From contig JAUUZN010000002.1 in the NCBI GenBank assembly GCA_030589945.1, forward strand, positions 1-60,166: a DNA stretch of 60,166 nt. Reading direction: 5' to 3'. Below the pieces are notes generated by a model that saw nothing but the letters and a program-made list of their open reading frames with translations, was not told the DNA's origin and did not search any database. The DNA comes from Gammaproteobacteria bacterium (GTDB taxonomy: Bacteria; Pseudomonadota; Gammaproteobacteria; Enterobacterales; GCA-2746155). Position 1 is the stretch's first letter. Each line of letters starts with the position of its first letter. This document shows, piece by piece, positions 1-60,166 of the stretch. The translations under genes were made by a program, and so were the position numbers.

Positions 1-84
1 AATGCTCATGTACTCATCGTACACTCCGCTTTTTCATCGGCTTTGCCTTGTTCTTTGACTTCTCGCTATCCGTGTAAAGGTCTC
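1..84. repeat. Partial interspersed MITE/REP-like element, cut by the window edge
   Basis: Pattern AATGCTCATGTAC-N5-GTACACTCCGCTTTTTC...TTTGCCTTG...GTAAAGGTCTC with an internal TGTAC/GTACA hairpin. Resembles intergenic repeats I recall from marine Gammaproteobacteria. Only one copy in the window. Confidence 0.45.
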
Positions 85-92
85 AAATAGAG

Positions 93-506
93 CTAATTTA
101 AATGCGTATCGTAATAACACCAGGTGAACCCGCAGGAATTGGACCTGATCTTATTATTCAATATGTGCAACATGCACAAGCACATGAGCTCATTTGTATC
201 GCCGATCCTATTATGCTGCAAGCGCGGGCAAAAAAATTGGGCTTGTGCAGAATCATTGTCACCACCCAAACCTTTTGTGAAAAAGAGTTGTTTACCTAAC
301 TGAGCTACAGAACCATCTATAGATGGGAGTGTTCTACCTGTCGTTGGGTCACCTGTCATTCCTGTACTTGTAGCGAGACTTAACAAGACCTCCGCTGTTG
401 TAGGAATTTCAGGTTCTACAATTAAAGGGTCATCATCGCTACAGGATGATATAAATAAACTTAAGGGTATTAATATACTTAGGGTTAAGGTGTTTCTATT
501 ATTCAT
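93..506 (-). pseudogene. 5' fragment of a lipoprotein di-heme cytochrome c peroxidase (CCP/MauG family)
   Basis: Lipobox (FISSC), then [20 protein letters not shown], which normally leads straight into the first CxxCH. The motif is absent and the frame runs into the antisense of pdxA' at about nt 246. Confidence 0.7.
102..299 (+). pseudogene. pdxA: 5' fragment of 4-hydroxythreonine-4-phosphate dehydrogenase
   Basis: [17 protein letters not shown]...[16 protein letters not shown] is the PdxA N-terminus. Similarity stops at about nt 246; full PdxA is about 330 aa. Confidence 0.85.
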
Positions 507-567
507 ATTGCCAACTTATTAAATTAGAATTGTCTAATATAATGAGTTGTGTAATTATTGTGTACAA

Positions 568-584
568 TGTGACGAAGTGTCGCA
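568..584. promoter_or_regulatory. Possible RegA/PrrA/RoxR-type site
   Basis: Imperfect palindrome TGTGAC-N5-GTCGCA upstream of the peroxidase fragment; similar to the GCGNC-N5-GNCGC type motif. Confidence 0.3.
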
Positions 585-677
585 GGTCAATCGGTGTTCC
601 ATTGCCTTCATCCGTTTGCCTTCCTTTCAGTTTCTCAATGCTTGTTCTTAATCAAAAATAATAAAAATTAAAATCAG

Positions 678-706
678 TGCATCCAAACCCCTATCGAGAT
701 GCATCT
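678..706 (+). promoter_or_regulatory. Putative autoregulatory ECF sigma promoter
   Basis: TGCATCC (678-684), 16-nt spacer, GCATCT (701-706) directly upstream of the ECF operon. Confidence 0.55.
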
Positions 707-749
707 ATATAACTAAGATGTAATAATACATTGGTAAATATAGGCATAA

Positions 750-1145
750 ATGGAGAACAATATGAGTGAGTTCATGATACCAATTTCAATGTTTGCAATG
801 ATTTTAGGGATAGTTTGGGTTATTTCAGCATCCAAGGCAAAATCTAAGATAGAAATTCAACATACAATTCAGGCGGCTATTGGTAACAATACTGAGTTAA
901 CGCCTGAAGTGATTAAAGCTCTGGGTGCAAACCCTGCAAAGCCATATGCAGACTTACGTGCAGGTGTTGTATTGATTGCGGTTGCTTTAGGTTTTGTTAT
1001 ATTAGGCTATAACATAAGTAATGTAGAGGGAAATAAAGAAGTAATGTCTATTATGACGGGCGTTGCAGCATTTCCTGGCTTAATTGGCTTGGCTCTAATT
1101 GCTATGCACTTTTTCCTGAAAGGCAAAAAAGACGGTACTGAGTAA
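750..1145 (+). CDS. DUF6249-like membrane protein, ECF-associated
   Basis: Three hydrophobic segments, DLRAGVVLIAVALG motif, first gene of an ECF sigma operon. Confidence 0.7.
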   Translation: MENNMSEFMIPISMFAMILGIVWVISASKAKSKIEIQHTIQAAIGNNTELTPEVIKALGANPAKPYADLRAGVVLIAVALGFVILGYNISNVEGNKEVMSIMTGVAAFPGLIGLALIAMHFFLKGKKDGTE

Positions 1146-1148
1146 CTT

Positions 1149-1697
1149 TTGGAATCAACGGATCATGAATTGGTGGCGCTAGTCGTCGCCATGGGCGATA
1201 AAAAAGCATATGGCGTGTTGGTGCATCGCTATCAGACCTTAATAAGAGGTCTGCTTATGCGAATGACGTCAAATGCAGCTCTGGCTGATGATCTGTCACA
1301 GGCTACGTTCATCCATGCTCATAAGAAGATAGGCACCTACACGGGAAAGGGCAGCTTTAAAGGATGGCTATGCCGCATCGCACATAATGAATTTTTACAG
1401 GCGAGACGCAAGAAAAAAGCTGCTGATGCTGTATTGGAGAAGTATCGAGAACATCAGGATATACAACCACAAGCAAGTCACTGGGATGTTGGCGATACTA
1501 TGGATTTAGACTTGGCACTATCAAGGCTAAAGGAGCCAGAACGGGTTGCTATCATCATGTGTTATTCAGGTGGTTTAAGCCATAGTGAAGCATCTGATGC
1601 AATGGGACTGCCTGTTGGTACTATCAAGTCACACATTAACCGTGGCAAGAAAAAGTTAAGAGAATTGCTGGAAGAGCAGGAGGTAGTAACAGTATGA
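1149..1697 (+). CDS. ECF RNA polymerase sigma factor
   Basis: Region 2 (ADDLSQATF...FKGWLCRIAHN) and region 4 (LSHSEASDAMGLPVGTIKSHINRG). Confidence 0.95.
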   Translation: MESTDHELVALVVAMGDKKAYGVLVHRYQTLIRGLLMRMTSNAALADDLSQATFIHAHKKIGTYTGKGSFKGWLCRIAHNEFLQARRKKKAADAVLEKYREHQDIQPQASHWDVGDTMDLDLALSRLKEPERVAIIMCYSGGLSHSEASDAMGLPVGTIKSHINRGKKKLRELLEEQEVVTV

Positions 1698-2023
1698 ATA
1701 TGGAAGAAGAGCTTGATATGAAACTACAAAATGCTTTTGCCCACGCAAATGCTCAAGTACTCCCAAGTGAAGAATTTGTGAATAAAGTCATGGAAGATAT
1801 ACAGGTTAAAAGCCATAAAAGAACAGTTATTCTCGGTGGTGCTGCGACAACAGGTTCTGCGATTACTGCGGATCAGCTTTCCGGTTTGATTGAGAATGTT
1901 CATTTCACTAATCCTATATTAGCGCAGGGTTTTGAAATGCTGGGACCGGATGTCTTAATCACTGTCGCATTCGTGCTTATGGCCAGTGTTGTTGCATTTG
2001 TATTGCCAAACCGTTCGTTCTAG
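1694..2023 (+). CDS. Putative membrane anti-sigma factor
   Basis: Overlaps the sigma stop (ATGA). PSEEFVNKVM N-terminal motif, C-terminal hydrophobic helices. Confidence 0.6.
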   Translation: MNMEEELDMKLQNAFAHANAQVLPSEEFVNKVMEDIQVKSHKRTVILGGAATTGSAITADQLSGLIENVHFTNPILAQGFEMLGPDVLITVAFVLMASVVAFVLPNRSF

Positions 2024-2090
2024 TTGATTGACAGCTAAGCATGGTGCACGGTTTAATAGACCGCTACAAAATAATTTAGGTAGGTAAACG

Positions 2091-2504
2091 ATGAGTCTTA
2101 AAAAATACACTGGCAGCTGTCTTTGTGGCGATGTTAAATATGAGGTAGAAGCTGAGGCTGAGAGTTTTTATTTATGTCATTGTCAACAATGCAGAAAACT
2201 AACCGGTTCAGCCATGGCAAGTAATATTCAGCTAGCGCCTGCAGATGTAAATTGGCTCTGTGGTGAGTCACAAATCAAACGCTTCGACCAGCCTGGAGAC
2301 AGAACATTTACAAAGGTGTTCTGTTCTAATTGTGGTTCTGCTTTACCTTATATTAATAAAAGTGGGAATTCTTTGGTTATCCCAGCCGGTTCTCTGGATC
2401 ATCAGATAGATATTGCACCAGAGGTGAATATATTTTGGGAAGATAAAGCTGAATGGTTAGAACTTGGTATAGAAGCACGAAAGTGCGATGGTTTTGATGA
2501 ATAG
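2091..2504 (+). CDS. GFA/CENP-V family protein
   Basis: GSCLCG, CHCQQCRK and FCSNCGS zinc motifs. Confidence 0.92.
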   Translation: MSLKKYTGSCLCGDVKYEVEAEAESFYLCHCQQCRKLTGSAMASNIQLAPADVNWLCGESQIKRFDQPGDRTFTKVFCSNCGSALPYINKSGNSLVIPAGSLDHQIDIAPEVNIFWEDKAEWLELGIEARKCDGFDE

Positions 2505-2599
2505 ATTGATTTTAATGTTAGTACCTAAGTAAATAATAAACATTTCATAAATTACTGTCAGGCATATTTTAAGTCACTTTTAATCGGTTCTAGAATGAA

Positions 2600-2633
2600 G
2601 AGGGCACACATAAGTAAACCTATGTGTGCCCTC
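2600..2633. terminator. Hairpin terminator between convergent genes
   Basis: Perfect 13-bp stem GAGGGCACACATA / TATGTGTGCCCTC with an 8-nt loop. Confidence 0.8.
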
Positions 2634-2655
2634 GACTTATGACTAACTAAACAGC

Positions 2656-5079
2656 TTAAAATTCGTACGAAATAGTCGCACCAAATGTTTGTGGCTGATT
2701 AGGATAGACTGTAATGCTTCCAGCTTGTATTGGTGTTGGAAAACCTGACATAAAGTATTCATCATCGTTTAGATTTCTGACCCAAAGTTGAATGCTGACA
2801 TCATTGTTGAAAGTCACACCAGCACTGGCATTAAGGGTACTCACTTCACGTGTTAAATCATCGGGTAGGTTTGCAACCAGTAAAGCTTCACTCTCATAGA
2901 TGTAGTCTGAGCGGATATATCCGTATGCGCCACTATCAAACTCGAAATCATACATAATACCAGCAACGATACTCGTTTCATGGACTCCAGCAGGTTTCTT
3001 ACCGGTTAAATCAATTGGACCAGAAGGACCTTGTGCACCCGCAAATGAATCGTAGATAGGGTCAAGGAACGTACCTGCTAAAGTTAGCGTCCAGTTATCG
3101 TTTGGTCTAAAGACTGAATCAAACTCTACGCCAGTAGTACTTTGTTGACCAGCATTTGCAAGAACAAAACCGGTTCCAATAAAGATGGAAGATTGAAATT
3201 CTTCAATGGTCTGGTCAAAGTATGTGATATTAAAAGCACCTTTTTCGAATCGTGTTTTCATACCTAACTCATAAACAGTAGCTTCTTCAGGAGCAGCACT
3301 TCTTGTTCCATAACGTTGATCGCCTCGAGCAAGGCCAGCTGCTATCAATGCAGTTTGATCGGTCATGAAGGGAAGTGTATCGCGAGATAAGTTCCAAGAC
3401 GTAGCTTTAAATCCAGTCGCTGCTGTGGCAAAGATATTAACATTCTCATTAACTTCATAAGCTAAGCGTACAGTCCATGTGGTTGCACTATCTGAGCTCT
3501 TGCCATCTTCCACAGAGTTAGGAAAATCTAACATGGGTGGTAAAAACTGGAAGCTTTGTAAAATTGGAACAGCTGGTGCGAGTGATGGAATGAATCCAAT
3601 AGGAACACCAAATAGAGTAAGGTCATTGGTTAGGTCTATTGCAGAAAGCGCATCGGTATTCGTTTGAGTGACCGTTAAGTCTTTCTCGTCATTGGTATAA
3701 CTCATACCAAAGGTAGCTGTGAATTCATCTGAAATATGATAATCAAAGGTAGCGAATATTGAATAAGCTTTATTATCTTGCGTGTAGGCAGTATTAACAC
3801 TGGTATCTGATGAAAAGAACGAACCAGGAGCAAGACCATATACGCCCTCAACACCAGCAAGTAGTCCAGGTGCTCCACCAGCCGCCAATAAGACGTCAAA
3901 GAAACTTCTGATATTGTCACCAAAGAACAGGGTATCATCGGTCGTTACATCTTCTTGGAAGATAAAGGCGCCTACCATCCAATCTAATTTGCGTTTACCT
4001 GTTGATGTTAATCGGAACTCTTGAGTAAACGTTTCAATTTTGACATTCGCAGACTCGTTAATGACATCTAACGATGAAAAATCAACGTCATTATCAAAAC
4101 CTGATTCATTGGTACGCATCGCTGTAATTGAGACAAAAGTGAATCCATCAAAATTAATGTCGGCCTGTAAAGAAAACCCACTATCTTCAACTTTATTAGT
4201 AGGATCACTATTAAGAGCAGACTCATAAGAAAAAGGCGTTGTGTCACTAGTGACCTGTCCACCTAATAATTGAGTGATTGGAGCAGTGGGGCCATTAATA
4301 AAGCTTGAGACGGTACAACAAACTTCATCAATTTCACTCATATCAGCGATTAAGCGTAAGGTAACATCGGCTGTAGGTTCAAAGAGCATTTGTCCACGAA
4401 CGTTCCAACGATCTCGCGTATTCAAATCGCCAAGTCCTACGATACTTTCTGTATAGCCATCACGAGTATTTAAACCAGCAGAGAGACTAAAGGCTGTAGT
4501 ATCATTAATCTCATTAGTGATATAACCTTTAAACACCTGTTGGTTATAATTTCCGAACCCTGCTTCAAACTTTCCCTCAAAATCATGAGATGGTGTTTTA
4601 GTCCGTACGTTGATAACACCTGCTGAAGCATTCTTACCGAATAATGTGCTCTGTGGTCCACTTAATATTTCTATCTGATCAAGCCTCGGCAAATCACCGA
4701 TTTGAGAAGCTGAGCGAGAACGGTATACGCCATCAATAAAAACACCCACTGAAGGTTCTATGCCGGTGTTGTTTGAACCGTTACCGAAACCACGAAGTGT
4801 GAAACTTGTGTTAACAGAGCGTTGTAGAGGTGTAACTCTCAGTGTTGGAACAATTGCTTGAAGGTCATAGATGTCTAGAATCTTAGTCCGCTCTATAGCT
4901 TCTTCACCTACCACTGTAATAGCAATGGGTGATTGTTGTAATCCTTGCTGTCGTTTAGAGGCGGTTACGATGATCACATCGTCATCGACGGCTTCATCAC
5001 CTTCAGCTGCATATAATTGTTGATTGGTTGGTATCAGTGTAGCTAGGGCTGCTATGCTAAAAATCTTTAGAACTCGCAT
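2656..5079 (-). CDS. TonB-dependent receptor
   Basis: Signal peptide, TonB box (DVIIVTA), plug motif IEILSGPQSTLFGKNASAGVIN, C-terminal ISYEF. Confidence 0.95.
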   Translation of the reverse strand: MRVLKIFSIAALATLIPTNQQLYAAEGDEAVDDDVIIVTASKRQQGLQQSPIAITVVGEEAIERTKILDIYDLQAIVPTLRVTPLQRSVNTSFTLRGFGNGSNNTGIEPSVGVFIDGVYRSRSASQIGDLPRLDQIEILSGPQSTLFGKNASAGVINVRTKTPSHDFEGKFEAGFGNYNQQVFKGYITNEINDTTAFSLSAGLNTRDGYTESIVGLGDLNTRDRWNVRGQMLFEPTADVTLRLIADMSEIDEVCCTVSSFINGPTAPITQLLGGQVTSDTTPFSYESALNSDPTNKVEDSGFSLQADINFDGFTFVSITAMRTNESGFDNDVDFSSLDVINESANVKIETFTQEFRLTSTGKRKLDWMVGAFIFQEDVTTDDTLFFGDNIRSFFDVLLAAGGAPGLLAGVEGVYGLAPGSFFSSDTSVNTAYTQDNKAYSIFATFDYHISDEFTATFGMSYTNDEKDLTVTQTNTDALSAIDLTNDLTLFGVPIGFIPSLAPAVPILQSFQFLPPMLDFPNSVEDGKSSDSATTWTVRLAYEVNENVNIFATAATGFKATSWNLSRDTLPFMTDQTALIAAGLARGDQRYGTRSAAPEEATVYELGMKTRFEKGAFNITYFDQTIEEFQSSIFIGTGFVLANAGQQSTTGVEFDSVFRPNDNWTLTLAGTFLDPIYDSFAGAQGPSGPIDLTGKKPAGVHETSIVAGIMYDFEFDSGAYGYIRSDYIYESEALLVANLPDDLTREVSTLNASAGVTFNNDVSIQLWVRNLNDDEYFMSGFPTPIQAGSITVYPNQPQTFGATISYEF

Positions 5080-5123
5080 GGGTCATTCCTCGTTGATTTG
5101 TATCATTTATTTTTGGTTTGGCG

Positions 5124-5138
5124 GTAATTTTAAATTAC
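5124..5138. promoter_or_regulatory. Palindromic operator candidate
   Basis: GTAATTT-T-AAATTAC perfect inverted repeat about 45 nt upstream of the receptor start; regulator unknown. Confidence 0.35.
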
Positions 5139-5148
5139 ATAAATCATT

Positions 5149-5167
5149 CATGATGATTCTTATTATT
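5149..5167 (-). promoter_or_regulatory. Fur-box-like site
   Basis: AATAATAAGAATCATCATG on the minus strand matches 14/19 of GATAATGATAATCATTATC. The region is AT-rich, so a chance match is possible. Confidence 0.4.
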
Positions 5168-5642
5168 ATTTATTTTTATACAGGCCGTTCATTTCTAATA
5201 CAGTAGTTCTGTTAACCCCATTGATGGGTAGTCGCACTATAAATGTACAGCTGAAACAGAACTCTAATTCAGTTTTATAAAAATATCAACTTTATGGCGA
5301 TAGTTAACAAGCTTTGGGTCATTGAATTATAGGTGTTTTAAGGGATTTTCTGAACCTTTTGAACTCAGATATAAGCCAATATTATTAAAATAATTCTAAA
5401 TAACATCTTTTTATTTGTAATTTCTGCACAAAGTAAAAAATTCAAACTATAGTATCCTTATAGGGCTGTAATTCAATAGATTTGAATTGCTATCGATAAG
5501 GATATCAGTTATAAGATTATCCTAATAAAAACGAATATAAATTTATAATTTAAAAGATGAGACCAACAAGGCTGTAGTCTCAAAAATCAAACGTTATAAA
5601 AATTAAACAATTGATAAATATTGATTAGATAGGGATGTATTA

Positions 5643-6440
5643 ATGCGCGGTGAAGTAGACATTCAGCAGAGTTCTTCCGAGTTACCCAACCTACTTATTA
5701 TTGATGACTCTGAATCATTGGTTATTTTTATTACTGAGTTATTTTCTGAAGATTTTTATTGCCAAAGTGCATCTGATGGTCAGGAAGGCATACAAAAAGC
5801 AGAACGTCTGTTACCAGATATTATCCTGTGCGATGTAAAAATGCCAAAAATTTCAGGGCTAGACGTAGTCAGGACTCTCAAAAATAATCCAAAAACAAGA
5901 TTTATTCCTATTATCCTTCTCAGTGGTTATAACACGCGTGAAAACCGTCTTGAAGGGTTAAGAGCGATGGCGGATGATTTTCTACCCAAACCGTTCGATT
6001 ATGAAGAACTGCGTATTAAGATGACAAATCTTCTACAAATACGTAAAGAACTTCAGACGAATGATAATGAAGATTTCTTAAATATTGAACTTGGATTGGA
6101 TGCAAATAATTACAGCAGTGACCATCGTCACTTTATCGAACTGATGTTAGGTTGTTTTATAGCAAAATATTCTGATCGAAAACTCAATGTAAATCTCATC
6201 GCCGAACATATGAACATCAGTATTCGCCAATTACAAAGAAAAATAAAGGCAATTACCGGGTTATCCCCGATGGATTTATTAAGAATTTATCGCCTGAGGC
6301 AGTCATCGCAATTGTTACTCAGACATAAGAGTATCGCAGAAGTTGCTGAAGCCTGTGGTTTTCGTTCTCCAAACTATTTTTGTACCTGTTTTAAAGATTA
6401 TTTCAATATTACCCCTAGTTATCATCAGCGTAATCATTAG
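5643..6440 (+). CDS. Response regulator, REC plus AraC-type HTH
   Basis: IIDD, LCDVKMP and LPKPF receiver motifs; SIAEVAEACGFRSPNYFCTCFK AraC signature. Confidence 0.92.
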   Translation: MRGEVDIQQSSSELPNLLIIDDSESLVIFITELFSEDFYCQSASDGQEGIQKAERLLPDIILCDVKMPKISGLDVVRTLKNNPKTRFIPIILLSGYNTRENRLEGLRAMADDFLPKPFDYEELRIKMTNLLQIRKELQTNDNEDFLNIELGLDANNYSSDHRHFIELMLGCFIAKYSDRKLNVNLIAEHMNISIRQLQRKIKAITGLSPMDLLRIYRLRQSSQLLLRHKSIAEVAEACGFRSPNYFCTCFKDYFNITPSYHQRNH

Positions 6441-6484
6441 AAAAAAGTTCCACGTTATACCTTTATATTTTGTTTCTCTAATAT

Positions 6485-6498
6485 TTGATCTAGATCAA
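6485..6498 (+). promoter_or_regulatory. FNR/ANR box of ccoN
   Basis: Perfect TTGAT-CTAG-ATCAA, with a -10-like TATGAT at 6520-6525 (class II spacing). Confidence 0.9.
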
Positions 6499-6642
6499 TA
6501 CTATTTTCTTCTGTATAACTATGATCGCGATTACCTCTAGGGTTAGAGAATCACAACAACTCCACATCAGACTAGTGCTTGTAATTTGCCTATTAGTTTG
6601 AACTATTTACTTAATATTTATTGAAGAAGGTTAGAGCTCTCT

Positions 6643-8055
6643 ATGGATACCAATCAATATAATTATAAAGTTGTCAAACAGTTTGCATTTATGACCGTAA
6701 TTTGGGGCATAGTGGGCATGCTGGTTGGCGTAATCATAGCTACTCAGTTAATTTGGCCAGATTTCTTGAGAGATATTCCCTGGCTAAGTTATGGTCGATT
6801 GAGACCTTTACATACCAATGCAGTAATTTTTGCATTTGGCGGCAGTGGATTGTTTGCAACTGCTTACTATGTTGTGCAACGAACCTGCCATGTACAATTA
6901 TTCATGCCTCGTCTAGCGGCCTTTACCTTCTGGGGATGGCAATTGGTAATTGTTCTTGCAGCAATTACACTGCCTCTTGGTTTGACCACTTCTAAAGAAT
7001 ATGCAGAACTTGAATGGCCAATTGATATCTTAATTACGGTCGTTTGGGTCTCCTTTGCAATTGTTTATTTTGGCACCATTGTAAAACGTAAGACATCGCA
7101 TATTTATGTAGCCAATTGGTTTTATGGTGCATTCATCTTAACCATTGCAGTTTTACATTTGGTCAATAGCGCTGCAGTTCCCGTAACATTCTTTAAATCT
7201 TACTCAGCATACGCTGGCGCCATTGATGCGATGGTGCAGTGGTGGTACGGACATAATGCAGTTGGATTCTTCCTAACGGCTGGTTTCCTTGGCATGATGT
7301 ATTATTTTGTCCCTGTACAGTCTGGACAACCCGTTTACTCATACCGTCTTTCAGTAGTTCACTTTTGGGCATTGATTGCAATTTATATGTGGGCAGGTCC
7401 TCATCACCTTCATTACACTTCACTACCGGATTGGGCCCAATCCATTGGTATGGTGTTTTCTTTGATTTTGTTAGCTCCATCTTGGGGTGGCATGATCAAT
7501 GGTATGATGACCATGTCGGGTGCTTGGCATAAGCTTCGCCACGATCCCATATTACAATTTATGATTGTATCCTTATCGTTTTACGGTATGTCTACTTTTG
7601 AAGGTCCTATGATGGCCATCAAAACCGTCAATGCATTATCTCATTATACAGACTGGACCATTGGTCACGTTCATTCAGGCGCATTAGGCTGGGTGGCGAT
7701 GGTGACCATCGGTACACTTTATTCTCTATTTCCTCGACTCTATGGAAAGACAGAAATGTTCAGCGTGCCATTAATCCGAGTGCATTTTTGGTTAGCAACT
7801 GTCGGTGTGGTTCTTTATATCACCGCCATGTGGATTGCCGGAGTGATGCAAGGGCTGATGTGGCGTGCGGTGAATGATGATGGAACTTTAACCTATAGTT
7901 TCGTTGAGTCATTGGAAGCGACAATGCCTTATTATGGTGTTCGTTTGCTCGGAGGAACTATCTTCCTAATTGGTATGTTTTTTATGCTCTACAACGTTAT
8001 TAAGACGATTCAGGGTCCCGATACCGCTGATCGTACAATACCTGCACCTGGTTAA
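6643..8055 (+). CDS. ccoN: cbb3-type cytochrome c oxidase subunit I
   Basis: [28 protein letters not shown] and IGHVHSG motifs. Confidence 0.99.
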
Positions 8056-8069
8056 TTAAGGAGATACTC

Positions 8070-8675
8070 ATGAGTCATGAAACAATTGAAAAAAATGTAG
8101 GCTTAATGGCAATCCTTATTGTTGTTGCCATTAGTTGGGGGGGATTAGCTGAAATCGTCCCGCTATTCTTTATCTCCGAAACAACTGAACCCGTTGAAGG
8201 ATTAAAACCTTATCCAGCTCTAGAACTAGAAGGTCGTGATATCTACATCCGTGAAGGTTGTCATGTGTGTCACACACAGATGATTCGCCCCTTACGTGCT
8301 GAGACTGAGCGATATGGACACTATACGGTCGCAGGTGAGGATGTTTATGAGCATCCATTCCTTTGGGGCTCTAAACGAACTGGGCCTGACTTATCAAGAA
8401 TTGGCAATCGCTACAGTGATGATTGGCACAGAGTTCATTTGAATGACCCTCGTGATGTTGTGCCTGAGTCTAACATGCCAGCCTATACCTGGTTGAACGG
8501 TGCTGTTCTTGATGGTGTTGATACTCCGAAAAAATTGGAAGCTTTAAAATTTTTAGGAGTTCCATACACTGATGAAGACATTGCAAATGCCACAGACGCT
8601 GTTAAAGGAAAAACTGAGATGGATGCAATTGTCGCCTATCTTCAGGGTCTTGGTAAAGAAATGAAGAATCGATAA
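8070..8675 (+). CDS. ccoO: cbb3 oxidase subunit II
   Basis: [13 protein letters not shown] and [10 protein letters not shown] motifs. Confidence 0.99.
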
Positions 8676-8679
8676 GCCA

Positions 8680-8862
8680 ATGGATATTAATGTATTCAGA
8701 GGCATAACAACCTTAATTTTGTTAATCATCTTTATTGGCTTCATCTTTTGGGCATTTAGTAAAAACAGGAAAAAATCTTTTTCTGAAGCTGAATTAATGC
8801 CCTTTGATGACGAGCAAATAAAACAAATTAAAAAGCAACGTGAGGACAGCAATCATGAGTGA
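8680..8862 (+). CDS. ccoQ: cbb3 oxidase subunit IV
   Basis: Single TM helix, WAFSK...F..A..MPFDD, located between ccoO and ccoP. Confidence 0.92.
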   Translation: MDINVFRGITTLILLIIFIGFIFWAFSKNRKKSFSEAELMPFDDEQIKQIKKQREDSNHE

Positions 8863-9736
8863 TTTCTGGAGTTGGTACATCATAATTTTAGTTGTAATTA
8901 ATATTGTCGCTATCTGGGGATTGTTACATTTTACCCGTGAGCTAGACGTTACTCCTGAAGAAGACGGCACAACAGGGCATGCGTACGATGGTATTAAAGA
9001 ATATAATAATCCACTGCCCAGATGGTGGTTGTATATGTTTTATATCACCATAATTTATTCAGTGGTTTACCTCATTGTTTATCCTGGCATGGGAAATTAT
9101 GCAGGGACCTTTGGTTGGAGTTCTGCCGGCCAACATCAGGAACAGGTCGATGATGCGAACGCTAAATTTGGTCCTATTTTTGAGAAGTACGCGAAAATTG
9201 AAGTTGAAGAGTTAGTCAAAGAGAAAAAGGCCGTTGTAATGGGTCAAAGAATCTTCGCCAACACCTGCTTCGCCTGTCATGGTTCTGACGCTCGTGGTGC
9301 ACCGGGATATCCAAACTTAACAGATTCTGGATGGCTTTATGGTTCAACACCCGATGATATTAAAATGAGTATCACCAACGGTCGAACTGGCGTAATGCCT
9401 CCTATGGGTGCAGCACTCGGTGAAGATGGACTTAAAGATGTCGTTGCCTACGTGCTCACATTGTCTGGTAGAGAGTCGCCAACGGGTGATGCTGAAGCTG
9501 GCAAAGCAAAGTTTGTAATTTGCTCAGCCTGTCACGGTGCTGAAGGTAAGGGAAATCCTTTAATGGGTGCGCCTGATCTAACCGATTCGGTATGGCTTTA
9601 CGGTGGTTCTCCCATGTTAATTGCTAAAACAGTCACTGAAGGAAGAATGGGTGTAATGCCTGCTCATAGAGATATTTTAACGGCAGAGCAGATCCATTTG
9701 GTCACTGCCTATATCTATTCCTTGACCAATCAATAA
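8855..9736 (+). CDS. ccoP: cbb3 oxidase subunit III (diheme)
   Basis: GHAYDGIKEYNNPLPRWW, CFACH and CSACH. ATG at 8855 follows a GAGGA RBS. Confidence 0.98.
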   Translation: MSDFWSWYIIILVVINIVAIWGLLHFTRELDVTPEEDGTTGHAYDGIKEYNNPLPRWWLYMFYITIIYSVVYLIVYPGMGNYAGTFGWSSAGQHQEQVDDANAKFGPIFEKYAKIEVEELVKEKKAVVMGQRIFANTCFACHGSDARGAPGYPNLTDSGWLYGSTPDDIKMSITNGRTGVMPPMGAALGEDGLKDVVAYVLTLSGRESPTGDAEAGKAKFVICSACHGAEGKGNPLMGAPDLTDSVWLYGGSPMLIAKTVTEGRMGVMPAHRDILTAEQIHLVTAYIYSLTNQ

Positions 9737-9778
9737 GTGTTAAGATTATATTAATAGTTACTAATGTAAGCAGCTAAC

Positions 9779-11191
9779 ATGACTGACCCTAAAAAGGCTT
9801 CGTCGGATGCATTAAAAATAGAGCATCCGACTAGTCTCTACGCAAAATCTCCCACGGTTTACGTTAAGAAAAGTGAAGGTTACTTTGCTAACCTTCGCCT
9901 TATCTCAGCCTGGATACTGCTCGGTCTATATTATGGTTTTCCTTGGATAAATTGGAATGGTACTCAAGCGGTACTGCTCGATCTACCAGCGCGTAAATTT
10001 CACTATTTTGGCATCACTCTGTGGCCACAGGATTTTATTTATCTATCTTGGCTGCTCATTATTGCCGCCATGACCCTGTTCTTTTTTACCTCATTAGCGG
10101 GTCGTCTCTGGTGTGGCTATGCTTGTCCTCAGACTGTATGGACAAAGACATTTTTATTTATAGAGCGCATCATTGAAGGTAATCGAAACAAGCGAATGAA
10201 GCTTGATAAATCGCCATTATCTGCACGTAAAATTCGTATTAAAGCCTTTAAGCATTTCAGTTGGCTAACGTTTGCATTATTTACAGGATTTACCTTTGTA
10301 GGTTACTTCTCTCCCATTAGAGAAATGGTGACACAAATTCCTGATCTATCTTTTGGGGGTTGGGAGTCATTTTGGATCATATTTTATTCACTAGCGACAT
10401 ACGGTAACGCTGGCTGGCTTAAAGAGCAGGTGTGTATCTATATGTGCCCCTATGCACGATTCCAAAGTGCTATGTTTGATGTGAATACTCTCATTATTGC
10501 CTATGATCCCAATCGAGGAGAGTCTCGAGGATCGCGAAAAATCAAAGACAAGGACTATAAAGAGCAGGGCCTTGGTGATTGTATTGATTGTGAACAATGT
10601 GTCCATGTATGTCCGACAGGCATTGATATAAGAGACGGTTTACAATACGAATGTATTGCCTGTGCAGCCTGTATTGATACCTGTGATTCAGTCATGGAAA
10701 AGATGGATTATCCTAAGGGATTAATTCGTTATACCACAGACAATGAAAACGATGGTAAAGAAACCAGTGTATTCAGACTGAAGACAGCTGTTTATGCTGT
10801 TGTTCTCATTGGTTTATTTGTGTCTTTTGTTATTTCGTTGAATAACAGAATACCCTTTGAAGTTGATATTATCCGTGACCGAAGTACGCTTTATACCAAT
10901 ACGCTTGAGGGTTTGGTTGAGAATGTTTACAGCATTAAAATGCTTAACATGTCGCAAAAGGACATGAACTATCATATTGAAATTTCGGGTCTTGATTCAA
11001 TTATCCTATTGGGTGATTCAGATGTATTTGTGAAGGCTGGAGAAGTCGTAACGGTGCCAGTTCGTTTACAGGTTGACCCTGGACAACTTAAATCGAGCAG
11101 TACCACAATCTACTTTAAAGCCCATTCTATTGAAGACCCTACAATCGTTGCAGATTCTGAAAGTCGATTCCTAGGTCCGGTGAGCAGATAA
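9779..11191 (+). CDS. ccoG: Cytochrome c oxidase accessory ferredoxin-like protein
   Basis: GRLWCGYACPQTVW, CIYMCPY, CIDCEQCVHVCP and CIACAACIDTC motifs. Confidence 0.98.
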   Translation: MTDPKKASSDALKIEHPTSLYAKSPTVYVKKSEGYFANLRLISAWILLGLYYGFPWINWNGTQAVLLDLPARKFHYFGITLWPQDFIYLSWLLIIAAMTLFFFTSLAGRLWCGYACPQTVWTKTFLFIERIIEGNRNKRMKLDKSPLSARKIRIKAFKHFSWLTFALFTGFTFVGYFSPIREMVTQIPDLSFGGWESFWIIFYSLATYGNAGWLKEQVCIYMCPYARFQSAMFDVNTLIIAYDPNRGESRGSRKIKDKDYKEQGLGDCIDCEQCVHVCPTGIDIRDGLQYECIACAACIDTCDSVMEKMDYPKGLIRYTTDNENDGKETSVFRLKTAVYAVVLIGLFVSFVISLNNRIPFEVDIIRDRSTLYTNTLEGLVENVYSIKMLNMSQKDMNYHIEISGLDSIILLGDSDVFVKAGEVVTVPVRLQVDPGQLKSSSTTIYFKAHSIEDPTIVADSESRFLGPVSR

Positions 11192-11194
11192 AAT

Positions 11195-11713
11195 ATGGTT
11201 AAATCAACATTGATTAATGGAGTCCCTGAGCATCTTGTACCCTGGTACAAACAGTTTTGGCCTTGGTTTATTATTTCATTACCAGCAACTGTAGTTGTTG
11301 CGGGACTAGTCACCGTATATATCGCTTTTGATAATGCCGATAGTCTGGTTGCAGATGATTATTACAAACAAGGGTTAGCAATAAATGGCAATATTAAAAT
11401 GCAAACCAATGCATCGACCTATGGTTATGCAGCATTATTGAAAAGAATGCCTGACAATCGATTATTTCTTAAGTTTGACAATGCAACGCCAGATACCGAA
11501 ACTCTGAGTTTGAAATGGGTGCATCCGGGTGATAGTGAGAAAGATTTTGTGATGATTTTGAACCGTCAATTGGATGGGAGTTTTCAAAATAAAAGTGAAA
11601 ATGATTTTTCAGGTCGCTGGTACTTGCAACTATCAGCAGATAGCGATTGGCTGATTAAATCTGAAATTAGTTCTGGGATCACGACCGTACATCTTACGCC
11701 GCGCATAAATTAG
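11195..11713 (+). CDS. ccoH: FixH/CcoH family protein
   Basis: PWYKQFWPWFII and DDYYKQGLAIN motifs; operon position. Confidence 0.93.
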   Translation: MVKSTLINGVPEHLVPWYKQFWPWFIISLPATVVVAGLVTVYIAFDNADSLVADDYYKQGLAINGNIKMQTNASTYGYAALLKRMPDNRLFLKFDNATPDTETLSLKWVHPGDSEKDFVMILNRQLDGSFQNKSENDFSGRWYLQLSADSDWLIKSEISSGITTVHLTPRIN

Positions 11714-11722
11714 TAGGCCAAT

Positions 11723-14191
11723 ATGGCCGATTCTTCAAATCATTGTTTTCACTGCGGACTTCCTAACACTGCTACTGCTGATGCAAAATCAAAATATCCT
11801 GTAGTGGTGAATGATGAAACTGAGTATGTCTGCTGTCCGGGCTGTCAGGCAGTCTGTGAGTCGATAATCAGCCTCGGGTTATCTGATTATTACCAATTCC
11901 GTGAAAACCTACCTGATGTGTCTCCCAAAGAGCTCGAAGCAGATCTCGAACAACTTGAATTTTATGATCATCAAAAGGTTCTGAGCAAATACACGTCATT
12001 AGACGATGAGCAAAATCAAAGCATCGCACTAATGATTCAAGGGATAGTCTGTTCAGCCTGTACTTGGTTAATTGAATCTCGTATTAGCAAGATGCCTGGG
12101 ATCAAAATAATCTCAGTAAATCAAACGACAAGTCGTGCATTGGTGAGTTGGGATCCAGAAATTGTAAAACTGAGTGAGATTCTTAAATCAATCAATCTAC
12201 TGGGTTATCAGGCACAACCCTATGATCAAAAAATTAAAGAGCAACAACTCATTGATGAAAATAAACGGGCTCTTAAAAAGCTAGCCGTTGCCGGTCTAGG
12301 TATGATGCAAGTGATGATGTATAGCCTAGGGTTTTATTTGGACACGGGTTCAGAGATGAGTCACTCAACGGCAACCATATTGCGTTGGACGAGTTTACTG
12401 ATATCAGCTCCTGTAGTTTTTTATTCCGCGAGTTCATTTTATATCTCAGCATTTAAAGCGTTAAAAAATAAAGCAGTGAACATGGATGTGCCAGTGACCA
12501 TTGCGATTTTTTCAGCCTGGGGAGCAAGCCTCTATACAACATTGATGGGACAGGGCGAGGTCTATTTTGATTCAGTGAGTATGTTTGTTTTCTTCCTACT
12601 CACGGGTCGATATTTGCAGATGAAAGCCATTCATCGTGCAAGCCGTGTATTGGAATTTAAACTCAAGTCTAAACCAGAAACAGCGTTACGTATTTCTGAG
12701 AATGTTGAAAAAAGAGTCATTCAAGAAAGAGTGTTACTTGATGATGTGTTGGTCGATGATCATCTGTTGATTAAACCGGGTCAGCAAATTCCCTGTGACG
12801 GTATCGTCATTAAGGGTGAGACCTCGGTTGATGAGTCTTTATTAACCGGTGAGTCCATGCCCTTGCATCGTAAGATTGGGGATAATGTGGCTGCGGGTTC
12901 AATTAATAAAGGTGATGCTATCACAATTGCGGTCACTAAAATTGCTGAGGATTCTACTCTTAACGGTATTATCAAATTAATGCAAAGAGCGCAGCAGGAT
13001 AAACCCGATATTCAATTGTTCGCGGATAAAATTGCCAGTTATTTTGTGACCATGGTGCTTGTGGTCGCCCTAAGTACTGGGTTGTTTTGGTTGCAACAGG
13101 ATAGTCATCAGGCGTTTAATGCGGTTTTGGCTGTGCTGGTCGTCACCTGTCCTTGTGCCTTATCTCTTGCGACACCCGTAGCGATTACCACCGCACTGGG
13201 TCGACTGACGAGCATGTCATTAATACTGAACCGTACTAAGGTCATGAGTTCATTGAGTGAGTTGACCGATGTTGTTTTTGATAAGACCGGTACACTGACA
13301 ACCGGTGGGTTTAGTGTCAGTGAATTAGACAACCGCTCTGAGATTTTTGATTCGGAAGTACTCTATATTATTTCTCTCATAGAAAGTGAATCCGAACATC
13401 CCATTGCAACAGCATTTCAAAACAATGATACGAGTACAATTGTTCAGGAGTACGCAAAAAAGTATCAACTTGATGAAACATCATTGATTTCTTCGAAAGG
13501 TATTGAGGCTATAATCTCTGGGGAAAGGTGGATGATTGGGAATTCAAGTATTCTTAGCAATGAAACAATTTATTCAGCAGATGAAAAACTCCCTGCTGGT
13601 CAGTTAGCGCTCTATTTGCTGCAAGATGAACAATGTATAGCGAAGGTGATTGTCAAAACTGAAATTAGAAAAGATGCTGCAACAACAATCGAGCAACTTA
13701 AATCGATGGGCATAAAAGTTCATCTGCTAAGTGGTGATCAACAAAGCAATGTGCAACAGACTGCTGATGAGTTAGCTATTGATACGTTTTATGGCGAGCA
13801 AACACCCGAACAAAAACTAGCGTACATTAATGCACTAACATCAAAGGGGTTGAATGTAGCCATGGTGGGAGATGGTGTCAATGACAGTCCTGCAATGGCA
13901 GCATCACTGGTGTCCTTTGCCATTGCTAAATCAACTGACATCACCAAGACCAGCGCAGATATTGTTATGCTCTCTGATCAGTTGAGTTCTATCTTAGATG
14001 CCATTAGACTTTCAAAATCTACTCGCAGGATTATTAAACAAAACCTACTTTGGGCCCTGTCTTATAATGTCTTGGCAATCCCACTTGCAGTCTCGGGTTT
14101 TATTACACCTTGGATTGCTGCTGCGGGTATGTCGTTGAGTTCTTTGGTGGTGGTTTTTAATGCATTAAGATTAAATCGGAGGATCACTTGA
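11723..14191 (+). CDS. ccoI: Cu-translocating P1B ATPase
   Basis: CFHCG/CCPGC N-terminal domain, CSAC, TGES, CPC, DKTGT and GDGVND motifs. Confidence 0.97.
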   Translation: MADSSNHCFHCGLPNTATADAKSKYPVVVNDETEYVCCPGCQAVCESIISLGLSDYYQFRENLPDVSPKELEADLEQLEFYDHQKVLSKYTSLDDEQNQSIALMIQGIVCSACTWLIESRISKMPGIKIISVNQTTSRALVSWDPEIVKLSEILKSINLLGYQAQPYDQKIKEQQLIDENKRALKKLAVAGLGMMQVMMYSLGFYLDTGSEMSHSTATILRWTSLLISAPVVFYSASSFYISAFKALKNKAVNMDVPVTIAIFSAWGASLYTTLMGQGEVYFDSVSMFVFFLLTGRYLQMKAIHRASRVLEFKLKSKPETALRISENVEKRVIQERVLLDDVLVDDHLLIKPGQQIPCDGIVIKGETSVDESLLTGESMPLHRKIGDNVAAGSINKGDAITIAVTKIAEDSTLNGIIKLMQRAQQDKPDIQLFADKIASYFVTMVLVVALSTGLFWLQQDSHQAFNAVLAVLVVTCPCALSLATPVAITTALGRLTSMSLILNRTKVMSSLSELTDVVFDKTGTLTTGGFSVSELDNRSEIFDSEVLYIISLIESESEHPIATAFQNNDTSTIVQEYAKKYQLDETSLISSKGIEAIISGERWMIGNSSILSNETIYSADEKLPAGQLALYLLQDEQCIAKVIVKTEIRKDAATTIEQLKSMGIKVHLLSGDQQSNVQQTADELAIDTFYGEQTPEQKLAYINALTSKGLNVAMVGDGVNDSPAMAASLVSFAIAKSTDITKTSADIVMLSDQLSSILDAIRLSKSTRRIIKQNLLWALSYNVLAIPLAVSGFITPWIAAAGMSLSSLVVVFNALRLNRRIT

Positions 14192-14418
14192 GCATCTTAT
14201 TTTTACTCATTCCATTGGCGATAATATTTTTAATCATGGCTGTTGCATTCTTCTTTTGGGCCATTAAACGTGGTCAGTATGACGATATGCAGTCTCAGGC
14301 TTTGCGCGTGGTGATTGATGATCATCAGAGTATGAAGGTGGCTGCTGATAATAAAACACAGCTTGAGAATGATGAGCAATTGGATGCTGATTCTGACAAA
14401 AGCGCGGATAAGGACTAG
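14188..14418 (+). CDS. ccoS: cbb3 assembly protein
   Basis: LLIPLA...FFWAIKRGQYDD motif. Confidence 0.93.
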   Translation: MSILFLLIPLAIIFLIMAVAFFFWAIKRGQYDDMQSQALRVVIDDHQSMKVAADNKTQLENDEQLDADSDKSADKD

Positions 14419-14426
14419 GAACAAAC

Positions 14427-15179
14427 ATGGGTATTGATCCTGTACTTCTATCAACATTAACGGCTGCCTTCGTTGCAGGTCTTGTGGGTAGTCTGCACTG
14501 TGTTGGAATGTGTGGAGGCATTGCCTCTGCCTTGGGGATGAGCCAAAAACGCGCGGAAACATCAATCCCACCAGCACATTTTGCAATTCTCTATCAAATT
14601 GGGAGAATCAGTAGCTATGCAGTTGCTGGAATGATAGCGGGCTCATTGGGAGAGGTGATCACACAGTCAGAATGGTTAAAGGATATTTCACTTTATCTGA
14701 GACTGTTTTTTGCACTGTTCATCATTGGTCTTGGACTTTTTATTGCGGGTTGGTTTCCAGCTTTTTCTATCATTGAGAGAATGGGATTACCTCTATGGAA
14801 AAAAATATCTCCCTTATCAAAAAAATTAATACCCGTAACAAAATATCCTCAAGCCTATGCACTCGGATTTCTTTGGGGTTGGCTGCCCTGTGGTTTGACC
14901 TATAGTATTTTACTCTGGTCGGTATCTTCGGCTTCTAGTTTAAATGGGGGGCTTATCATGCTTACTTTTGGGTTAGGAACAATACCGGCGATGTTTTCAG
15001 TCACGCTTGGGGCGGGTAAAATATCTAAACTTGTACGTTATCCTTGGGTAAGAAAGATTGCGGGAATGGTACTCATTATCGCGGGTGTCTTTGTTGTGCT
15101 GGGTACCGTCAAAATGGCATCACATGATCCAGCGACTCATGAACAAATGAACGCGGATGCTGTTTTGCGAAAAGATTAG
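14427..15179 (+). CDS. DsbD_2 / TauE-SafE family membrane protein of cbb3 loci
   Basis: GSLHCVGMCGG and WGWLPCGL motifs. Confidence 0.9.
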   Translation: MGIDPVLLSTLTAAFVAGLVGSLHCVGMCGGIASALGMSQKRAETSIPPAHFAILYQIGRISSYAVAGMIAGSLGEVITQSEWLKDISLYLRLFFALFIIGLGLFIAGWFPAFSIIERMGLPLWKKISPLSKKLIPVTKYPQAYALGFLWGWLPCGLTYSILLWSVSSASSLNGGLIMLTFGLGTIPAMFSVTLGAGKISKLVRYPWVRKIAGMVLIIAGVFVVLGTVKMASHDPATHEQMNADAVLRKD

Positions 15180-15217
15180 ATGATGAAAATACGAGGATAA
15201 TCATCGTTGTAAATATG

Positions 15218-17191
15218 TTATAAAAATGTCTGAAATTGCGGTTGATAATACTCACTCAAATCAACAAGCATCCGAGCGGTGGCTCCCCAAATCATCTGAT
15301 CACGCCATTGAATCTTATAATATTCACGATCTTCACCCTGATAATAGATGCTTTCTTTGTGATGATTAATGCTGTCGCAAACAAAACTAAGGGGAGCACT
15401 AAAGACTTCATCAACCTCATCCTCAGCAATGGTCATGGGAGGTAAAGTTTCGAGTAGCGCAATATAAGGAAAGATTCTAAATCCAGTTAAAGTAGGGCGC
15501 TGCTTTAGTTGGCCGATAATCTTATAATGGTTAGCACTAATTCCAATCTCTTCATAAGTTTCACGAATTGCGGTTGCAAGCAAGTGCTCATCCGACACAT
15601 CAAAGCGACCTCCAGGAAAACTCACCTGGCCAGCATGGTGATTTAGGTGTGAAGCGCGTTTAGTAAAAATAATTTGCCACTCATTATCCGTCTTGTGTAA
15701 TAACAATAAAACGGCCGATGCCTTTAAGTCATCATCCCATTTTCTTAGTGGTGGTGAAGGAATTGGACTTGATAGTTGCACTAGAGAGCTAAACGGATAA
15801 TCAATCCTCGCATCATTCTCAGTTTTAGATCGTCTCTTAAGTACAGGAAGAATACGACTGACTTTATCAAAGGTTTCTTGGTATTCATCGTCGGCAATAG
15901 ATTCTTGAACAATGCCACCACCTGCCCAACAGTAGATCTTATCTTCCTTACGAACCAACGTTCGAATACTAATGTTGCAATCCATTTGACCTCTAAAATC
16001 GATATAACCAATAGAACCACAATAGTAGCTGCGTCTATTAGGCTCAAGTTCATCAATGATATTCATTGCTCTAATTTTTGGAGTACCAGTAATCGAGCCT
16101 CCGGGAAAGCAATTTGCTAACAAAGAGAAAGCGTCTTCGCTATCTTCGATTGTTCCAATAATAGTACTGACGAGATGATGAACAGATTCGAAGGATTCAA
16201 TTTTAAACAGTTCTGGAACCTTTATTGAACCTGGGATGCAGGTTCGACCTAGATCATTTCTCATTAAGTCGACTATCATTAAATTTTCGGCCTGATCTTT
16301 TTTAGAGTGAGAAAGTTCAGACCTTAGTCGCTGATCTTCTTGCTCAGTCATTCCTCTGGGTCTAGTGCCTTTAATGGGCTTTGTCTGAACGAGGGAATCT
16401 TTGAGACTGATAAAACGTTCAGGAGAAAGACTCAAAATAGTTGCGTCACCACAGTTTACGTAGGCAGAGAAGGGTGCCTTATTTACTTTAGCTAATTGCT
16501 GATAGGCTGACCAACTGCTACCGATACATTGGGCATTAAAGCGCTGCGCTAAATTCACTTGATAACAGTCACCTGCACGGATGTAATCTTTGATTCTTTG
16601 GAATGAATTTTTATATTCGTCTTTGGTAAAGTTTGAACACCAGTCAGATGTTAAATAGAAGTCCTCGGTAAAGTATTCTAATTCTTGTTGCTCGAGTAAG
16701 GCGCATATTTGTTGGTTAAATTTTTCGTAAAGAGGTCTTTTAGAATTTTGGCTGAGGATGAGATAACTTTGCTCATTATTCCTATCAATGACTAAAATGC
16801 AGCCGTAAATTCCTGCATAAAAATCAGACAATCCCAAGTCATCTTTAGACTCATGAGGCAGCATTTCATAGTAGCGGCCTAGATCATAAGCAAATGCGAA
16901 TAAAAGCCCACCCAGACAGGGAAGGTTATTAAGTTCTTCAGGAATCTCACAGGTTTCAACGTTATAAGAGGCGAACTGCTCGCGTAAGTGCCCTAGTGGA
17001 TCGCTGACACTATCAGAAATGTTATGGTACTGGGCAATGGGCTCAACACCAATAATATCAAATGCATTCTCAGAGCACTCTTGTAAACTACTGTCTAGCA
17101 GTATAGAACCTTGATTATTTGCATAGAGCGAAAATAGCGCATCTCTTTGCTCTAGACTCAATAATGGATATTGTTGATATTCTATGGGCAT
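15218..17191 (-). CDS. pabB: Aminodeoxychorismate synthase component I fused to a NudL-type CoA pyrophosphatase
   Basis: GDCYQVNLAQRF, SPERF, KPIKGTRPR and PGGSITG (PabB), then HAGQVSFPGG...RETYEEIG and IWGATA (NudL) in one frame. Confidence 0.9.
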   Translation of the reverse strand: MPIEYQQYPLLSLEQRDALFSLYANNQGSILLDSSLQECSENAFDIIGVEPIAQYHNISDSVSDPLGHLREQFASYNVETCEIPEELNNLPCLGGLLFAFAYDLGRYYEMLPHESKDDLGLSDFYAGIYGCILVIDRNNEQSYLILSQNSKRPLYEKFNQQICALLEQQELEYFTEDFYLTSDWCSNFTKDEYKNSFQRIKDYIRAGDCYQVNLAQRFNAQCIGSSWSAYQQLAKVNKAPFSAYVNCGDATILSLSPERFISLKDSLVQTKPIKGTRPRGMTEQEDQRLRSELSHSKKDQAENLMIVDLMRNDLGRTCIPGSIKVPELFKIESFESVHHLVSTIIGTIEDSEDAFSLLANCFPGGSITGTPKIRAMNIIDELEPNRRSYYCGSIGYIDFRGQMDCNISIRTLVRKEDKIYCWAGGGIVQESIADDEYQETFDKVSRILPVLKRRSKTENDARIDYPFSSLVQLSSPIPSPPLRKWDDDLKASAVLLLLHKTDNEWQIIFTKRASHLNHHAGQVSFPGGRFDVSDEHLLATAIRETYEEIGISANHYKIIGQLKQRPTLTGFRIFPYIALLETLPPMTIAEDEVDEVFSAPLSFVCDSINHHKESIYYQGEDREYYKIQWRDQMIWGATARMLVDLSEYYQPQFQTFL

Positions 17192-17447
17192 GCTTTAAAC
17201 TCATGTCTCTTGTTGTGAAAAAATAAGGTGCCAAAATAAGGCGGCAAGATTAGCACAAATAAAAAATTTGAGTTAAAAATTCAAAAAATCGGGTTTGTGG
17301 TGAATCTGTCTGTCATATCATTCAATTCATCTTGTCGGGCTTTAAATTGTAAAAATAAGCGCTATTATAGCGCCATAGACATCATGATGCTTGAGTGACT
17401 CATTGAAAGATGAATAATTGATACTCAGTGGCATCAAATGGAGAATT

Positions 17448-18104
17448 ATGAATTATAAGTTAATAGCGGTTCTGGTACTGATGCAATACACCATTGTTTC
17501 AGGGATTGTTCAGGCTGGAGATAAATTCCCAATTGCAGATATTGCAAGCAAGGTTAACCCGTTAAATCTTGGTTCTAAAATTCCCAACGTGGGTTTATGG
17601 ACGGGCTATGGAGACCCTGTACATCTTCGAAAAATAACCTATAAAAAACCTTCGGTTATTTATTTTTATCAAGGCGCCTGGATGCCCATTTGTTCTAAGC
17701 AGCTGAATGAACTTAGAGACATCGCTGAAAAGCTCGATGCGATTGGCTTCCAACTCATTGGAATTAGTCCCGATTCACCTCGCCGGTTAATAAAAACTAG
17801 GAAAAAGCAGAAGCTGAATTTTATGCTACTTTCTGATTACCATCTTGATGCTGCCAGAGGGTTTGGTATTGCCTATCGACTGACTAAAAAAGAAGAGCGT
17901 TTAGCGAGGAAAAAGTATGGTGCGGACTTACGCTACATTAAGGGAGAAGAGGGGTATAACTTACCTGTGCCAGGATTTTTCATAGTAGACACCCAAGGAA
18001 TAATACATTTTCAATACGTAAACCCTAACCTTAAACAACAGATGACCACCGACTTTTTGCTATCAGCAGCCCAAATGGTATCCACCTCTATCAAAACAGA
18101 TTAA
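17448..18104 (+). CDS. Exported AhpC/TSA peroxiredoxin-like protein with an altered redox motif
   Basis: Signal peptide, [19 protein letters not shown] and [10 protein letters not shown] motifs. ATG at 17448 follows GGAG. Confidence 0.8.
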
Positions 18105-19546
18105 GGCACGTTCCCGACTACAAGGATTTTCATCGCATTGGTTCCACCATCGACGCCCATATGTTCACCCTTGGTTAGAATGACGATGTCGCCTTTTTGA
18201 ACAAGGCCTCTCGATTCTAATTCTTCAACGGCTTTGCGATTGACATCTTTACGTTCAAATTGAGTGGCATCAAAGGGGACTGCTTCAACACCACGAAACA
18301 GAGCTACTTTTAGCCGTGTTGATTGGTGACGTGTCATTGCAAAGATAGAAATTCCTGAGCTTATTCTTGACATCCAAAGTGGCGTTGACCCCGATTCAGT
18401 TAAACACAGAATGGCTTTGACTCCATTAAGGTGATTTGCTGTATACATGGTGGCCATTGCTATGGCTTCATCTGTACTTTTAAAGGCTGAATCAACTCGG
18501 TGGCCTGATACCACGGAAATCTTCTGTTGCTCGGCACCCAGACAGACACGCGACATGGTTTCTACAACCTGAACGGGATACGCCCCGGTGGCTGTTTCCG
18601 CGGATAACATCACCGCGTCTGTTCCATCCAGTACTGCATTAGCAACATCAAATACTTCGGCTCTTGTGGGAACGGGAGCAGTAATCATCGATTCCATCAT
18701 CTGTGTTGCTGTAATGACCAGTCGATTGAGGCAACGCGCTCTTTTAATGATGTGTTTTTGTACACCAACCAGAGCTGCATCACCAATTTCAACGCCCAAA
18801 TCTCCACGCGCAACCATTACAGCATCACTAGCAATAATGACTTCATCGAGAATTTCATAGTCCATGACCAACTCAGCGCGTTCAATTTTTGCCACCATAC
18901 TTGCTTGGCTACCTGCCGCGCGAGCAAGCTGAGTAGCTTCTTGCATGTCCTGGGGGCTTCTAGGAAATGAGACAGCGAGGTAATCGACACCAATTTTAGC
19001 TGCGGTAATAATATCAGCCCGATCTTTGTCAGTTAAGGCTCCAGCAGAGAGTCCACCGCCTTTACGGTTGATTCCCTTATTGTTGGATAACGGACCGCCG
19101 AGTACTACTGTGCATTCAATACGAGTACCTTCAATGGCTGTGACAGTGAGTTCAACACGACCATCATCAAGCAGAAGAATATCGTCAATGACAACATCAT
19201 CGGGTAATTCTTTGTAGTCTATACCAACCTGCGTTATGTCACCGGCGTCGTTGTCTAGAGCGGCATCAAGAACAAAGGTCGCACCTTCTACAAGTTCGAT
19301 AGTGCCTTCTTTAAATCGAGACACGCGGATCTTTGGCCCTTGTAAATCACCGAGAATAGCAACGTAACGACCATGCTTTTGAGCAATTTCTCTAACCATT
19401 GATGCGCGTTTGAGGTGATCTTCAGCCTCACCATGTGAAAAGTTGAGTCGAACAACATTAGCGCCAGCTAAAATCAGTTGTTCTAGAGTTTCTGGATTAT
19501 CGGTCCCTGGTCCAAGTGTAGTTACAATTTTTGTACGTCTAGTCAT
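18101..19546 (-). CDS. pyk: Pyruvate kinase
   Basis: [30 protein letters not shown] and TATQMMESM motifs. Likely start at 19546, overlapping the metJ stop. Confidence 0.98.
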
Positions 19547-19814
19547 TTGTATTCCAGTAGTCAGGTTCTGGGTTGTCTTTGAAAAGTTCGTCATCCTGTG
19601 GCAGGGGTTGTCCTGTATAGGCATGAAGAAATGCTTCACAGAGTAGTTCACTGTTTGTTGCGTGTCTAAGGTTGTTTACTTGTCGACGTGTTCTCTCGTC
19701 AGTCAATATTTTAAGTACCGTTAAAGGAATCGATACGGTTACCTTTTTAACTGAGCCACTTTTCTTGCCGTGTTCGACATAAGGGCTAATGTAATTGCCA
19801 TCCCATTGATTCAT
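19539..19814 (-). CDS. metJ: Methionine regulon repressor
   Basis: [24 protein letters not shown]...[27 protein letters not shown]. Confidence 0.98.
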
Positions 19815-19868
19815 TATTTCGTCCTAACAGAGAATAAGTCACCAGTGATTGTACACTTTTACAACATT

Positions 19869-19908
19869 AGACGTCTAGCGCCTTAGAGATATAGACGTTT
19901 AAAAGTCT
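19869..19908. promoter_or_regulatory. Five tandem Met boxes
   Basis: 8-bp register AGACGTCT AGCGCCTT AGAGATAT AGACGTTT AAAAGTCT upstream of metJ; the first box is the perfect consensus. Confidence 0.88.
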
Positions 19909-21088
19909 ATTTGGAAAACATTAGTTTGTGAATCACTTCATTACCTTCAGCGGGAGATTCGGGTATATTTCTTGATGCAATGAGAGAGCTAAAGGCAATC
20001 GCTGCGCCCAACCAAAATACCACTGAAGGACTAGTCAGCCAAATAATCCCAAACGCAGCCGGTATCACCACTGCGGCGATGTGACTGATAGTAAAACTAA
20101 CGCCTGATGTGGCGGCAATATCGGCTGGATCAGCAATTTTTTGGAAGTATGTTTTGATGGCAATGGCCATAGCAAAGAAGAGATGATCGATCACATAGAG
20201 TATCGCAGCAATCTGTGCATTTTCGACTAGGGCGTAACCAGAAAAAACTAAGATTAATGCGCAATATTCAATAGTAAGGGTCGTACGTTCACCAATTTTA
20301 GCGATAAACTTACCTATTCTCGGTGCAGCATAGAGATTTATCAGATGGTTAATTAAGAACAGCAGGCTGATATCTGCAGCAGAGTAGTTAAATTTTTCCA
20401 CCATCAAAAATCCAGCAAAAACCATAAAAATCTGCCGCCTAGCTCCGCTCAAAAAGATGAGTACGTAATAAAGCCAGTACTTCTGGCGCATGAATAGTTT
20501 CTTAGATTGCTCTACGGGCGTTTTAAACTTTGGGAATATTTTCATTGTCCCAATGACTAATAACAGGCCGGTTCCACCACAAATAAGGTACAGCCACTGA
20601 TAGGCAATTGAAAAATATTCAATGACGATCCAAAATAATGCATAGATAATTAATGATGTGAAAGAACGCACGGCGAGTAACTTTCCCATAAACTCAGGAC
20701 TATCTTTCTTGGGTATCCATTGCAGTACCAGAGATTGTTTGACCGCTTCAAAATAATGAAAACCTATAGACATTAAAAATGTAGTAGACAACAGACCAAT
20801 ACTGGAAGGAAAAAATCCAGTGAGTGCAACACCAATTGATAATATAGCAAGAGACACCATGGCTAGCATCTGCTCTGAGATGATTAGTAATACGAGAATA
20901 ACGGTAAAGGTTAAGAAGCCTGGAATTTCACGAATACTGTGTAAAAAACCGATATCAGCACCACTATAAGCAGCTTGCTCGATAGCAAAATTGTTAATGA
21001 GAACAACCCATGTGGAAAAGGTCAGGGGTAAAATCACTGACATAATGATGAGCAGTGAGCGTTCATTGATCCAAGGTTGGGTTTTCAT
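19907..21088 (-). CDS. MFS transporter
   Basis: About 12 hydrophobic helices; SIREIPGFL and SGARRQIF motifs. Confidence 0.88.
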   Translation of the reverse strand: MKTQPWINERSLLIIMSVILPLTFSTWVVLINNFAIEQAAYSGADIGFLHSIREIPGFLTFTVILVLLIISEQMLAMVSLAILSIGVALTGFFPSSIGLLSTTFLMSIGFHYFEAVKQSLVLQWIPKKDSPEFMGKLLAVRSFTSLIIYALFWIVIEYFSIAYQWLYLICGGTGLLLVIGTMKIFPKFKTPVEQSKKLFMRQKYWLYYVLIFLSGARRQIFMVFAGFLMVEKFNYSAADISLLFLINHLINLYAAPRIGKFIAKIGERTTLTIEYCALILVFSGYALVENAQIAAILYVIDHLFFAMAIAIKTYFQKIADPADIAATSGVSFTISHIAAVVIPAAFGIIWLTSPSVVFWLGAAIAFSSLIASRNIPESPAEGNEVIHKLMFSK

Positions 21089-21254
21089 GCAGTTCGACAG
21101 GTTTTATCAGTAAGATGAGAGTTAATCCATTATTTCAGATATTGATGGTTTAAGCTATCTCTCTGAGCAACTTGATCTGCAGATAAATAACGAATAACTG
21201 TTACAATTAGATTAATGACATCATAAGATATGATTTCGACAAGAAGGTTATGCC

Positions 21255-22142
21255 ATGCACCAAATTGAATATATTGAACCCGTTTATCGACCACCTAGCG
21301 AATGGAAATCTCTGATTTTACAGGTGACAAACGGCTGTTCTTGGAATCATTGTACCTTTTGTGAAATGTATCAGGGTCAACAAAAAACCTTTAACCATAA
21401 ATCCATGGAACAACTGCGGCATGATCTTGATATTGCTAAACAGTCACAGATGCCAGTCAATCGAGTATTCCTTGCCGATGGTGATGCGATGACTCTTTCG
21501 GTGCGCAGACTCAAGGGTATATTGGAGCTCATCAACGAATATTTTCCAGAGGTACAGCGTATTTCATCCTATTGTTTACCGAGAAACTTAATTAATAAAA
21601 CGGTTGATGAGTTGAAGGAACTCAGGGCACTCGGCTTAAAACTCGTCTATGTGGGTTGTGAGAGCGGCGATGACGAGGTGTTAGAACTGGTTAATAAGGG
21701 TGAGAACTATGAGTCGTCTTTGGCGGCATTACTAAAGATAAAGGCTGCGGGGATTAAGTCTTCTGTGATGATATTAAATGGATTAGGTGGAGAATTACTC
21801 AGTCAACAACATGCGATAAACTCAGCGCGACTAATGAACGCGTCCCAGCCTGAATATCTTTCAACATTGGTTGTGAGTTTTCCTCTGGGTGTCGACAGGT
21901 TTGAACAACGATTCCCAAAGTTTGTTGCCTTAGATCAACAACAGTTATTTAATGAAATGAGAGTATTACTTGAGTCTTTGGAATTGAATAAAACTATTTT
22001 CAGAAGCGATCATGCAAGTAATTACCTAATTCTAAAGGGTATTTTAGGACGCGATAAGTCAAAGTTGCTCGATAAGGTTAATACTGCTATCCATCAGCCA
22101 CAACGAATTCATCTTAGACAAGAATCGCAACGGGGACTATAA
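21255..22142 (+). CDS. Radical SAM protein
   Basis: CSWNHCTFC (CxxxCxxC), VFLADGDA and FRSDHASNY motifs. Confidence 0.92.
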   Translation: MHQIEYIEPVYRPPSEWKSLILQVTNGCSWNHCTFCEMYQGQQKTFNHKSMEQLRHDLDIAKQSQMPVNRVFLADGDAMTLSVRRLKGILELINEYFPEVQRISSYCLPRNLINKTVDELKELRALGLKLVYVGCESGDDEVLELVNKGENYESSLAALLKIKAAGIKSSVMILNGLGGELLSQQHAINSARLMNASQPEYLSTLVVSFPLGVDRFEQRFPKFVALDQQQLFNEMRVLLESLELNKTIFRSDHASNYLILKGILGRDKSKLLDKVNTAIHQPQRIHLRQESQRGL

Positions 22143-22214
22143 TAGTCTTCAAAGATAAATGATAAAAACAAAATATCCAACCAGGTTCGTAAAACAAGCA
22201 TCGAGGTCAATAAA

Positions 22215-22853
22215 ATGCTTCATAAATTAATAAGAATAATAAAAATGAGTTCAATGCTCATGGTCTTTTCCATGATATCTGCCTGTGCACCAATGATGGA
22301 AAACATTACTGATTACGTGCCTCCAAATTCCGAACTTGGGATGCAATGTATTGAGAAAGCTAATGTTGGACGAAATCGATGTGAAGCACAGCAGGAATCA
22401 GAGAGACTTAAGTGTGTTGATGGCGCCAGTGGTGAAGCTGAATATCGTTTTGGTGAGGCAGAAAGAACTTATTCTCATCAACTGGAAGATTATATTAATG
22501 CTGAAGAACAATTTGACTATGATTATGAACATTATCTTGAACAAAAACGTCTCATCATTCGAGACGGAGAATTAGAATATATTCAATGTTCAAAAGACGT
22601 CAATATGGATAAAATTGCACAGTTTCCAAAATGTGAAAAATTCTTGAAGACAGCAAATAAACGGGCAAAAAAATTACGTAAGCCTCGAGAACCTAGAAAA
22701 CCGAGAGCGCCAAACCTAGGTAGGATCTACTCCCGGTTAGTGGCTCAATGCAATGGTCGAAACAATGGCTGCCAGCAAGCTTTTGACCAGTCTTATCGAT
22801 CCTGTGGCGGCATTATTAATGTCCGGCAGGTCTGTGTGAGTAATTGTGATTAA
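22215..22853 (+). CDS. Cys-rich hypothetical lipoprotein
   Basis: Lipobox ISAC, many Cys residues, helical core. Confidence 0.7.
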   Translation: MLHKLIRIIKMSSMLMVFSMISACAPMMENITDYVPPNSELGMQCIEKANVGRNRCEAQQESERLKCVDGASGEAEYRFGEAERTYSHQLEDYINAEEQFDYDYEHYLEQKRLIIRDGELEYIQCSKDVNMDKIAQFPKCEKFLKTANKRAKKLRKPREPRKPRAPNLGRIYSRLVAQCNGRNNGCQQAFDQSYRSCGGIINVRQVCVSNCD

Positions 22854-24606
22854 TCGATTACAGCAAAAAGGCAAGTTCGGTCTACTGTCAATACTAATAC
22901 TATTTCATTGTTTACTTTCATTTTCCGTCGTTACTGCCCAGGAAAATGAGTTATCGAAAGATACTGATGCTAAGCCGGACGTTGAACGTCCCACAGAACT
23001 TACTCGCCAAATAGAAAGTACCAGAGGTCGTCTGGTCTATTTGATGTCTACAGAGCAAAGAAAAGAATTGCTTTTAGTACAGCTGCTTAATCAACTGACT
23101 AATTCTGAAGATTTAGAAGACTCGGATGAAAAGACGCAACTGGAAGCACAAATAAAGTCGTTGCGAGATGAGATAACGGTAACTCGTGAAGAGTTTGACA
23201 CTACACTAACGGGTGGTATCGAGCAGATCAAACTTGAATCTGATGTGGATGAAGCCTACAACTGGCGAAATGATCTTGAAGAAATCATGAAGCCAATCTT
23301 TAGAACGATGAAAGGCGTCACTGAAAAACCACGAGAGATTGAACGTCTGAGGTCTAAAATAAACTTTCTCGGGCGAGATATAGAACTAAGCAAATCAGCT
23401 CTTGCATTTATAAATCAGCTTGAGGGTGAACAGTTATCTGACATCTTCCTGCTCCGTATCAGCACTGCAAAAGAAGCCTGGTATAGCCGACTCTATTCTT
23501 TGGAAGAAGAACACAAAATTGTCGAGTTTCAGCTTCAAACGCGTCTGGATGAAAGTTCAAACTTCTTTAATAATTTTGGTGGAACATTGAAGGAGTTTGC
23601 AAGTGGACGTGGTTTATCCATTGCGATTGCCATATTTGCATTTTGGTCTGTTTGGATGATGTTCGCCTATGCGCGAAAAGCATATCGTTATGTACTTGCA
23701 AGAAGAAAATTAGAGTTTAAATCGGGCCTGACCTCGAGAGTTCTCTATTACGTCTATCAAATATTAGCCGGTACAGTTGCATTTGTTGCCATGATATTGG
23801 TGTTTTATGTCAATGGTGATTGGATCATGCTGGGTGTCAGCATGCTCATTCTCGCATCGGTGTTGTTTTCCATTAAAAATGTCTTACCAAAGTTTATTGT
23901 TGAATCAAAACTATTACTCAATGTCGGACCGGTCCGTGAGGGTGAACGCATTTTTTATCAGGGTATCCCGTGGAAGGTCGATAAAATACGCATCTACACA
24001 GAGTTGTTTAACCCGTTATTATCGGGTGGAAGGATTAGAGTTCAACTCAATGAATTAGTTGATATGAATTCGCGCCCCTACAGTAAATTTGAAGATTGGT
24101 TTCCTTGTAGAGAAGGGGACATGTTGTTGATGCCTGAAGGTCGACTGGTTAAAGTTGAACTACAAACACCCGATTTTGTGAAACTCAACTATACGGGTGG
24201 TGCAACTACTACCGTAAGAACCATAGATTTTTTATCCATGTCCTTCACAAATTTAAGTGAAGAATCCTTTAGAGTGTCATCATTTTTCGGCATCGATTAT
24301 AGCTTACAGAATAAGTCGACCAGTAAAGTTCCAGCTGTTTTCCGTGAAGAGATACAAAATATCCTAGAGAGTCAAAATTACGGAAAGTATCTTAAGGTAT
24401 TAAGAGTAGAATTACATGAGGCTGCAGGTTCTTCTTTGACTTATAAAATAATCGCAGATTTTCATGGAATTGCAGCTCGCTATCACAATATCATTGCCCG
24501 TGAATTACAAAGTGCTGCCATTGAAGTTTGTAATAACCACGGTTGGTTAATTCCATTCGAGCAACTCACCATCAATCAGGCTTCTATAGCTGAAATCGAA
24601 AGTTAG
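22846..24606 (+). CDS. MscS-like mechanosensitive channel family protein with periplasmic coiled coil
   Basis: Signal peptide, coiled-coil region, three TM helices, GPVREGERI, C-terminal IPFEQL. Confidence 0.65.
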   Translation: MINRLQQKGKFGLLSILILFHCLLSFSVVTAQENELSKDTDAKPDVERPTELTRQIESTRGRLVYLMSTEQRKELLLVQLLNQLTNSEDLEDSDEKTQLEAQIKSLRDEITVTREEFDTTLTGGIEQIKLESDVDEAYNWRNDLEEIMKPIFRTMKGVTEKPREIERLRSKINFLGRDIELSKSALAFINQLEGEQLSDIFLLRISTAKEAWYSRLYSLEEEHKIVEFQLQTRLDESSNFFNNFGGTLKEFASGRGLSIAIAIFAFWSVWMMFAYARKAYRYVLARRKLEFKSGLTSRVLYYVYQILAGTVAFVAMILVFYVNGDWIMLGVSMLILASVLFSIKNVLPKFIVESKLLLNVGPVREGERIFYQGIPWKVDKIRIYTELFNPLLSGGRIRVQLNELVDMNSRPYSKFEDWFPCREGDMLLMPEGRLVKVELQTPDFVKLNYTGGATTTVRTIDFLSMSFTNLSEESFRVSSFFGIDYSLQNKSTSKVPAVFREEIQNILESQNYGKYLKVLRVELHEAAGSSLTYKIIADFHGIAARYHNIIARELQSAAIEVCNNHGWLIPFEQLTINQASIAEIES

Positions 24607-24610
24607 TCGG

Positions 24611-25231
24611 TTGAATATTGTTGGTTTAGTTTTGGCAGGCGGATTATCATCGAGAATGCACGATGATAAAAGCCAACTGTTATGGAAGGGTAAGACTTTA
24701 CTCGAGCACAGTTGTCAATTGTTGCTGGATTCTGGATGCAATGAAGTTTTGGTAAGCTGCGCTCAAGATGAAACACCCCGTAATATAATTATTGATTATA
24801 CCGTTATCGCAGATCGCTTCCCTCAAGCAGGTCCCTTGGCAGGATTTGAATCTGCAATGCATCATCTCCTGCAACTTTCACAAAATTCAGCTCTATTAGT
24901 TGTTCCGGTAGATATGCCTTTAATGAGCACTGAGCTTCTCAAGGTACTGGTCAGTCGAGCCACTGAGAATGCTCAGAGCATTTCAAAAGCCGTTTACTTT
25001 TCTGCAGGGCGCTTTCCAATGATCCTACCTGTTTCTGTAGAGCTGAGAAACATACTTTCTGAAATGTTGACCATGAATCATTCTAAACAGAACAATGAAG
25101 GTCGGGCAACATCCATTAGAAAATTTCTAGATAATGTGGAACCAATAATCATTGATTCTGTTGAATCGGGAGATAAGCGGTTCTTTAATTGCAACACTCC
25201 TGAAGATTATCAACAATTATCCTCATCGTAG
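24611..25231 (+). CDS. mobA: Molybdenum cofactor guanylyltransferase
   Basis: LAGGLSSRM..DK, GPLAG, PVDMP and FNCNTPED motifs. Confidence 0.92.
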   Translation: MNIVGLVLAGGLSSRMHDDKSQLLWKGKTLLEHSCQLLLDSGCNEVLVSCAQDETPRNIIIDYTVIADRFPQAGPLAGFESAMHHLLQLSQNSALLVVPVDMPLMSTELLKVLVSRATENAQSISKAVYFSAGRFPMILPVSVELRNILSEMLTMNHSKQNNEGRATSIRKFLDNVEPIIIDSVESGDKRFFNCNTPEDYQQLSSS

Positions 25232-25324
25232 AATGTTCATTGAGAGATTCGTCAGGTAAAATTCAATGGTTAGATTAAAAATATTTAACGGTCAGTCGGA
25301 GATACAAAGGGAGAACCATAGATA

Positions 25325-25870
25325 ATGTCTGGACACGCAAAAAAAGATTTCGTTGCTTTGAATATTGCAGTACTCACTGTTTCAGATACACGTACTGAAG
25401 AAAATGATACCTCCGGTGATGTATTGGTGGATAAGCTTAGCGAAGCGGGACACCGGCTCATTGATCGAACAATTAGTGTCGATGATATTTATCAATTAAG
25501 AGCTGTTGTTTCAACCTGGATTGCCTCTGGCGACATTCAAGTAATCCTTGTTACTGGTGGCACAGGCTTTACTGATAGAGATACCACGCCCGAGGCATTA
25601 ACGGTTCTGTTTGACAAGCCTGTTGAAGGGTTTGGTGAACTGTTTCGAGCGGTATCTTTTCAGGAAATCGGAACATCGACCATACAATCAAGAGCTGTTG
25701 CTGGTATGGCTAATAATACGGTTATCTTTTGTATGCCAGGTTCACCAGGAGCCTGTAGAACAGCTTGGGATGGTGTCATCAAAGAACAACTGGATGCATC
25801 ACATGGACCCTGTAACTTTGTTATGCACTTGAAAGTGTCTGATGCAGAGCCATGTGAGACTCGTAGTTAG
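25325..25870 (+). CDS. moaB: Molybdenum cofactor biosynthesis protein B
   Basis: AVLTVSDTR, TGGTGFTDRDTTPEA and STIQSRA motifs. Confidence 0.96.
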   Translation: MSGHAKKDFVALNIAVLTVSDTRTEENDTSGDVLVDKLSEAGHRLIDRTISVDDIYQLRAVVSTWIASGDIQVILVTGGTGFTDRDTTPEALTVLFDKPVEGFGELFRAVSFQEIGTSTIQSRAVAGMANNTVIFCMPGSPGACRTAWDGVIKEQLDASHGPCNFVMHLKVSDAEPCETRS

Positions 25871-26270
25871 CAAGAAAACCATAGGGCTGATGCGTTGTTG
25901 CGATACTCACCATCCAAAAAACGACTAAGATTGCAGCGAAGTAGATAATCCGTTGAAGTTTGATATTGTTAATGCGATTAAGTGCAAGGACACCGAGAAC
26001 AATGTAGACAATAAGAGCAGTAAGTTTAACTGCTAACCAGGATTGAGTTGTGGGGTATTGTTGAGACATTACCATTAGAGTCACTCCCGATAACAATAAT
26101 AAAGTATCTATTACCGGTGGAACTCTTCGAAAAAAATTATGTCGATAATGAGGGATGCCAGAGGTTGACTCAAACTTTGTAGATAGCATTAACAAGAGTC
26201 CTCGAACTAAAAATAAAAGGACACTAAGAGCCACTAATGAGATGTGAATCGATTTAACGGTAAGATACAT
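25821..26270 (-). CDS. SirB2 family membrane protein
   Basis: KSIHI...RG, PPVIDTLLLLSG and WLAVKL..LIVYIVLG motifs. Confidence 0.85.
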   Translation of the reverse strand: MYLTVKSIHISLVALSVLLFLVRGLLLMLSTKFESTSGIPHYRHNFFRRVPPVIDTLLLLSGVTLMVMSQQYPTTQSWLAVKLTALIVYIVLGVLALNRINNIKLQRIIYFAAILVVFWMVSIATTHQPYGFLANYESHMALHQTLSSA

Positions 26271-26369
26271 AGTTTAATCAGCTTATTTAACTTATTCTTA
26301 AAATAAAAATGATAGTCTTGAAATAACAATAGCGATCATTGCTGATCATCAACATATTATCAACTCCAA

Positions 26370-27305
26370 TTGGAAATCATGGATAAAAAAATAGCCAAAA
26401 AGAAAACCAGTCAATCTTCGCCTCTTAAAGGCTTTGTCGTCATTGCACTGATAAAGTTCCTGTCACTACTACCATTGTCGGTGGGTAGGGCATTGAGCCG
26501 TCTTGGTGCATATCTAATGTACATTGTTGGCAGTGATAGCCGATTTGTCACTGAAATTAATTTAAAATTATGTTTTCCAGAAAAATCTGCTGAGCAACGA
26601 AAAGTGTTGACTCAAAAAAGTATGTTGGCGAGTACTCAGCTACTATTCGAGATAACTAAAATATGGCTACAAGCGCCTGAAAAATCGCTACAGATGATTA
26701 ATAAGGTTGTGGGTGAGGATGTTCTAGAGAATGTGCTTAATGATGATACTAGAGGTGTGTTGATTGTCAGTCCTCATGTTGGGAATTGGGAACTACTCTA
26801 TACGTATCTAGCAAAGAACCATCAGCTAGCGGGTTTATATCGACCTCCAAAATTAATTGAACTTGAACCTATTATACTCGAAGGACGAGAGCGTGCAGGG
26901 GGAAAGCTGATTAGAACTTCGCAGATGGAAGTTCGTAAGATGTTGAAACTGTTGAAAAGTTCGGGAGGTTTGTTTTTATTGCCCGATCAACAGCCACCAC
27001 TAGGCAGTGGTGTATTTGCTCCATTTTATGGACAGGATGCGTACACCATGACGTTACTTCAGGGGCTTGCTAAGCGAACCAATGCACATCTGCTAATTGC
27101 CAGTTGTATTCGTGAAGCTGATGGCTTTAAGCTTGAATTTAAAACATTAACCATTAATGTGGAATTAGATGAATCTGAGTTTGCAGGGCAGCTTAATAGA
27201 GCAATGGAAGAGGTTATTAATGAAGATCCAGCACAATATGAATGGGCGTACAAAAGGTTTAAATCACTTGAAAAAGGTGTAACCGATATATATAAAAAGA
27301 TATAA
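26370..27305 (+). CDS. Lipid A late acyltransferase (LpxL/HtrB family)
   Basis: PHVGNWE, LPDQ, FAPFYG and PAQYEWAYKRFK motifs. Confidence 0.9.
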   Translation: MEIMDKKIAKKKTSQSSPLKGFVVIALIKFLSLLPLSVGRALSRLGAYLMYIVGSDSRFVTEINLKLCFPEKSAEQRKVLTQKSMLASTQLLFEITKIWLQAPEKSLQMINKVVGEDVLENVLNDDTRGVLIVSPHVGNWELLYTYLAKNHQLAGLYRPPKLIELEPIILEGRERAGGKLIRTSQMEVRKMLKLLKSSGGLFLLPDQQPPLGSGVFAPFYGQDAYTMTLLQGLAKRTNAHLLIASCIREADGFKLEFKTLTINVELDESEFAGQLNRAMEEVINEDPAQYEWAYKRFKSLEKGVTDIYKKI

Positions 27306-27330
27306 AAAGATATAAACAAATATAAACAAA
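27291..27330. repeat. 10-bp tandem repeat x4 spanning a stop codon
   Basis: TATAAAAAGA TATAAAAAGA TATAAACAAA TATAAACAAA. Confidence 0.85.
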
Positions 27331-27340
27331 GGATGGTTAT

Positions 27341-27661
27341 ATGTCGATATTAAGACTTTGGCACGGTGAAGTATCTCTTGAAAAAGCAGATGAGTACCAA
27401 CAATTTATGATTGATAAAGCGGTACCCGACTATTCATCAGTAGCTGGCTTACTTAACTTGTCATTTACACGAAAAGATGAAAAAACAAAATCACATTTTT
27501 TATTGGTGACACTCTGGGATACGATTGAATCGGTCAAAAAATTTGCTGGAGAGCAGCCTGAGATTGCCAAGTATTACGAAGAAGATGATAACTTTTTACT
27601 CGAGAAAGAAAAGTATGTTTCAAATTATAATGTGTTTTATCAACAAGATTTTTCACAGTGA
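27341..27661 (+). CDS. ABM-like (antibiotic biosynthesis monooxygenase fold) protein
   Basis: ILRLWHG and TLWDTIESVKKFAG..PEIAKYYEED motifs. Confidence 0.75.
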   Translation: MSILRLWHGEVSLEKADEYQQFMIDKAVPDYSSVAGLLNLSFTRKDEKTKSHFLLVTLWDTIESVKKFAGEQPEIAKYYEEDDNFLLEKEKYVSNYNVFYQQDFSQ

Positions 27662-28485
27662 TCTATAAGCTAATGATCGATAAGGGAAGAATGGCTATTA
27701 AAAAAACAACACTCTATATCATTGGTACTTTTGGAGTACTGGTTTCAATTTTGGTTTCTGATATGTTACTTGGCGTCACGGGTCTGTTACCGACAAGTCT
27801 TAGTGCCGGCTCACTATTTTCAGCATCAGTGCCAAAATTTTCTGAGTCTGCTGCTGGAGTTGAAAGAAAGAAGTTATTTATCGAATATTTTTTACCGATA
27901 ATCCAACGTTCAAATGAAGAAATTTTGGAAGATAGAAAAATATTACTGAAATGGAAAAATGATATTACAACATTTTATTGGTGGGATGATTTCCTGTTAG
28001 GTGACATTATTGAAAAATACCGAATGCCTGATTTTAACATTGAAGCCGATCAAGATTGGGAACAACTTTTAACAAGAGTCAATGAGGTGCCCGTTTCTCT
28101 GGCGCTTGCACAGGCTGCAAATGAAAGTGCTTGGGGGACGTCACGTTTTGCTCAAGAAGGTAATAATTATTACGGTCAGTGGTGTTTTGTAAAAGGATGT
28201 GGCCTTGTACCAAAGGGGCGAGGAGGCTCTAAAGTGCATGAGGTTGCAGTATTTAACACACCTTCAGGGTCGGTTGAAAGTTATCTTACTAATCTAAACA
28301 GTCATAACGCCTATAATAACCTTCGCAAGATTCGCACCGAACTCCAGGCAAAGAATGAACCAGTGACAGGTTTGTTACTCGCTGAAGGATTAGGACAATA
28401 TTCTGAGCGAGGTGATGTTTACATTAAAGACCTTCAAAGCCTAATTCGGTTTAATGAGTTAACACAGTATGATATGACGGAGTGA
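27658..28485 (+). CDS. Bax-like glucosaminidase-domain protein
   Basis: LAQAANESAWGTSRFA..GNNYYGQWC and YSERG..Y motifs; exact start uncertain. Confidence 0.88.
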   Translation: MIYKLMIDKGRMAIKKTTLYIIGTFGVLVSILVSDMLLGVTGLLPTSLSAGSLFSASVPKFSESAAGVERKKLFIEYFLPIIQRSNEEILEDRKILLKWKNDITTFYWWDDFLLGDIIEKYRMPDFNIEADQDWEQLLTRVNEVPVSLALAQAANESAWGTSRFAQEGNNYYGQWCFVKGCGLVPKGRGGSKVHEVAVFNTPSGSVESYLTNLNSHNAYNNLRKIRTELQAKNEPVTGLLLAEGLGQYSERGDVYIKDLQSLIRFNELTQYDMTE

Positions 28486-28503
28486 ATGACTGTTTAGCTT
28501 CGC

Positions 28504-29862
28504 TCAGGCTGTTTCTTTTCTTAAAAATGCTTTTATCATAACGATAATAAATAAAGTGCCACCAATAATAGAAATGGCTCCACCTGCGCCCATTAATCCC
28601 ATGCTAGCAATTTGTGGTAAGTGCTCCAACACATCTTCAGCACCAAATGTTTTACGCTGCACACCATAACCTCCAGACCAGACTAAGCCGATAATATGCA
28701 TTAGCTGTCCACCACCATAGATATAAGGTTGCCAACAGGCCATCTTTGACATCGGTCTAGAAAATCCTAGATATGGAAGAAGATGGTAAGCGAGTCCCAT
28801 GAATGCCAAGGTTACACCAACAATTGAACCATGATAATGGGCGGGCACTACCACATTCATTCCATCGATCATAAATCCGATAATTCCACCTGCCGCAAAT
28901 AATGTTATTGAGCTGAGTAGCGCTGCTTTAACGGGTAATTTATTAGCATGAAAAGTAGGAGACTTAATAATAGAAAACACCACAACAAATCCCAGAGGGA
29001 TGGAAGCTAATCCACCATACTTCATCAAATCAGTGAAGGCTGTTCTGTGCTCTAGTGAAACAACATCATATTGGAGATAAATGAAAGGAGTCACTACAAG
29101 AGGGAAGGCCGCTAACAAAAATAGCCATTGGGCAATTTTCGGCGAGAAGTCAATGCTGATTCCTGCAGCCTTGCCTATCCATAACCAGGCAACTAACAAT
29201 AACAATGTATGAGTATATTGCAGTATGTGACCGGAACCCCAAAATAAAACCTCGTAGAAAGCAGTACTTTCATAGGACGACGGTATCCCTACATAACTTG
29301 CAACCAACGAAATCAATGCCAATAGAGCAATCCATGCGCTGATATAGATGCCCGTATCTAACGCGTCAGAAGGACTAGGATTAGAAAAGTTAGGGGGGCT
29401 TGATGTTATTCTCAGTAAAATTTGTAATAGCATTCCCAAGCCAAAAATAGACAAGCCTGTGATGAATATTGGATGATCTAATATTGGGATATAATTATTC
29501 ATCAGCGGATTACCCACACCGATAAATGGAGCAATACTGATTGCTAGGGTTCCAGTTATCGCTAATCCAATGGCAATTTTATTGAGAACATTATTTTTAG
29601 AATCCGTGGTAAAACTCCACAAAACACCTGCAAAAGAAACAAACCATATCAATACTGAGAGATCCACATGAACAACCAAAGCCACATAAAAGAAGTTGCT
29701 AAAAGGAATCATTTCCTTTATCACGGGTGTACGTGATAGAACCAATACTATAGAAAATATTCCTGCCAAAACTAGTGAAACAACACTTAATTTTAACCAG
29801 GCTGATGCTATAGAATTTTCGGCATTGATTGATTTTGAAAATTGAAAATATTGACTTGTCAT
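28504..29862 (-). CDS. Degenerate heme-copper oxidase subunit I-like membrane protein
   Basis: About 12 TM helices. Keeps ALVVHVD (helix II His), WGSGHILQY and PAHYHG (helix X HxH), but has no helix VII His-His pair. Confidence 0.75.
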   Translation of the reverse strand: MTSQYFQFSKSINAENSIASAWLKLSVVSLVLAGIFSIVLVLSRTPVIKEMIPFSNFFYVALVVHVDLSVLIWFVSFAGVLWSFTTDSKNNVLNKIAIGLAITGTLAISIAPFIGVGNPLMNNYIPILDHPIFITGLSIFGLGMLLQILLRITSSPPNFSNPSPSDALDTGIYISAWIALLALISLVASYVGIPSSYESTAFYEVLFWGSGHILQYTHTLLLLVAWLWIGKAAGISIDFSPKIAQWLFLLAAFPLVVTPFIYLQYDVVSLEHRTAFTDLMKYGGLASIPLGFVVVFSIIKSPTFHANKLPVKAALLSSITLFAAGGIIGFMIDGMNVVVPAHYHGSIVGVTLAFMGLAYHLLPYLGFSRPMSKMACWQPYIYGGGQLMHIIGLVWSGGYGVQRKTFGAEDVLEHLPQIASMGLMGAGGAISIIGGTLFIIVMIKAFLRKETA

Positions 29863-29864
29863 TT

Positions 29865-30908
29865 TTATTGTTTAACTTCTCGGTTAATAAATATCATGAT
29901 AGAGAGCAATATCATTGCTCCGCCCTGATGCGCAACAGCAACAGGGACTGGCATGTTGAAAATTAATGTAGTGACACCCAGAGTTACTTGGATCACTAGC
30001 ATCGCTAAAAGGAAATGTGCTGCCTGACTGCTTTTTCTGGTAATCGCGAGACGTCTTAGTGCAAAACTAAAAACGGGGACTATCACCAGCAAAAGATAGG
30101 CTGTCATTCGATGGTTGAATTGGATCGTAGTTATGTTCTCAAACCAGTTTAACCAAAAGGGTACAAGGGTATACATGCCGTCAGGAATAAACTTTCCTTC
30201 CATCAGTGGAAACGTATTGTAGGCATAGCCGGCTTTAGTTCCAGCAACGAAGCCACCCGTGCTAATCATAAAAACAACCAAGCCTGTTAACGCCAAAGAG
30301 TAGCGATATAATGTTCGCCCTTGAGCAGTGTTAACAAGTTCACGGCCTTGTTGTAACAAACCAAAAGCAACCCATAAGATATAGCTAAATATCATCACAG
30401 CGGCAATTAAATGGGCCGTTAATCGATATTGACTAACCTGTGGGTCATTGACTAAACCGCTTTTAACCATGTACCAGCCGAGTACACCTTGTAGGCCGCC
30501 AAGGATAAACATGGTTATCATCTGCGGTAACATTTTGCGACGAATTCTACCGGCAAACCAGAAGAATAAGAATGGTATTAGAAATATCAATCCAATCAAT
30601 CGGCCCAATACGCGGTGAGAATATTCAAAATAAAAAATGCTTTTAAATTCATCCAAAGACATACCAATGTTTAACTTTTGATACTCTGGAAATTCTTGGT
30701 AATGTTTGAATGCTTGCATCCACTGGATTTCATTAAGCGGTGGTATTACACCCATAATGGGCTTCCAATCGACCATTGATAAACCGGAATGAGTGAGGCG
30801 GGTAGCTCCTCCTAAAATGATCATAAAAAAAATAACGGCAGCAACAATAAATAACCAAGTAGCCACCTGTTTGTCATGAGCGTTTTGTAATGATGTATCT
30901 ATACTCAT
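29865..30908 (-). CDS. ctaA: Heme A synthase, Cys-free COX15 type
   Basis: GGATRLTHSGLSM, FEYSHR..GR, RLTAHL, QFNHR and VAHQ motifs. Confidence 0.93.
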   Translation of the reverse strand: MSIDTSLQNAHDKQVATWLFIVAAVIFFMIILGGATRLTHSGLSMVDWKPIMGVIPPLNEIQWMQAFKHYQEFPEYQKLNIGMSLDEFKSIFYFEYSHRVLGRLIGLIFLIPFLFFWFAGRIRRKMLPQMITMFILGGLQGVLGWYMVKSGLVNDPQVSQYRLTAHLIAAVMIFSYILWVAFGLLQQGRELVNTAQGRTLYRYSLALTGLVVFMISTGGFVAGTKAGYAYNTFPLMEGKFIPDGMYTLVPFWLNWFENITTIQFNHRMTAYLLLVIVPVFSFALRRLAITRKSSQAAHFLLAMLVIQVTLGVTTLIFNMPVPVAVAHQGGAMILLSIMIFINREVKQ

Positions 30909-31918
30909 GAAAATGATTTTCCCGACATTTTTCTATTAAGAGATGTTAAAAACATTAATAACACGGCAGTCATGAAGTTATGAGAGAGCACCAAAAACAA
31001 CGGCAGTTGAACTAACAATGTGCTGATCCCTAATAAGAACTGAGCGACGACTAAAGAAAGCACCAACAAGCAGTCCTTGGCTAACCGACGATCGGAACTC
31101 CATTCGGATCGCATGAGAAATGTCACTATCGATATGAAATAGGCGAGAACAATTACACCTAAAAAATGATGTATGATTTGAATGAGCTTCATCTTGTCTT
31201 CAAGTATAACTTTGTCTTGGTTGTCCAATTGCAAAAAACCGACTGGATTGAAAGCCTCAATAATGTTTACACTCTCTATTTGCTTGGCACCACAATTAAA
31301 TAAACTTTCACAGCTAGAACCTGCAAAGTTAACACTGGTCCATCCCCCCCAGAATATTTGCAACAAAATAATAAACATACCAATACGAACGAAGGGAACA
31401 AGAGGTGATTCCATATGGATTTCTTTCGTTCCTGATATTTTTAGATAAAGATGTAAAAGCAACGCGACCAATACTAAACCCCCAACAAAATTACCCATTA
31501 AGAGAATGGGTAATGGCTGATTAGGATGAAACGGGCCTATGGCTGCTAAAAATACGGTCACTGATAAAATTGCCGTAGGAATGCGGTTACCGAGTATGTT
31601 TCGATACTTTTCACTCATCGTTAATAAAAAGAGGAATAAAATGATTAAGCCTAATGTACTGGTCACTATTCGATGAGCAATTCTTTCCATTCGATAAGGA
31701 GTGGCACGGGCTTCACTGGTTAGTACATTAACACCTTGAACACTTTTGTTATTTTGATATTGACCATAGCAGGAGGGCCATGGCTCACAACCAACGCCAG
31801 ATTCAGCTAGACGCACATAGCTACTGAGAACCACCGTCATTAAGGCGAATCCCAAAGCGATTATTATTAATGCAGGTAACCATCGGCTGACCTTAGTATT
31901 TGGTGTTTCGATATTCAA
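30905..31918 (-). CDS. Divergent second CtaA/COX15 family protein (Cys-pair type)
   Basis: YVRLAESGVGCEPWPSCYG, RIAHR, CESLFNC, IIHH and LSHN motifs. Confidence 0.78.
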   Translation of the reverse strand: MNIETPNTKVSRWLPALIIIALGFALMTVVLSSYVRLAESGVGCEPWPSCYGQYQNNKSVQGVNVLTSEARATPYRMERIAHRIVTSTLGLIILFLFLLTMSEKYRNILGNRIPTAILSVTVFLAAIGPFHPNQPLPILLMGNFVGGLVLVALLLHLYLKISGTKEIHMESPLVPFVRIGMFIILLQIFWGGWTSVNFAGSSCESLFNCGAKQIESVNIIEAFNPVGFLQLDNQDKVILEDKMKLIQIIHHFLGVIVLAYFISIVTFLMRSEWSSDRRLAKDCLLVLSLVVAQFLLGISTLLVQLPLFLVLSHNFMTAVLLMFLTSLNRKMSGKSFS

Positions 31919-31938
31919 GACTCTTCCATTTATAGTTA

Positions 31939-32472
31939 TTATTTAAGAAGTAGCATTACTTCATGCCGAATTTTAGATATATCATTTGCTTTGAAACCTT
32001 GGTGTGCATACCGTAACACACCCTGCTTATCAATAAGGTATGAAGCAGGTAATACGTTAATCTGGTACAGTTTGTAAATATCGAGTTCAGCAGTATGCAC
32101 CACTGGATAATCTACTGGATATTTTACAAGAAAATCTCTGCCATTATTTGGATCATTGTCTAAATTAATAGCAAGAATTTCAAATTCATCGTTGCCAAGT
32201 TCTTTGCGCATTTTATCCAACAATGGCATGGATGTTAAACAGGGTTTGCACCAAGAAGCCCAAAAATCCAGATAGATAACTTTGCCGCGGTAATTTGTCA
32301 GTCTATCGTCAATGTTACCATCAGACATAAGTGATTGAAAAATAATTTCCGGTGCCATTTCACCAATTTTTAAAACCGGTGGCATTTTGCCAACAGGAGT
32401 TTCAACATCGCTGCAACCACTGATAAAAACAAGCCATAATATTAAAAAACAATTCAATAAATACTGTCGCAT
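31939..32472 (-). CDS. TlpA family disulfide reductase lipoprotein
   Basis: Lipobox ISGC and DFWASWCKPC motif. Confidence 0.92.
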   Translation of the reverse strand: MRQYLLNCFLILWLVFISGCSDVETPVGKMPPVLKIGEMAPEIIFQSLMSDGNIDDRLTNYRGKVIYLDFWASWCKPCLTSMPLLDKMRKELGNDEFEILAINLDNDPNNGRDFLVKYPVDYPVVHTAELDIYKLYQINVLPASYLIDKQGVLRYAHQGFKANDISKIRHEVMLLLK

Positions 32473-32601
32473 AAATTATTTTACTCAACCTCTATAATAT
32501 CAATCATCTAATCATTCCAAATGGTGTTCCTAATAGATTACAGCAGCTCCATAGACTGTTAATATAACGGCAATTATATCAAGTTAATTGAGGAACTCAT
32601 T

Positions 32602-32814
32602 TTGGAAATTATCTTATTTACCCTAGTAGCAATTGTTTTATATATTGTCTCAGACAGCATTGTAAAAGCCATTGAACAACGAAACAGTGCGTTACAGAAA
32701 TATCGTAGCATTATTTTTTTCGTCATCATAATGGTATTGGCGGTAACAACTTTTAGTCTTTTACAAAACTACGGGCCCGAACTTGGTTTGTTGCCAACTC
32801 CTCCTGCAGAATAG
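32602..32814 (+). CDS. Small two-TM hypothetical protein
   Basis: GAGGA RBS and two hydrophobic helices. The only plus-strand gene inside the oxidase cluster. Confidence 0.7.
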   Translation: MEIILFTLVAIVLYIVSDSIVKAIEQRNSALQKYRSIIFFVIIMVLAVTTFSLLQNYGPELGLLPTPPAE

Positions 32815-32825
32815 ATTTTAAAATA

Positions 32826-34901
32826 CTAAAGCTTGTTACTTGTTCCCCCTAAAATGATGAATTTTTTGGTATCCGGATCAAAGTCAATCACCAGTACACT
32901 TCTGGAAGCCAGATTAATTTCTCTGGTTTCCTGATAATTATAATCATCTAAATCTCTGTGATCCTTTAATTTTACAGTAATTTTATGCATCCCTGCTTTA
33001 ACGGTAAAGCGATGATATAATTTGGCCCTGCCATCATTATTCAAACCCGCCGGCATGACCACCTTGTGGTAAGACTCCACATCATTTATAAGTAATTGAA
33101 ACTCAATTGAGGAGCGTTCTCTAGGACATACTTTGGCGAGCCTCATATTAGCCGGTAAACTAAGCATTTCTTCATCAGAGCGAAAGCGACACTCACCAAT
33201 GATTTGACCCGTATGACGCAAACTTAGTTTAATGGTTGCTTCACCTTCTTCAATCTGTGTATAGGTTGGTGAATTAGAAAAGTAGCCAATAAATAATATT
33301 ATTGCCGCATAAAACAATGCCTGCCCAAAATAATTCTTACCTTTCTTTTGGAATCTGATATTACCTATATCTTCTGACACTTTTCCAGAATCTAAAAGCT
33401 GAGAAAAATTATTGACCTCCGATTTCAATGCTGGCAATTCCATTGCTCCAGCCCAACGGACTCTAACCTTATTATAATCTTTTGCAGCTGCCGTCCTTAA
33501 ATGCGGACTGCGTTCTCCTTTAAATCGTTCATCAATCCATTGATTTCCTAATCGGTAATAACAGTTTTCTAAGCAACAGCCGGTGACCATTACACCATCG
33601 GCATGATCTTTTCTTATCAAGTAGTCGACAAAAGAGGGGGGCAAAAAACCTATACAGGGCAGGCTAATTGGGATGGTGTTTTTGATGCCAATTTGCTCTA
33701 TGTCAGCACCTTTTTCGCAACCAAAGATAATGAGCCTGTCTTTACCCTTCAGTTGTCCAAGCTTGTTGATAATTTCGTGTTTAAATACATCAATAGAATA
33801 ATCCGGTATGCCGATACCACTCTTCAATTCATCAATGGTTTGAAAGGGTGTAGCAGATGGACAAGAACCCGTGCAAATTCCACAGGCTGTACATTTGTCA
33901 GGATTTACCACAGCGATACGTGGACTTTTATTATTAGGATGGGGTTCAAAACTAATTGCGTCGAATGGACAGTCGAGATCACACCAGCCACAACCATTAC
34001 AGCGATCTGGATTGATAACGGCTGCAGGCACTTTTTTGTGCTTCATTATTAACGGCAGGAAGCTTAAAAACATTGATATCCCTACCAGTAATACCCAAAC
34101 TGTCCCAGGTCCCCAATAATCAATCAAGGGATAAACATTAAGATAAAACCAATCAATTGGAATATTAACCGGTGTCTGACTTAAATCGGCGCGACCAGAA
34201 CTGATTGCAGGCTTTATTAGTGATAGCACAATGAACGCTATAATGGTTCCAATGGCCAAGCCTCTCGGAGGATTAGTTTTCGCTTTTGAGACACGGCTAA
34301 TATGGATAAACATAGCCAGCATCATAAATAGCGGAATACCAAAATGAAGAAATACCATCAATGAGAAGAAACGATCACTCACCGTATCGTTGCTTAAAAA
34401 GTTTCGAGCCATTGGATCGCCAAAAGTAGGCAACCAATCAAGAAATTCCATTGTGGCAACTGCAACATATTGTGCAAATTGATCCCATACTAGCCAATAG
34501 CCACCAATTGCTGCAGCAAACATAAACCATAGCAGTGGGATGCCTGTGAACCATGAAAACCAACGGGTACCGGTGAAGCGTCCCAGTGAGAATTCGCGCA
34601 CTAGATGCAGCGTTACTGTTAATGCTAATGCATCTGAGCAATAGCGGTGTAAGCTTCTTACAACTCCACCTAAATACCATTGTTCATTGGTTAAATACTG
34701 AAGCGAGTCATAGGCACCATTAATGCTGGTTTCAAAAAATATAAACAGATAAAGGCCGGTAACGGTTAAAATCCAAAAGAAATAAAATGATAAGGCGCCC
34801 AGTTGATAGAAGGGATTCCAATCGTCATCAAAAAATAAATTGAATGCTGCTTCCACACGATCAAATAAATAATGTAGAGACTTTTGTAAAACAGATAGCA
34901 T
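32826..34901 (-). CDS. Cytochrome b - 2x[4Fe-4S] - MvhD/FlpD-like - periplasmic domain fusion
   Basis: Cytochrome b motifs (RSLHRY, LHLVR, GYWLVWDQ, FLHF), CNGCGWCDLDCP, CTACGICTGSCP, then FGC...PCIG...GCCLENCYYRLGN, then one TM and a soluble domain. Confidence 0.88.
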   Translation of the reverse strand: MLSVLQKSLHYLFDRVEAAFNLFFDDDWNPFYQLGALSFYFFWILTVTGLYLFIFFETSINGAYDSLQYLTNEQWYLGGVVRSLHRYCSDALALTVTLHLVREFSLGRFTGTRWFSWFTGIPLLWFMFAAAIGGYWLVWDQFAQYVAVATMEFLDWLPTFGDPMARNFLSNDTVSDRFFSLMVFLHFGIPLFMMLAMFIHISRVSKAKTNPPRGLAIGTIIAFIVLSLIKPAISSGRADLSQTPVNIPIDWFYLNVYPLIDYWGPGTVWVLLVGISMFLSFLPLIMKHKKVPAAVINPDRCNGCGWCDLDCPFDAISFEPHPNNKSPRIAVVNPDKCTACGICTGSCPSATPFQTIDELKSGIGIPDYSIDVFKHEIINKLGQLKGKDRLIIFGCEKGADIEQIGIKNTIPISLPCIGFLPPSFVDYLIRKDHADGVMVTGCCLENCYYRLGNQWIDERFKGERSPHLRTAAAKDYNKVRVRWAGAMELPALKSEVNNFSQLLDSGKVSEDIGNIRFQKKGKNYFGQALFYAAIILFIGYFSNSPTYTQIEEGEATIKLSLRHTGQIIGECRFRSDEEMLSLPANMRLAKVCPRERSSIEFQLLINDVESYHKVVMPAGLNNDGRAKLYHRFTVKAGMHKITVKLKDHRDLDDYNYQETREINLASRSVLVIDFDPDTKKFIILGGTSNKL

Positions 34902-34994
34902 TAATGCGCCTTATATAAATAGTTCTAATGGTGTTGTTGGGAAGTTAGTAAAAACCAAGGTCATTATCAAATGTTGTAAATATTGGAATGGTTT

Positions 34995-35915
34995 TTAATC
35001 TGTTTTATCGGTTACAGCTGAATCATTATTCTCGTCGTTGTGATTACCTGTTTTACTTAATTTCCACTCACGAACAAAAATTCTAACGAAGAATATACCC
35101 ATAACCAAGGCAACAAATATTCCAATAAAAATGGAATAGTTAAAATAATACTTATCTTGGGAAGGATCGTAAACAGTGCAGAATAGTTTTATCTTTGTCG
35201 AAATGGCAGAGAATAAAGAAGCACTCTTATTTTCACCAAAGACTAGCTCTTTTAGTGGTTCGACAAAATTGGGTGTTTGAGGTCTCATCCCATAAACTTG
35301 ACGGTAAACAACAGAATCTTTATCGAGTATGCTGGCTTGTATCATGTGATCAAAACCTTGGGGTGAGGCTGAAAAAATAAATCCCAAATCTCGTGCTAAG
35401 GCACTCATTGTTGCCGCATCTGTTGAAAGGAAAAACCAGTTTTTTGAACCTGAACTGTGCGACTTTGCAAACTGAGCCATTGCCTTGGGAGTGTCTATGT
35501 GAGTATCAAAACCAATAGTAATGACATTAAAACTATCCTCACCTAACACCTGCGTAGCTTTTTCAACCACCCGATTTAAATTTTCTGTAATGGTTGGACA
35601 AATATGATGACAACTAGTGTATATCATACTCACTATCAATGGTTTTCCACTGAAGGTTTTAGTGGTTAATATTGCACCATCCGATGAAGTAAAACGATAA
35701 TGACCTACCGATTGACCGATAGCAGCCTGACTGATTGCCAGTGCTTGCTCATTGCTATATTGGCTAATCTCTTCAGTTGCGGTATTTTTGTTTTTAATAT
35801 GGTCCTTGGCGGCTACATCTGATGTAGCAGCATTTGCTGTAGCACCGAAAGCCAAAAGGAATAAACAACTAACGGTGAATCGACGATTAAATCCCCGTTG
35901 AAAAAAATTAAACAT
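34995..35915 (-). CDS. SCO family copper chaperone
   Basis: YTSCHHICP (CxxxC), FDHM His, C-terminal TM helix. Confidence 0.9.
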   Translation of the reverse strand: MFNFFQRGFNRRFTVSCLFLLAFGATANAATSDVAAKDHIKNKNTATEEISQYSNEQALAISQAAIGQSVGHYRFTSSDGAILTTKTFSGKPLIVSMIYTSCHHICPTITENLNRVVEKATQVLGEDSFNVITIGFDTHIDTPKAMAQFAKSHSSGSKNWFFLSTDAATMSALARDLGFIFSASPQGFDHMIQASILDKDSVVYRQVYGMRPQTPNFVEPLKELVFGENKSASLFSAISTKIKLFCTVYDPSQDKYYFNYSIFIGIFVALVMGIFFVRIFVREWKLSKTGNHNDENNDSAVTDKTD

Positions 35916-35940
35916 TAGGTGTGTCCATAGGGCTTTTGTT

Positions 35941-35983
35941 CATTAGGCATTCCATTAGGCTCTCCATTAGGCTCTCCATTAGG
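35941..35983. repeat. 12-bp tandem repeat (~3.6 copies) spanning the ctaB stop
   Basis: CATTAGGCATTC CATTAGGCTCTC CATTAGGCTCTC CATTAGG. Confidence 0.85.
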
Positions 35984-36842
35984 TAAAGCCATTAAGTACT
36001 GAGCCGAGTAAAACCATTGTCAACTGTATTAATGATGCAAAAAAACAACTCATAGCACTCTTCTTATTGGTATTAATAACCAATTGTATACTTTTAATTA
36101 TAAAATAGGCGCCACCTGATAGGGCGCAGATTAGATAAACAACTCCCATTTCATAGAAAAAAGGCAAAATGGATACCGTCACCAGCATTAATGTGTGAAT
36201 GAGAATGACGATTGCCGCTTTTTCATCGCCTATCACTACTGGCAACATGGGCACCTTAGCAAGTGCATAATCTTTGTGAAGAGCAATGGCCAGACTCCAA
36301 AAATGTGGAGGTGTCCAAAGAAATAAAACCATGGCCAGTAATATTGAGGAACTATTTAAATCTGGTGATGCGGCAGCAGCTCCGGCCAATACTGCAAAAC
36401 TGCCAGATACACCGCCAATGATTATGTTGATACTGCTTCGACGTTTTAACCAGAGGGTATAAACGACTCCATAAAAGAAAGCGCCTAAGAATAAATAAAT
36501 CGCTACCATCGAATTAAAAACTATCCAGGCGGTAACCACTGAAGCGACAAGAATAGCTGCAATAATAAATAACCAAATAGAATGGTGTTTAATAACACCC
36601 GTTACAAAGGGTCTATTTTGCGTACGTGGCATTACCGAATCGAGATCTCTCTCAGCATATTGATTAAAAGCACCAGCGCTTGCTGAAGCCAAAACCACCA
36701 GCACCAACAACAGTGTGACTTCTGCTAGTGAAAGTTCTCTACCTGGTGTCACCGCATAGCCTGCAAGTGCAGTGACCGACATCATTATTCCGATCCTAAG
36801 TTTAAACAGATCGACCAATTGTCTGAGCATTAGAAACCTCAA
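35979..36842 (-). CDS. ctaB: Protoheme IX farnesyltransferase (heme O synthase)
   Basis: NQYAERDLD..M.RT..RP, YTLWLKRR and LWTPPHFWSLA motifs. Confidence 0.95.
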   Translation of the reverse strand: MRFLMLRQLVDLFKLRIGIMMSVTALAGYAVTPGRELSLAEVTLLLVLVVLASASAGAFNQYAERDLDSVMPRTQNRPFVTGVIKHHSIWLFIIAAILVASVVTAWIVFNSMVAIYLFLGAFFYGVVYTLWLKRRSSINIIIGGVSGSFAVLAGAAAASPDLNSSSILLAMVLFLWTPPHFWSLAIALHKDYALAKVPMLPVVIGDEKAAIVILIHTLMLVTVSILPFFYEMGVVYLICALSGGAYFIIKSIQLVINTNKKSAMSCFFASLIQLTMVLLGSVLNGFT

Positions 36843-36875
36843 TACTTTTTAATCATTTTAGACTACTAGAAACAA

Positions 36876-36903
36876 TTCGAGATAGGCTAATGCCTACCTC
36901 GAA
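36876..36903 (-). terminator. Hairpin after oxidase subunit I
   Basis: Minus strand TTCGAGGTAGGC-ATTA-GCCTATCTCGAA followed by TTGTTT. Confidence 0.7.
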
Positions 36904-36930
36904 GATGAACCAACTTCGTTGTATTAAAGG

Positions 36931-38637
36931 CTAACTGAGGCCCCATGTTTCTGACAGATACTTCCAGTTGATGAAGTAATAGGCGGCGAAAGTTGCTAAA
37001 AATACCATCGCTAAGAGGAATGTTCCCGGAATAGCGTTGTTGGTTGATTTATGTAGCGTAGCATACTGTTCATCAGTCACTGCCGGTACAATCATTTGCT
37101 GAGAGCACTTTTCATCATCAGCCAGTTTCTTACCAAAGAGTAATGAACCGACGATGAGTAAACAAAACATCGCTCCACCGATGACTGCCAACACTACACT
37201 TAAACCATTGAGTGACATCATCGCTAATGCTGATGATGCGAATTCATAAGGGAAGGTGGCATCTGTGAATGAAGTATCCCAATGTCTGCGTGGTACACCC
37301 ATGGTTCCAGCGCCCATCATGAACATTGAAACACCAACCATTCCCAGACTGAAGATATAAGGTTGCATGGAACAGAGTTTCTTAAAGATTAGTTCTCGGC
37401 GGAATATTATCGGTACCAGCCAGTAGGTAAGTCCCATAAATGTCAAGGTTGTACCCAATACAACGGTAGCGTGAAAGTGACCGGGAACATAGAGGGTGTT
37501 GTGGATTAGCAAGTTCAATTGCTCAGTACCCATCATGACTCCGGTAATACCACCGATGAATCCAAAACCAAATATGGATATCATGATTGAAGAGAAGGTT
37601 GGGTTGCCCCAAGGCGCTTTTCGTAACCACTCAAATAATCCATTATTAAAACCACGTGCTCTTTGTGCTGCTTCCATGGCACCTGGAACTGTCACACCAT
37701 GAACCATACTTGCCATAACCGCAAGATACATAGCGTAACTGGTATTGAACATCTTCCATTCAGCGCTAACGCCCGGATCAACCAATAAATGGTGAGCACT
37801 GGCGATTTGAAGAACAGCAATATAGAGTAAAAATGCAAAACGACTGACTTTTTCAGAGAGTGGTTTGGCACCAAACATAACGCTGGCAACCAAATACCAA
37901 ATGGTAATGTGCGTGGCGACGTTAATTTGTTGAGAAGAGTGTCCGAAAGCCCACCAGATTAAACGATAAACACCAGCATCAATATGGCTCACTAAGCCCA
38001 ATTGCCAGAAAAATGTGGGTAATAGGATTAACGCGCCAGATGCGATAGTAAAGACTGCGATAATACAGGCGGTTAATGCACCAAAGGTTACCAGTGGTAA
38101 CGATCCCTCATAGGTTTTCTCTTTCTTTGCGATAACTAATGTACCGAGAAAGACGAAGCAACCTAACAGGGCGCCTACGGCAAAGAGTATCAATCCCAAA
38201 TAAAAGGACCAATGAGCAGGCATCGGTGCATAGGAGGTCATCATTACAGCTGAATTAAGTTTCCACACTGCGTAGTTGTTCATTAAAGCACCAACGACCA
38301 TGAGGCCAAATCCAGCCCATGCTACTTTTGGGGCAGCCAACCGAACGCGAAGTACGGCGGAGGATGCAAAGTAGAGTACTGCAATTTCGAAAAAGATGAT
38401 CCAAAATATTAATACATTGATGCCATGACCCGTTAGAGCGGTATAAAAGTCTTGTGCTCCTAATAAATGCACTTCGGGCCAGCGTGTTAAACCAACACCT
38501 AGCCCCATAAATCCACCTACTAATAAGAAAACAACAGCAGCTACGGCGTTAGCTTTTATCAGCGACAATGCTGGTTTGTGTAGTAAAAGCCCAGTATCAG
38601 GGCATGTTCGGAAATTATTGTCTGACATTAGAGTCAC
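36931..38637 (-). CDS. Heme-copper oxidoreductase subunit I, B-family related, probable eNOR nitric oxide reductase
   Basis: All six His ligands present (TGHG, FGHSSQQ, SAHH, GHFH). The His+4 position is Gln, not Tyr or Glu. Confidence 0.85.
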   Translation of the reverse strand: MTLMSDNNFRTCPDTGLLLHKPALSLIKANAVAAVVFLLVGGFMGLGVGLTRWPEVHLLGAQDFYTALTGHGINVLIFWIIFFEIAVLYFASSAVLRVRLAAPKVAWAGFGLMVVGALMNNYAVWKLNSAVMMTSYAPMPAHWSFYLGLILFAVGALLGCFVFLGTLVIAKKEKTYEGSLPLVTFGALTACIIAVFTIASGALILLPTFFWQLGLVSHIDAGVYRLIWWAFGHSSQQINVATHITIWYLVASVMFGAKPLSEKVSRFAFLLYIAVLQIASAHHLLVDPGVSAEWKMFNTSYAMYLAVMASMVHGVTVPGAMEAAQRARGFNNGLFEWLRKAPWGNPTFSSIMISIFGFGFIGGITGVMMGTEQLNLLIHNTLYVPGHFHATVVLGTTLTFMGLTYWLVPIIFRRELIFKKLCSMQPYIFSLGMVGVSMFMMGAGTMGVPRRHWDTSFTDATFPYEFASSALAMMSLNGLSVVLAVIGGAMFCLLIVGSLLFGKKLADDEKCSQQMIVPAVTDEQYATLHKSTNNAIPGTFLLAMVFLATFAAYYFINWKYLSETWGLS

Positions 38638-38646
38638 CCTTTATAA

Positions 38647-39189
38647 TTATTTAACGACGTGGATCTTACCCACCATATTGTGATGACCTATACCGCAGAA
38701 TTCATTACAAATAATTGAAAATTCTCCGGATTTGTTAGGCGTAATGGTAAAGACATGTTCATATCCAGGTAACACTTGAATATTGATGTTTTCAGGTTGT
38801 AGAGAAAACCCATGATTCCAGTCCATAGAAGTCAAATGTAATCGATAACTTTGACCTTCTTTAAGTTCAAGAATTGGCCACCAGTCCCAGAGTCTCGCTA
38901 CAAGATAAACGTCGGAACCAATAGGTGGAGCAACCACTGGAAATTTACGGTCACCTTCTTCACGTATGGTAAATTCATCAACCATGGCTTGGGCTTTCTT
39001 TTGAAACAATTGAGGAGTGGTTCGATAGGTTTCAGCCGAGAGGTTTTGGTTTCCATACACGTGCCACAAAGGCATCATTAGTGTAAGAATTAAACCCCAG
39101 ACTATCACTATTCCAATCCAGATAAGTTCAACCCTTTCGATGGGCTCTTTCCACCATAGTTTTTGAGCCGGTGGTGATAGACATGTCAT
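38647..39189 (-). CDS. CuA-containing subunit II
   Basis: One TM helix; HGFS...CNEFCGIGHHNM CuA motif. Confidence 0.95.
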   Translation of the reverse strand: MTCLSPPAQKLWWKEPIERVELIWIGIVIVWGLILTLMMPLWHVYGNQNLSAETYRTTPQLFQKKAQAMVDEFTIREEGDRKFPVVAPPIGSDVYLVARLWDWWPILELKEGQSYRLHLTSMDWNHGFSLQPENINIQVLPGYEHVFTITPNKSGEFSIICNEFCGIGHHNMVGKIHVVK

Positions 39190-39241
39190 AAAATATCTCC
39201 GAAAATCTAAATTTGATTTATTGTTAGTACGATTCGGCCAA

Positions 39242-39388
39242 TTATTGAGCCAAAGGGATCGATACTAACTCCATAATTCCCCAGATCAGATAAGTCACTG
39301 TGGGTATTAATACACCTATAAATAATAATAAAAAGCTGTTATCCATAAGCTTTTGCATTAATGGAATATTTTCTTCATCATCTGCCAT
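39242..39388 (-). CDS. 48-aa single-TM small subunit, absent from the ORF track
   Basis: MADDEENIPLMQKLMDNSFLLLFIGVLIPTVTYLIWGIMELVSIPLAQ*, GGAG RBS, first gene after the FNR box. Confidence 0.8.
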   Translation of the reverse strand: MADDEENIPLMQKLMDNSFLLLFIGVLIPTVTYLIWGIMELVSIPLAQ

Positions 39389-39545
39389 GTTCACTGCTCC
39401 CATTGAGGGGTTAAAAATTAATTTTAAAAATGAAAATCCAAGACAAATTTATCAAGGAGGAACATCTCCAAACCTTACGTAAGATAGAATACTATGCATG
39501 GTCAATTGTAAGAAAGTGTAATTCGATGAAGAACTTACAAAACTA

Positions 39546-39559
39546 TTGACTTAAATCAA
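39546..39559 (-). promoter_or_regulatory. FNR/DNR box of the eNOR-like operon
   Basis: TTGAC-TTAA-ATCAA, with a -10-like TACACT at 39520-39515 on the minus strand. Confidence 0.82.
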
Positions 39560-39656
39560 TAAAATCTTAGTTAAATTTTATTAACTGCATTTTTTGATAA
39601 TTTCATAGTGGCGACTAAGAAATTATGCTTATTTTTAAATTTCGTTAACGGCTATG

Positions 39657-40172
39657 TTAATCCTTTTTTTTCTCAGCCGCATTAAATAATATTTCACTGA
39701 TTGCATCACCCGAACCGTCGTAAAGTGCTCCCCAATGGAGATCTTTACCGCCACAGATATTAATAGTCTTAGTTCGCCAATTTTCTAGCAAAGTGTTTCG
39801 AGTAGGATCTGTACCTGCCCATTCCAATGCTGCAGTTTTATGTATTGCATTCACATAAACTATTTCTCTTCTGAGCATTCCAAAGGAAACGTACTGTCGA
39901 TAGTAATCATCCAGATTTACTGCTTTTCCTGGTGCAAATTTTTCTAGCGCTGCAGGAAGCAATGTCTCAATTTTTTCAACTAATTTAATATCTAACTCGT
40001 TATAACTGGTTCTAAAGGATGGTGTCATCCTTGAACATTGCTTAAACATTTTTAAAATTTGGGGAACCTCATTAAGAATACTGTAATTTGTTTCTTTCGT
40101 TTCCGCCGAGATCTGAAGGGAGAAAGAAAAAACAACACACCATAGATTTATTAAAAAAAGACTACGTTTCAA
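39657..40172 (-). CDS. Exported hypothetical protein
   Basis: Signal peptide-like N-terminus, YYRQY..F motif, AGG RBS; no function recognised. Confidence 0.6.
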   Translation of the reverse strand: MKRSLFLINLWCVVFSFSLQISAETKETNYSILNEVPQILKMFKQCSRMTPSFRTSYNELDIKLVEKIETLLPAALEKFAPGKAVNLDDYYRQYVSFGMLRREIVYVNAIHKTAALEWAGTDPTRNTLLENWRTKTINICGGKDLHWGALYDGSGDAISEILFNAAEKKKD

Positions 40173-40352
40173 TTGAGGACTACCTTTAAATTATATTATT
40201 TGATAATAAGCTTACCATAAAATATTGAGTTATTATGTGAAAAATTAAAAGACCTAATCTGTCGAATGTGCAGTGCTAGTCGTTGATGTGACCCATTGGT
40301 GACTTGCCGAGTGTTCGCACAACTAGAATGTTAGCTAACTCATTGATTAAAT

Positions 40353-40429
40353 TGGCGCGCCCGGAGCGATTCGAACGCCCGACCAACTGGTTCGAAGCCA
40401 GTTACTCTATCCAGCTGAGCTACGGGCGC
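40353..40429 (-). tRNA. tRNA-Arg(UCG)
   Basis: GCGCCCGTAGCTCAGCTGGATAGAGTA-ACTGG-CTTCGAA-CCAGT-TGGTCGGGCGTTCGAATCGCTCCGGGCGCGCCA. 77 nt, encoded CCA, anticodon TCG. Confidence 0.95.
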
Positions 40430-40620
40430 TGAAGAGGGCGTATTCTTACACTTTGAGAGTTAACTATCAAGCCAGAGTTGTGAAATTGCCTTAATTTATT
40501 AACGTCATTAAAAGTAATCGAAATAAATGATGTTTATCAACAATTATTTGCAATAAAGTTACTCTAAGATCAACATTTAGAATACAATTTCTCTATTGTA
40601 CAAAATACACGGAATTGAAC

Positions 40621-41790
40621 ATGCTAAAACTGATTAAGGGTGCTGATGTCTATGCTCCTGAATACCTTGGACAAAAAGATGTATTGATTGCTGACGGTCG
40701 GATAATGGCTATTGAAACTGAAATTAATGTCGCTGCCATTTATAAAGATTGTGTGGTCATTAAAGCAGAGGGTATGAAGTTAGTGCCAGGCTTTGTAGAT
40801 TCACTTGTGCATATTACCGGTGGAGGCGGAGAGGGTGGCTTTCACACACGTACACCGGAAATGTCTTTGACGGATGCTTCTCTCAACGGCATCACTACCA
40901 TGGTCGGAGTGTTAGGGACGGACGCAACAACTCGCAGCCTTCCTAATCTTTTAGCAAAGAGTCGGGCACTCACCTATGAAGGCATAAGTTGCTATTGCCA
41001 TACGGGATCGTATCAGGTGCCTGTGACCACCATAACGGGTTCAGTTCAGGACGATATCATTTTAATTCCAGACTTCATTGGAGTGGGTGAAATTGCTATT
41101 GCTGATCACCGCTCTTCGAATCCAAGCGTTTCAGAAATAGCAAAAATTGCATCACAAGCACGTGTTGGTGGCATGCTCAGCGGCAAAAAAGGAATTGTCA
41201 GTATACATATGGGCGACAGTACCGATTATCTCTCATTGTTAAAGGCTGTAGTTGATGAGACTGACATCCCCATTACTCAGTTTTACCCAACGCACATCAA
41301 TCGTAATCGTGGCTTATTGGATGCTGCAAAATCTTGGCTTGATGATGGAGGCCTCATCGATCTGACCACAAGCACCACAGAAATGGACCTTGCAAATGGC
41401 GAACCTAGGTGCAGTGAAGCCTTGGCTGAACTTTTGGAAGAAGGTAAGAATATCGATCAAATCACGTTTTCATCCGATGGACATGCAAGTCTACCGACCT
41501 TTGATTCTGAGGGTAATTTGTCAGGATTAAAAGTAGGTTCAGAAGCGAGTCTCTTTGCAGAAATAAGGGCTGCGGTACTTGATTACAATGTACCACTGGA
41601 AATGGCAATTAAAGTTGCTACATCATCACCTGCATCTGTTCTAGGGCTTCACTCTAAGGGCAGAATTAAAGTCAGTGCAGATGCGGATATGGTTCTGCTT
41701 GATGAAGATTTAAATATACAGACGGTCCTTGCTAAGGGACAAGTTCTTGTTAAAGATGGGCGGGCCATTGTTAAAGGAACCTTCGAATGA
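40621..41790 (+). CDS. iadA: Isoaspartyl dipeptidase (beta-aspartyl peptidase)
   Basis: VHITGGGGEGG..TRTPE, GEIAIADHRSS, PTHINRN and SSDG motifs. Confidence 0.95.
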   Translation: MLKLIKGADVYAPEYLGQKDVLIADGRIMAIETEINVAAIYKDCVVIKAEGMKLVPGFVDSLVHITGGGGEGGFHTRTPEMSLTDASLNGITTMVGVLGTDATTRSLPNLLAKSRALTYEGISCYCHTGSYQVPVTTITGSVQDDIILIPDFIGVGEIAIADHRSSNPSVSEIAKIASQARVGGMLSGKKGIVSIHMGDSTDYLSLLKAVVDETDIPITQFYPTHINRNRGLLDAAKSWLDDGGLIDLTTSTTEMDLANGEPRCSEALAELLEEGKNIDQITFSSDGHASLPTFDSEGNLSGLKVGSEASLFAEIRAAVLDYNVPLEMAIKVATSSPASVLGLHSKGRIKVSADADMVLLDEDLNIQTVLAKGQVLVKDGRAIVKGTFE

Positions 41791-42353
41791 ACCCAACAGA
41801 TTTATTAAATCATGCTATTTTTAATGTGTCATTAACGGCAGATATTGAAGCTTCATCAGAACGTATCATTTTTGGCATGGGATGCTTCTGGGGTGCTGAA
41901 CGATGTTTTTGGCAACTTGAAGGCGTACTTAGAACGGCAGTTGGCTATGCTGCAGGAACGACAACTGATCCAAGTTATACGGCTATATGTAGCGGCAACA
42001 CAGGCCACGCAGAAGTGGTTGAGGTCATCTTTAACCCAACAATAATATCAACAGAGCAAATTCTAAGAGCATTTTGGGAAAACCATGATCCCACCCAAGG
42101 AATGCGCCAGGGGAATGATCGAGGCAGCCAATATCGTTCCGTGATTATCTGCTCTGATGAAGAACAATTAAACATTGCCGAAGAAACTAAGAAACGCTAC
42201 CAGACTCAACTAACAAAGGACGGCAATGGTGATATTACTACCGAGCTGTTAACGAATGTTCATTTCTATTTGGCTGAAGAAGATCACCAACAGTATTTGC
42301 ATAAAAACCCATCAGGGTATTGCGGACTCGGTGGGACAGGAAGCTGCTTGTGA
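41787..42353 (+). CDS. msrA: Peptide methionine sulfoxide reductase A
   Basis: GMGCFWG, GHAEVV, QGNDRGSQYRS and AEEDHQQYL motifs. Confidence 0.97.
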   Translation: MNPTDLLNHAIFNVSLTADIEASSERIIFGMGCFWGAERCFWQLEGVLRTAVGYAAGTTTDPSYTAICSGNTGHAEVVEVIFNPTIISTEQILRAFWENHDPTQGMRQGNDRGSQYRSVIICSDEEQLNIAEETKKRYQTQLTKDGNGDITTELLTNVHFYLAEEDHQQYLHKNPSGYCGLGGTGSCL

Positions 42354-42601
42354 AAAGGATAGATGTTGAGAGTCTGCAATACCTTACTTATTAATTAGAC
42401 GTTGGATATTTTGTTTATAGGTTCTACTGACTTTCTTATTGTGCCATGGCTGTTCAATATTGTCATAACGTGTCGTCACAGGATAGTATCGGTTGGTCAC
42501 ATATCAGTGCTTGTAATAATATAATGATGGTAGTTTTATAAAACCATCAGTTTTAAGTTGTCATCTTGTAACTAAACGAATTTTTTTAAATTGGATTAAC
42601 T

Positions 42602-45600
42602 ATGAATAATAATATCATTAAACAAAAGTTCTCATATACTTTCATCATCCTCAGCTATTTATCAATGATGAATATTTGCGCGTCGGAAGAACAGGTAATA
42701 AATCACAAGATTAATGCAAGTTATGAACCTGCAACTCACCTTGTGTCGGTGACAGACACCATTTCTCTCGCTGAGGGTATAGAAAATAATTCAATTGAAT
42801 TTAAACTTCATAGTGATTTGAATGTTACCTCTAATACTAAGGGTGTTTCTGTTGAATTGGTCAATACAAACTCTTCGGCAATTGATAAGGGCATGGATCA
42901 AGAAAAGTTTGATGTGCCACTTAGCACCTATAAAATAACGTTTAGTAATCTATTCAAAGGAACTAAAGGCCAATTTACTTTAAAATATGAAGGTGTCATT
43001 CACCATATTATCAAACAAAAAGGTGAAGAATATTCGCGAGGATTCAGTCAATCTCCGGGTATTATTGAAGAGCGGGGCGCCTACTTGTCAGGTTCAACCT
43101 ATTGGGTACCCAGCTTCGGTGATGAATATATAACCTATGAACTGACAACCTCATCGCCTGAAGGATGGAGAGTGGTGAGCCAGGGTAAGCGCATGCTTTC
43201 TAAAGATGAAGGTGGTCGACATCTTGATACTTGGTTGGTTGACACACCCACAGAGGAAGTCTATTTAATTGGCGCTAAATTTAGTGAATACTCCTTTGAT
43301 GTTGGCGCAGTTAAGGCGATGGCATTTTTACGAAGCTCTGATGAAGCTCTCGCTAATAAATATTTGGAAACTACAGCTCAGTATATGGAGATGTATCGAA
43401 ATTTAGTGGGTCCCTATCCATATTCTAAGTTTGCCCTCGTAGAGAACTTTTGGGAAACAGGCTACGGCATGCCATCTTTCACATTGTTGGGTGAACAAAT
43501 TATTCGATTCCCTTTTATATTACATTCATCCTATCCACATGAATTGCTGCACAACTGGTGGGGCAATAGTGTCTATCTTAATTTCGATCAAGGTAACTGG
43601 TGTGAAGGGTTAACAGCCTATATGGCAGATCACCTGATAGCAGAACAACGGGGCATTGCTGGAGAGTACAGACGGTCTACCTTGCAGGGCTATACTGATT
43701 ATGTTGATGAGAAAACAGATTTTCCTCTAAGTAAATTCATTTCTCGCTTCAGTCCAGCAAGTTCAGCAGTTGGTTATGGTAAATCAGCCATGATGTGGGA
43801 CATGTTAAGAGACAAGGTCGGTGATGAACATTTTATTAAGTCGTTCCAGAAATTTTATCGAGAGAATAAATATCAACGTGCAGGCTATTCAGATATTCAA
43901 GCTGCATTTGAGTCCGTATCTGGTGAAGAATTAACTCCATTTTTTGAACAATGGGTACAAAGAAAAGGGGCTCCAGAGCTGGAAATTGGTCAAGTTAATA
44001 TTACCGGAAACAAAGGGGCCTATAGTATTGAATTTAGCTTAAATCAGGTTCAGTCAGAAAAAGCATTTGTACTCGACATACCTCTTGCTATTTATAGTAA
44101 GGATGGCGTGACTCAACATAAGGTTCTAATGGATTCAAAGCAACAAAGTTATTCTATAGAGCTGACATCGAAACCTGAAAAAATTCATGTTGATCCCCAG
44201 TTCAACCTATTTAGAAAACTACATTTTTCTGAGATCCCTCCGTCATTGTCTAAGATATTTGGTGCTGAAAAAGTGACCATTGTTCTTCCTTCTAAAGCCA
44301 GTGCGTTAGAAGCGGAGCGATATAATGAATTGTCAAAAATATGGACTCGGCAGAGCGATAAATTCGAAGTTGTTTATGATAATAAAATCAGCTCACTACC
44401 GGCTGACAGAGCGGTATGGCTGTTTGGTTGGAATAACACGTTTCGTTCGGTTGTTGAAAAAGCTCTAGAATCATTAAGCGGCGAAATTGGTGATAACAAA
44501 GTCACACTCGGTAAAACCGAACTATCTGCAGATGACAACAGTTTTGTCATTGGTGTACGCCATCCAAAAAATTCAAATTTAGTGGTTGTATGGGTTACCG
44601 CTCATGATCAAAAGGCTGTTGCCGGTCTTGCTAGAAAGCTTCCACATTATGGCAAGTATAGTTACTTAGCATTTACCGGTACTGAGCCTTCAAATGTCTC
44701 AAAGGGACAGTGGCCTACAGTTAATTCACCCTTAGTTTACAACCTGTCAAAAGATGCTGATTTTAGTAACATCAAATTGCCTAAACGTCCTGCTCTTGCC
44801 AAATTAGCTCCAGTATTCTCAGCTGAGCGTATGCAAAAAACGGTTGACTACTTAGCAAGTGATGAACTAAAAGGGCGAGGGTTAGGGACCGATGAGCTTG
44901 ATACGGCTGCTGATTACATTGCAGAGCAGTTCAAAAAAGCAGGTCTAGTGACGGCCGGTGACAACGATACTTATTTTCAAGATTTTGTAGCAACAGCAGG
45001 TGAAAAAAACAAAAAGGTCTTTGCGAAGAATGTTATTGGAGTGATTCCTGGTAGCAATAAAGAATGGGCTGAAGAGTCGGTCATTGTAAGTGCTCATTAT
45101 GACCACCTTGGATTAGGCTGGCCGAGTCCTGCAAAGGGTAATAAAGGAAAAATACACAATGGGGCTGATGATAATGCCAGTGGTGTTGCTGTATTAATAG
45201 AATTAGCGAATGTACTAAAGAGTATGAAGCCAAAGCGTAATGTCATCTTTGTTGCCTTTAGTGGTGAAGAAGCTGGATTACTTGGTGCTAAATATTACGT
45301 TAAAAACATGCAGAAATACCCTGTCAATAAAGCCATGGGCATCATCAACATGGATACCGTGGGTAGTCTAGGTGATAAAAAAACTATTAATCCTCAATGG
45401 CTCATCAGCTAGGGAATGGAAGTTTATTTTAATGGGGACTTCATTCGTTACTGGCGTTGAAACTGAAATGGTTTCTCAGGAAATTACCTCCAGTGATCAT
45501 GCGGTCTTTATTGATGCAGGCGTCCCAGGCATTCATTTGTTTGCCGGCTCTTCTAGCAACTACCATACGCCATCTGATACAGCAGACACAATAGATAGTT

Positions 45601-45995
45601 CAGGATTGGTGAAGGTTGCTACCGTGGCACGCGAAGTGGTTAACTATCTTGCTGAACGTCCTGAGCCCATGTCCTTTGCTGGAGCAAAATCGAAAAAAGC
45701 GCCATCTGGCAACAAACAAAAACCAAAGGGACGGAAAGTGAGCACCGGAGTTATGCCCGACTTTGCCTTTTCGGGTGAGGGTGTACGGGTTGCAAGTGTT
45801 AGCGATGGTTCAGCTGCTGCAAAGGCCGGACTTATCAAAAATGACATCATTACGGTCTTAGCCGGTGTAAAAGTGACCGACCTTCGTAGTTACTCTACAG
45901 AATTAAAAAAACACGACATTGGTGAAACTATCGATGTGTCTTACCTTCGTGGTAAAGAAACCCATACAACAAAAATAACACTAGCGGCTCGATAG
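42602..45995 (+). pseudogene. M1 aminopeptidase - M28 peptidase - PDZ protein split by a +1 frameshift (ORFs 42602-45412 and 45372-45995)
   Basis: HELLH...WCEG (M1), SAHYDH, GADDNASG, GEEAG and NMD in frame 1; SDH, YHTPSD and a PDZ domain in frame 2. A7 run at 45377-45383. Confidence 0.8.
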
Positions 45996-46020
45996 CTATT
46001 TATTACAAGAGGAAAGAGGA

Positions 46021-47001
46021 ATGTCTAATTTGAAATCAATAATTTTTGCTACATCAACATTATTTTGTAGTGCAACAATTTCTGTACAGGCAGGAGAGTT
46101 ACCTGTAAAGCGAATTCCTCATAGTGGCGAAGCTGCAGAGTTTTATTTTTCTCCTGATGGGAAACAATTAATCGGAAACGCTAAACTTGAAGGTGATAAA
46201 ACTCATCATGTTTATATTATGGATCTTGATGGAACAATGACACTCATTAATGATAAGGGTGAAGATGCCTGCTCACATTTTTTTCCCGATGGTAAGCGTA
46301 TAATTTGGACCTCTACACGGGATCATCTAGAGCTCGAAAAAGGTAACTATTCTGATCCTGAAAATTATCCAAAAGGCTCAGAACTCTACAGCTCAAACCC
46401 AGATGGTAGTGATGTTAAACAATTAACTCATAATGAATACTATGATGCTGAAGTAGGAATCTCACCAGATGGTCAATGGATACTCTTCGCAAGAATGATT
46501 GATGGAAAGCAGGACATGTGGCGCATGCGTTCAGATGGTTCGGGTAAAGAAATTCAAATTACCTTCACTGAAACCGAGCAGGAAGGTGGAGCATTTTATA
46601 TGCCCGATAGCGAAACCATTCTCTATCGTTCATGGGATGTCAGTGTACAGGGGCAACGTGGAATGCCGATGACTATTTATACGATAAAGCATGATGGAAG
46701 CCAAAAGAAGAAGGTCAGTACTCAGCCTGGTACAAATTGGGCTCCGTTTCCAGCACCAGACGGTGATCATTATGCCTTCGTAAGAATGTTACCACCCCAT
46801 AATTTTGAAGTATTTCTTGGTTCAATTTCAACTGGAAAATTAACCCAATTAACTCATAATGATGCTTTTGATGGCTTTCCTGCAATCTCTGCCGATGGAA
46901 AAACATTGACCTTTTCTTCCGGAAGACAGGCTGAGAAAGGTAAGAGAGAATTACATCAATACACCATGGACATTTCTTCTTTGAATTTAGGTCAAAAATA
47001 A
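46021..47001 (+). CDS. TolB-like PD40 beta-propeller protein
   Basis: Signal peptide; repeated FSPDG, FFPDG, ISPDG and ISADG motifs. Confidence 0.9.
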   Translation: MSNLKSIIFATSTLFCSATISVQAGELPVKRIPHSGEAAEFYFSPDGKQLIGNAKLEGDKTHHVYIMDLDGTMTLINDKGEDACSHFFPDGKRIIWTSTRDHLELEKGNYSDPENYPKGSELYSSNPDGSDVKQLTHNEYYDAEVGISPDGQWILFARMIDGKQDMWRMRSDGSGKEIQITFTETEQEGGAFYMPDSETILYRSWDVSVQGQRGMPMTIYTIKHDGSQKKKVSTQPGTNWAPFPAPDGDHYAFVRMLPPHNFEVFLGSISTGKLTQLTHNDAFDGFPAISADGKTLTFSSGRQAEKGKRELHQYTMDISSLNLGQK

Positions 47002-47124
47002 TCAAAGAGTAGTGATGGATAGTTTCAGCAAAGGAACTATCTCCATTTACTTCTCATAACATTGAGTTCTCAAATTGCTCCACTGAGGGTACAATTCAAC
47101 AACTTCTACTCATAGGTAAATAAA

Positions 47125-48150
47125 ATGTTAACTAAAACGGCAACTTCTGCAATTCTTCTGGCAATAGTTCTTATTACAGGCTGTTCGACTCATGGAATTA
47201 AGCAGAACAGTAATGCATCATTACCCGCTCTCAACACCCTGTACCAATCGATTGTGATGGAGTCTAAAACAAGGCAGAGAGTTTCAGTAACAACACTTGC
47301 TGAACAACTTAAAGATACCGATGTTATTTTTATGGGCGAATTCCACTCGCACCAGGGGGGACATAAATTACAACTGGATTTACTTGAGGCTCTGTATAAA
47401 CAAAACCCAAAAATCATTCTATCAATGGAGCAATTCACTCGTGATGCTCAACCAATATTAGACGGGTATCTTGAAGGCAAATATGGTGAAGCAACCTTGA
47501 TTGAAGAAGGCAACGCCTGGCCACATTATAAGGGTTCATATCGAGCAATTGTAGAGTTTGCAAGAGAGCACGAACTACCCGTTGTCGCTGCAAATGCACC
47601 GGCTATGTTTGTCCGATGTGTGGGCAAAAAGGGCGTTGAAATTCTTGAAACTATCCCTGATGAAAAAAAGCCTTGGTCAGCTAGAAAACTAGATTTAGAT
47701 AATGAACAGTATAAGGCTAAATTCATGTCATTCTTGAGTGGTTCTGGCACTAGACATGGTCAAACAGAAGAGGTAGCAAAGAAGCGAATGATGAATACGT
47801 TTGCTGCTCAATTATTACGTGATACAACAATGGCTGAGTCTATAGATGATGCAATGCAAGAGAACCCTGGGTATCAGGTTATTCATCTTAATGGTTCATT
47901 CCACAGTGACGGTCACTTGGGTACAGCTGCTGTTATAGAGACCATGCGTCCCTCGCTAGTAACATCTGTGTTAAGTCCGGTAACGGCTCAAGATGCAGCC
48001 AGTCCAGCTGCGACTGAGGAGCAATATAGCCAAGGCGACTATATTTATTTAATTAAAGAAATGCCAGAACGCTATGTAGATAAAGAAAAGTTAAATGCTT
48101 CAATTCGCAAGTTAATTGGTGAACGAATGAAAAAGAAGTGCGAGCTCTAA
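47125..48150 (+). CDS. ChaN family lipoprotein
   Basis: Lipobox ITGC; GEFHSH, LSMEQF, AANAP, RDTTMAESI and NGSFHS motifs. Confidence 0.88.
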   Translation: MLTKTATSAILLAIVLITGCSTHGIKQNSNASLPALNTLYQSIVMESKTRQRVSVTTLAEQLKDTDVIFMGEFHSHQGGHKLQLDLLEALYKQNPKIILSMEQFTRDAQPILDGYLEGKYGEATLIEEGNAWPHYKGSYRAIVEFAREHELPVVAANAPAMFVRCVGKKGVEILETIPDEKKPWSARKLDLDNEQYKAKFMSFLSGSGTRHGQTEEVAKKRMMNTFAAQLLRDTTMAESIDDAMQENPGYQVIHLNGSFHSDGHLGTAAVIETMRPSLVTSVLSPVTAQDAASPAATEEQYSQGDYIYLIKEMPERYVDKEKLNASIRKLIGERMKKKCEL

Positions 48151-48189
48151 TTATTTAAAAGATTGTCCTGTATTAATCAGGCGTATTAT

Positions 48190-49167
48190 TTAGACTGTAG
48201 CGACTATAGTTGCTCTCATAGGGGCAGGGTAGCCTTCAATCGTTAAACGATTATCATTCGGGTCCAGATAGTTTTCCAGTGAATGGAAATGCATCCACTG
48301 GGTCGCTCTTTGCTCTTCAATGCTCGTTTTGGTGCAATCAACCAGTTTGACATTGTTGAGACCACAGCGCTGCATCCAATGAGTCAGTGCATCTGTAGAA
48401 GGTAAGAACCAGACATTTCGCATTTGCGCATAGCGTCCCTTAGGCAGTAAAGAAGTATTAATATCACCTTCAACGACCAATGTTTCCAATACCAGCTCAC
48501 CACCAGGTCGTAGAAGCTCTTTAAGCTGCTGTATATGGTCGATGGGTGAGCGACGGTGGTATAAAACGCCCATGGAAAACACGGTATCAAATAGAGGCAT
48601 TTTTGGCATCTGCTCAATACCTAAAGGCAACAAATGTATCGGCAACTGTCCAAAAAAATGTTTCATTGCAAGAAATTGTGCGAGAAACTTCTGAGATGGG
48701 TCAATGCCAATGGCAAGCTTTGCACCTTCTCCACGCATACGAAAAAGGTGGTAACCATTACCGCAGCCAACATCGAGAATCGTTCTATCTTTTAAAGGGC
48801 TAATTTCTGGCAAAATTCGTTGCCATTTCCAATCGGAACGCCATTCAGTGTCAATGTGAATGCCGTGTACATGATAAGGTCCCTTGCGCCAAGGGTGGAG
48901 CTGCTTCAATTGCCTAATAAGCTGTTCACGTTGCTCAGTAGACAGGCTCTGATCGTTACCCACACTGACTTTGTCGCTCAATTCGAGGTCTGTTGCGCTA
49001 ACATTAATAAGCTCGGCAAGTAACGTTTGCCAACCATCAAGCTCGCCATGAGTGTAATTTTTAAAGACATGTTCAATGTCTTGAGGTAATTGTTTCATCC
49101 ACACTTCAAGAGTACTGTTACTAATATCCTCATAGGCATTGGCAAATAATGTTTTAGAATCGATCAT
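48190..49167 (-). CDS. cmoB: tRNA U34 carboxymethyltransferase
   Basis: PWRKGP, IDTEWRSDWKW, DVGCGNGYH and RYAQMRNVWF motifs. Confidence 0.97.
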   Translation of the reverse strand: MIDSKTLFANAYEDISNSTLEVWMKQLPQDIEHVFKNYTHGELDGWQTLLAELINVSATDLELSDKVSVGNDQSLSTEQREQLIRQLKQLHPWRKGPYHVHGIHIDTEWRSDWKWQRILPEISPLKDRTILDVGCGNGYHLFRMRGEGAKLAIGIDPSQKFLAQFLAMKHFFGQLPIHLLPLGIEQMPKMPLFDTVFSMGVLYHRRSPIDHIQQLKELLRPGGELVLETLVVEGDINTSLLPKGRYAQMRNVWFLPSTDALTHWMQRCGLNNVKLVDCTKTSIEEQRATQWMHFHSLENYLDPNDNRLTIEGYPAPMRATIVATV

Positions 49168-49184
49168 TTCATCACTATTTTTAG

Positions 49185-49214
49185 TTGCTTTACTTGATTG
49201 CTTTACTTGATTGC
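49185..49214. repeat. 13-bp tandem duplication spanning the cmoA stop
   Basis: TTGCTTTACTTGA TTGCTTTACTTGA TTGC. Confidence 0.8.
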
Positions 49215-49925
49215 AACAAAGGACGCGAAATTATATTGTTGGAACCAAATGTCAGCTGTGCTAAAGCCGGCGTCTAGTAGACGTTTCCTATGGTCATCCA
49301 CAGATTCTGGAATCAAAATATCCTGTAGAGCTTCTCTTTTTTGGCTAATTTCAAGTTCGCTGTAACCATTCTCTCGCTTGAAGTCTAGGTGCATTTCATC
49401 AATGAAATTTTGGGTAATGGGGTTGTCGAAGTGGATCTTTTCAGATAATACCAATAATCCTCCATTATTGAGACCCTTTGCAATCTTTCTGAGCAACTGA
49501 GTTCTTAATGATTTTTCAATAAATTGAAGGGTAAAGTTCAAAACAACCATACTAGCGTTTTCAATATCGACATTCTCAATACTGTCTTCAATGACAGTGA
49601 CATCAATTGTAGACTCATAGGATTCAATGATCTTTTTACTACGAGAAACCATTGAGGAGGAGTTGTCGATAGCGTAAATATGGACCCCTTTATTCTCAAT
49701 GTTTCTTCTCATTGAAAGCGTTGCAGCACCTAAGCTACTACCTAGGTCGTAGATATTGGAGTTATCTGTAACAAAACGTCTTGAAAGACTGCCCAGATGT
49801 TTAATAATTGTCTCATAACCCGGTACAGATCGTCGTATCATGTCGGGGAAAACAGCCGCGACTTTGTCGTCAAAATCGAAATCTTTAATCTGACATAGTT
49901 TATCTGAAAATATATTGTCTTTCAT
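49203..49925 (-). CDS. cmoA: Carboxy-SAM synthase
   Basis: FPDMIRRSVPGY, YDLGSSLG, LNFTLQF and NGYSELEISQKR motifs. Confidence 0.97.
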   Translation of the reverse strand: MKDNIFSDKLCQIKDFDFDDKVAAVFPDMIRRSVPGYETIIKHLGSLSRRFVTDNSNIYDLGSSLGAATLSMRRNIENKGVHIYAIDNSSSMVSRSKKIIESYESTIDVTVIEDSIENVDIENASMVVLNFTLQFIEKSLRTQLLRKIAKGLNNGGLLVLSEKIHFDNPITQNFIDEMHLDFKRENGYSELEISQKREALQDILIPESVDDHRKRLLDAGFSTADIWFQQYNFASFVAIK

Positions 49926-50188
49926 ATAGATAGGGCACTAAGTTAATGTATATTATTAGCAATGTAGACCTGTTAAATCGAAGATAGAGAGTAACATATC
50001 ATTGCATTAGATGAGAACAGAAAATATAATTATTACCGATAAGAAGTCGTGACAATGATTTGTTGAAATTTGCCGATTTTGTGTAACAACACTTGATTTC
50101 AAGACTAGATCGTCTAATATGTATGCTGTTCGAGGGCATGAAGCCCCGATTTAAAGTCACGAATTACTGACTCAAGGAGAGAGATACG

Positions 50189-50413
50189 ATGTTGACATTA
50201 TCAAGAAAGAATAACCAATCAATAATAATTACCCCTGCAGTTGGTTTGGATCCTAATATGACGGTATCTGAGCTATTTGGGCAATCTAAGATTGAAATAC
50301 ATTTTAATAATATTCGTAATGGGACTGCTTCGATATCAATTGACGCACCTAAATGTCTCGATTTAATGCGAAGTGAATTAATTGACCCAGATATACTGAC
50401 TGCCGGAGAATAG
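50189..50413 (+). CDS. Divergent CsrA/RsmA-family protein with an internal insertion
   Basis: MLTLSRK..QSIII and SIDAPK....MRSEL match the CsrA ends; about 17 extra residues in between. AAGGAG RBS. Confidence 0.7.
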   Translation: MLTLSRKNNQSIIITPAVGLDPNMTVSELFGQSKIEIHFNNIRNGTASISIDAPKCLDLMRSELIDPDILTAGE

Positions 50414-50417
50414 TTGA

Positions 50418-50630
50418 ATGCGTATAGGAATGAGAAATTTTAAAGAATTTCATAAGATGGCTGACTGGCGTACTTATGTAAGTACCTATATGAGTAACAC
50501 CAAAGAACAAGAGTCTGATTCAGAACTGAAGATTATTACCGGGCGAGGCGAAACAATTGCTGTTTGGCAAAAACATGGTTATGGCTACATTGAAGAGTGT
50601 CGCTCAGCAGAACGATTATCTGCGCAGTAA
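50418..50630 (+). CDS. Hypothetical protein
   Basis: Starts 4 nt after the csrA-like stop and is followed by a hairpin. Confidence 0.55.
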   Translation: MRIGMRNFKEFHKMADWRTYVSTYMSNTKEQESDSELKIITGRGETIAVWQKHGYGYIEECRSAERLSAQ

Positions 50631-50650
50631 CAGTGCATAAATTATTCAAA

Positions 50651-50675
50651 TGTAGAGCATGTTCTGTGCTCTACA
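50651..50675. terminator. Hairpin between convergent genes
   Basis: TGTAGAGCA-N7-TGCTCTACA. Confidence 0.7.
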
Positions 50676-50728
50676 GTTAAACTTCCAATTGTTATCATAA
50701 AAACCAATTAATCACAGTGTAATTTCAA

Positions 50729-52915
50729 TTAACGAGCCTGAGCTTTAGCTAATTTTCGATAGTGATGTAGAATTGGTTCGGTATAGCCATTGGGTTGGAC
50801 GATACCTGAAAATATTAGAGCAGAAGCGGCCTGAAATGCAAGACTCTGCTCAGTATTGTTTGACATGGGAATATACCATTCATCTGAACTGTTTTGTTGA
50901 TCAACAATACGGGCCATACGTATGAGAATTTCTTTTATCTGATTTTCAGTACAGATTCCGTGGAATAACCAATTTGCAATGTGTTGACTGGATATTCTAA
51001 GTGTTGCTCTATCTTCCATGAGCCCAACATCATGAATATCAGGAACCTTTGAACAGCCAATCCCTTGTTCTACCCAACGAACAACATAGCCTAGAATTCC
51101 CTGGATATTATTTTCAAGTTCAGTGGTTATATCTTCAGCCGTCAGCTTTTTGTTTGTAGGCATTAGTGGAATTGTGAGAATATCTTCAAACAGGAACTTT
51201 GCACTGCTTGCTAGTTCTTTTTGTACTGCTTGCACATCAGTTTGATGATAATGTAGAGCATGCAATGTTGCTGCAGTAGGGGAAGGAACCCAGGCGGTAT
51301 TAGCCCCTGATTTAGGATGCTCAATTTTTTGTTTCATCATTTGCTTCATTTCATCTGGCATGGCCCACATGCCTTTCCCTATTTGGGCCCTTCCATGAAA
51401 GCCGCAGGACAGACCCACATCAACATTATAGTCTTCATAAGCAGATATCCAAGGCTGTTGCTTAATCCCTGCCTTCGGCAAGAAAGCCCCAGCATACATA
51501 CTGGTGTGGATTTCATCACCAGTTCGGTCAAGAAATCCAGTATTGATAAAAATAACGCGATGTTTTGCAGCTCTAATACACTCTTTCAGATTAACGGTAG
51601 TGCGACGCTCTTCATCCATAATGCCAAGTTTGATGGTATTGGTTTTTAGTTTAAGAAGCTGCTCAACTGCAGCAAATAGTTTGCAAGTGAATTCAACTTC
51701 TTCTGGTCCGTGCATTTTAGGTTTTACGATGTAGATGCTGCCTGCTTGAGAATTACCTGAATTAGTACGATTGAGATCAATTGAACCAATTAAGCTAGTC
51801 ACTACAGCATCAATAATACCTTCGGGCAAGTCTTCTACTCCAATATCGGTATTCTGTAATAGCTCAGAATTCATCAATTGACCCACATTACGAGCAAACA
51901 GTAGAGATGTTCCTGAGAGTTGAAATTGGTTACCCTCTAAGTCAGTATATTGTCTGTCGGATTCCATTTGGCGAACAATAGTTTTATCTTTCTTAGTAAA
52001 ACTAACACTCAAGTTACCTCGCATGAGTCCTAACCAATTTCGGTAGGCAATTAGTTTGTCTTCAGCATCTACTGCAGTTACGGAATCTTCGAAATCAATG
52101 ATGGTAGTCAGTGCTGATTCAATAATGATATCTTGCATAGCAGCGATATCTGTAGCACCAATTTTACCCGTGGGGTCGAACTGTAATTCTACATGTAATC
52201 CATTATTGACTAGCAAAATAGAGCTTGGTTGTGCCATTAATCCTTTATAACCAAGCAATTGAAGTTGATTTTTGAGTGTTACCTGTTCGCCATTTTGTAA
52301 TGTCATACACAGGCTTTTGTTGTCAATAAAATAATTTGAGACATCCGTATGAGAACCTGTGGTGCAAGGGAAGCATTGGTCAAGAAAGTTTTTTGCATAG
52401 GCAATAACTTTATCGGCTCGTTTGTGACTAAACCCCGTTGAGTTTTTTTGAACAGTTTCACCTTCATTAATATCACTGTCAATGACGTCGGTCCCGTACA
52501 ATGCATCATAAAGACTACCCCAACGAGCATTTGCTGCGTTAAGTGCGAAGCGGGCATTGTTAACGGGTACTACCAACTGTGGTCCAGCGATCAATGCAAC
52601 TTCAAAATCAACATCGGTTGTTTCTATTTGAAAATCTTCTTCTTGTTTTAGGATGTAACCAATGTCATAGAGATATTGGATGTAATCTTCCTGAATAAAA
52701 TTTTTACCTTGATGTGTTTGATGGTATTCATCTATCTGTTGTTGCAAATGCTTCCGACGCTGAAGTAAAGCATTATTGCGAGGTGTAAAATTTCGCAAAA
52801 TTTGTTTAAAACCAGCCCAAAATTCGCTCTCTCCAACTTGAGTAAATGGCAAAACCTCATCATTGATGAATCTTGAAAATGTTTTATTAATTATTATTTG
52901 TTGTGAATTTGTCAT
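50729..52915 (-). CDS. glcB: Malate synthase G
   Basis: GPQLVVP..NARFALNAANARWGSLYDALYG, KPKMHGPEEV, NTGFLDRTGDE and LMEDRATLRI motifs. Confidence 0.98.
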   Translation of the reverse strand: MTNSQQIIINKTFSRFINDEVLPFTQVGESEFWAGFKQILRNFTPRNNALLQRRKHLQQQIDEYHQTHQGKNFIQEDYIQYLYDIGYILKQEEDFQIETTDVDFEVALIAGPQLVVPVNNARFALNAANARWGSLYDALYGTDVIDSDINEGETVQKNSTGFSHKRADKVIAYAKNFLDQCFPCTTGSHTDVSNYFIDNKSLCMTLQNGEQVTLKNQLQLLGYKGLMAQPSSILLVNNGLHVELQFDPTGKIGATDIAAMQDIIIESALTTIIDFEDSVTAVDAEDKLIAYRNWLGLMRGNLSVSFTKKDKTIVRQMESDRQYTDLEGNQFQLSGTSLLFARNVGQLMNSELLQNTDIGVEDLPEGIIDAVVTSLIGSIDLNRTNSGNSQAGSIYIVKPKMHGPEEVEFTCKLFAAVEQLLKLKTNTIKLGIMDEERRTTVNLKECIRAAKHRVIFINTGFLDRTGDEIHTSMYAGAFLPKAGIKQQPWISAYEDYNVDVGLSCGFHGRAQIGKGMWAMPDEMKQMMKQKIEHPKSGANTAWVPSPTAATLHALHYHQTDVQAVQKELASSAKFLFEDILTIPLMPTNKKLTAEDITTELENNIQGILGYVVRWVEQGIGCSKVPDIHDVGLMEDRATLRISSQHIANWLFHGICTENQIKEILIRMARIVDQQNSSDEWYIPMSNNTEQSLAFQAASALIFSGIVQPNGYTEPILHHYRKLAKAQAR

Positions 52916-53109
52916 ACTTATTACATTATTCCATCAATTAAGTGTTTAGACTGATCGTTACCAGTGTATTTTTTGAGAAATATGAAGCATAACAAAAGCC
53001 TGAATAGAAAATCATATTTACAAAAAAACTAAAATTAAGGAACTCACAAAATCATCAGTCGTTGATTCTTAAAAGGTATCCTAATTGTGCATGTATTTAT
53101 ATCGTTTAT

Positions 53110-53123
53110 TTGATCTAAATCAA
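53110..53123 (+). promoter_or_regulatory. FNR/DNR box of the heme-type TonB receptor
   Basis: Perfect TTGAT-CTAA-ATCAA, with -10 TACTAT at 53146-53151 (class II spacing). Confidence 0.88.
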
Positions 53124-53196
53124 CTCTAGAAATTATTGAAAGAATTACTATGCCGACAGTTGTAAGAACACAGCAATTATTGAGAGGGAATAATTA

Positions 53197-55389
53197 ATGT
53201 ATAAATTTTTTACGTTAGCAGCCTTAGGCCTGCTGATAAGCTTTATGCCGAGTTCTGTTTTACTCGCCGAAGACGATTCCGGTCGTGATACAGACGAAAA
53301 TACAGTGGTGGTGATCGCCAACAAACAGTCACGAACCGTTTTTGAAGTGGTTGGGGCGGTATCAATTATCGATGCTGAGTCAATCGCCATAACCAATAGT
53401 GAAAATTTAGCTGATGCTCTTCGCTATGAAAGCAATATTGACATGGAGAATGCAGGCGCTCGATTTGGTTCTTCAGGTATTAATATAAGGGGTATTGGCC
53501 AAAATAGAGTCGCTGTTGAAGTCGATGGTGTGTCCAATGCCAAGCAGTTTTCGATTGGTTCCTACTCCAATGCGACTTCAATATTTCCTGAAACAGATTT
53601 AATTAAACGTATAGAAATACTTAATGGACCGGCTTCAACTCTTTATGGAAGTGATGCCATTGGTGGCATTGTCTCGATTCAAACTTGGGATCCAGTTGAG
53701 TTAATTCAAAAATCATCCGCTGAGAGATATTCAAAATTACGCATTGCTTATGATGGCAAGAATCAAGGACAGGCATTATCGGCCATTACTGCATGGCAAT
53801 CTGAACAATTTGATTCAATGGTGTCGGTAACGACTCGCCAAGGTAAAGAGTTGCTAAATCATGATTCAATCACTACTCCTGCTGATTCTGTTGATTGGTC
53901 TGAAAATAATATTTTCACTAAATTTGTATGGAATACCAATGAATCAGATGTTTTAAGGATCAGTTTAAACGCATCAAATCGAAAACAGGACACAGAAATT
54001 AATTCATTTCTTGGTCAAGAGCGATTTTCAAGAACAACAGAGTTAATTGGTAATGATGCACAGGATAATTATAAAGTTATTGCGAATTATGATTTTTCCT
54101 TAGATAACAATTGGTTTGATGACGGCTTATTCAAAGCCTATTACGGTGCGACTAGTTTTGAACAGACTACCAATGAACTGCGTTCTTCACGCAGAGGTAC
54201 ACCACTTGCCCAATATCGATATTTTGAATATCAACAGAGTGAGGTGGGTATTGAGCTTAATTTAAATAAAACGCTCAATTCAGATAATGCTACTCACAGT
54301 ATGATTTTTGGCATTGACATAAATTATGCGTCAATTGAAGAACTAAGAGATGGCTCTGAGACAAACCTAACAACCGGCATTACTAATACGAGCATCCTCA
54401 GTGAGGAATTTCCAAGACGAGATTTTCCCAATTCAGACGTTGATACTGTGGGTTTATTTGTTCTGGATGAGATAAAGATAGACGGCACGCCTTGGACATT
54501 AATACCTGCGATAAGAGTTGATCATTATCAGCTCAGTCCATCTCGGGATAGTCTTTTCGATGCCAATGGTACTGATACTGAAATTGTGTCAATTAGTGAG
54601 ACTGACTTTTCTCCAAAGTTGGGTGCTATGTATGAATGGTCGGACAATACCAATGTCTACTTTCAATACGTTCACGGATTTAGAGCACCACCCTTCGATG
54701 ACGTAAATATTGGTCTTAATATTCCGTTGTTTAACATTAAAGCAATCGCTAATCCAGATTTGAGGTCAGAATCTTCAGATGGCTATGAAATAGGCCTTAG
54801 AACAAAATCAGAGGATCAGTACTTTGAAGCCACAGTATTTTTAACAAATTACCAAGACTTTATTGAGTCAAAAGCAATCATCGGAATCGAGCCAGAAACA
54901 GGAGCATTACTATTTCAGTCGCGTAATATTGAAGAAGCAAAAATTTCTGGTGTTGAACTATCGCACCGTTGGCAAATAGGCCCCCAACTTAAAAGTTATT
55001 CAACCTTATCGACAACTCGTGGTGACAATGAAATTACAAATCAGCCATTGAACTCAATATCACCTGCTAAATTTGTCCATAACCTTGAATGGACCGGCGA
55101 TGATGGTCATTGGTCTGTTAATCTTTATTCTAGTTTTGTCAAAAAAGTTTCGAGAGTTGATGAGACAAATAATGACTACTTCAAACCATCTGGCTATGCA
55201 GTTTTTGATCTATTTTATAATTATAATTTTAGTGATAAGCACCATATCCAGGTGGGTTTATTCAATTTAACCAATAAAAAATATTGGAACTGGCAACAGG
55301 TCAAAAATTTCTCAACCAATGAAACAATCATTGACTCTTTGTCACAGCCATCAAGGACACTATCGGTTTCCTATCATTTATATTTGTAA
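53197..55389 (+). CDS. TonB-dependent heme/hemoprotein-family receptor
   Basis: IEILNGPASTLYGSDAIGG plug, INIRGIGQNRV, GFRAP...NPDL loop, GLFNLTNKKYW. Confidence 0.88.
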   Translation: MYKFFTLAALGLLISFMPSSVLLAEDDSGRDTDENTVVVIANKQSRTVFEVVGAVSIIDAESIAITNSENLADALRYESNIDMENAGARFGSSGINIRGIGQNRVAVEVDGVSNAKQFSIGSYSNATSIFPETDLIKRIEILNGPASTLYGSDAIGGIVSIQTWDPVELIQKSSAERYSKLRIAYDGKNQGQALSAITAWQSEQFDSMVSVTTRQGKELLNHDSITTPADSVDWSENNIFTKFVWNTNESDVLRISLNASNRKQDTEINSFLGQERFSRTTELIGNDAQDNYKVIANYDFSLDNNWFDDGLFKAYYGATSFEQTTNELRSSRRGTPLAQYRYFEYQQSEVGIELNLNKTLNSDNATHSMIFGIDINYASIEELRDGSETNLTTGITNTSILSEEFPRRDFPNSDVDTVGLFVLDEIKIDGTPWTLIPAIRVDHYQLSPSRDSLFDANGTDTEIVSISETDFSPKLGAMYEWSDNTNVYFQYVHGFRAPPFDDVNIGLNIPLFNIKAIANPDLRSESSDGYEIGLRTKSEDQYFEATVFLTNYQDFIESKAIIGIEPETGALLFQSRNIEEAKISGVELSHRWQIGPQLKSYSTLSTTRGDNEITNQPLNSISPAKFVHNLEWTGDDGHWSVNLYSSFVKKVSRVDETNNDYFKPSGYAVFDLFYNYNFSDKHHIQVGLFNLTNKKYWNWQQVKNFSTNETIIDSLSQPSRTLSVSYHLYL

Positions 55390-55403
55390 TATCGAATGTT
55401 GGT

Positions 55404-55460
55404 TTGATATAGGTCAATATATTGCTTTAAAAGTAGGTCTAAAATCTTGATTAAGATAAA
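55404..55460 (+). promoter_or_regulatory. Two FNR/DNR-like boxes and a -10 element upstream of nirS
   Basis: TTGAT-ATAG-GTCAA (55404-55417), -10 TAAAAT (55440-55445), TTGAT-TAAG-ATAAA (55447-55460). Confidence 0.78.
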
Positions 55461-55544
55461 TATATTATGTCGGGTGTGAATTATTTTGTCCTGACCCAAT
55501 GAATTAATTTAACAGTAATTAGAAAAATAAAATCATAAAAATAG

Positions 55545-57704
<2,160 letters not shown>

Positions 57705-57739
57705 ACCGAATAACCGGGCTGTGGGTTTATTGTTCTTAT

Positions 57740-59116
57740 CTAACCCTCTCCAATGAACTCATAGCACGGTTTGTATTCTTTAGAAGCAAGTTTCATGCGG
57801 CGCTGCTTTATGAAAGCCTGAAGTAAGTTATCAACTTCAGCACATAAAGTAGCATCGCCTTTTAGCTTGTAAGGTCCATACTTTTCAATGGCTTCAATGC
57901 CATTTTCTTTTACATTTCCCGTCACAATCCCTGAAAAAGCTTTTCTTAAATTTGCAGCCAAAGAATGTTTACTCTGATTTCGAGTAAGGTCTAGGGCCGC
58001 CATTTTTTGATGATCGGGTTCAAAGGGTTGTTGAAATAAATCATCAATGGTCAGCCGCCAATTAAAGTGAAAGGCATCATCCATATCTTTTCTAAATTGC
58101 GTCACATTTGCCATACACTGTAAAAGTTCTTTTGCAACCTGATCGGGATCGTCAATGATTATTTTGTACTTTGAACATGCCTCATCGCCCAATGTATTTC
58201 TGATAAACCGGTCAATTTTGTCAAAGTAAGCCACGGAATCTTTATTACCAGTGAAAATGAGCGGCAAGGGCAGGTTGTTGTTTTTTTCGTCCAGTAACAC
58301 ACCTAGAATATAAAGAATTTCTTCCATGGTGCCTACACCACCTGGGAATACGATAATTCCATGTCCTAATCGTACAAATGCTTCTAGACGTTTTTCAATG
58401 TCGGGCATGATCACCAATTCATTCACTATTGGATTCGGTGATTCTGCCGCAATGATCCCAGGCTCAGTGATGCCAATAAAACGACCATCATGGATGCGTT
58501 GCTTAGATTGGCCAATGAGTGCACCCTTCATGGGTCCTTTCATCGCTCCCGGTCCACATCCTGTGATGATGTTAATTGCTCGTAGTCCTAATCGGTAACC
58601 TACATCCTTGGTGTATTCGTATTCTTCATCGGATATTGCATGACCTCCCCAACAGACGACCTGATTGGGTTCAATACCGGGTTTAATAGCCTGTGCATTG
58701 CGTAGCATGATGAAGATTGCATTGGTGATTAAATCATTGGAACTAAAATCAAAATCTGGATTGTTGGCCAATGCCTGATCGAGGAATACGATATCGCGTA
58801 ATACTGAAAAGAGATGTTCTCTTATGCCTTTGATCATCACGCCGTCAACGAACGCCTGATTGGGTGCGTTGATAATTTCGAGTTCTATGCCTCTATTTTT
58901 CTGTAAGACATTAATATCGAAATTTTCATACTGAGATTGGACGTGTCGGATATCATCGGTGATTTCAAGGCTATTGAGTACTGCCAATGCACATTTCTTG
59001 AATAACTCTTTAATACCTCCTTCTGAGCTATCTCTTATTCTTGAGACCTCATTGAGGGACAGGATGTTACTCGTTGGGTTGGGTCTGATGACTGTGTTTT
59101 GGAATTTATTACTCAC
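57740..59116 (-). CDS. ppnN: Nucleotide 5'-monophosphate nucleosidase (LOG family)
   Basis: VCWGGH, TGCGPGAMKGPMKGA, MPDIEKRLEAFVR and PGGVGT.EE motifs. Confidence 0.95.
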   Translation of the reverse strand: MSNKFQNTVIRPNPTSNILSLNEVSRIRDSSEGGIKELFKKCALAVLNSLEITDDIRHVQSQYENFDINVLQKNRGIELEIINAPNQAFVDGVMIKGIREHLFSVLRDIVFLDQALANNPDFDFSSNDLITNAIFIMLRNAQAIKPGIEPNQVVCWGGHAISDEEYEYTKDVGYRLGLRAINIITGCGPGAMKGPMKGALIGQSKQRIHDGRFIGITEPGIIAAESPNPIVNELVIMPDIEKRLEAFVRLGHGIIVFPGGVGTMEEILYILGVLLDEKNNNLPLPLIFTGNKDSVAYFDKIDRFIRNTLGDEACSKYKIIIDDPDQVAKELLQCMANVTQFRKDMDDAFHFNWRLTIDDLFQQPFEPDHQKMAALDLTRNQSKHSLAANLRKAFSGIVTGNVKENGIEAIEKYGPYKLKGDATLCAEVDNLLQAFIKQRRMKLASKEYKPCYEFIGEG

Positions 59117-59235
59117 GACTGCTCCGGTTTATTTTGATTTGTGCTTCCTAATGTTCTAACTATAGATGTAAACGTTGATTATTCATACTGATTGAGTTGT
59201 AACAATGTTTTATAGCTGGTTATTTCTTTGTATCA

Positions 59236-59349
59236 GGCCTCGGTGCCATTGGTCTATAATTGCTGGACGCCGTTAACCCGTCCATGGGGGCTTCGCTGCA
59301 GCATCCCTGCTGCAGAGACCTGCAATTATAGACCAATGGCACAGAGCCC
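59236..59349. repeat. Palindromic MITE/REP-like element
   Basis: Perfect 21-bp inverted repeats (59243-59263 and 59322-59342) around a GC-rich core (AACCCGTCCATGGGGG; TGCAGCA-TCCC-TGCTGCA). Confidence 0.8.
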
Positions 59350-59411
59350 TTTAATTGGCTGTTTTTTTTAGTTTCACCAGTAAAAAAACATGTCGTTTTT
59401 GGCGGGTTTTA

Positions 59412-59440
59412 TTGACTGTTTCTCTACTCATCGGTATAGT
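59412..59440 (+). promoter_or_regulatory. sigma70 promoter of queA
   Basis: TTGACT-N17-TATAGT. Confidence 0.7.
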
Positions 59441-59514
59441 CCGCTAGCTCAGTGAATACAGTGTGTTAGAACGATTTCTTATGCACATTTGCAAACCTAA
59501 AACAAAGAATTGTC

Positions 59515-60166
59515 ATGCGACTTAAAGACTTCAATTTTCAATTGCCGGAAGAATTGATTGCCCAGTATCCTCTTGAGGAACGTACTGCGAGTCGATTGCT
59601 TTGTTTGGACGGTGAAAATGGCGGTATAGAGCATCGGTATTTTGCTGATCTGTTGCAGATTGTTGAGGCGGGTGATTTGCTTGTATTTAATAATACTAAA
59701 GTAATTCCTGCTCGTTTGAGTGCGACTAAAAGTACCGGTGGTAAGGTTGAGATTCTTATTGAGCGTCTCACTTCTAATTTTGAAGCGCTTGCTTATATCA
59801 AGGCGAGTAAATCTCCTAAAGCGGGTTCTTTGCTTTTATTGGAAGATGGTACTGAGGTTGAGGTTGTTGGTCGGGACGATAATCTTTATCGACTAAAAAC
59901 TGTTGATGGGTCAGATTTTATGATTTATTTGGACGCTATGGGTCACATGCCATTGCCTCCATACATTAAGCGCGCTGATGAAATTTCTGACCGTGAACGT
60001 TATCAAACGGTATATGGCGAACATGATGGTGCTGTTGCGGCTCCTACTGCTGGGCTTCATTTTAGTGAAGAGTTGATATCAAAGCTTAAAGCTAAAGGTG
60101 TTGAAACTGGTTTTGTGACGCTGCATGTCGGTGCAGGGACTTTTCAGCCGGTTCGTGTGGATGATA
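59515..60166 (+). CDS. queA: S-adenosylmethionine:tRNA ribosyltransferase-isomerase, 3' end outside the window
   Basis: My translation gives [19 protein letters not shown]...[12 protein letters not shown]...[11 protein letters not shown]...ERYQTVY...[11 protein letters not shown]...TLHVGAGTF. Confidence 0.97.

Follow-up and report, generated by a model that had tools for sequence, protein, structure and literature searches.

Results

Genes and features at the HCOx locus

The window, which is the whole 60,166-nt stretch of DNA analyzed here, contains a gene that we call HCOx together with the following features.

28504-29862, minus strand: HCOx, a CuB-less paralogue of heme-copper oxidase (HCO) subunit I and the subject of this study, 452 aa, ATG start
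29865-30908, minus strand: heme A synthase CtaA/Cox15, 347 aa (PF02628, E = 7.9e-110; NF045570, 309 bits, under the model cut-off)
30905-31918, minus strand: divergent second CtaA-family gene, 337 aa (PF02628, E = 8.2e-36), with a 4-nt overlap with the ctaA start
31939-32472, minus strand: TlpA/ResA-like periplasmic thiol-disulfide oxidoreductase, 177 aa (Pfam Redoxin and AhpC-TSA; NCBIfam ResA/TlpA below cut-off)
32826-34901, minus strand: fusion protein of a di-heme cytochrome b, a 2x[4Fe-4S] ferredoxin and an FlpD/MvhD-like domain, 691 aa (Pfam domains)
34995-35915, minus strand: SCO1/SenC-like copper chaperone, 306 aa (PF02630, E = 6.1e-14)
35979-36842, minus strand: heme O synthase CtaB, 287 aa (TIGR01473, 268.5 bits versus a cut-off of 210.3; Pfam UbiA)
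36931-38637, minus strand: eNOR-like HCO subunit I, 568 aa (PF00115, E = 7.3e-66)
38647-39189, minus strand: small cupredoxin subunit II of the eNOR-like enzyme, 180 aa (TIGR02866 CoxB, E = 2.1e-12, below cut-off; weak Pfam COX2)
39546-39559, no strand assigned: candidate FNR/Anr-type box with one mismatch, TTGACTTAAATCAA, intergenic and upstream of the subunit II gene

The open reading frame named in the original prediction was real, although its strand had to be corrected to minus; the proposed 452-residue product with about 12 transmembrane helices and the start 2 nt past the ctaA stop were both borne out by the gene coordinates and the structural model described below. Relatives of the second CtaA-family gene (25-32% identity) were found at the far end of Woeseiaceae-type eNOR-like clusters. 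The eNOR-like subunit I, which was 60% identical to subunit I of a Nitrosomonadales metagenome-assembled genome (locus L041), possessed all three metal-binding His residues. When aligned with ba3 oxidase (E ∼1e-48; GHSSQQ over GHPIVY), it retained the HH pair and carried Gln at the position of the cross-linked Tyr. A true ccoN-like gene was present at 6643-8055 of the same genome, with a perfect FNR/Anr-type box upstream (6485-6498). Matches to such boxes numbered 22 in the window versus 7.0 expected and are regarded as candidate sites. The 171-aa gene at 39657-40172 was considered as a counterpart of the 170-aa gene adjoining HCOx in L041 and was rejected, as the two lacked similarity.

HCOx is a member of the HCO superfamily

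HCOx belongs to the HCO superfamily, sharing with it both the subunit I fold and detectable sequence homology. The PF00115 (COX1) profile matched residues 18-429 (E = 2.9e-13; 49.9 bits versus a cut-off of 34.8). No other Pfam family matched at E ≤ 0.01, with NnrS (PF05940), heme A synthase (PF02628) and Surf1 (PF02104) all absent, and no NCBIfam family matched at E ≤ 0.001, including the CcoN model TIGR00780. A sequence search of the PDB returned a single weak match (7deg_A). The HCO fold had been predicted, with superposition on ba3 oxidase suggested as the check, and the AlphaFold2 model (pLDDT 84.4, pTM 0.88) agreed: it contained 12 long helices, its top Foldseek match was subunit I of Thermus thermophilus ba3 oxidase (TM 0.75), and VIA-align superposed about 400 residues on subunit I of A-, B- and C-type oxidases and of cNOR with Z scores of 26-29. 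Comparison of the HCOx profile with that of the neighboring eNOR-like subunit I gave an hhalign probability of 99.8%, at 24-27% sequence identity. A predicted complex of HCOx with CtaA scored 0.00 in a run without controls and weighs neither way on binding.

Homology searches recovered more than 7018 relatives, and HCOx was matched at E < 1e-30 by 620 clusters formed at 50% identity; these large counts show that HCOx is no chance open reading frame. Its conserved genomic position spans Gamma-, Beta- and Alphaproteobacteria and Nitrospirota. Databases name the family cbb3-type subunit I, which is a mislabel. In the open-access literature searched, no paper described the family apart from one preprint sentence, which is considered below.

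Predicted heme and metal sites

Residues were mapped by profile-profile alignment (hhalign) to the neighboring eNOR-like subunit I. H65 corresponded to the helix II low-spin heme His, and H342 and H344 to the helix X heme His pair (H-Y-H), so that, as far as sequence can indicate, HCOx could provide a low-spin bis-His site (H65/H344) and a high-spin proximal ligand (H342). R403-K404 aligned with an Arg-Arg pair that we take to bind heme propionates. H212 matched the helix VI CuB/FeB His and is the sole one of the three metal His residues present; F260-I261 occupied the position of the helix VII His-His pair, and the three-His CuB/FeB site is therefore incomplete. No His pair was seen at the helix VII position in either family alignment. 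The family also lacked the cross-linked active-site Tyr of the A, B and C heme-copper oxygen reductases, and Y248 and S261, which are common to the eNOR-like enzyme and ba3 oxidase and presumably belong to a proton path, were replaced in HCOx by L227 and a variable site.

Across 121 representatives with 33-50% identity, H212 and H342 were invariant and H65, H344, R403 and K404 were at least 90% conserved; H212, Q215 and E204 were invariant or nearly so across relatives. The heme ligands are thus under purifying selection, which speaks for a genuine hemoprotein rather than a decaying copy. These results uphold the earlier view that HCOx keeps the heme ligands, has lost the His-His pair that binds CuB/FeB and is no normal terminal oxidase, two of the three metal ligands and the cross-linked Tyr being absent family-wide. 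The helix VI H-x3-Y motif (GHILQY) that it also described stood in part: the His is H212, whereas Tyr (Y216) is not a family trait, its column being Phe in at least 90% of relatives in one alignment and mostly Phe in another. Murali et al. (2024, PMC11214002) describe eNOR subunit I as B-family-derived, with all three His ligands of the metal site in place and a CuA-containing subunit II; the incomplete metal site sets HCOx outside this description, and the gene at 36931-38637 fits it.

Genomic neighborhoods and gene fusions

We examined 48 HCOx loci with at least 3 kb of flank on each side. HCO or heme/copper maturation genes were present at 46 of them, in agreement with the link to heme maturation that the original prediction had drawn. 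The partners included CtaA (28 loci), CtaB (22), SCO (35) and a cytochrome b/iron-sulfur protein (23), and SURF1 was located within 8 kb in 9 of the 48. The enzyme encoded nearby was eNOR-like only at 23 loci, aa3-type only at 19 and both at one, with the caveat that the loci are not independent because Woeseiaceae dominate the eNOR-type set. At 22 of the 48 loci, a cytochrome b/iron-sulfur fusion protein was encoded no more than 3 kb from HCOx, and no such partner was found near HCOx at any of the aa3-type loci in this set. A second set of 29 loci was drawn from other lineages of the phylum. There, CtaA was directly adjacent in 22, a cytochrome b/iron-sulfur gene directly adjoined HCOx in 15, and the two flanked it as a co-directional cytochrome b/iron-sulfur-HCOx-CtaA triad in 14, although family f266 dominates these triad loci. 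Divergent HCOx genes were also found in cytochrome c System II operons (ResB-CcsA-HCOx-(redoxin)-TPR) of four genomes from four families. Two of these genomes lacked an above-cut-off PF02628 match, with none in G369 and a weak sub-cut-off match in G267, which suggests that the common denominator of the HCOx contexts is heme handling and not NO or O2 reduction.

Several fusions joined HCOx to the same partners. Cytochrome b was fused to HCOx on two contigs, and a 1011-aa protein combined cytochrome b, 2x[4Fe-4S] and HCOx; P0124 and P0271 are among these fusions of the cytochrome b/iron-sulfur partner with HCOx. HCOx was joined to UbiA/CtaB on one contig and to TPR in six representative clusters. 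In L041, HCOx is flanked by two cytochrome b fusion proteins, one with 2Fe-2S, FAD and NAD domains, an arrangement resembling a line through which NAD(P)H would feed in electrons. In Ideonella (L043), what seemed to be a fusion of HCOx with SCO proved to be an artefact of open reading frame calling, with the HCOx match and the SCO domain in different frames. The extended HCOx frames of G302 (793 aa) and G214 (619 aa) gained no further Pfam domain and probably reflect read-through in high-GC DNA.

Phyletic distribution

In a sample of 400 genomes of the class, 36 carried HCOx and 23 an eNOR-like gene. HCOx was present in 19 of the 23 eNOR-like genomes versus 17 of the 377 others, and was missing from the remaining 4 of 23. 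The original prediction held that HCOx serves the eNOR-like enzyme, and such a restriction fails, as 17 of the 36 carriers had no eNOR-like gene detectable at the threshold used. Occurrence outside eNOR clusters, which had been named in advance as evidence against the idea, was observed at the 19 aa3-only loci and the four System II loci; this finding widens the heme-maturation reading instead of killing it. On a tree of HCOx sequences, eNOR-type and aa3-type contexts were interleaved, with starred branches forcing at least nine and at least four changes, so that HCOx has moved between enzyme types. CtaA was encoded in 32 of the 36 HCOx genomes versus 237 of the 364 without HCOx. The possibility that HCOx substitutes for CtaA was rejected as a general rule given this co-occurrence; in Thiothrix-type genomes whose aa3 cluster is devoid of ctaA, the gene was located elsewhere in the genome.

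Discussion

Proposed role of HCOx

The heme binding, redox role and partner contacts that we infer for HCOx start from its observed fold, ligand pattern, family-wide conservation, neighborhoods, fusions and phyletic association. The explanation that we favor, while giving it somewhat less than an even chance, is that HCOx, with two hemes and no copper, assists the maturation of heme cofactors, chiefly at CtaA, as an electron relay or a heme handler. HCOx would be a membrane hemoprotein derived from an HCO subunit I ancestor, with the two heme pockets preserved and the CuB/FeB site gone. It would be neither a terminal oxidase nor an NO reductase, and would support the machinery by which heme cofactors are produced and inserted, CtaA foremost. 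A bis-His low-spin heme (H65/H344) and a five-coordinate heme on H342, the latter with H212, Q215 and E204 close by, would be positioned within the membrane beside CtaA. These hemes would exchange electrons with CtaA in either direction, or keep the processed heme in the right redox state, using the co-encoded cytochrome b/iron-sulfur protein as electron source where it is present. In the window, HCOx would aid the supply of heme A to the eNOR-like enzyme at low oxygen.

Several points weigh against this proposal. A relay could be universal only if quinol or some other donor stood in for the cytochrome b/iron-sulfur partner, which was found at just 23 of the 48 loci and at none of the aa3-type loci. 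Hand-over of heme is disfavored by hemes that, buried within a 12-helix protein, are badly placed for it. A site with distal His and Gln beside an open heme would also be fit for reactions on small molecules. Heme A as such can be made without HCOx, given the 237 CtaA-encoding genomes and four eNOR-like genomes that lack it. More speculatively, and in our estimation unlikely, HCOx and its cytochrome b/iron-sulfur (in some lineages FAD/NAD) fusions might be the missing electron-supply or O2-activating module of bacterial CtaA, enabling heme A synthesis at trace O2, with the ResB-CcsA cousins doing the equivalent redox job in cytochrome c maturation. If so, an oxidase fold would have been turned into a general device for poising the redox state of heme.

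Alternative explanations

A passive role deserves the most attention among the alternatives, although we consider it rather unlikely. HCOx could act as a surrogate subunit I, comparable to NifEN for NifDK, that temporarily holds newly made heme O or heme A, or brings the apo-subunit together with Sco, Surf1 and CtaB, and has no redox activity of its own. Its heme pockets appear identical to those of its clients, it neighbors ctaB, SCO and SURF1 in aa3-type clusters from which the reductase partner is missing, the single CtaB fusion fits such a role, and the TPR fusions together with the TPR neighbors in System II operons suggest protein-protein docking. This explanation leaves the cytochrome b/4Fe-4S fusions and the tight triad unaccounted for, and the strict bis-His site and propionate pair look suited to permanent rather than transient heme binding. 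The term scaffold has in fact been applied to what is very probably the same gene: a preprint names an "eNOR scaffold protein" of unknown function in the eNOR operon of Ferrigenium straubiae and places its gene after sco1, among cytochrome b fusion genes (bioRxiv 10.64898/2026.01.22.701106). The gene order of L041 is the same (eNOR II, eNOR I, heme o synthase, sco1, cyt b/FeS/FAD/NAD, ..., cyt b/FeS), with HCOx between the cytochrome b genes, and, given this match in gene order, the two very probably form one family. The name was given without evidence in the accessible text.

HCOx might instead be an enzyme in its own right, in which the cytochrome b/iron-sulfur protein feeds a heme-only site (the H342 heme with distal H212, Q215 and E204) acting on O2, H2O2 or NO, and perhaps taking a direct part in the oxidation of heme O to heme A when O2 is very scarce. 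The electron path looks complete, running from FlpD/4Fe-4S (or NAD/FAD/2Fe-2S) through cytochrome b to HCOx, and fusions link its parts to HCOx; H212, Q215 and E204 are more nearly invariant than heme binding alone requires, and an FNR-like box is located upstream of the cluster. We nevertheless judge this role quite unlikely, as we know of no HCO that turns over O2 or NO without a second metal. The presumed proton-path positions are replaced by L227 and a variable site, HCOx has no dedicated subunit II, and the reductase is absent from the aa3-type and System II contexts. According to Murali et al. (2024, PMC11214002), the active-site His residues are conserved in every HCO family but gNOR; the supply of heme A to eNOR at scarce oxygen, which such an enzyme could explain, is raised as a question in the preprint (10.64898/2026.01.22.701106). 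That HCOx is a functionless, decaying duplicate of subunit I is scarcely credible: the loss of two metal ligands, as in a pseudo-enzyme, and in-frame stops in 6 of the 124 relatives listed would fit, but this view is already contradicted by the 620 clusters, by heme ligands invariant despite 33-50% overall identity and by a genomic position kept from Proteobacteria to Nitrospirota.

Significance

To our knowledge, both the electron donor of bacterial heme A synthase and the route by which heme A reaches subunit I are open questions. The preprint further asks how heme A is made for eNOR at near-zero oxygen (10.64898/2026.01.22.701106). For these roles HCOx offers a concrete candidate: it is widespread and conserved, travels with ctaA and in some cases forms one protein with a reductase-like cytochrome b. 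Because the family is routinely annotated as subunit I of a cbb3-type or unspecified cytochrome oxidase, terminal oxidases are overcounted in genomes and metagenomes. The preprint supplies a name; added here is that the family is wider than eNOR, extending to aa3-type and System II clusters.

Comparison with known systems

The closest resemblance is to subunit I of the B-family HCOs and their eNOR offshoot, which share with HCOx the 12 helices, the helix II and helix X heme His residues, the first metal His, a W-x3-H motif, a Y-x-P loop and a basic pair past helix XI. In contrast to these proteins, HCOx has hydrophobic residues in place of the helix VII His-His pair and no cross-link Tyr, falls some 115 residues short of their length, lacks a dedicated cupredoxin partner and is encoded among the maturation genes of several enzyme types. 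CcoN is similar solely by superfamily (PF00115); HCOx lacks a match to its TIGR00780 model and the metal His pair. The preprint ties its "scaffold" to eNOR (10.64898/2026.01.22.701106), whereas members of the HCOx family are encoded in clusters of the aa3 type and of cytochrome c System II as well.

Two maturation proteins offer parallels in role, the first being Surf1/Shy1, which is encoded in the same aa3 clusters and resembles HCOx in its proposed role only. Surf1/Shy1 is a heme a chaperone with a proposed place between heme A synthase and subunit I; it has two helices and a periplasmic domain, compared with the 12 helices and putative two hemes of HCOx, and the two are not homologous (no PF02104 match). 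The second is CcmF of cytochrome c maturation System I, a polytopic membrane protein with a fixed bis-His b heme and a proposed role in reducing another heme that is on its way to attachment to the client. CcmF belongs to a different system and has an unrelated fold, and the HCOx relatives in cytochrome c operons are located instead with the System II genes ResB and CcsA; its logic, a fixed heme that tends another in passage, is the one that we propose for HCOx.

HCOx closes a gene array beside two CtaA-family genes

HCOx, a CuB-less paralogue of heme-copper oxidase (HCO) subunit I, is encoded by a single open reading frame of 452 aa with an ATG start, and its gene is the last of a co-directional array:

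38647-39189, minus strand, cupredoxin subunit II (first gene of the array)
36931-38637, minus strand, HCO subunit I, 568 aa (second gene)
35979-36842, minus strand, heme O synthase CtaB (TIGR01473 above cut-off)
34995-35915, minus strand, SCO1/SenC-like protein
32826-34901, minus strand, fusion protein, 691 aa: cytochrome b, two 4Fe-4S motifs, FlpD/MvhD-like domain (cyt b/FeS protein)
31939-32472, minus strand, TlpA/ResA-like redoxin
30905-31918, minus strand, divergent paralogue of heme A synthase CtaA (124 bits to PF02628)
29865-30908, minus strand, typical CtaA/Cox15 (367 bits to PF02628)
28504..29862, minus strand, HCOx (Pfam COX1)

The start of HCOx lies 2 nt past the ctaA stop, as originally noted, with the strand now corrected to minus. 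The tandem CtaA-family genes overlap by 4 nt, and a third copy is located on contig C179 of the same genome. Besides HCOx and the 568-aa gene, this genome has two further PF00115 genes, four in all: one is ccoN-like (6643-8055) and one, located on a different contig, is A-type.

The 568-aa protein matched ba3 oxidase (E ∼1e-48) and has an intact His-His pair and helix X His, with GHSSQQ opposite ba3 GHPIVY, which puts Gln in place of the cross-link Tyr. Subunit I genes of Woeseiaceae-type and Nitrosomonadales loci are 60-65% identical to it; among these loci, L041 shares the gene order given for the Ferrigenium eNOR operon in a 2026 preprint (10.64898/2026.01.22.701106), and on these grounds we term the 568-aa protein eNOR-like. 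Upstream of the cluster is a 171-aa open reading frame (39657-40172, minus strand) whose start resembles a signal peptide; it matched no Pfam or NCBIfam model and is unrelated to the 170-aa frame adjoining HCOx in L041. An FNR-type box with one mismatch precedes the subunit II gene, and a one-mismatch scan of the window returned 22 such sites versus 7.0 expected from shuffles, a threefold excess; these boxes hint weakly at low-oxygen expression of the cluster. Two perfect palindromes (TTGAT-N4-ATCAA) were present in the window, at 6485-6498 upstream of the ccoN-like gene and at 53110-53123 upstream of a gene at 53197.

HCOx has the oxidase fold and heme-ligand residues but lacks the second metal site

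HCOx matched Pfam COX1 over residues 18-429 (E 2.9e-13) and none of the NCBIfam models. A sequence search of the PDB gave one match, 7deg_A (E 0.31 with the single sequence, 4.4e-4 with a profile). The AlphaFold2 model, built with 29 relatives (pLDDT 84.4, pTM 0.88), contains 12 long helices, in agreement with the predicted 12 or so transmembrane segments, and its top Foldseek match was Thermus thermophilus ba3 subunit I (TM 0.75). Superposition with VIA-align on subunit I of A-, B-, and C-type oxidases and cNOR gave Z values of 26-29 and rmsd values of 3.3-4.2 Å over ∼400 residues; since the Z values are tied within ∼2 units, the fold is silent on the nearest HCO family. The modeled fold is clearly that of HCO subunit I.

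Profile-profile alignment of 29 HCOx sequences with nine relatives of the 568-aa neighbor (probability 99.8%) placed H65 on the helix II heme His and H342-Y-H344 on the helix X pair, bearing out the claim that the heme ligands are kept. W208-x3-H212 corresponds to the helix VI W-x3-H that includes the metal His, and F260-I261 occupies the position of the His-His pair, which is thus missing as proposed. Y124-x-P126 aligned with the canonical loop motif and R403-K404 with the conserved Arg-Arg pair, which we take to bind the heme propionates. Y248 and S261, presumably proton-path residues of the eNOR-like enzyme and common to it and ba3, are represented in HCOx by L227 and a variable site. The H-x3-Y reading of GHILQY holds for HCOx itself but not for the family: the Tyr occurs only here and in close kin, the column being Phe in at least 90% of the rows of a 12-row cross-subfamily alignment and mostly Phe in another HCOx alignment.

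The heme-site residues are conserved across a large family

A word-index search returned more than 7018 related proteins, the best 119 of which are 49-75% identical to HCOx and equal in length; those that are named appear as "hypothetical," "cytochrome c oxidase subunit 1," or "cbb3-type cytochrome c oxidase subunit I." An exhaustive search of 50%-identity representatives gave 1433 matches at E ≤ 0.001 and 620 at E ≤ 1e-30. We aligned HCOx with 120 of the 150 representatives listed, omitting 30 fragments and long forms. Across these sequences, which are 33-50% identical, Y124, W208, G211, H212, H342, G385, and G427 are invariant, and conservation is 90% or higher at H65, N123, P126, E204, Q215, H344, R403, and K404, indicating strong selection on the heme-site residues. 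The alignment revealed no consistent substitute for the lost His pair. In-frame stops, one or two per gene, interrupt a few relatives (six in total, including G729:C68:6324-7652 and G440:C22:449-1813), which could be pseudogenes, sequencing errors, or cases of recoding.

At least 650 residues were found in 8 of the 150 representatives listed. One is a 761-aa cytochrome b-HCOx fusion, an architecture repeated on a second contig; another, from a single contig, joins HCOx to UbiA/heme O synthase (748 aa); and six have C-terminal TPR repeats, some weakly matching the CcmH/CycH TPR model. A search for longer forms identified a 1011-aa protein, encoded on a 70-kb contig, that combines cytochrome b, two [4Fe-4S] motifs, and HCOx.

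HCOx accompanies heme-maturation genes in several oxidase contexts

Scanning one genome per species by pattern identified relatives in 416 species. Of the 80 loci kept, 32 were dropped because a flank was shorter than 3 kb, leaving 48 scored over at most 8 kb on each side. Neighbors were identified by tblastn with the window proteins, SURF1, COX3, A-type COX1/COX2, CtaG, DUF2189, and housekeeping CtaA, CtaB, and SCO taken from the loci, with Pfam checks of 85 open reading frames at 10 loci. At least one HCO or maturation gene was present within 8 kb in 46 loci, the two exceptions being L074 and L079 (Thioploca/Halobeggiatoa). SCO was found near HCOx in 35 of the 48, CtaA in 28, and CtaB in 22. 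The cyt b/FeS protein accompanied HCOx in 23 loci, within 3 kb in all but one. The eNOR-like subunit I was present in 24 and A-type markers in 20; 23 loci were eNOR-like only, 19 were aa3-type only, and one was both. In three loci (L004, L040, and L071), CtaA stood alone or was joined by no more than the cyt b/FeS protein or SCO. Representative arrangements are as follows:

L007 (alphaproteobacterium), HCOx-COX2-COX1-CtaB-CtaG-COX3, ctaA divergent
L008 (Nitrospirota), COX3-SCO-COX2-COX1-CtaB-HCOx
L018, COX3...SURF1-x-CtaA-CtaB, convergent with HCOx
L004, Crp/Fnr-type regulator, then cyt b/FeS-CtaA-HCOx

Thiothrix-type aa3 clusters have a DUF2189 membrane protein in the usual ctaA position, and in L014 a second DUF2189 gene overlaps the HCOx start (genes at L014:6985-8004, plus strand; L014:10248-11078, minus strand; L030:2798-3583, minus strand); ctaA is located elsewhere in those genomes. 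At L041, HCOx is flanked by a cytochrome b + 2Fe-2S + FAD + NAD-binding protein and a cytochrome b + 4Fe-4S + FlpD protein; the cyt b/FeS fusion, a conserved, reductase-like membrane protein, also occurs there at 5479-7404 and 9408-10985. The fusion recurs alongside HCOx and CtaA and may supply electrons to heme A synthase.

In a quick maximum-likelihood tree of 81 HCOx sequences (the window and 80 of 84 loci, leaving out rows with stops or fewer than 380 aligned residues), eNOR-type and aa3-type contexts were interleaved, with starred branches forcing at least nine and at least four changes. Two proteins from operons for cytochrome c maturation by ResB/CcsA (System II) lie on long branches and their placement is unsafe.

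HCOx is not restricted to eNOR clusters

Among 400 scored genomes of the class (G248 was unscorable), HCOx (E ≤ 1e-20) was present in 36, the eNOR-like subunit I (E ≤ 1e-60) in 23, and CtaA (PF02628, E ≤ 1e-10) in 269, a tally that includes four genomes flagged unpublished (G039, G141, G296, and G308), all without HCOx. Identity of the eNOR-like matches ranged from 61 to 79%, setting aside one partial match and the gene of the window itself. As these genomes are related rather than independent, co-occurrence is given as counts without a statistic. CtaA was found in 32 of the 36 HCOx genomes versus 237 of the 364 others. HCOx and the eNOR-like gene occurred together in 19 genomes, in 13 on the same contig within ∼14 kb; four genomes (G032, G244, G304, and G385) had the eNOR-like gene alone and 17 had HCOx alone. 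Of the latter, 14 places were inspected: six in aa3-type clusters (G053, G240, G279, G302, G324, and G387), two beside SCO (G137 and G319), two in System II operons (G267 and G369), two with no recognized neighbor (G117 and G158), and two on contigs too short for context (G090 and G099, the G099 match being 25-26% identical and perhaps not a true member). In two further HCOx-only genomes (G346 and G355), CtaA lies within 200 nt by coordinates. The proposed restriction to eNOR clusters is therefore refuted by the 17 carriers with no eNOR-like match at this threshold and the 19 aa3-type-only loci; the link to heme enzyme maturation is not.

The System II operons, ResB-CcsA-HCOx-TPR in G267 and ResB-CcsA-HCOx-redoxin-TPR in G369, encode 34-38% identical HCOx proteins that retain H65, H212, Q215, H342, H344, R403, and K404. 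G369 had no PF02628 match, and G267 only a weak one below cut-off (21.9 bits, E 7.5e-5). The G267 operon (L083, on G267:C9) is flanked (1994-4348, 8378-11761) by NHL-repeat proteins and multiheme cytochromes c with paired CXXCH motifs, cytochrome c7-like, and perhaps provides maturation specifically for an extracellular electron-transfer module. A search of 401 genomes of the phylum with G369 HCOx found 94 carriers; loci came from the best 30 genomes, of which 29 were scored (window excluded), many being from family f266, so that the sample is not random. CtaA directly adjoined HCOx in 22 of these 29 loci and the cyt b/FeS protein in 15; 14 had the co-directional triad cyt b/FeS-HCOx-CtaA, four a small cupredoxin gene with HCOx and CtaA, and two (G532 and G448) CcsA-HCOx-TPR.

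Discussion

HCOx, a real and conserved protein that databases mislabel, is no terminal oxidase but putatively a di-heme membrane protein without a second metal. Genes for heme O and heme A makers, copper inserters, heme c exporters and attachers, and cytochrome b carriers occur with the HCOx gene and in some cases are fused to it, the strongest single association being with CtaA. These neighbors and fusions lead us to interpret HCOx as an accessory factor in heme-cofactor maturation. The original prediction of a heme helper for the eNOR-like enzyme is partly supported, as to heme maturation; the aa3-type and System II contexts extend beyond that enzyme.

We favor a redox role, in which HCOx would act as an electron relay or in redox poising beside heme A synthase, because the fusions and the triad tie it to electron carriers, the canonical and strictly conserved heme ligation looks permanent, and buried hemes are ill suited to transfer. 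Less likely alternatives to this redox role are a passive scaffold and, less likely still, a small-molecule enzyme.

HCOx is not mentioned in the accessible text of Murali et al. 2024 (PMC11214002), the available part of its 2021 preprint version adds nothing further, and the open-access library searched, including a COX-operon preprint, yielded no description of the family apart from one sentence of the Ferrigenium preprint on an "eNOR scaffold protein," very probably a member. Within the heme-copper oxidase superfamily, HCOx stands as a new functional variant whose role is putative, and its associations, through the aa3-type and System II contexts, the CtaA triad, and the fusions, are broader than eNOR.

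Follow-up and report, generated by a model that had tools for sequence, protein, structure and literature searches.

Introduction

A branch of the cytochrome b family in which the cytochrome is joined to a 4Fe–4S domain and an MvhD-type domain was catalogued by Kao & Hunte in 2014 as the 'PDWF-FeS clade' (PMC4122944). As presented there, it is encoded in a gene cluster without a Rieske protein and has a sister form fused to ferredoxin and flavin oxidoreductase domains; Magnetospirillum magneticum AMB-1 is named among the carriers of the fusion. The portion of that article used here is confined to architecture, with no mention of a function, of a link to the nitric oxide reductase eNOR or of a C-terminal helix and sandwich. 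More recently, the eNOR operon of Ferrigenium straubiae was described in a preprint as containing genes for a cytochrome b-[Fe-S] and a cytochrome b-[Fe-S]-FAD-NADH protein, along with haem O synthase, sco1 and a 'scaffold' protein, and both cytochrome b proteins were detected in the proteome of a denitrifying culture (bioRxiv 10.64898/2026.01.22.701106). Beyond Kao & Hunte 2014 and the 2026 Ferrigenium preprint, we found nothing in the literature on the function of this kind of protein.

The enzyme itself is reported to be one of the most common natural NO reductases and to give rise to N2O (PMC11214002). In the parts of the eNOR literature used here, those of PMC11214002 included, we found no account of the physiological donor of its electrons. 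CcoG/FixG, which is also encoded beside a haem-copper enzyme, is a membrane protein with two [4Fe–4S] clusters and a C-terminal periplasmic Ig-like domain; it is the cupric reductase of cbb3 oxidase assembly, and its electron donor is unknown (PMC7558416).

Here we describe an eNOR-associated fusion protein, P0001, that shares features with each of these. Its cytoplasmic part also has a counterpart in the Mvh–Hdr system, where the C-terminal ferredoxin domain of HdrA and MvhD, or the HdrA2 fusion, present two [4Fe–4S] clusters followed by an MvhD-type domain. The Mvh–Hdr relay ends in a flavin, whereas that of P0001 ends in a membrane cytochrome b. Di-haem membrane cytochromes b wired to cytoplasmic Fe–S clusters are known from NarI–NarH, HdrE–HdrD and QmoC-type proteins, in which electrons pass between quinol and a cytoplasmic site. 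The NarI- and HdrE-type cytochromes b have other folds, not the bc type with its Qo motif.

Domain organization of the fusion protein

The window, a stretch of 60,166 nt, encodes P0001 on its minus strand as one ORF with an ATG start (32826..34901, 691 residues). From the N terminus, the chain consists of a six-helix bc-type cytochrome b, two [4Fe–4S] motifs, an FlpD/MvhD domain, a seventh helix and a periplasmic β-sandwich. The AlphaFold model of the whole chain had a pLDDT of 84.6 and a pTM of 0.80. A preliminary description of this DNA had placed a cytochrome b, two [4Fe–4S] motifs and an MvhD/FlpD domain on one chain, and this was borne out by Pfam and by structure matches.

The cytochrome b part (residues 1–290; 34032..34901, minus strand) comprises helices A–F and matches Pfam Cytochrome_B (PF00033) over residues 29–204 (E 7e-21; bit score 75.4, cut-off 27.2). 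The C-terminal cytochrome b family (PF00032) was unreported for P0001, and only helices E and F follow A–D. Its best sequence match to a solved structure was cytochrome b6 (6rqf_I; residues 27–207, E 2.6e-19), and its best fold match by Foldseek was the bc1 cytochrome b 1pp9_C, over 287 columns. Ligand conservation was counted over 104 near-full-length relatives. The haem ligands H85, H99, H186 and H200 were each kept in 104/104, matching the Rieske/cytochrome b complexes, in which four histidines of helices B and D ligate two b haems. The K+R counts are consistent with an N-in topology by the positive-inside rule, and no more than about 10 residues separate the point where the chain enters the cytoplasm from the first [4Fe–4S] motif.

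Two Qo-type motifs are present, W139-D140 and I249-D250-W251-F252 (xDWF), and W139, D140, D250 and W251 were invariant (104/104). The first residue of xDWF varies: LDWF was commonest (59 of the 104), PDWF was rare (4) and P0001 has IDWF. A quinone link is plausible because these motifs (WD 139–140 and xDWF 249–252) are conserved, which is its sole basis.

P0001 shares with cytochrome b6 of b6f and cytochrome b of bc1 the H-x13-H spacing, VRSLHRY, WDQ and the xDWF of the ef loop. It differs from them in having helices A–F only, with no Rieske or c1 partner in the window, and its Fe–S domains occupy the place of the helices G–H continuation. Gln stands where the FYCLGG of cytochrome b6 has Cys, so the haem ci cysteine is lacking.

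The two CxxCxxCxxxC(P) motifs lie on the cytoplasmic side (residues 293–350; 33852..34025, minus strand) and were detected as Fer4, in two stretches, and Fer4_7 over residues 300–349. Polyferredoxin and HdrA ferredoxin domains also matched this region. All eight cysteines (C301/304/307/311 and C337/340/343/347) were kept in 104/104 relatives. The FlpD/MvhD-like domain follows (residues 380–505; 33387..33764, minus strand; PF02662 over residues 408–501, E 4.9e-9, bit score 36.7, cut-off 22.3). By sequence it matches the MvhD chains 9sw2_D (E 4.3e-6) and 5odc_D (E 3.6e-4), and positions 571–769 of the HdrA2 model NF040770 match residues 293–504 of P0001. C395, C416, C442 and C447 were kept in 104/104 relatives while C443 varies; Cys416, Cys442 and Cys447 line up with MvhD cysteines of 9sw2_D. 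From the Mvh–Hdr structures we take the cysteines of this domain to be [2Fe–2S] ligands, and the four conserved ones presumably bind such a cluster. Four haem histidines, eight [4Fe–4S] cysteines and four FlpD cysteines make 16 conserved cofactor ligands; because all 16 are kept in 104/104 relatives, the cofactor architecture of P0001 is far beyond chance.

P0001 has the domain set reported for the PDWF-FeS clade (PMC4122944; here PF00033 with PF00037/PF12838 and PF02662) and, among the 49 scanned ORFs of the window, likewise no Rieske protein. At the position of the PDWF motif it has IDWF, with D, W and F kept. The best explanation of the sequence is that P0001 is an eNOR-associated member of this clade, fused to its usual downstream partner.

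The C-terminal module

The last module, FUS_C (residues 517–691; 32829..33353, minus strand), consists of a transmembrane helix (524–543) and a periplasmic β-sandwich. In the AlphaFold model of residues 517–691 one helix and a β-sandwich were formed with a pLDDT of 91.8. The additional membrane segment and two-Cys soluble domain noted previously are thus real, the Cys pair being kept in 82 of 83 relatives. At 63/65 loci the last module is a separate adjoining gene, and it is fused in five; in most relatives this counterpart is about 167 aa long. P0001 is therefore a four-module fused form.

Strictly kept residues of FUS_C are the Cys pair 571/592, R587, R594, R596 and D623, and its His47 was kept in 81/83 relatives. 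Searches against Pfam gave no family at E≤1, FixG_C being unreported at that threshold, and Foldseek gave 0 matches at E≤0.001. Among the matches listed by VIA-align there were generic Ig-like sandwiches only, with Z≤8.8 (the luminal domain of HGSNAT) and including PepT extracellular domains; no cupredoxin or Rieske fold was among them. Comparison of FUS_C with the CcoG of the window by hhalign gave a probability of 1.7%. A copper site of two Cys, two His and Met was considered and dropped, as His639 was present in 67/83 relatives (Tyr in 14/83) and Met586 in 76/83. No periplasmic redox centre is evident in FUS_C, which has no strict metal-ligand set beyond the Cys pair and His47.

The ESM Atlas gives leads to a possible FUS_C-like fold in proteins that combine Fer4 with FlpD or cytochrome b with Fer4 and carry the labels Nitrospinota, Nitrospirota, Chloroflexota and Bacteroidota.

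Gene neighbourhood of the fusion

All genes of the cluster lie on the minus strand. The haem-copper subunit I, P0121 (36931..38637; PF00115), carries GHSSQQ, with Gln at His+4 replacing the cross-linked Tyr, Tyr at Gln+11, and S-x-x-H (SMVH). These are the diagnostic eNOR features, Gln for the cross-linked Tyr together with the K-channel Ser/His and Tyr, as taken from PMC8756737 and Dataset S1 of PMC11214002. By these residues P0121 is an eNOR-type subunit I, and NO reductase activity is predicted for it. The adjoining subunit II (38647..39189) has in its sequence the motif H...CNEFCGIGHHNM of CuA-type subunits. Directly upstream, an ORF of 48 aa with one hydrophobic helix (39245..39388) matched no Pfam family and is an uncertain member of the system. 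An FNR/Dnr-type box, TTGACTTAAATCAA (39546..39559), lies 158 bases upstream of this ORF, with one mismatch to TTGAT-N4-ATCAA, which we take to be the FNR/Dnr consensus. Such boxes are frequent in the window (22 matches observed against 7.03 expected); perfect ones precede ccoN (6485) and occur at 53110. A nirS-like gene is also present in the window.

Between P0121 and the fusion are genes for haem O synthase CtaB/CyoE (35979..36842; TIGR01473, bit score 268.5, cut-off 210.3) and, immediately upstream of the fusion, a SCO1/SenC copper chaperone with a CHHIC motif (34995..35915; PF02630, E 6e-14). On the other side, a TlpA/ResA-type periplasmic thioredoxin was identified by profile matches (31939..32472), followed by a divergent CtaA/COX15 paralogue (30905..31918; PF02628, E 8e-36), haem A synthase CtaA (29865..30908; PF02628, E 8e-110) and a 452-aa subunit-I paralogue, COX1deg (28504..29862; PF00115, E 2.9e-13). 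COX1deg was aligned with six eNOR subunits I and eight orthologues. It retains three axial haem histidines and one CuB-type histidine (invariant residues H65, H212, H342 and H344) and has lost the HH pair. Co-folding of cytochrome b residues 1–290, FUS_C and COX1deg gave a score of 0.00 and a mark of 0.32 with control complexes not folded, and so speaks neither for nor against a complex. COX1deg was rejected as an obligate partner of the fusion because it was not found in 3/5 carrier genomes, those three 99–100% complete.

No Rieske protein or cytochrome c1 was hit among the 49 scanned ORFs of at least 90 aa, so the earlier remark that none is nearby holds for the window. A canonical Rieske/cytochrome b/cytochrome c1 operon is found elsewhere in the same genome, on contig C178. 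The idea of the fusion as a bc1 replacement was discarded: canonical bc1 coexists with it here and in 5/5 other carriers tested, and therefore no replacement is needed. The genome also encodes an A-type oxidase. MvhD acts between hydrogenase and HdrA, and neither family was found among the 49 scanned ORFs.

Co-occurrence with eNOR

In a class-level sample of 400 genomes the fusion was found in 27 and eNOR in 23, all of them among the 27. In a phylum-level sample of 401 genomes, eNOR was found in 51, the fusion in 53, both in 50 and neither in 347. Distribution of the fusion independently of eNOR had been named as the outcome that would count against a link; instead, 23/23 and 50/51 eNOR genomes carry the fusion. 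Among sampled Pseudomonadota the pairing is the rule, in contrast to the view, in the part of the Ferrigenium preprint used here, that such genes are 'rather unusual' and Ferrigenium-specific (bioRxiv 10.64898/2026.01.22.701106). Carriers without a detected eNOR numbered 3/53 in the phylum sample (two assemblies 77 and 82% complete, the third in 730 contigs) and 4/27 in the class sample, where the contigs of all four are about 9.3 kb or shorter.

The eNOR subunit I lay within the fetched stretch at 18/20 class-level loci; of the two misses, one was cut by a contig end and the other had eNOR 16 kb away. At metagenome loci with at least 4.8 kb of upstream DNA, eNOR was upstream of the fusion in 28/28, and a SCO1 gene was upstream in 55/59 metagenome loci. 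A search of genome contigs with P0001 as single-protein query returned three loci. The minimal conserved gene set consists of subunit II, subunit I, SCO1, FUS_N and FUS_C (for example loci L049 and L050), FUS_N and FUS_C being the separate genes of the pair. In at least five genomes (G706, G743, G775, G800 and G785) FUS_N and FUS_C have no eNOR gene within about 8–9 kb, yet eNOR is present in each. No CtaA match was found within about 8–9 kb of the pair at these five loci. Unlinked pairs adjoin cd1-type or isc genes rather than assembly genes, and in 2/4 scanned the next gene encodes a cytochrome cd1 (Cytochrom_D1) protein.

A single eNOR clade (hits at 49% identity or above) and related genomes account for most of the co-occurrence, and the counts therefore overstate the number of independent events. 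Many phylum-sample carriers fall in two families, f291 and f288; in f288, 17 genomes have two tandem copies (for example L212 and L213). In the order of the window the fusion is patchy (2/301 genomes). Paralogues carry the same cytochrome b with CPR-like or Fer2-FAD-NAD modules, that is, with NAD(P)H-oxidising flavin modules.

Proposed function and alternatives

Our preferred reading, tentative and held at somewhat below even confidence, is that the fusion carries electrons across the membrane as a module dedicated to eNOR. The six bc-type helices hold two b haems, one near each membrane face. Together with the three clusters these would form a single wire that links a redox partner in the cytoplasm to a Qo-like pocket (WD, xDWF) at the periplasmic face, with the sandwich domain predicted to cap the pocket at the position of a Rieske head. 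Electrons taken up in the cytoplasm, from quinol in the pocket, or by both routes would be delivered periplasmically for NO reduction by eNOR, and the same wire may also serve nitrite reduction by a cd1 enzyme. The direction is probably from the cytoplasm outward, because in the paralogues this cytochrome b is joined to flavin modules that oxidise NAD(P)H. No cofactor was found that accounts for the final transfer to CuA from the outer haem or quinone.

The electron-module reading is consistent with 16 ligands kept in 104/104 relatives, a bc-type fold over 287 columns, and co-occurrence and synteny with eNOR, including pairing that persists when the genes are unlinked. The cd1 neighbour at 2/4 unlinked loci, the FNR/Dnr-like box and the nirS-like gene in the window also agree with it, as do the flavin-module paralogues and the presence of the Ferrigenium proteins in a denitrifying proteome (bioRxiv 10.64898/2026.01.22.701106). 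Nevertheless, eNOR is fed through periplasmic CuA and the fusion has no evident periplasmic redox centre. Of the earlier proposals, the one that the protein specifically accompanies the eNOR-like enzyme is supported by the diagnostic residues of P0121 and by the co-occurrence; a role in feeding the CuA enzyme stays putative. In addition, purified R. marinus eNOR is described as two-subunit and active with TMPD/ascorbate (PMC11214002), the genome of the window and 5/5 other carriers also have canonical bc1, and the counts derive mostly from one eNOR clade and related genomes.

The position of the fusion among assembly genes (SCO1, CtaB, CtaA) also fits maturation. As a maturation reductase, the same wire would supply reductant at the periplasmic face for the construction of eNOR and not for its turnover. 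There it may reduce Cu(II)/Fe(III) destined for CuA or FeB, or hold SCO1 or intermediates of haem in the reduced state, resembling CcoG for cbb3 oxidases or ferredoxin and ferredoxin reductase for Cox15. This role, although somewhat doubtful, is nearly as likely as the leading one. SCO1 lies directly upstream in 55/59 loci and belongs to the minimal conserved set with subunits II and I, FUS_N and FUS_C, and the cluster has its own CtaB, CtaA and TlpA. The architecture parallels the CcoG cupric reductase, and the flavin-module paralogues share their design with FRE/STEAP metal reductases (PMC7558416); Cox15, too, is supplied by modules of the Fer2-FAD-NAD and CPR-like sort seen in the paralogues (PMC7140478). 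However, CcoG lacks the cytochrome b and MvhD domain of P0001. The likeness is one of architecture only: FUS_C has no detectable sequence likeness to the window's CcoG (hhalign probability 1.7%). FUS_C also has no strict metal-ligand set. A-type oxidases also need CuA and haem A, and the window's genome has one; 347/401 genomes have neither fusion nor eNOR, which may tell against maturation. That unlinked pairs adjoin cd1-type or isc genes, not assembly genes, also argues against maturation.

The remaining alternatives are less probable. The invariant Qo-type motifs (W139, D140, D250 and W251 in 104/104), the cluster without a Rieske protein and an Fe–S chain standing in for the Qi exit would suit an unlikely third role, a bifurcating bc-like module. 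Quinol would be oxidised at the xDWF pocket, one electron passing to the eNOR/CuA branch in place of the Rieske protein and the other through the b haems to the cytoplasmic Fe–S chain, there to reduce an acceptor of low potential, for instance ferredoxin or NAD(P)+. In the Ferrigenium preprint, coupling of NO reduction to a quinol:NAD+ oxidoreductase is put forward as speculation (bioRxiv 10.64898/2026.01.22.701106), and the tandem copies in 17 f288 genomes are as expected if bc-type dimers matter. However, electrons passing inward across the membrane move against the membrane potential and, by rough estimate, the low-potential electron obtained with ubiquinone would not suffice to reduce NAD(P)+; the usual reaction of CPR-like and Fer2-FAD-NAD modules is NAD(P)H oxidation, and no high-potential centre was identified at the pocket. 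More speculative still is a specific form in which FUS_N/FUS_C would be a Rieske-less bc-type quinol oxidase, with the CuA subunit of eNOR docking on the sandwich-capped xDWF pocket as high-potential acceptor and the second electron passing through the b haems to the Fe–S chain. If true, NO reduction would drive a bifurcation yielding ferredoxin or NAD(P)H in denitrifiers. The preliminary description had also suggested an electron sink for O2-independent haem A synthesis, in which haem O oxidation by CtaA paralogues would feed the Fe–S chain, the b haems and quinone. CtaA, divergent CtaA and the CuB-less subunit-I paralogue lie downstream in the window, in genome G398 the subunit-I paralogue adjoins CtaA apart from the eNOR cluster, and eNOR, which serves denitrification, contains a haem A-type haem (PMC11214002). 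The suggestion nevertheless found no support and is very improbable: the flavin domains of the paralogues are electron donors, pointing to input; the five unlinked loci have no CtaA match within about 8–9 kb of the pair; the subunit-I paralogue was not found in 3/5 carrier genomes (99–100% complete); and eNOR needed microoxic conditions (PMC11214002). An equally slim chance is given to a general quinone oxidoreductase that rides the same mobile gene island as eNOR with no functional tie. Its patchy distribution (2/301 genomes of the order) and the operon that most copies share with eNOR fit such a passenger, but co-occurrence persists where the genes are unlinked, and eNOR-less carriers are only 3/53 and 4/27, on short contigs or in incomplete or fragmented assemblies.

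Conclusions

The window adds no new kind of system, as the architecture has been in print since 2014 and the eNOR link in a preprint since 2026. In sampled Pseudomonadota, eNOR almost never occurs without this two-haem, three-cluster protein, and the fusion is therefore an obvious candidate for its missing electron-supply or maturation factor. Its partner is of the type of nitric oxide reductase that makes N2O, a greenhouse gas.

Architecture of the fusion protein

The fusion joins four modules in one chain and belongs to a catalogued, uncharacterized family with a tight link to eNOR, the heme-copper NO reductase with a CuA subunit II. Its gene (32826–34901, minus strand) is real and intact; it has an ATG start and codes for 691 residues. 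Pfam matched Cytochrome_B at residues 29–204 (E 7e-21), Fer4 in two stretches inside residues 295–349, and FlpD at residues 408–501 (36.7 bits versus a gathering score of 22.3). No NCBIfam model reached its cut-off; the top sub-threshold models were a b6-like 'ExtP' cytochrome, cytochrome b6, and the C-terminal ferredoxin and MvhD part of HdrA2. When solved structures were searched by sequence, residues 27–207 matched cytochrome b6 (E 2.6e-19) and the FlpD part matched MvhD (9sw2_D, E 4.3e-6), whose cysteines aligned with Cys416, Cys442 and Cys447.

The AlphaFold model of the whole protein, from an input alignment of 30 sequences, had a pLDDT of 84.6 and a pTM of 0.80. Its top Foldseek matches were bc1 cytochromes b. 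Because these matches span about 287 columns, the membrane part, as modeled, is a bc-type cytochrome b with helices A–F, extending beyond the four-helix b6 core. Lys and Arg counts in the loops are consistent with an N-in topology, in which the Fe–S domains are cytoplasmic and the last domain is periplasmic. Residues 517–691 were modeled as a single helix plus a beta-sandwich (pLDDT 91.8). The preliminary description, of a cytochrome b joined to two [4Fe–4S] motifs, an MvhD/FlpD-like domain and a further membrane-anchored soluble domain, was borne out in all parts by the Pfam domains, structure matches, topology and models.

Conservation was assessed on 104 near-full-length relatives drawn from 111 fetched loci (23 from the class search, 80 of 518 metagenome relatives, and 11 from a further set, three overlapping earlier ones). 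The four heme His, the eight [4Fe–4S] Cys and FlpD Cys 395, 416, 442 and 447 were each kept in 104/104, as were W139–D140 (the b6 'WDQ' region) and D250–W251; Cys443 of the FlpD part was variable. The Qo-type motif is xDWF, occurring as LDWF in 59 of the 104, FDWF in 12, IDWF in 8 and PDWF in 4.

The fourth module (FUS_C, residues 517–691 or the equivalent separate gene) is normally encoded on its own. For many relatives of about 515 aa in the class-level search, the ORF directly downstream, about 167 aa long, matched residues 520–690. FUS_C was present at 20/20 class-level loci, fused in two, and at 63/65 metagenome loci with sufficient downstream DNA, fused in five. In an alignment of 83 relatives, Arg594, Arg596, Gly619 and Asp623 were each invariant (83/83), Cys571, Cys592 and Arg587 were each found in 82 and His563 in 81. 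As His639 (67/83) and Met586 (76/83) are not strict, no conserved copper-type or Rieske-type site was seen among these relatives. Pfam gave no family at E ≤ 1 for 3/3 copies, Foldseek gave no match at E ≤ 0.001, and the VIA-align matches listed were generic sandwiches (Z up to 8.8).

Co-occurrence with eNOR

The fusion is patchily distributed, occurring in 2 of 301 genomes of the window's order. Among 400 scored genomes of the class sample, 27 carried the fusion, 23 eNOR and 23 both; none had eNOR only and four had the fusion only (G399, G604, G614 and G624), all on short contigs (three loci of at most 3.7 kb, the fourth contig 9.3 kb). By genus, the fusion and eNOR counts were 22 and 19 of 321. 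The 401 genomes of the phylum sample included 53 with the fusion, 51 with eNOR and 50 with both; one had eNOR only (G772), three the fusion only (G824, G838 and G845), and 347 neither. A distribution independent of eNOR, which the preliminary description had set against its own idea, was not observed: the fusion accompanied eNOR in 23/23 genomes of the class and 50/51 of the phylum sample, although these counts refer to the single eNOR clade of the window (query identity was 49% or higher in every match) and overstate independent events, since the sampled genomes are related and many phylum carriers come from two families.

Subunit I of eNOR lay within the fetched stretch at 18/20 class loci; one miss was at a contig end and the other had eNOR 16 kb off. 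Among metagenome loci, eNOR was upstream of the fusion at all 28 having at least 4.8 kb of upstream DNA, and SCO1 was upstream at 55/59. The link exceeds shared operons, since the FUS_N (cytochrome b–Fer4–FlpD)/FUS_C pair lies 0.93 Mb from eNOR in G706 and has no eNOR gene within about 8–9 kb in G743, G775, G800 and G785. FUS_N and FUS_C were still together at these five loci. Of four unlinked loci scanned, two had a cytochrome cd1 (Cytochrom_D1) gene directly after FUS_C and three had isc genes on the other side of the pair. The cd1 genes, at L205:6325–8019 (-) and L208:6061–7827 (-), may encode NirS or a NirN/NirF-type relative.

Gene cluster and surroundings

On the minus strand, the cluster begins with a 48-aa ORF (39245–39388) that has a single hydrophobic helix; no family was found for this ORF, which may be a small third eNOR subunit. 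Directly downstream is subunit II with its CuA motif, followed by subunit I, CtaB, SCO1, the fusion, a TlpA-like thioredoxin, a divergent CtaA, CtaA, and a subunit-I paralog of 452 aa (28504–29862). Subunit I has GHSSQQ, with Gln at the position of the cross-linked Tyr of oxygen reductases, a Tyr eleven residues further, and S-x-x-H; these are the diagnostic residues of eNOR (PMC8756737; PMC11214002 Dataset S1). Upstream of the 48-aa ORF, at a distance of 158 bases, is an FNR/Dnr-like box that has one mismatch.

The subunit-I paralog looks, from its sequence, like a two-heme protein without binuclear metal, because the His of both hemes (three axial ligands) and one CuB-type His are kept and the HH pair is lost. 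It is conserved in its own right, 10 copies sharing 40–55% identity. It was not found in 3/5 carrier genomes and is therefore rejected as an obligate partner of the fusion. In G398 it adjoins CtaA, away from eNOR. A CtaA-family gene was present in 5/5 carrier genomes.

Other features of the window were also recorded. A 171-aa ORF (39657–40172, minus strand), signal-peptide-like at its N-terminus by eye and without a family, is kept upstream of the eNOR operon at locus L003 (52% identity); a tRNA-Arg (TCG) lies just past it (40353–40429, minus strand). A perfect TTGATCTAGATCAA box (6485–6498) stands ahead of a cbb3 operon (ccoN, ccoO, ccoP), which shares the stretch 6485–14191 with ccoG and a gene for a Cu-type P-type ATPase. 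Another perfect box (53110–53123) is ahead of a TonB-dependent heme receptor gene (53197–55389), and an FNR-like box with one mismatch (55404–55417) is near a gene (55575–57704, plus strand) for a 709-aa NirS-like protein in which a pair of cytochrome c domains at the N-terminus is fused to a cd1 nitrite-reductase domain. The genome has a second cd1 gene on contig C194. Two ORFs of 586 aa (22846–24606, plus strand) and 393 aa (19907–21088, minus strand) matched no NCBIfam family at E ≤ 1e-10 and adjoin a radical-SAM-like ORF (21255–22142) and the molybdenum cofactor genes mobA and moaB.

Paralogs and possible roles

In three paralogs, at L047:4872–7412 (-), L105:8043–9983 (+) and L222:8586–10571 (-), the same cytochrome b is joined to NAD(P)H-oxidizing modules. 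One has flavodoxin, FAD and NAD modules (CPR/CysJ-like) and is inside an eNOR cluster; two have Fer2, FAD and NAD modules, one of them inside an eNOR cluster, the other in a different part of a carrier genome. The two in eNOR clusters stand beside the Fer4–FlpD form, and the L222 paralog adjoins a polyprenyl synthetase gene. Because their NAD(P)H-oxidizing modules are electron inputs, these paralogs suggest that cytochrome b of this type is reduced from the cytoplasm. In f288, a family with small genomes (1.2–2.3 Mb), all 17 carriers gave two matches, as tandem copies; at L212:7283–10453 and L213:6651–9886, two tandem cytochrome b–Fer4–FlpD genes lie between SCO1 and FUS_C, recalling the dimeric nature of bc complexes. 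A substitute for bc1 was rejected as a role for the fusion, since a bc1-type cytochrome b was found in 5/5 other carriers tested; the window's genome has a canonical Rieske/cytochrome b/c1 operon on another contig.

The best reading is that the fusion is a transmembrane wire dedicated to the eNOR system. Electrons would pass from the MvhD-type cluster through the two [4Fe–4S] clusters to the inner heme, the outer heme and a Qo-like pocket that the sandwich domain would cap. The cofactor sites, topology and genomic link are shown, and we infer both that electrons flow this way and that they are delivered to eNOR; passage from the outer heme or a bound quinone to the periplasmic CuA has no explanation within this route. 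Nearly as likely, the fusion is a maturation reductase for eNOR, in keeping with SCO1 as its constant upstream neighbor, with the cluster's own assembly genes, and with an architecture resembling that of CcoG, a cupric reductase that has two [4Fe–4S] clusters and a periplasmic Ig-like domain without known function (PMC7558416). Yeast Cox15 is supplied by ferredoxin and ferredoxin reductase (PMC7140478). Nevertheless, the family is absent from most sampled genomes (347 of 401 have neither it nor eNOR), although A-type oxidases, which some of these genomes may carry, also need CuA and heme A, and unlinked copies adjoin cd1 genes. Nothing specific favored the earlier proposal of a sink for O2-independent heme A synthesis. 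It is also possible that a bifurcating, Rieske-less Qo reaction uses eNOR as its high-potential branch, as speculated in a 2026 Ferrigenium preprint, although by our estimate this is energetically awkward with ubiquinone.

Relatives of the transmembrane wire proposed here have been catalogued. Kao and Hunte (2014) noted cytochromes b joined to an MvhD-type domain and a 4Fe–4S-binding domain, as well as an Alicycliphilus denitrificans cytochrome b joined to ferredoxin and flavin oxidoreductase domains, and named these the PDWF-FeS clade, without a Rieske protein in the cluster (PMC4122944). The Ferrigenium preprint describes two such genes in an eNOR operon, with the proteins detected. CtaA in eNOR operons is mentioned in PMC11214002, with no mention of the fusion gene in the passages covered (among them section 7, Dataset S1 and a portion of S6); its SI appendix may hold operon maps. 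No functional study of the family was found in the literature searched, and the interest of the finding lies in the role of the family rather than in the window's copy.

What the first reader, a model, noticed from the sequence alone, without database searches (positions are those of the whole stretch)
36931..39559. The 'cytochrome c oxidase' is probably an eNOR-type nitric oxide reductase
Seen: subunit I has all six His ligands, but helix VI reads WWAFGHSSQQ (nt 37927-37941). Gln occupies the His+4 position of the cross-linked Tyr needed by A/B-family O2 reductases, and it is not the Glu of cNOR/qNOR. A CuA subunit II and an FNR/DNR box are present, nirS lies about 16 kb away, and no norBC is in the window. 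Established, from memory: B-family-derived NO reductases with CuA include eNOR, in which this Tyr is replaced by Gln. Inference: this organism reduces NO to N2O with an enzyme that norB surveys and automated annotation would miss. With its eight or so accessory genes this is the strongest candidate for a poorly described system in the window.
Basis: partly seen in the sequence, partly recalled or inferred. Interest (0 to 1): 0.88.

Follow-up and report, generated by a model that had tools for sequence, protein, structure and literature searches.

The report
eNOR-type nitric oxide reductase operon
The gene annotated as a cytochrome c oxidase belongs to the already published eNOR family of nitric oxide reductases, so this marine bacterium probably turns nitrite into the greenhouse gas N2O with an enzyme that routine annotation misnames.

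Summary
Subunit I (36931-38637, minus strand) has all six heme/metal histidines. It reads GHSSQQ where Thermus ba3 oxidase reads GHPIVY, so the cross-link Tyr237 is a Gln. Subunit II has a complete CuA site. An FNR/DNR-type box lies upstream. A cd1 nirS lies 16 kb away.

Gln at this site is the published diagnostic of eNOR (PMC8756737, Table A4). In a careful tree the protein sits in a clade of 29 Gln-bearing proteins (support 100/99). That clade includes Natronomonas pharaonis, Chloroflexi, Thermomicrobium and a Thermus denitrification-plasmid gene. It is separate from Tyr-bearing relatives.

The genome has four heme-copper homologues. None is cNOR or qNOR, and I found no nosZ, narG or napA.

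The family is known and common, so this is a new member of a known kind. NO-reductase activity is inferred. The characterised Rhodothermus marinus enzyme could not be fetched for the tree.

A conserved accessory set is the less-described part. It comprises a small subunit, SCO1, a cytochrome b-FeS-FlpD protein, a membrane-anchored beta-sandwich and a heme-copper paralogue lacking two metal histidines.

The parts
39546..39559 (.). FNR/DNR/NnrR-type box TTGACTTAAATCAA, about 160-170 nt upstream of the small ORF
   Evidence: One mismatch to TTGAT-N4-ATCAA. A box with at most one mismatch lies within 300 bp upstream of the small ORF in 45 of 74 orthologous loci. The background rate is 0.034 per 300 bp.
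39242..39388 (-). 48-aa single-helix membrane protein, probable small third subunit (placed like ba3 subunit IIa)
   Evidence: Read and translated. tblastn finds it in 75 of 80 loci directly upstream of subunit II. Similar small ORFs sit in the same place in Thermus, Defluviimonas and Thermomicrobium records. The likeness to ba3 IIa is by position and size only, and is recalled.
38647..39189 (-). Subunit II, membrane-anchored cupredoxin with CuA site
   Evidence: Weak matches to PF00116, TIGR02866 CoxB and the NosZ CuA domain. The H-x34-CxExCx3Hx2M pattern is present in the window and in 78 of 80 loci.
36931..38637 (-). Subunit I, eNOR-type heme-copper catalytic subunit (GHSSQQ)
36876..36903 (-). 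Terminator-like hairpin (12-bp stem) just after subunit I
   Evidence: This is a consensus match only: the region had 13 such sites against 10.8 in shuffles.
35979..36842 (-). CtaB/CyoE heme o synthase
   Evidence: TIGR01473 at 268.5 bits, above its cut-off. Found in 57 of 80 loci after subunit I.
34995..35915 (-). SCO1/SenC-family copper chaperone
   Evidence: PF02630 at 52.6 bits. Found in 71 of 80 loci.
32826..34901 (-). Fusion protein: cytochrome b N-terminal domain, two 4Fe-4S motifs, FlpD/MvhD-like domain, a further membrane helix and a C-terminal beta-sandwich
   Evidence: Pfam domains and sequence. The cytochrome b-FeS-FlpD part is in 56 of 80 loci. The C-terminal module is in 61 of 80 loci and is mostly a separate ORF. 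Its invariant residues are H45, C53, C74 and R76. The AF2 model has pLDDT 94.
31939..32472 (-). TlpA/ResA-type periplasmic thioredoxin
   Evidence: Found in only 8 of 80 loci.
30905..31918 (-). Divergent CtaA/COX15-like protein
   Evidence: PF02628 at 124 bits.
29865..30908 (-). CtaA heme a synthase
   Evidence: PF02628 at 367 bits. NF045570 at 309 bits, below its cut-off.
28504..29862 (-). 452-aa heme-copper-oxidase-like paralogue that lacks the helix VII His-His pair
   Evidence: PF00115 at 49.9 bits. It keeps the helix II His, the helix VI GH and the helix X HxH, but has no HH. Orthologues occur in 49 of 80 loci, with conserved H65, H212, Q215, F216, H342 and H344.
55575..57704 (+). cd1 nitrite reductase NirS with two N-terminal cytochrome c domains (709 aa); probable source of the NO
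   Evidence: A one-mismatch FNR-type box lies at 55404-55417. Orthologues at 63-72% identity lie next to the eNOR genes in 9 of 80 loci.

Best explanation
Genes 39388-36931 (minus strand) encode a three-subunit eNOR-type nitric oxide reductase: a small membrane subunit, a CuA subunit II and a catalytic subunit I.

Inferred mechanism:
- Periplasmic electron carriers reduce CuA.
- Electrons pass to a low-spin heme (ligands H71 and H389), then to the binuclear site. That site is a high-spin heme on H387 plus a metal on H233, H282 and H283.
- The cross-linked Tyr needed for four-electron O2 reduction is a Gln (Q237). The site therefore does the two-electron reaction 2NO + 2e- + 2H+ -> N2O + H2O.
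- Protons probably arrive from the cytoplasm through a ba3-like K-type channel (Y248, S261, S310, H313, T316), so turnover may be electrogenic.
- CtaB and CtaA in the cluster supply heme o and heme a. SCO1 and TlpA serve CuA assembly.
- An FNR/DNR-type box places the operon under low-oxygen or NO control.

Together with two cd1 NirS-type genes and no NosZ, the organism would be a partial, probably micro-oxic denitrifier ending at N2O.

Shown: sequence features, clade, synteny and genome content. Inferred: activity, the identity of the active-site metal, the heme type, proton uptake and regulation.
For: - Motif: Gln at the Tyr237 position in the alignment to solved ba3. This is the published eNOR diagnostic (PMC8756737, passages and Table A4).
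- Clade: a careful IQ-TREE of 42 rows gives one clade for the 29 Gln rows (UFBoot 100 / SH-aLRT 99). One Y/Q change on the tree suffices. The quick tree of 55 rows agrees: 31 rows, support 100.
- Named members: Natronomonas pharaonis DSM 2160 (P0357, GHGSQQINL), Anaerolineales and Caldilineaceae proteins, Thermomicrobium roseum, and a Thermus thermophilus NAR1 plasmid gene. The Thermus gene lies beside an annotated nitrite reductase, a multicopper oxidase and an Rrf2 regulator.
- Biochemistry of the family: R. marinus eNOR reduces NO and not O2, carries heme As, and many eNOR operons hold CtaA (PMC11214002, section 6).
- Proton channel: S310 aligns with ba3 S309, which the paper names as the conserved channel serine of B1, eNOR and bNOR. 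It is 31/31 in the clade.
- Genome content: four PF00115 matches, none cNOR or qNOR. No nosZ, narG or napA above cut-off. Two cd1 genes, one followed by a NapC/NirT cytochrome.
- Co-occurrence: of 80 sampled relatives, only one same-genus genome has the gene. That genome also has both cd1 genes. Of four other genomes of the family, G001 and G003 gave no match, and G004 and G006 gave only weak partial ones.
- Regulation: FNR-type boxes in 45 of 74 orthologous upstream regions, where about 2.5 would be expected. The genome has three Crp/Fnr-type regulators above cut-off.
Against: - No activity data exist for this protein or for any close (over 60% identity) relative that I could find.
- The one biochemically characterised eNOR (R. 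marinus) is not in my trees, because no tool gave me its sequence. Membership rests on the motif plus lineages that papers name.
- Two tyrosines on helix VIII (Y301, Y304) are conserved 31/31 in the Gln clade only. By my recalled mapping they lie near the metal ligands, and I could not measure distances. PMC11214002 states that models show no migrated tyrosine.
- An FNR box does not separate a NO reductase from a low-oxygen oxidase. The cbb3 operon in the same window has a perfect one at 6485.
- The genome is 92% complete, so a missing norB or nosZ is not excluded.
- I defined the Gln group by the motif and then counted it on a tree whose alignment still held those columns (2 of 572).
Confidence: 0.85

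Rival explanations
1. It is a specialised low-oxygen terminal oxidase of the B-family lineage. It would reduce O2 without the helix VI tyrosine, using another residue such as Y301 or Y304 as the fourth electron donor.
For: - The nearest solved structures are ba3 oxidases (E about 1e-48).
- The nearest non-Gln relatives keep the tyrosine (GHxxQY).
- Clade-specific tyrosines sit on helix VIII.
- The FNR box and the CtaA/CtaB/SCO1 genes would suit an oxidase equally well.
Against: - The family's characterised member did not reduce O2 with a range of donors (PMC11214002, section 6).
- The same paper reports no migrated tyrosine in its models.
- The gene travels with nirS, both within this genus and in 9 of 80 loci.
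- The genome already has A-type and cbb3 oxidases.
Confidence: 0.05
2. It reduces NO, but only as a detoxifying sink for NO made by neighbours or by its own NirS. It would not conserve energy and would not be a respiratory step.
For: - The pathway in this genome is partial: no respiratory nitrate reductase and no NosZ were found.
- The reported turnover of R. marinus eNOR is low, 0.68 NO per second at 25 C.
- Papers on Zetaproteobacteria discuss detoxification as one reading (PMC8114936, passages).
Against: - The ba3 channel serine and other polar channel positions are conserved.
- Two NirS-type genes, one with a NirT partner, point to real electron flow to nitrite.
- The two roles are not exclusive.
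Confidence: 0.08
3. The enzyme acts on another small molecule (for example N2O, nitrite, peroxide or an unknown substrate), and NO reduction is a side activity.
For: - Heme-copper active sites are plastic. PMC11214002 proposes an N2O reductase and an NO dismutase among related new families.
- PMC8756737 leaves open 'NO or alternative substrates'.
Against: - NO reduction was measured for a family member.
- Context and co-occurrence with nirS fit NO.
Confidence: 0.02

Closest known systems
eNOR family of heme-copper NO reductases (Hemp & Gennis 2008, recalled; Murali et al. 2024, PMC11214002; Schwartz et al. 2022, PMC8756737)
   Same: - Gln at the cross-link Tyr site.
- B-family-like subunit I with six His ligands.
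- CuA subunit II encoded upstream.
- K-type channel serine.
- CtaA and CtaB in the operon.
- Same clade as Natronomonas, Chloroflexi and Thermus members.
   Different: - It is a marine gammaproteobacterial branch; the best named relative is a Spongiibacteraceae MAG at 83% identity.
- It is 41-46% identical to the archaeal, Thermus and Thermomicrobium proteins.
- The low-spin heme has His/His ligation, not the His/Lys variant the paper mentions for some eNORs.
- The cluster carries extra conserved genes (cytochrome b-FeS-FlpD, beta-sandwich protein, HH-less paralogue). These are not mentioned in the main texts I read.
B-family oxygen reductase, Thermus thermophilus cytochrome ba3 (PDB 1EHK, 1XME and others)
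   Same: - Best solved match (E about 1e-48 over residues 27-485).
- Same six His ligands.
- CuA subunit II.
- Small extra subunit gene upstream.
- Y248, S261 and S309-equivalent channel positions.
   Different: - Tyr237 is Gln.
- V236 becomes Q, W239 becomes N and T312 becomes H.
- A new NTSY..Y motif appears on helix VIII.
GHxxQY heme-copper proteins (P0132, P0135, P0137, P0168); unnamed here, the nearest Tyr-bearing relatives
   Same: They share Q236, N239, E84, Y272 and H313 with the Gln clade. Together with it they form a group set apart from canonical B-family rows (support 100).
   Different: They keep the tyrosine and lack N298, Y301 and Y304. They are presumably oxygen reductases.
cNOR/qNOR (NorBC, NorZ)
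   Same: Same superfamily and, by inference, the same net reaction.
   Different: - Glu rather than Gln at the H+4 site (Table A4).
- C-family ancestry.
- A cytochrome c subunit, or a fused domain, instead of CuA.
- No conserved inward proton channel (PMC11214002).

Membership tests
eNOR | Heme-copper subunit I with the six conserved His ligands | tested here: met
   PF00115 at 223 bits. H71, H233, H282, H283, H387 and H389 are aligned.
eNOR | Gln in place of the cross-linked Tyr on helix VI (the diagnostic in PMC8756737 Table A4) | tested here: met
   Q237 aligns with ba3 Y237. The same holds in 80 of 80 orthologous loci.
eNOR | Groups with proteins of lineages reported as eNOR hosts, apart from oxygen reductases | tested here: met
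   The Gln clade has support 100/99 and includes Natronomonas pharaonis, Chloroflexi, Thermomicrobium and Thermus rows. That these particular proteins are the ones the papers call eNOR is inferred from organism name plus motif.
eNOR | Groups with the biochemically characterised R. marinus DSM 4252 enzyme | not tested
   No tool returned that sequence. The genome-contig scan kept only the 80 nearest relatives, and the third protein search listed no protein named Rhodothermus.
eNOR | CuA-binding cupredoxin subunit II | tested here: met
   H-x34-CNEFCGIGHHNM. Weak CoxB and NosZ CuA-domain matches.
eNOR | One conserved K-type proton channel like that of the B family (S309 in ba3 numbering) | tested here: met
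   S310 aligns with S309 and is 31/31 in the clade. Y248 and S261 are kept, and T312 is H313. The channel residues other than S309 are recalled from memory, not read in a paper.
eNOR | Heme a-type (As) cofactors; CtaA homologue often in the operon | tested here: met
   The genes are present: CtaB, CtaA and a second CtaA-like gene. The cofactor itself cannot be tested with these tools.
eNOR | Reduces NO to N2O and does not reduce O2 | not testable with these tools
   Needs enzyme assays.
B-family oxygen reductase | Cross-linked His-Tyr cofactor (Tyr at H+4 on helix VI) | tested here: not met
   Gln at that site. All 11 canonical B-family rows and all 4 GHxxQY rows have Tyr.
cNOR/qNOR/nNOR | Glu at the H+4 site as fourth FeB ligand | tested here: not met
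   Gln, not Glu (Table A4).
sNOR/bNOR | Asn at the active-site position (Table A4 gives N for sNOR; the paper says bNOR shares that site) | tested here: not met
   Gln at the site.
gNOR | One active-site His replaced by Asp; subunit II without CuA ligands | tested here: not met
   All three metal His ligands and the full CuA pattern are present.

The most novel reading that the evidence does not exclude
In Pseudomonadota the eNOR genes travel with a conserved accessory set that the main texts I read do not mention. The set comprises:
- a cytochrome b-2[4Fe-4S]-FlpD membrane protein (56 of 80 loci);
- a membrane-anchored beta-sandwich protein with invariant His and two Cys (61 of 80 loci; fused to the former in this window);
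- a second heme-copper-like protein that keeps the heme histidines but has lost the His-His pair of the metal site (49 of 80 loci).

The boldest reading not excluded is that these form a dedicated machine for eNOR. One version is a transmembrane reductase and metal chaperone that loads CuA and FeB. The other is a quinol-linked electron input, with the HH-less paralogue as heme carrier or scaffold. Either would amount to a new assembly or electron-entry system for a heme-copper enzyme.
Probability: 0.3. Interest if true: 0.55.

Novelty: new member of a known kind. Interest (0 to 1): 0.33.

Why it matters
The gene is named 'cytochrome c oxidase subunit I' or 'cbb3-type' wherever a name is given among the 120 relatives listed. 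No NCBIfam model reaches its cut-off on it. Surveys based on norB, and automatic annotation, would therefore score this genome as nirS-positive and NOR-negative.

Read correctly, the organism is a likely N2O producer with no N2O reductase, in a marine gammaproteobacterial lineage where the trait is patchy (2 of 81 sampled genomes). This matters for N2O budgets and for the aerobic-denitrification question raised by the eNOR papers.

It does not change what is known about the family. The conserved accessory genes are the part that could repay experiments.

Tried and rejected
- **R. marinus anchor.** I looked for the R. marinus eNOR sequence to anchor the tree and did not get it. The genome-contig scan returned only the 80 nearest of 587 relatives, nearly all labelled Pseudomonadota (two carry Bacteroidota and Patescibacteria labels). 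Protein searches from P0126 and P0130 listed haloarchaeal and Chloroflexi/Gemmatimonadota proteins but none named Rhodothermus.
- **CcoG idea.** I tested whether the cytochrome b-FeS fusion is related to the cupric reductase CcoG. BLASTP against the window's CcoG found only an FeS-motif match (E 0.13). Pfam found nothing in the C-terminal 183 aa even at E 10. The idea survives only as a likeness of architecture.
- **Fold of the C-terminal module.** The AF2 model is confident (pLDDT 94.4). Foldseek against the PDB gave no match at E 0.001 or better. VIA-align wide gave a best Z of 8.4 to unrelated Ig-like sandwich domains, within the range the tool calls common. No functional lead came from this.
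- **ESM Atlas.** It only returned automatically named clusters of the same two accessory families.
- **Expression.** No RNA holder was listed. One DNA run holds the stretch and may be its source. Two RNA runs of the same study hold next to none of its words. I did not lay reads.
- **Promoter and terminator scan.** Neither count exceeded the shuffles.
- **Misread ORF.** ORF 18101-19651 is pyruvate kinase. The real nirS is at 55575-57704.
- **Supplements.** The supplements of PMC11214002 (Datasets S1, S5-S8, SI Appendix) were not seen. They may already list this clade, its conserved residues and its operon contexts.
Full report
**What is there.** The minus strand between 39559 and 28504 carries one co-oriented cluster. 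In order it holds:
- a one-mismatch FNR/DNR-type box (39546-39559);
- a 48-aa single-helix ORF (39388-39242);
- a cupredoxin subunit II (39189-38647);
- a heme-copper subunit I (38637-36931);
- heme o synthase CtaB;
- an SCO1/SenC protein;
- a 691-aa fusion of cytochrome b, two 4Fe-4S motifs, an FlpD/MvhD-like domain, a further membrane helix and a beta-rich C-terminal domain;
- a TlpA/ResA thioredoxin;
- a divergent CtaA-like protein;
- CtaA;
- a 452-aa heme-copper-like protein.

A tRNA-Arg gene (40353-40429) flanks the cluster.

**Check of the observation.** Subunit I matches PF00115 at 223 bits but reaches no NCBIfam cut-off. Its best solved relatives are Thermus ba3 subunit I chains (E about 1e-48). 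The printed alignment puts query GHSSQQ against GHPIVY, so Q237 stands where ba3 has the cross-linked Tyr237. All six His ligands are present. Subunit II has H-x34-CNEFCGIGHHNM. The nirS they mention is the 709-aa gene at 55575-57704.

**Is the Gln more than a local oddity?**
- The whole-library search returned 1,287 proteins at E 0.001 or better.
- Among the 25 long representatives (440 aa or more) three patterns appear:
  - GHxxQQ(I/V)N in this protein and its closest representatives;
  - GHxxQY(V/I)N in four more distant ones;
  - GHPxVYFW in canonical B-family rows.
- A scan of species genomes found 587 relatives. The 80 kept all read GH(S/P)(S/A)QQ.
- A quick tree of 55 rows gave a 31-row Gln clade (SH-aLRT 100) with no Gln outside it.
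- For a careful tree I left out 16 rows: six of an odd HxxHY/GQ set, the genome's own A-type, ccoN and 452-aa proteins, and seven redundant or long rows. I added three named plasmid genes.
- That 42-row tree gave the 29 Gln rows as one clade (UFBoot 100 / SH-aLRT 99). The four GHxxQY rows are beside it (88/86) and the nine B rows are apart (100/100).
- I defined the group by the motif, and the motif columns stayed in the alignment (2 of 572). This is a small circularity.

**Link to the published family.**
- PMC8756737 (passages and Table A4 read) uses exactly this Gln to define eNOR. It tabulates Y, E, E, N and Q for oxygen reductases, cNOR, qNOR, sNOR and eNOR. It reports eNOR in Natronomonas, other Halobacteria, Chloroflexi and Alpha- to Deltaproteobacteria, often mislabelled as cytochrome c oxidase.
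- PMC11214002 (abstract and sections 6, 7 and 9 read) shows that the R. marinus enzyme reduces NO and not O2, carries heme As, and that many operons hold CtaA. It calls the family extremely common, with 547 GTDB genomes.
- My Gln clade holds a Natronomonas pharaonis DSM 2160 protein, Anaerolineales and Caldilineaceae proteins and Thermomicrobium roseum.
- It also holds a Thermus thermophilus NAR1 plasmid gene. That gene lies next to an annotated nitrite reductase, a multicopper oxidase and an Rrf2 regulator.
- I could not obtain the R. marinus sequence itself, so that membership row is untested.

**Genome context.**
- The assembly (3.27 Mb, 92% complete) has four PF00115 matches: an A-type oxidase, ccoN of a full ccoNOP-ccoG-fixH set in this window, the eNOR subunit and the 452-aa paralogue. 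No cNOR or qNOR was found.
- No nosZ, narG or napA reaches its cut-off.
- There are two cd1 genes: the 709-aa one here, and a 541-aa one on another contig followed by a NapC/NirT-type cytochrome.
- Of 80 sampled relatives in the order, only one same-genus genome has the eNOR gene, and it also has both cd1 genes.
- Of four other genomes of the family, G001 and G003 gave no PF02239 match. G004 gave a sub-threshold match (20.6 bits) and G006 a partial one (26.7 bits).
- These genomes are kin and few, so this is a hint of linked gain, not a test.

**Regulation.** A TTGAT-N4-ATCAA box with at most one mismatch lies within 300 bp upstream of the small ORF in 45 of 74 loci that had at least 150 bp of upstream sequence. 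Twenty of these are perfect. The rate across the same loci is 0.034 per 300 bp. The genome has three Crp/Fnr-type regulators above cut-off. The box fits low-oxygen or NO control. It does not by itself distinguish a NO reductase from an oxidase, since ccoN has a perfect box at 6485.

**Residues.**
- Q236, N239, E84, Y272 and H313 are shared by the Gln clade and its GHxxQY neighbours.
- Q237, N298, T299, Y301, Y304, C12 and W53 are specific to the Gln clade (31/31 or nearly).
- S310 aligns with ba3 S309, the channel serine named in PMC11214002.
- By my recollection of A- and B-family structures, helix VIII positions near 302 touch a metal-ligand histidine. The NTSY..Y motif may therefore be part of the remodelled site. 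This is inference.
- The two tyrosines are the only candidates for a 'compensating' Tyr. The paper states that none was found in models, and the family's tested enzyme does not reduce O2.

**Accessory genes.** Counts below are lower bounds, because many contigs end inside the cluster.

| Gene | Loci with it (of 80) |
|---|---|
| small ORF | 75 |
| subunit II | 78 |
| SCO1 | 71 |
| CtaB | 57 |
| cytochrome b-FeS-FlpD protein | 56 |
| C-terminal beta-sandwich module (usually its own ORF) | 61 |
| 452-aa paralogue | 49 |
| nirS of the 709-aa type, at 63-72% identity | 9 |

- The paralogue family keeps H65, H212, H342 and H344 and a GVQRK motif, but has no helix VII His-His. Most members have Phe where this copy has Tyr216.
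- The beta-sandwich module has invariant H45, C53, C74 and R76. It folds confidently but resembles only generic Ig-like domains.
- These three proteins are absent from the Thermus and Thermomicrobium loci.
- A Defluviimonas plasmid has CtaB, SCO and a cytochrome b protein after a 59% identical subunit I.
- Their role is unknown. Assembly of CuA and FeB, or electron input, are my guesses.

**Verdict.** The gene is a new member of a known, widespread family in a marine gammaproteobacterium; the nearest named relative is a Spongiibacteraceae MAG at 83% identity. Function as a NO reductase is a well-grounded inference. The accessory set is the more open question.

Noticed in passing
window 55575-57704: The NirS here is 709 aa with two separate cytochrome c domains (residues 47-133 and 205-274) before the d1 domain. 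PMC8756737 describes a three-domain C1-C2-NirS as limited to Chloroflexi. I did not test whether this first domain is homologous to their C1.
   Followed up: partly
window 28504-29862 and 49 of 80 related loci: A heme-copper-like family that keeps the heme His ligands and the helix VI His but lacks the helix VII His-His pair. It is conserved next to eNOR genes in Pseudomonadota.
   Followed up: partly
proteins P0185, P0191, P0203, P0257; P0239, P0247: Distant relatives with unusual active-site strings. One set reads F-H-x-x-H-Y on helix VI, with Y-H instead of H-H on helix VII. Another set has Gln in place of the helix VI metal His (GQxxxY).
   Followed up: no
proteins P0132, P0135, P0137, P0168: A GHxxQY(V/I)N group that keeps the tyrosine. 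It is the nearest neighbour of the Gln clade and may mark the oxidase lineage from which eNOR arose.
   Followed up: partly
window 53110-53123 and 53197-55389: A perfect FNR-type box lies upstream of a TonB-dependent heme/hemoglobin receptor gene, just before nirS. A ChaN-type heme-binding protein gene is at 47125-48150. This may link heme uptake with low-oxygen control.
   Followed up: no
window 42602-45412 and 45372-45995: The Peptidase_M28 profile is split across two overlapping ORFs: profile positions 1-104 at the end of the first and 141-192 at the start of the second. This looks like a frameshift or an assembly error in an M1/M28/PDZ peptidase gene.
   Followed up: no
window 40353-40429 and genomes G001-G080: A tRNA-Arg gene flanks the cluster, and only 2 of 81 sampled genomes of the order carry the eNOR gene. 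The distribution is patchy and compatible with horizontal gain. GC content is not distinct.
   Followed up: partly
L094 (Thermus thermophilus NAR1 plasmid 4) 11307-13668: A Gln-type subunit I with subunit II and a small ORF lies in a denitrification island, beside an annotated nitrite reductase, a multicopper oxidase, a cytochrome P460 family gene and an Rrf2 regulator.
   Followed up: partly
G000 contig C194 (L006 1072-4175): A second cd1 gene (541 aa) is followed by a NapC/NirT-family multiheme cytochrome that continues beyond 458 aa at the locus end.
   Followed up: no
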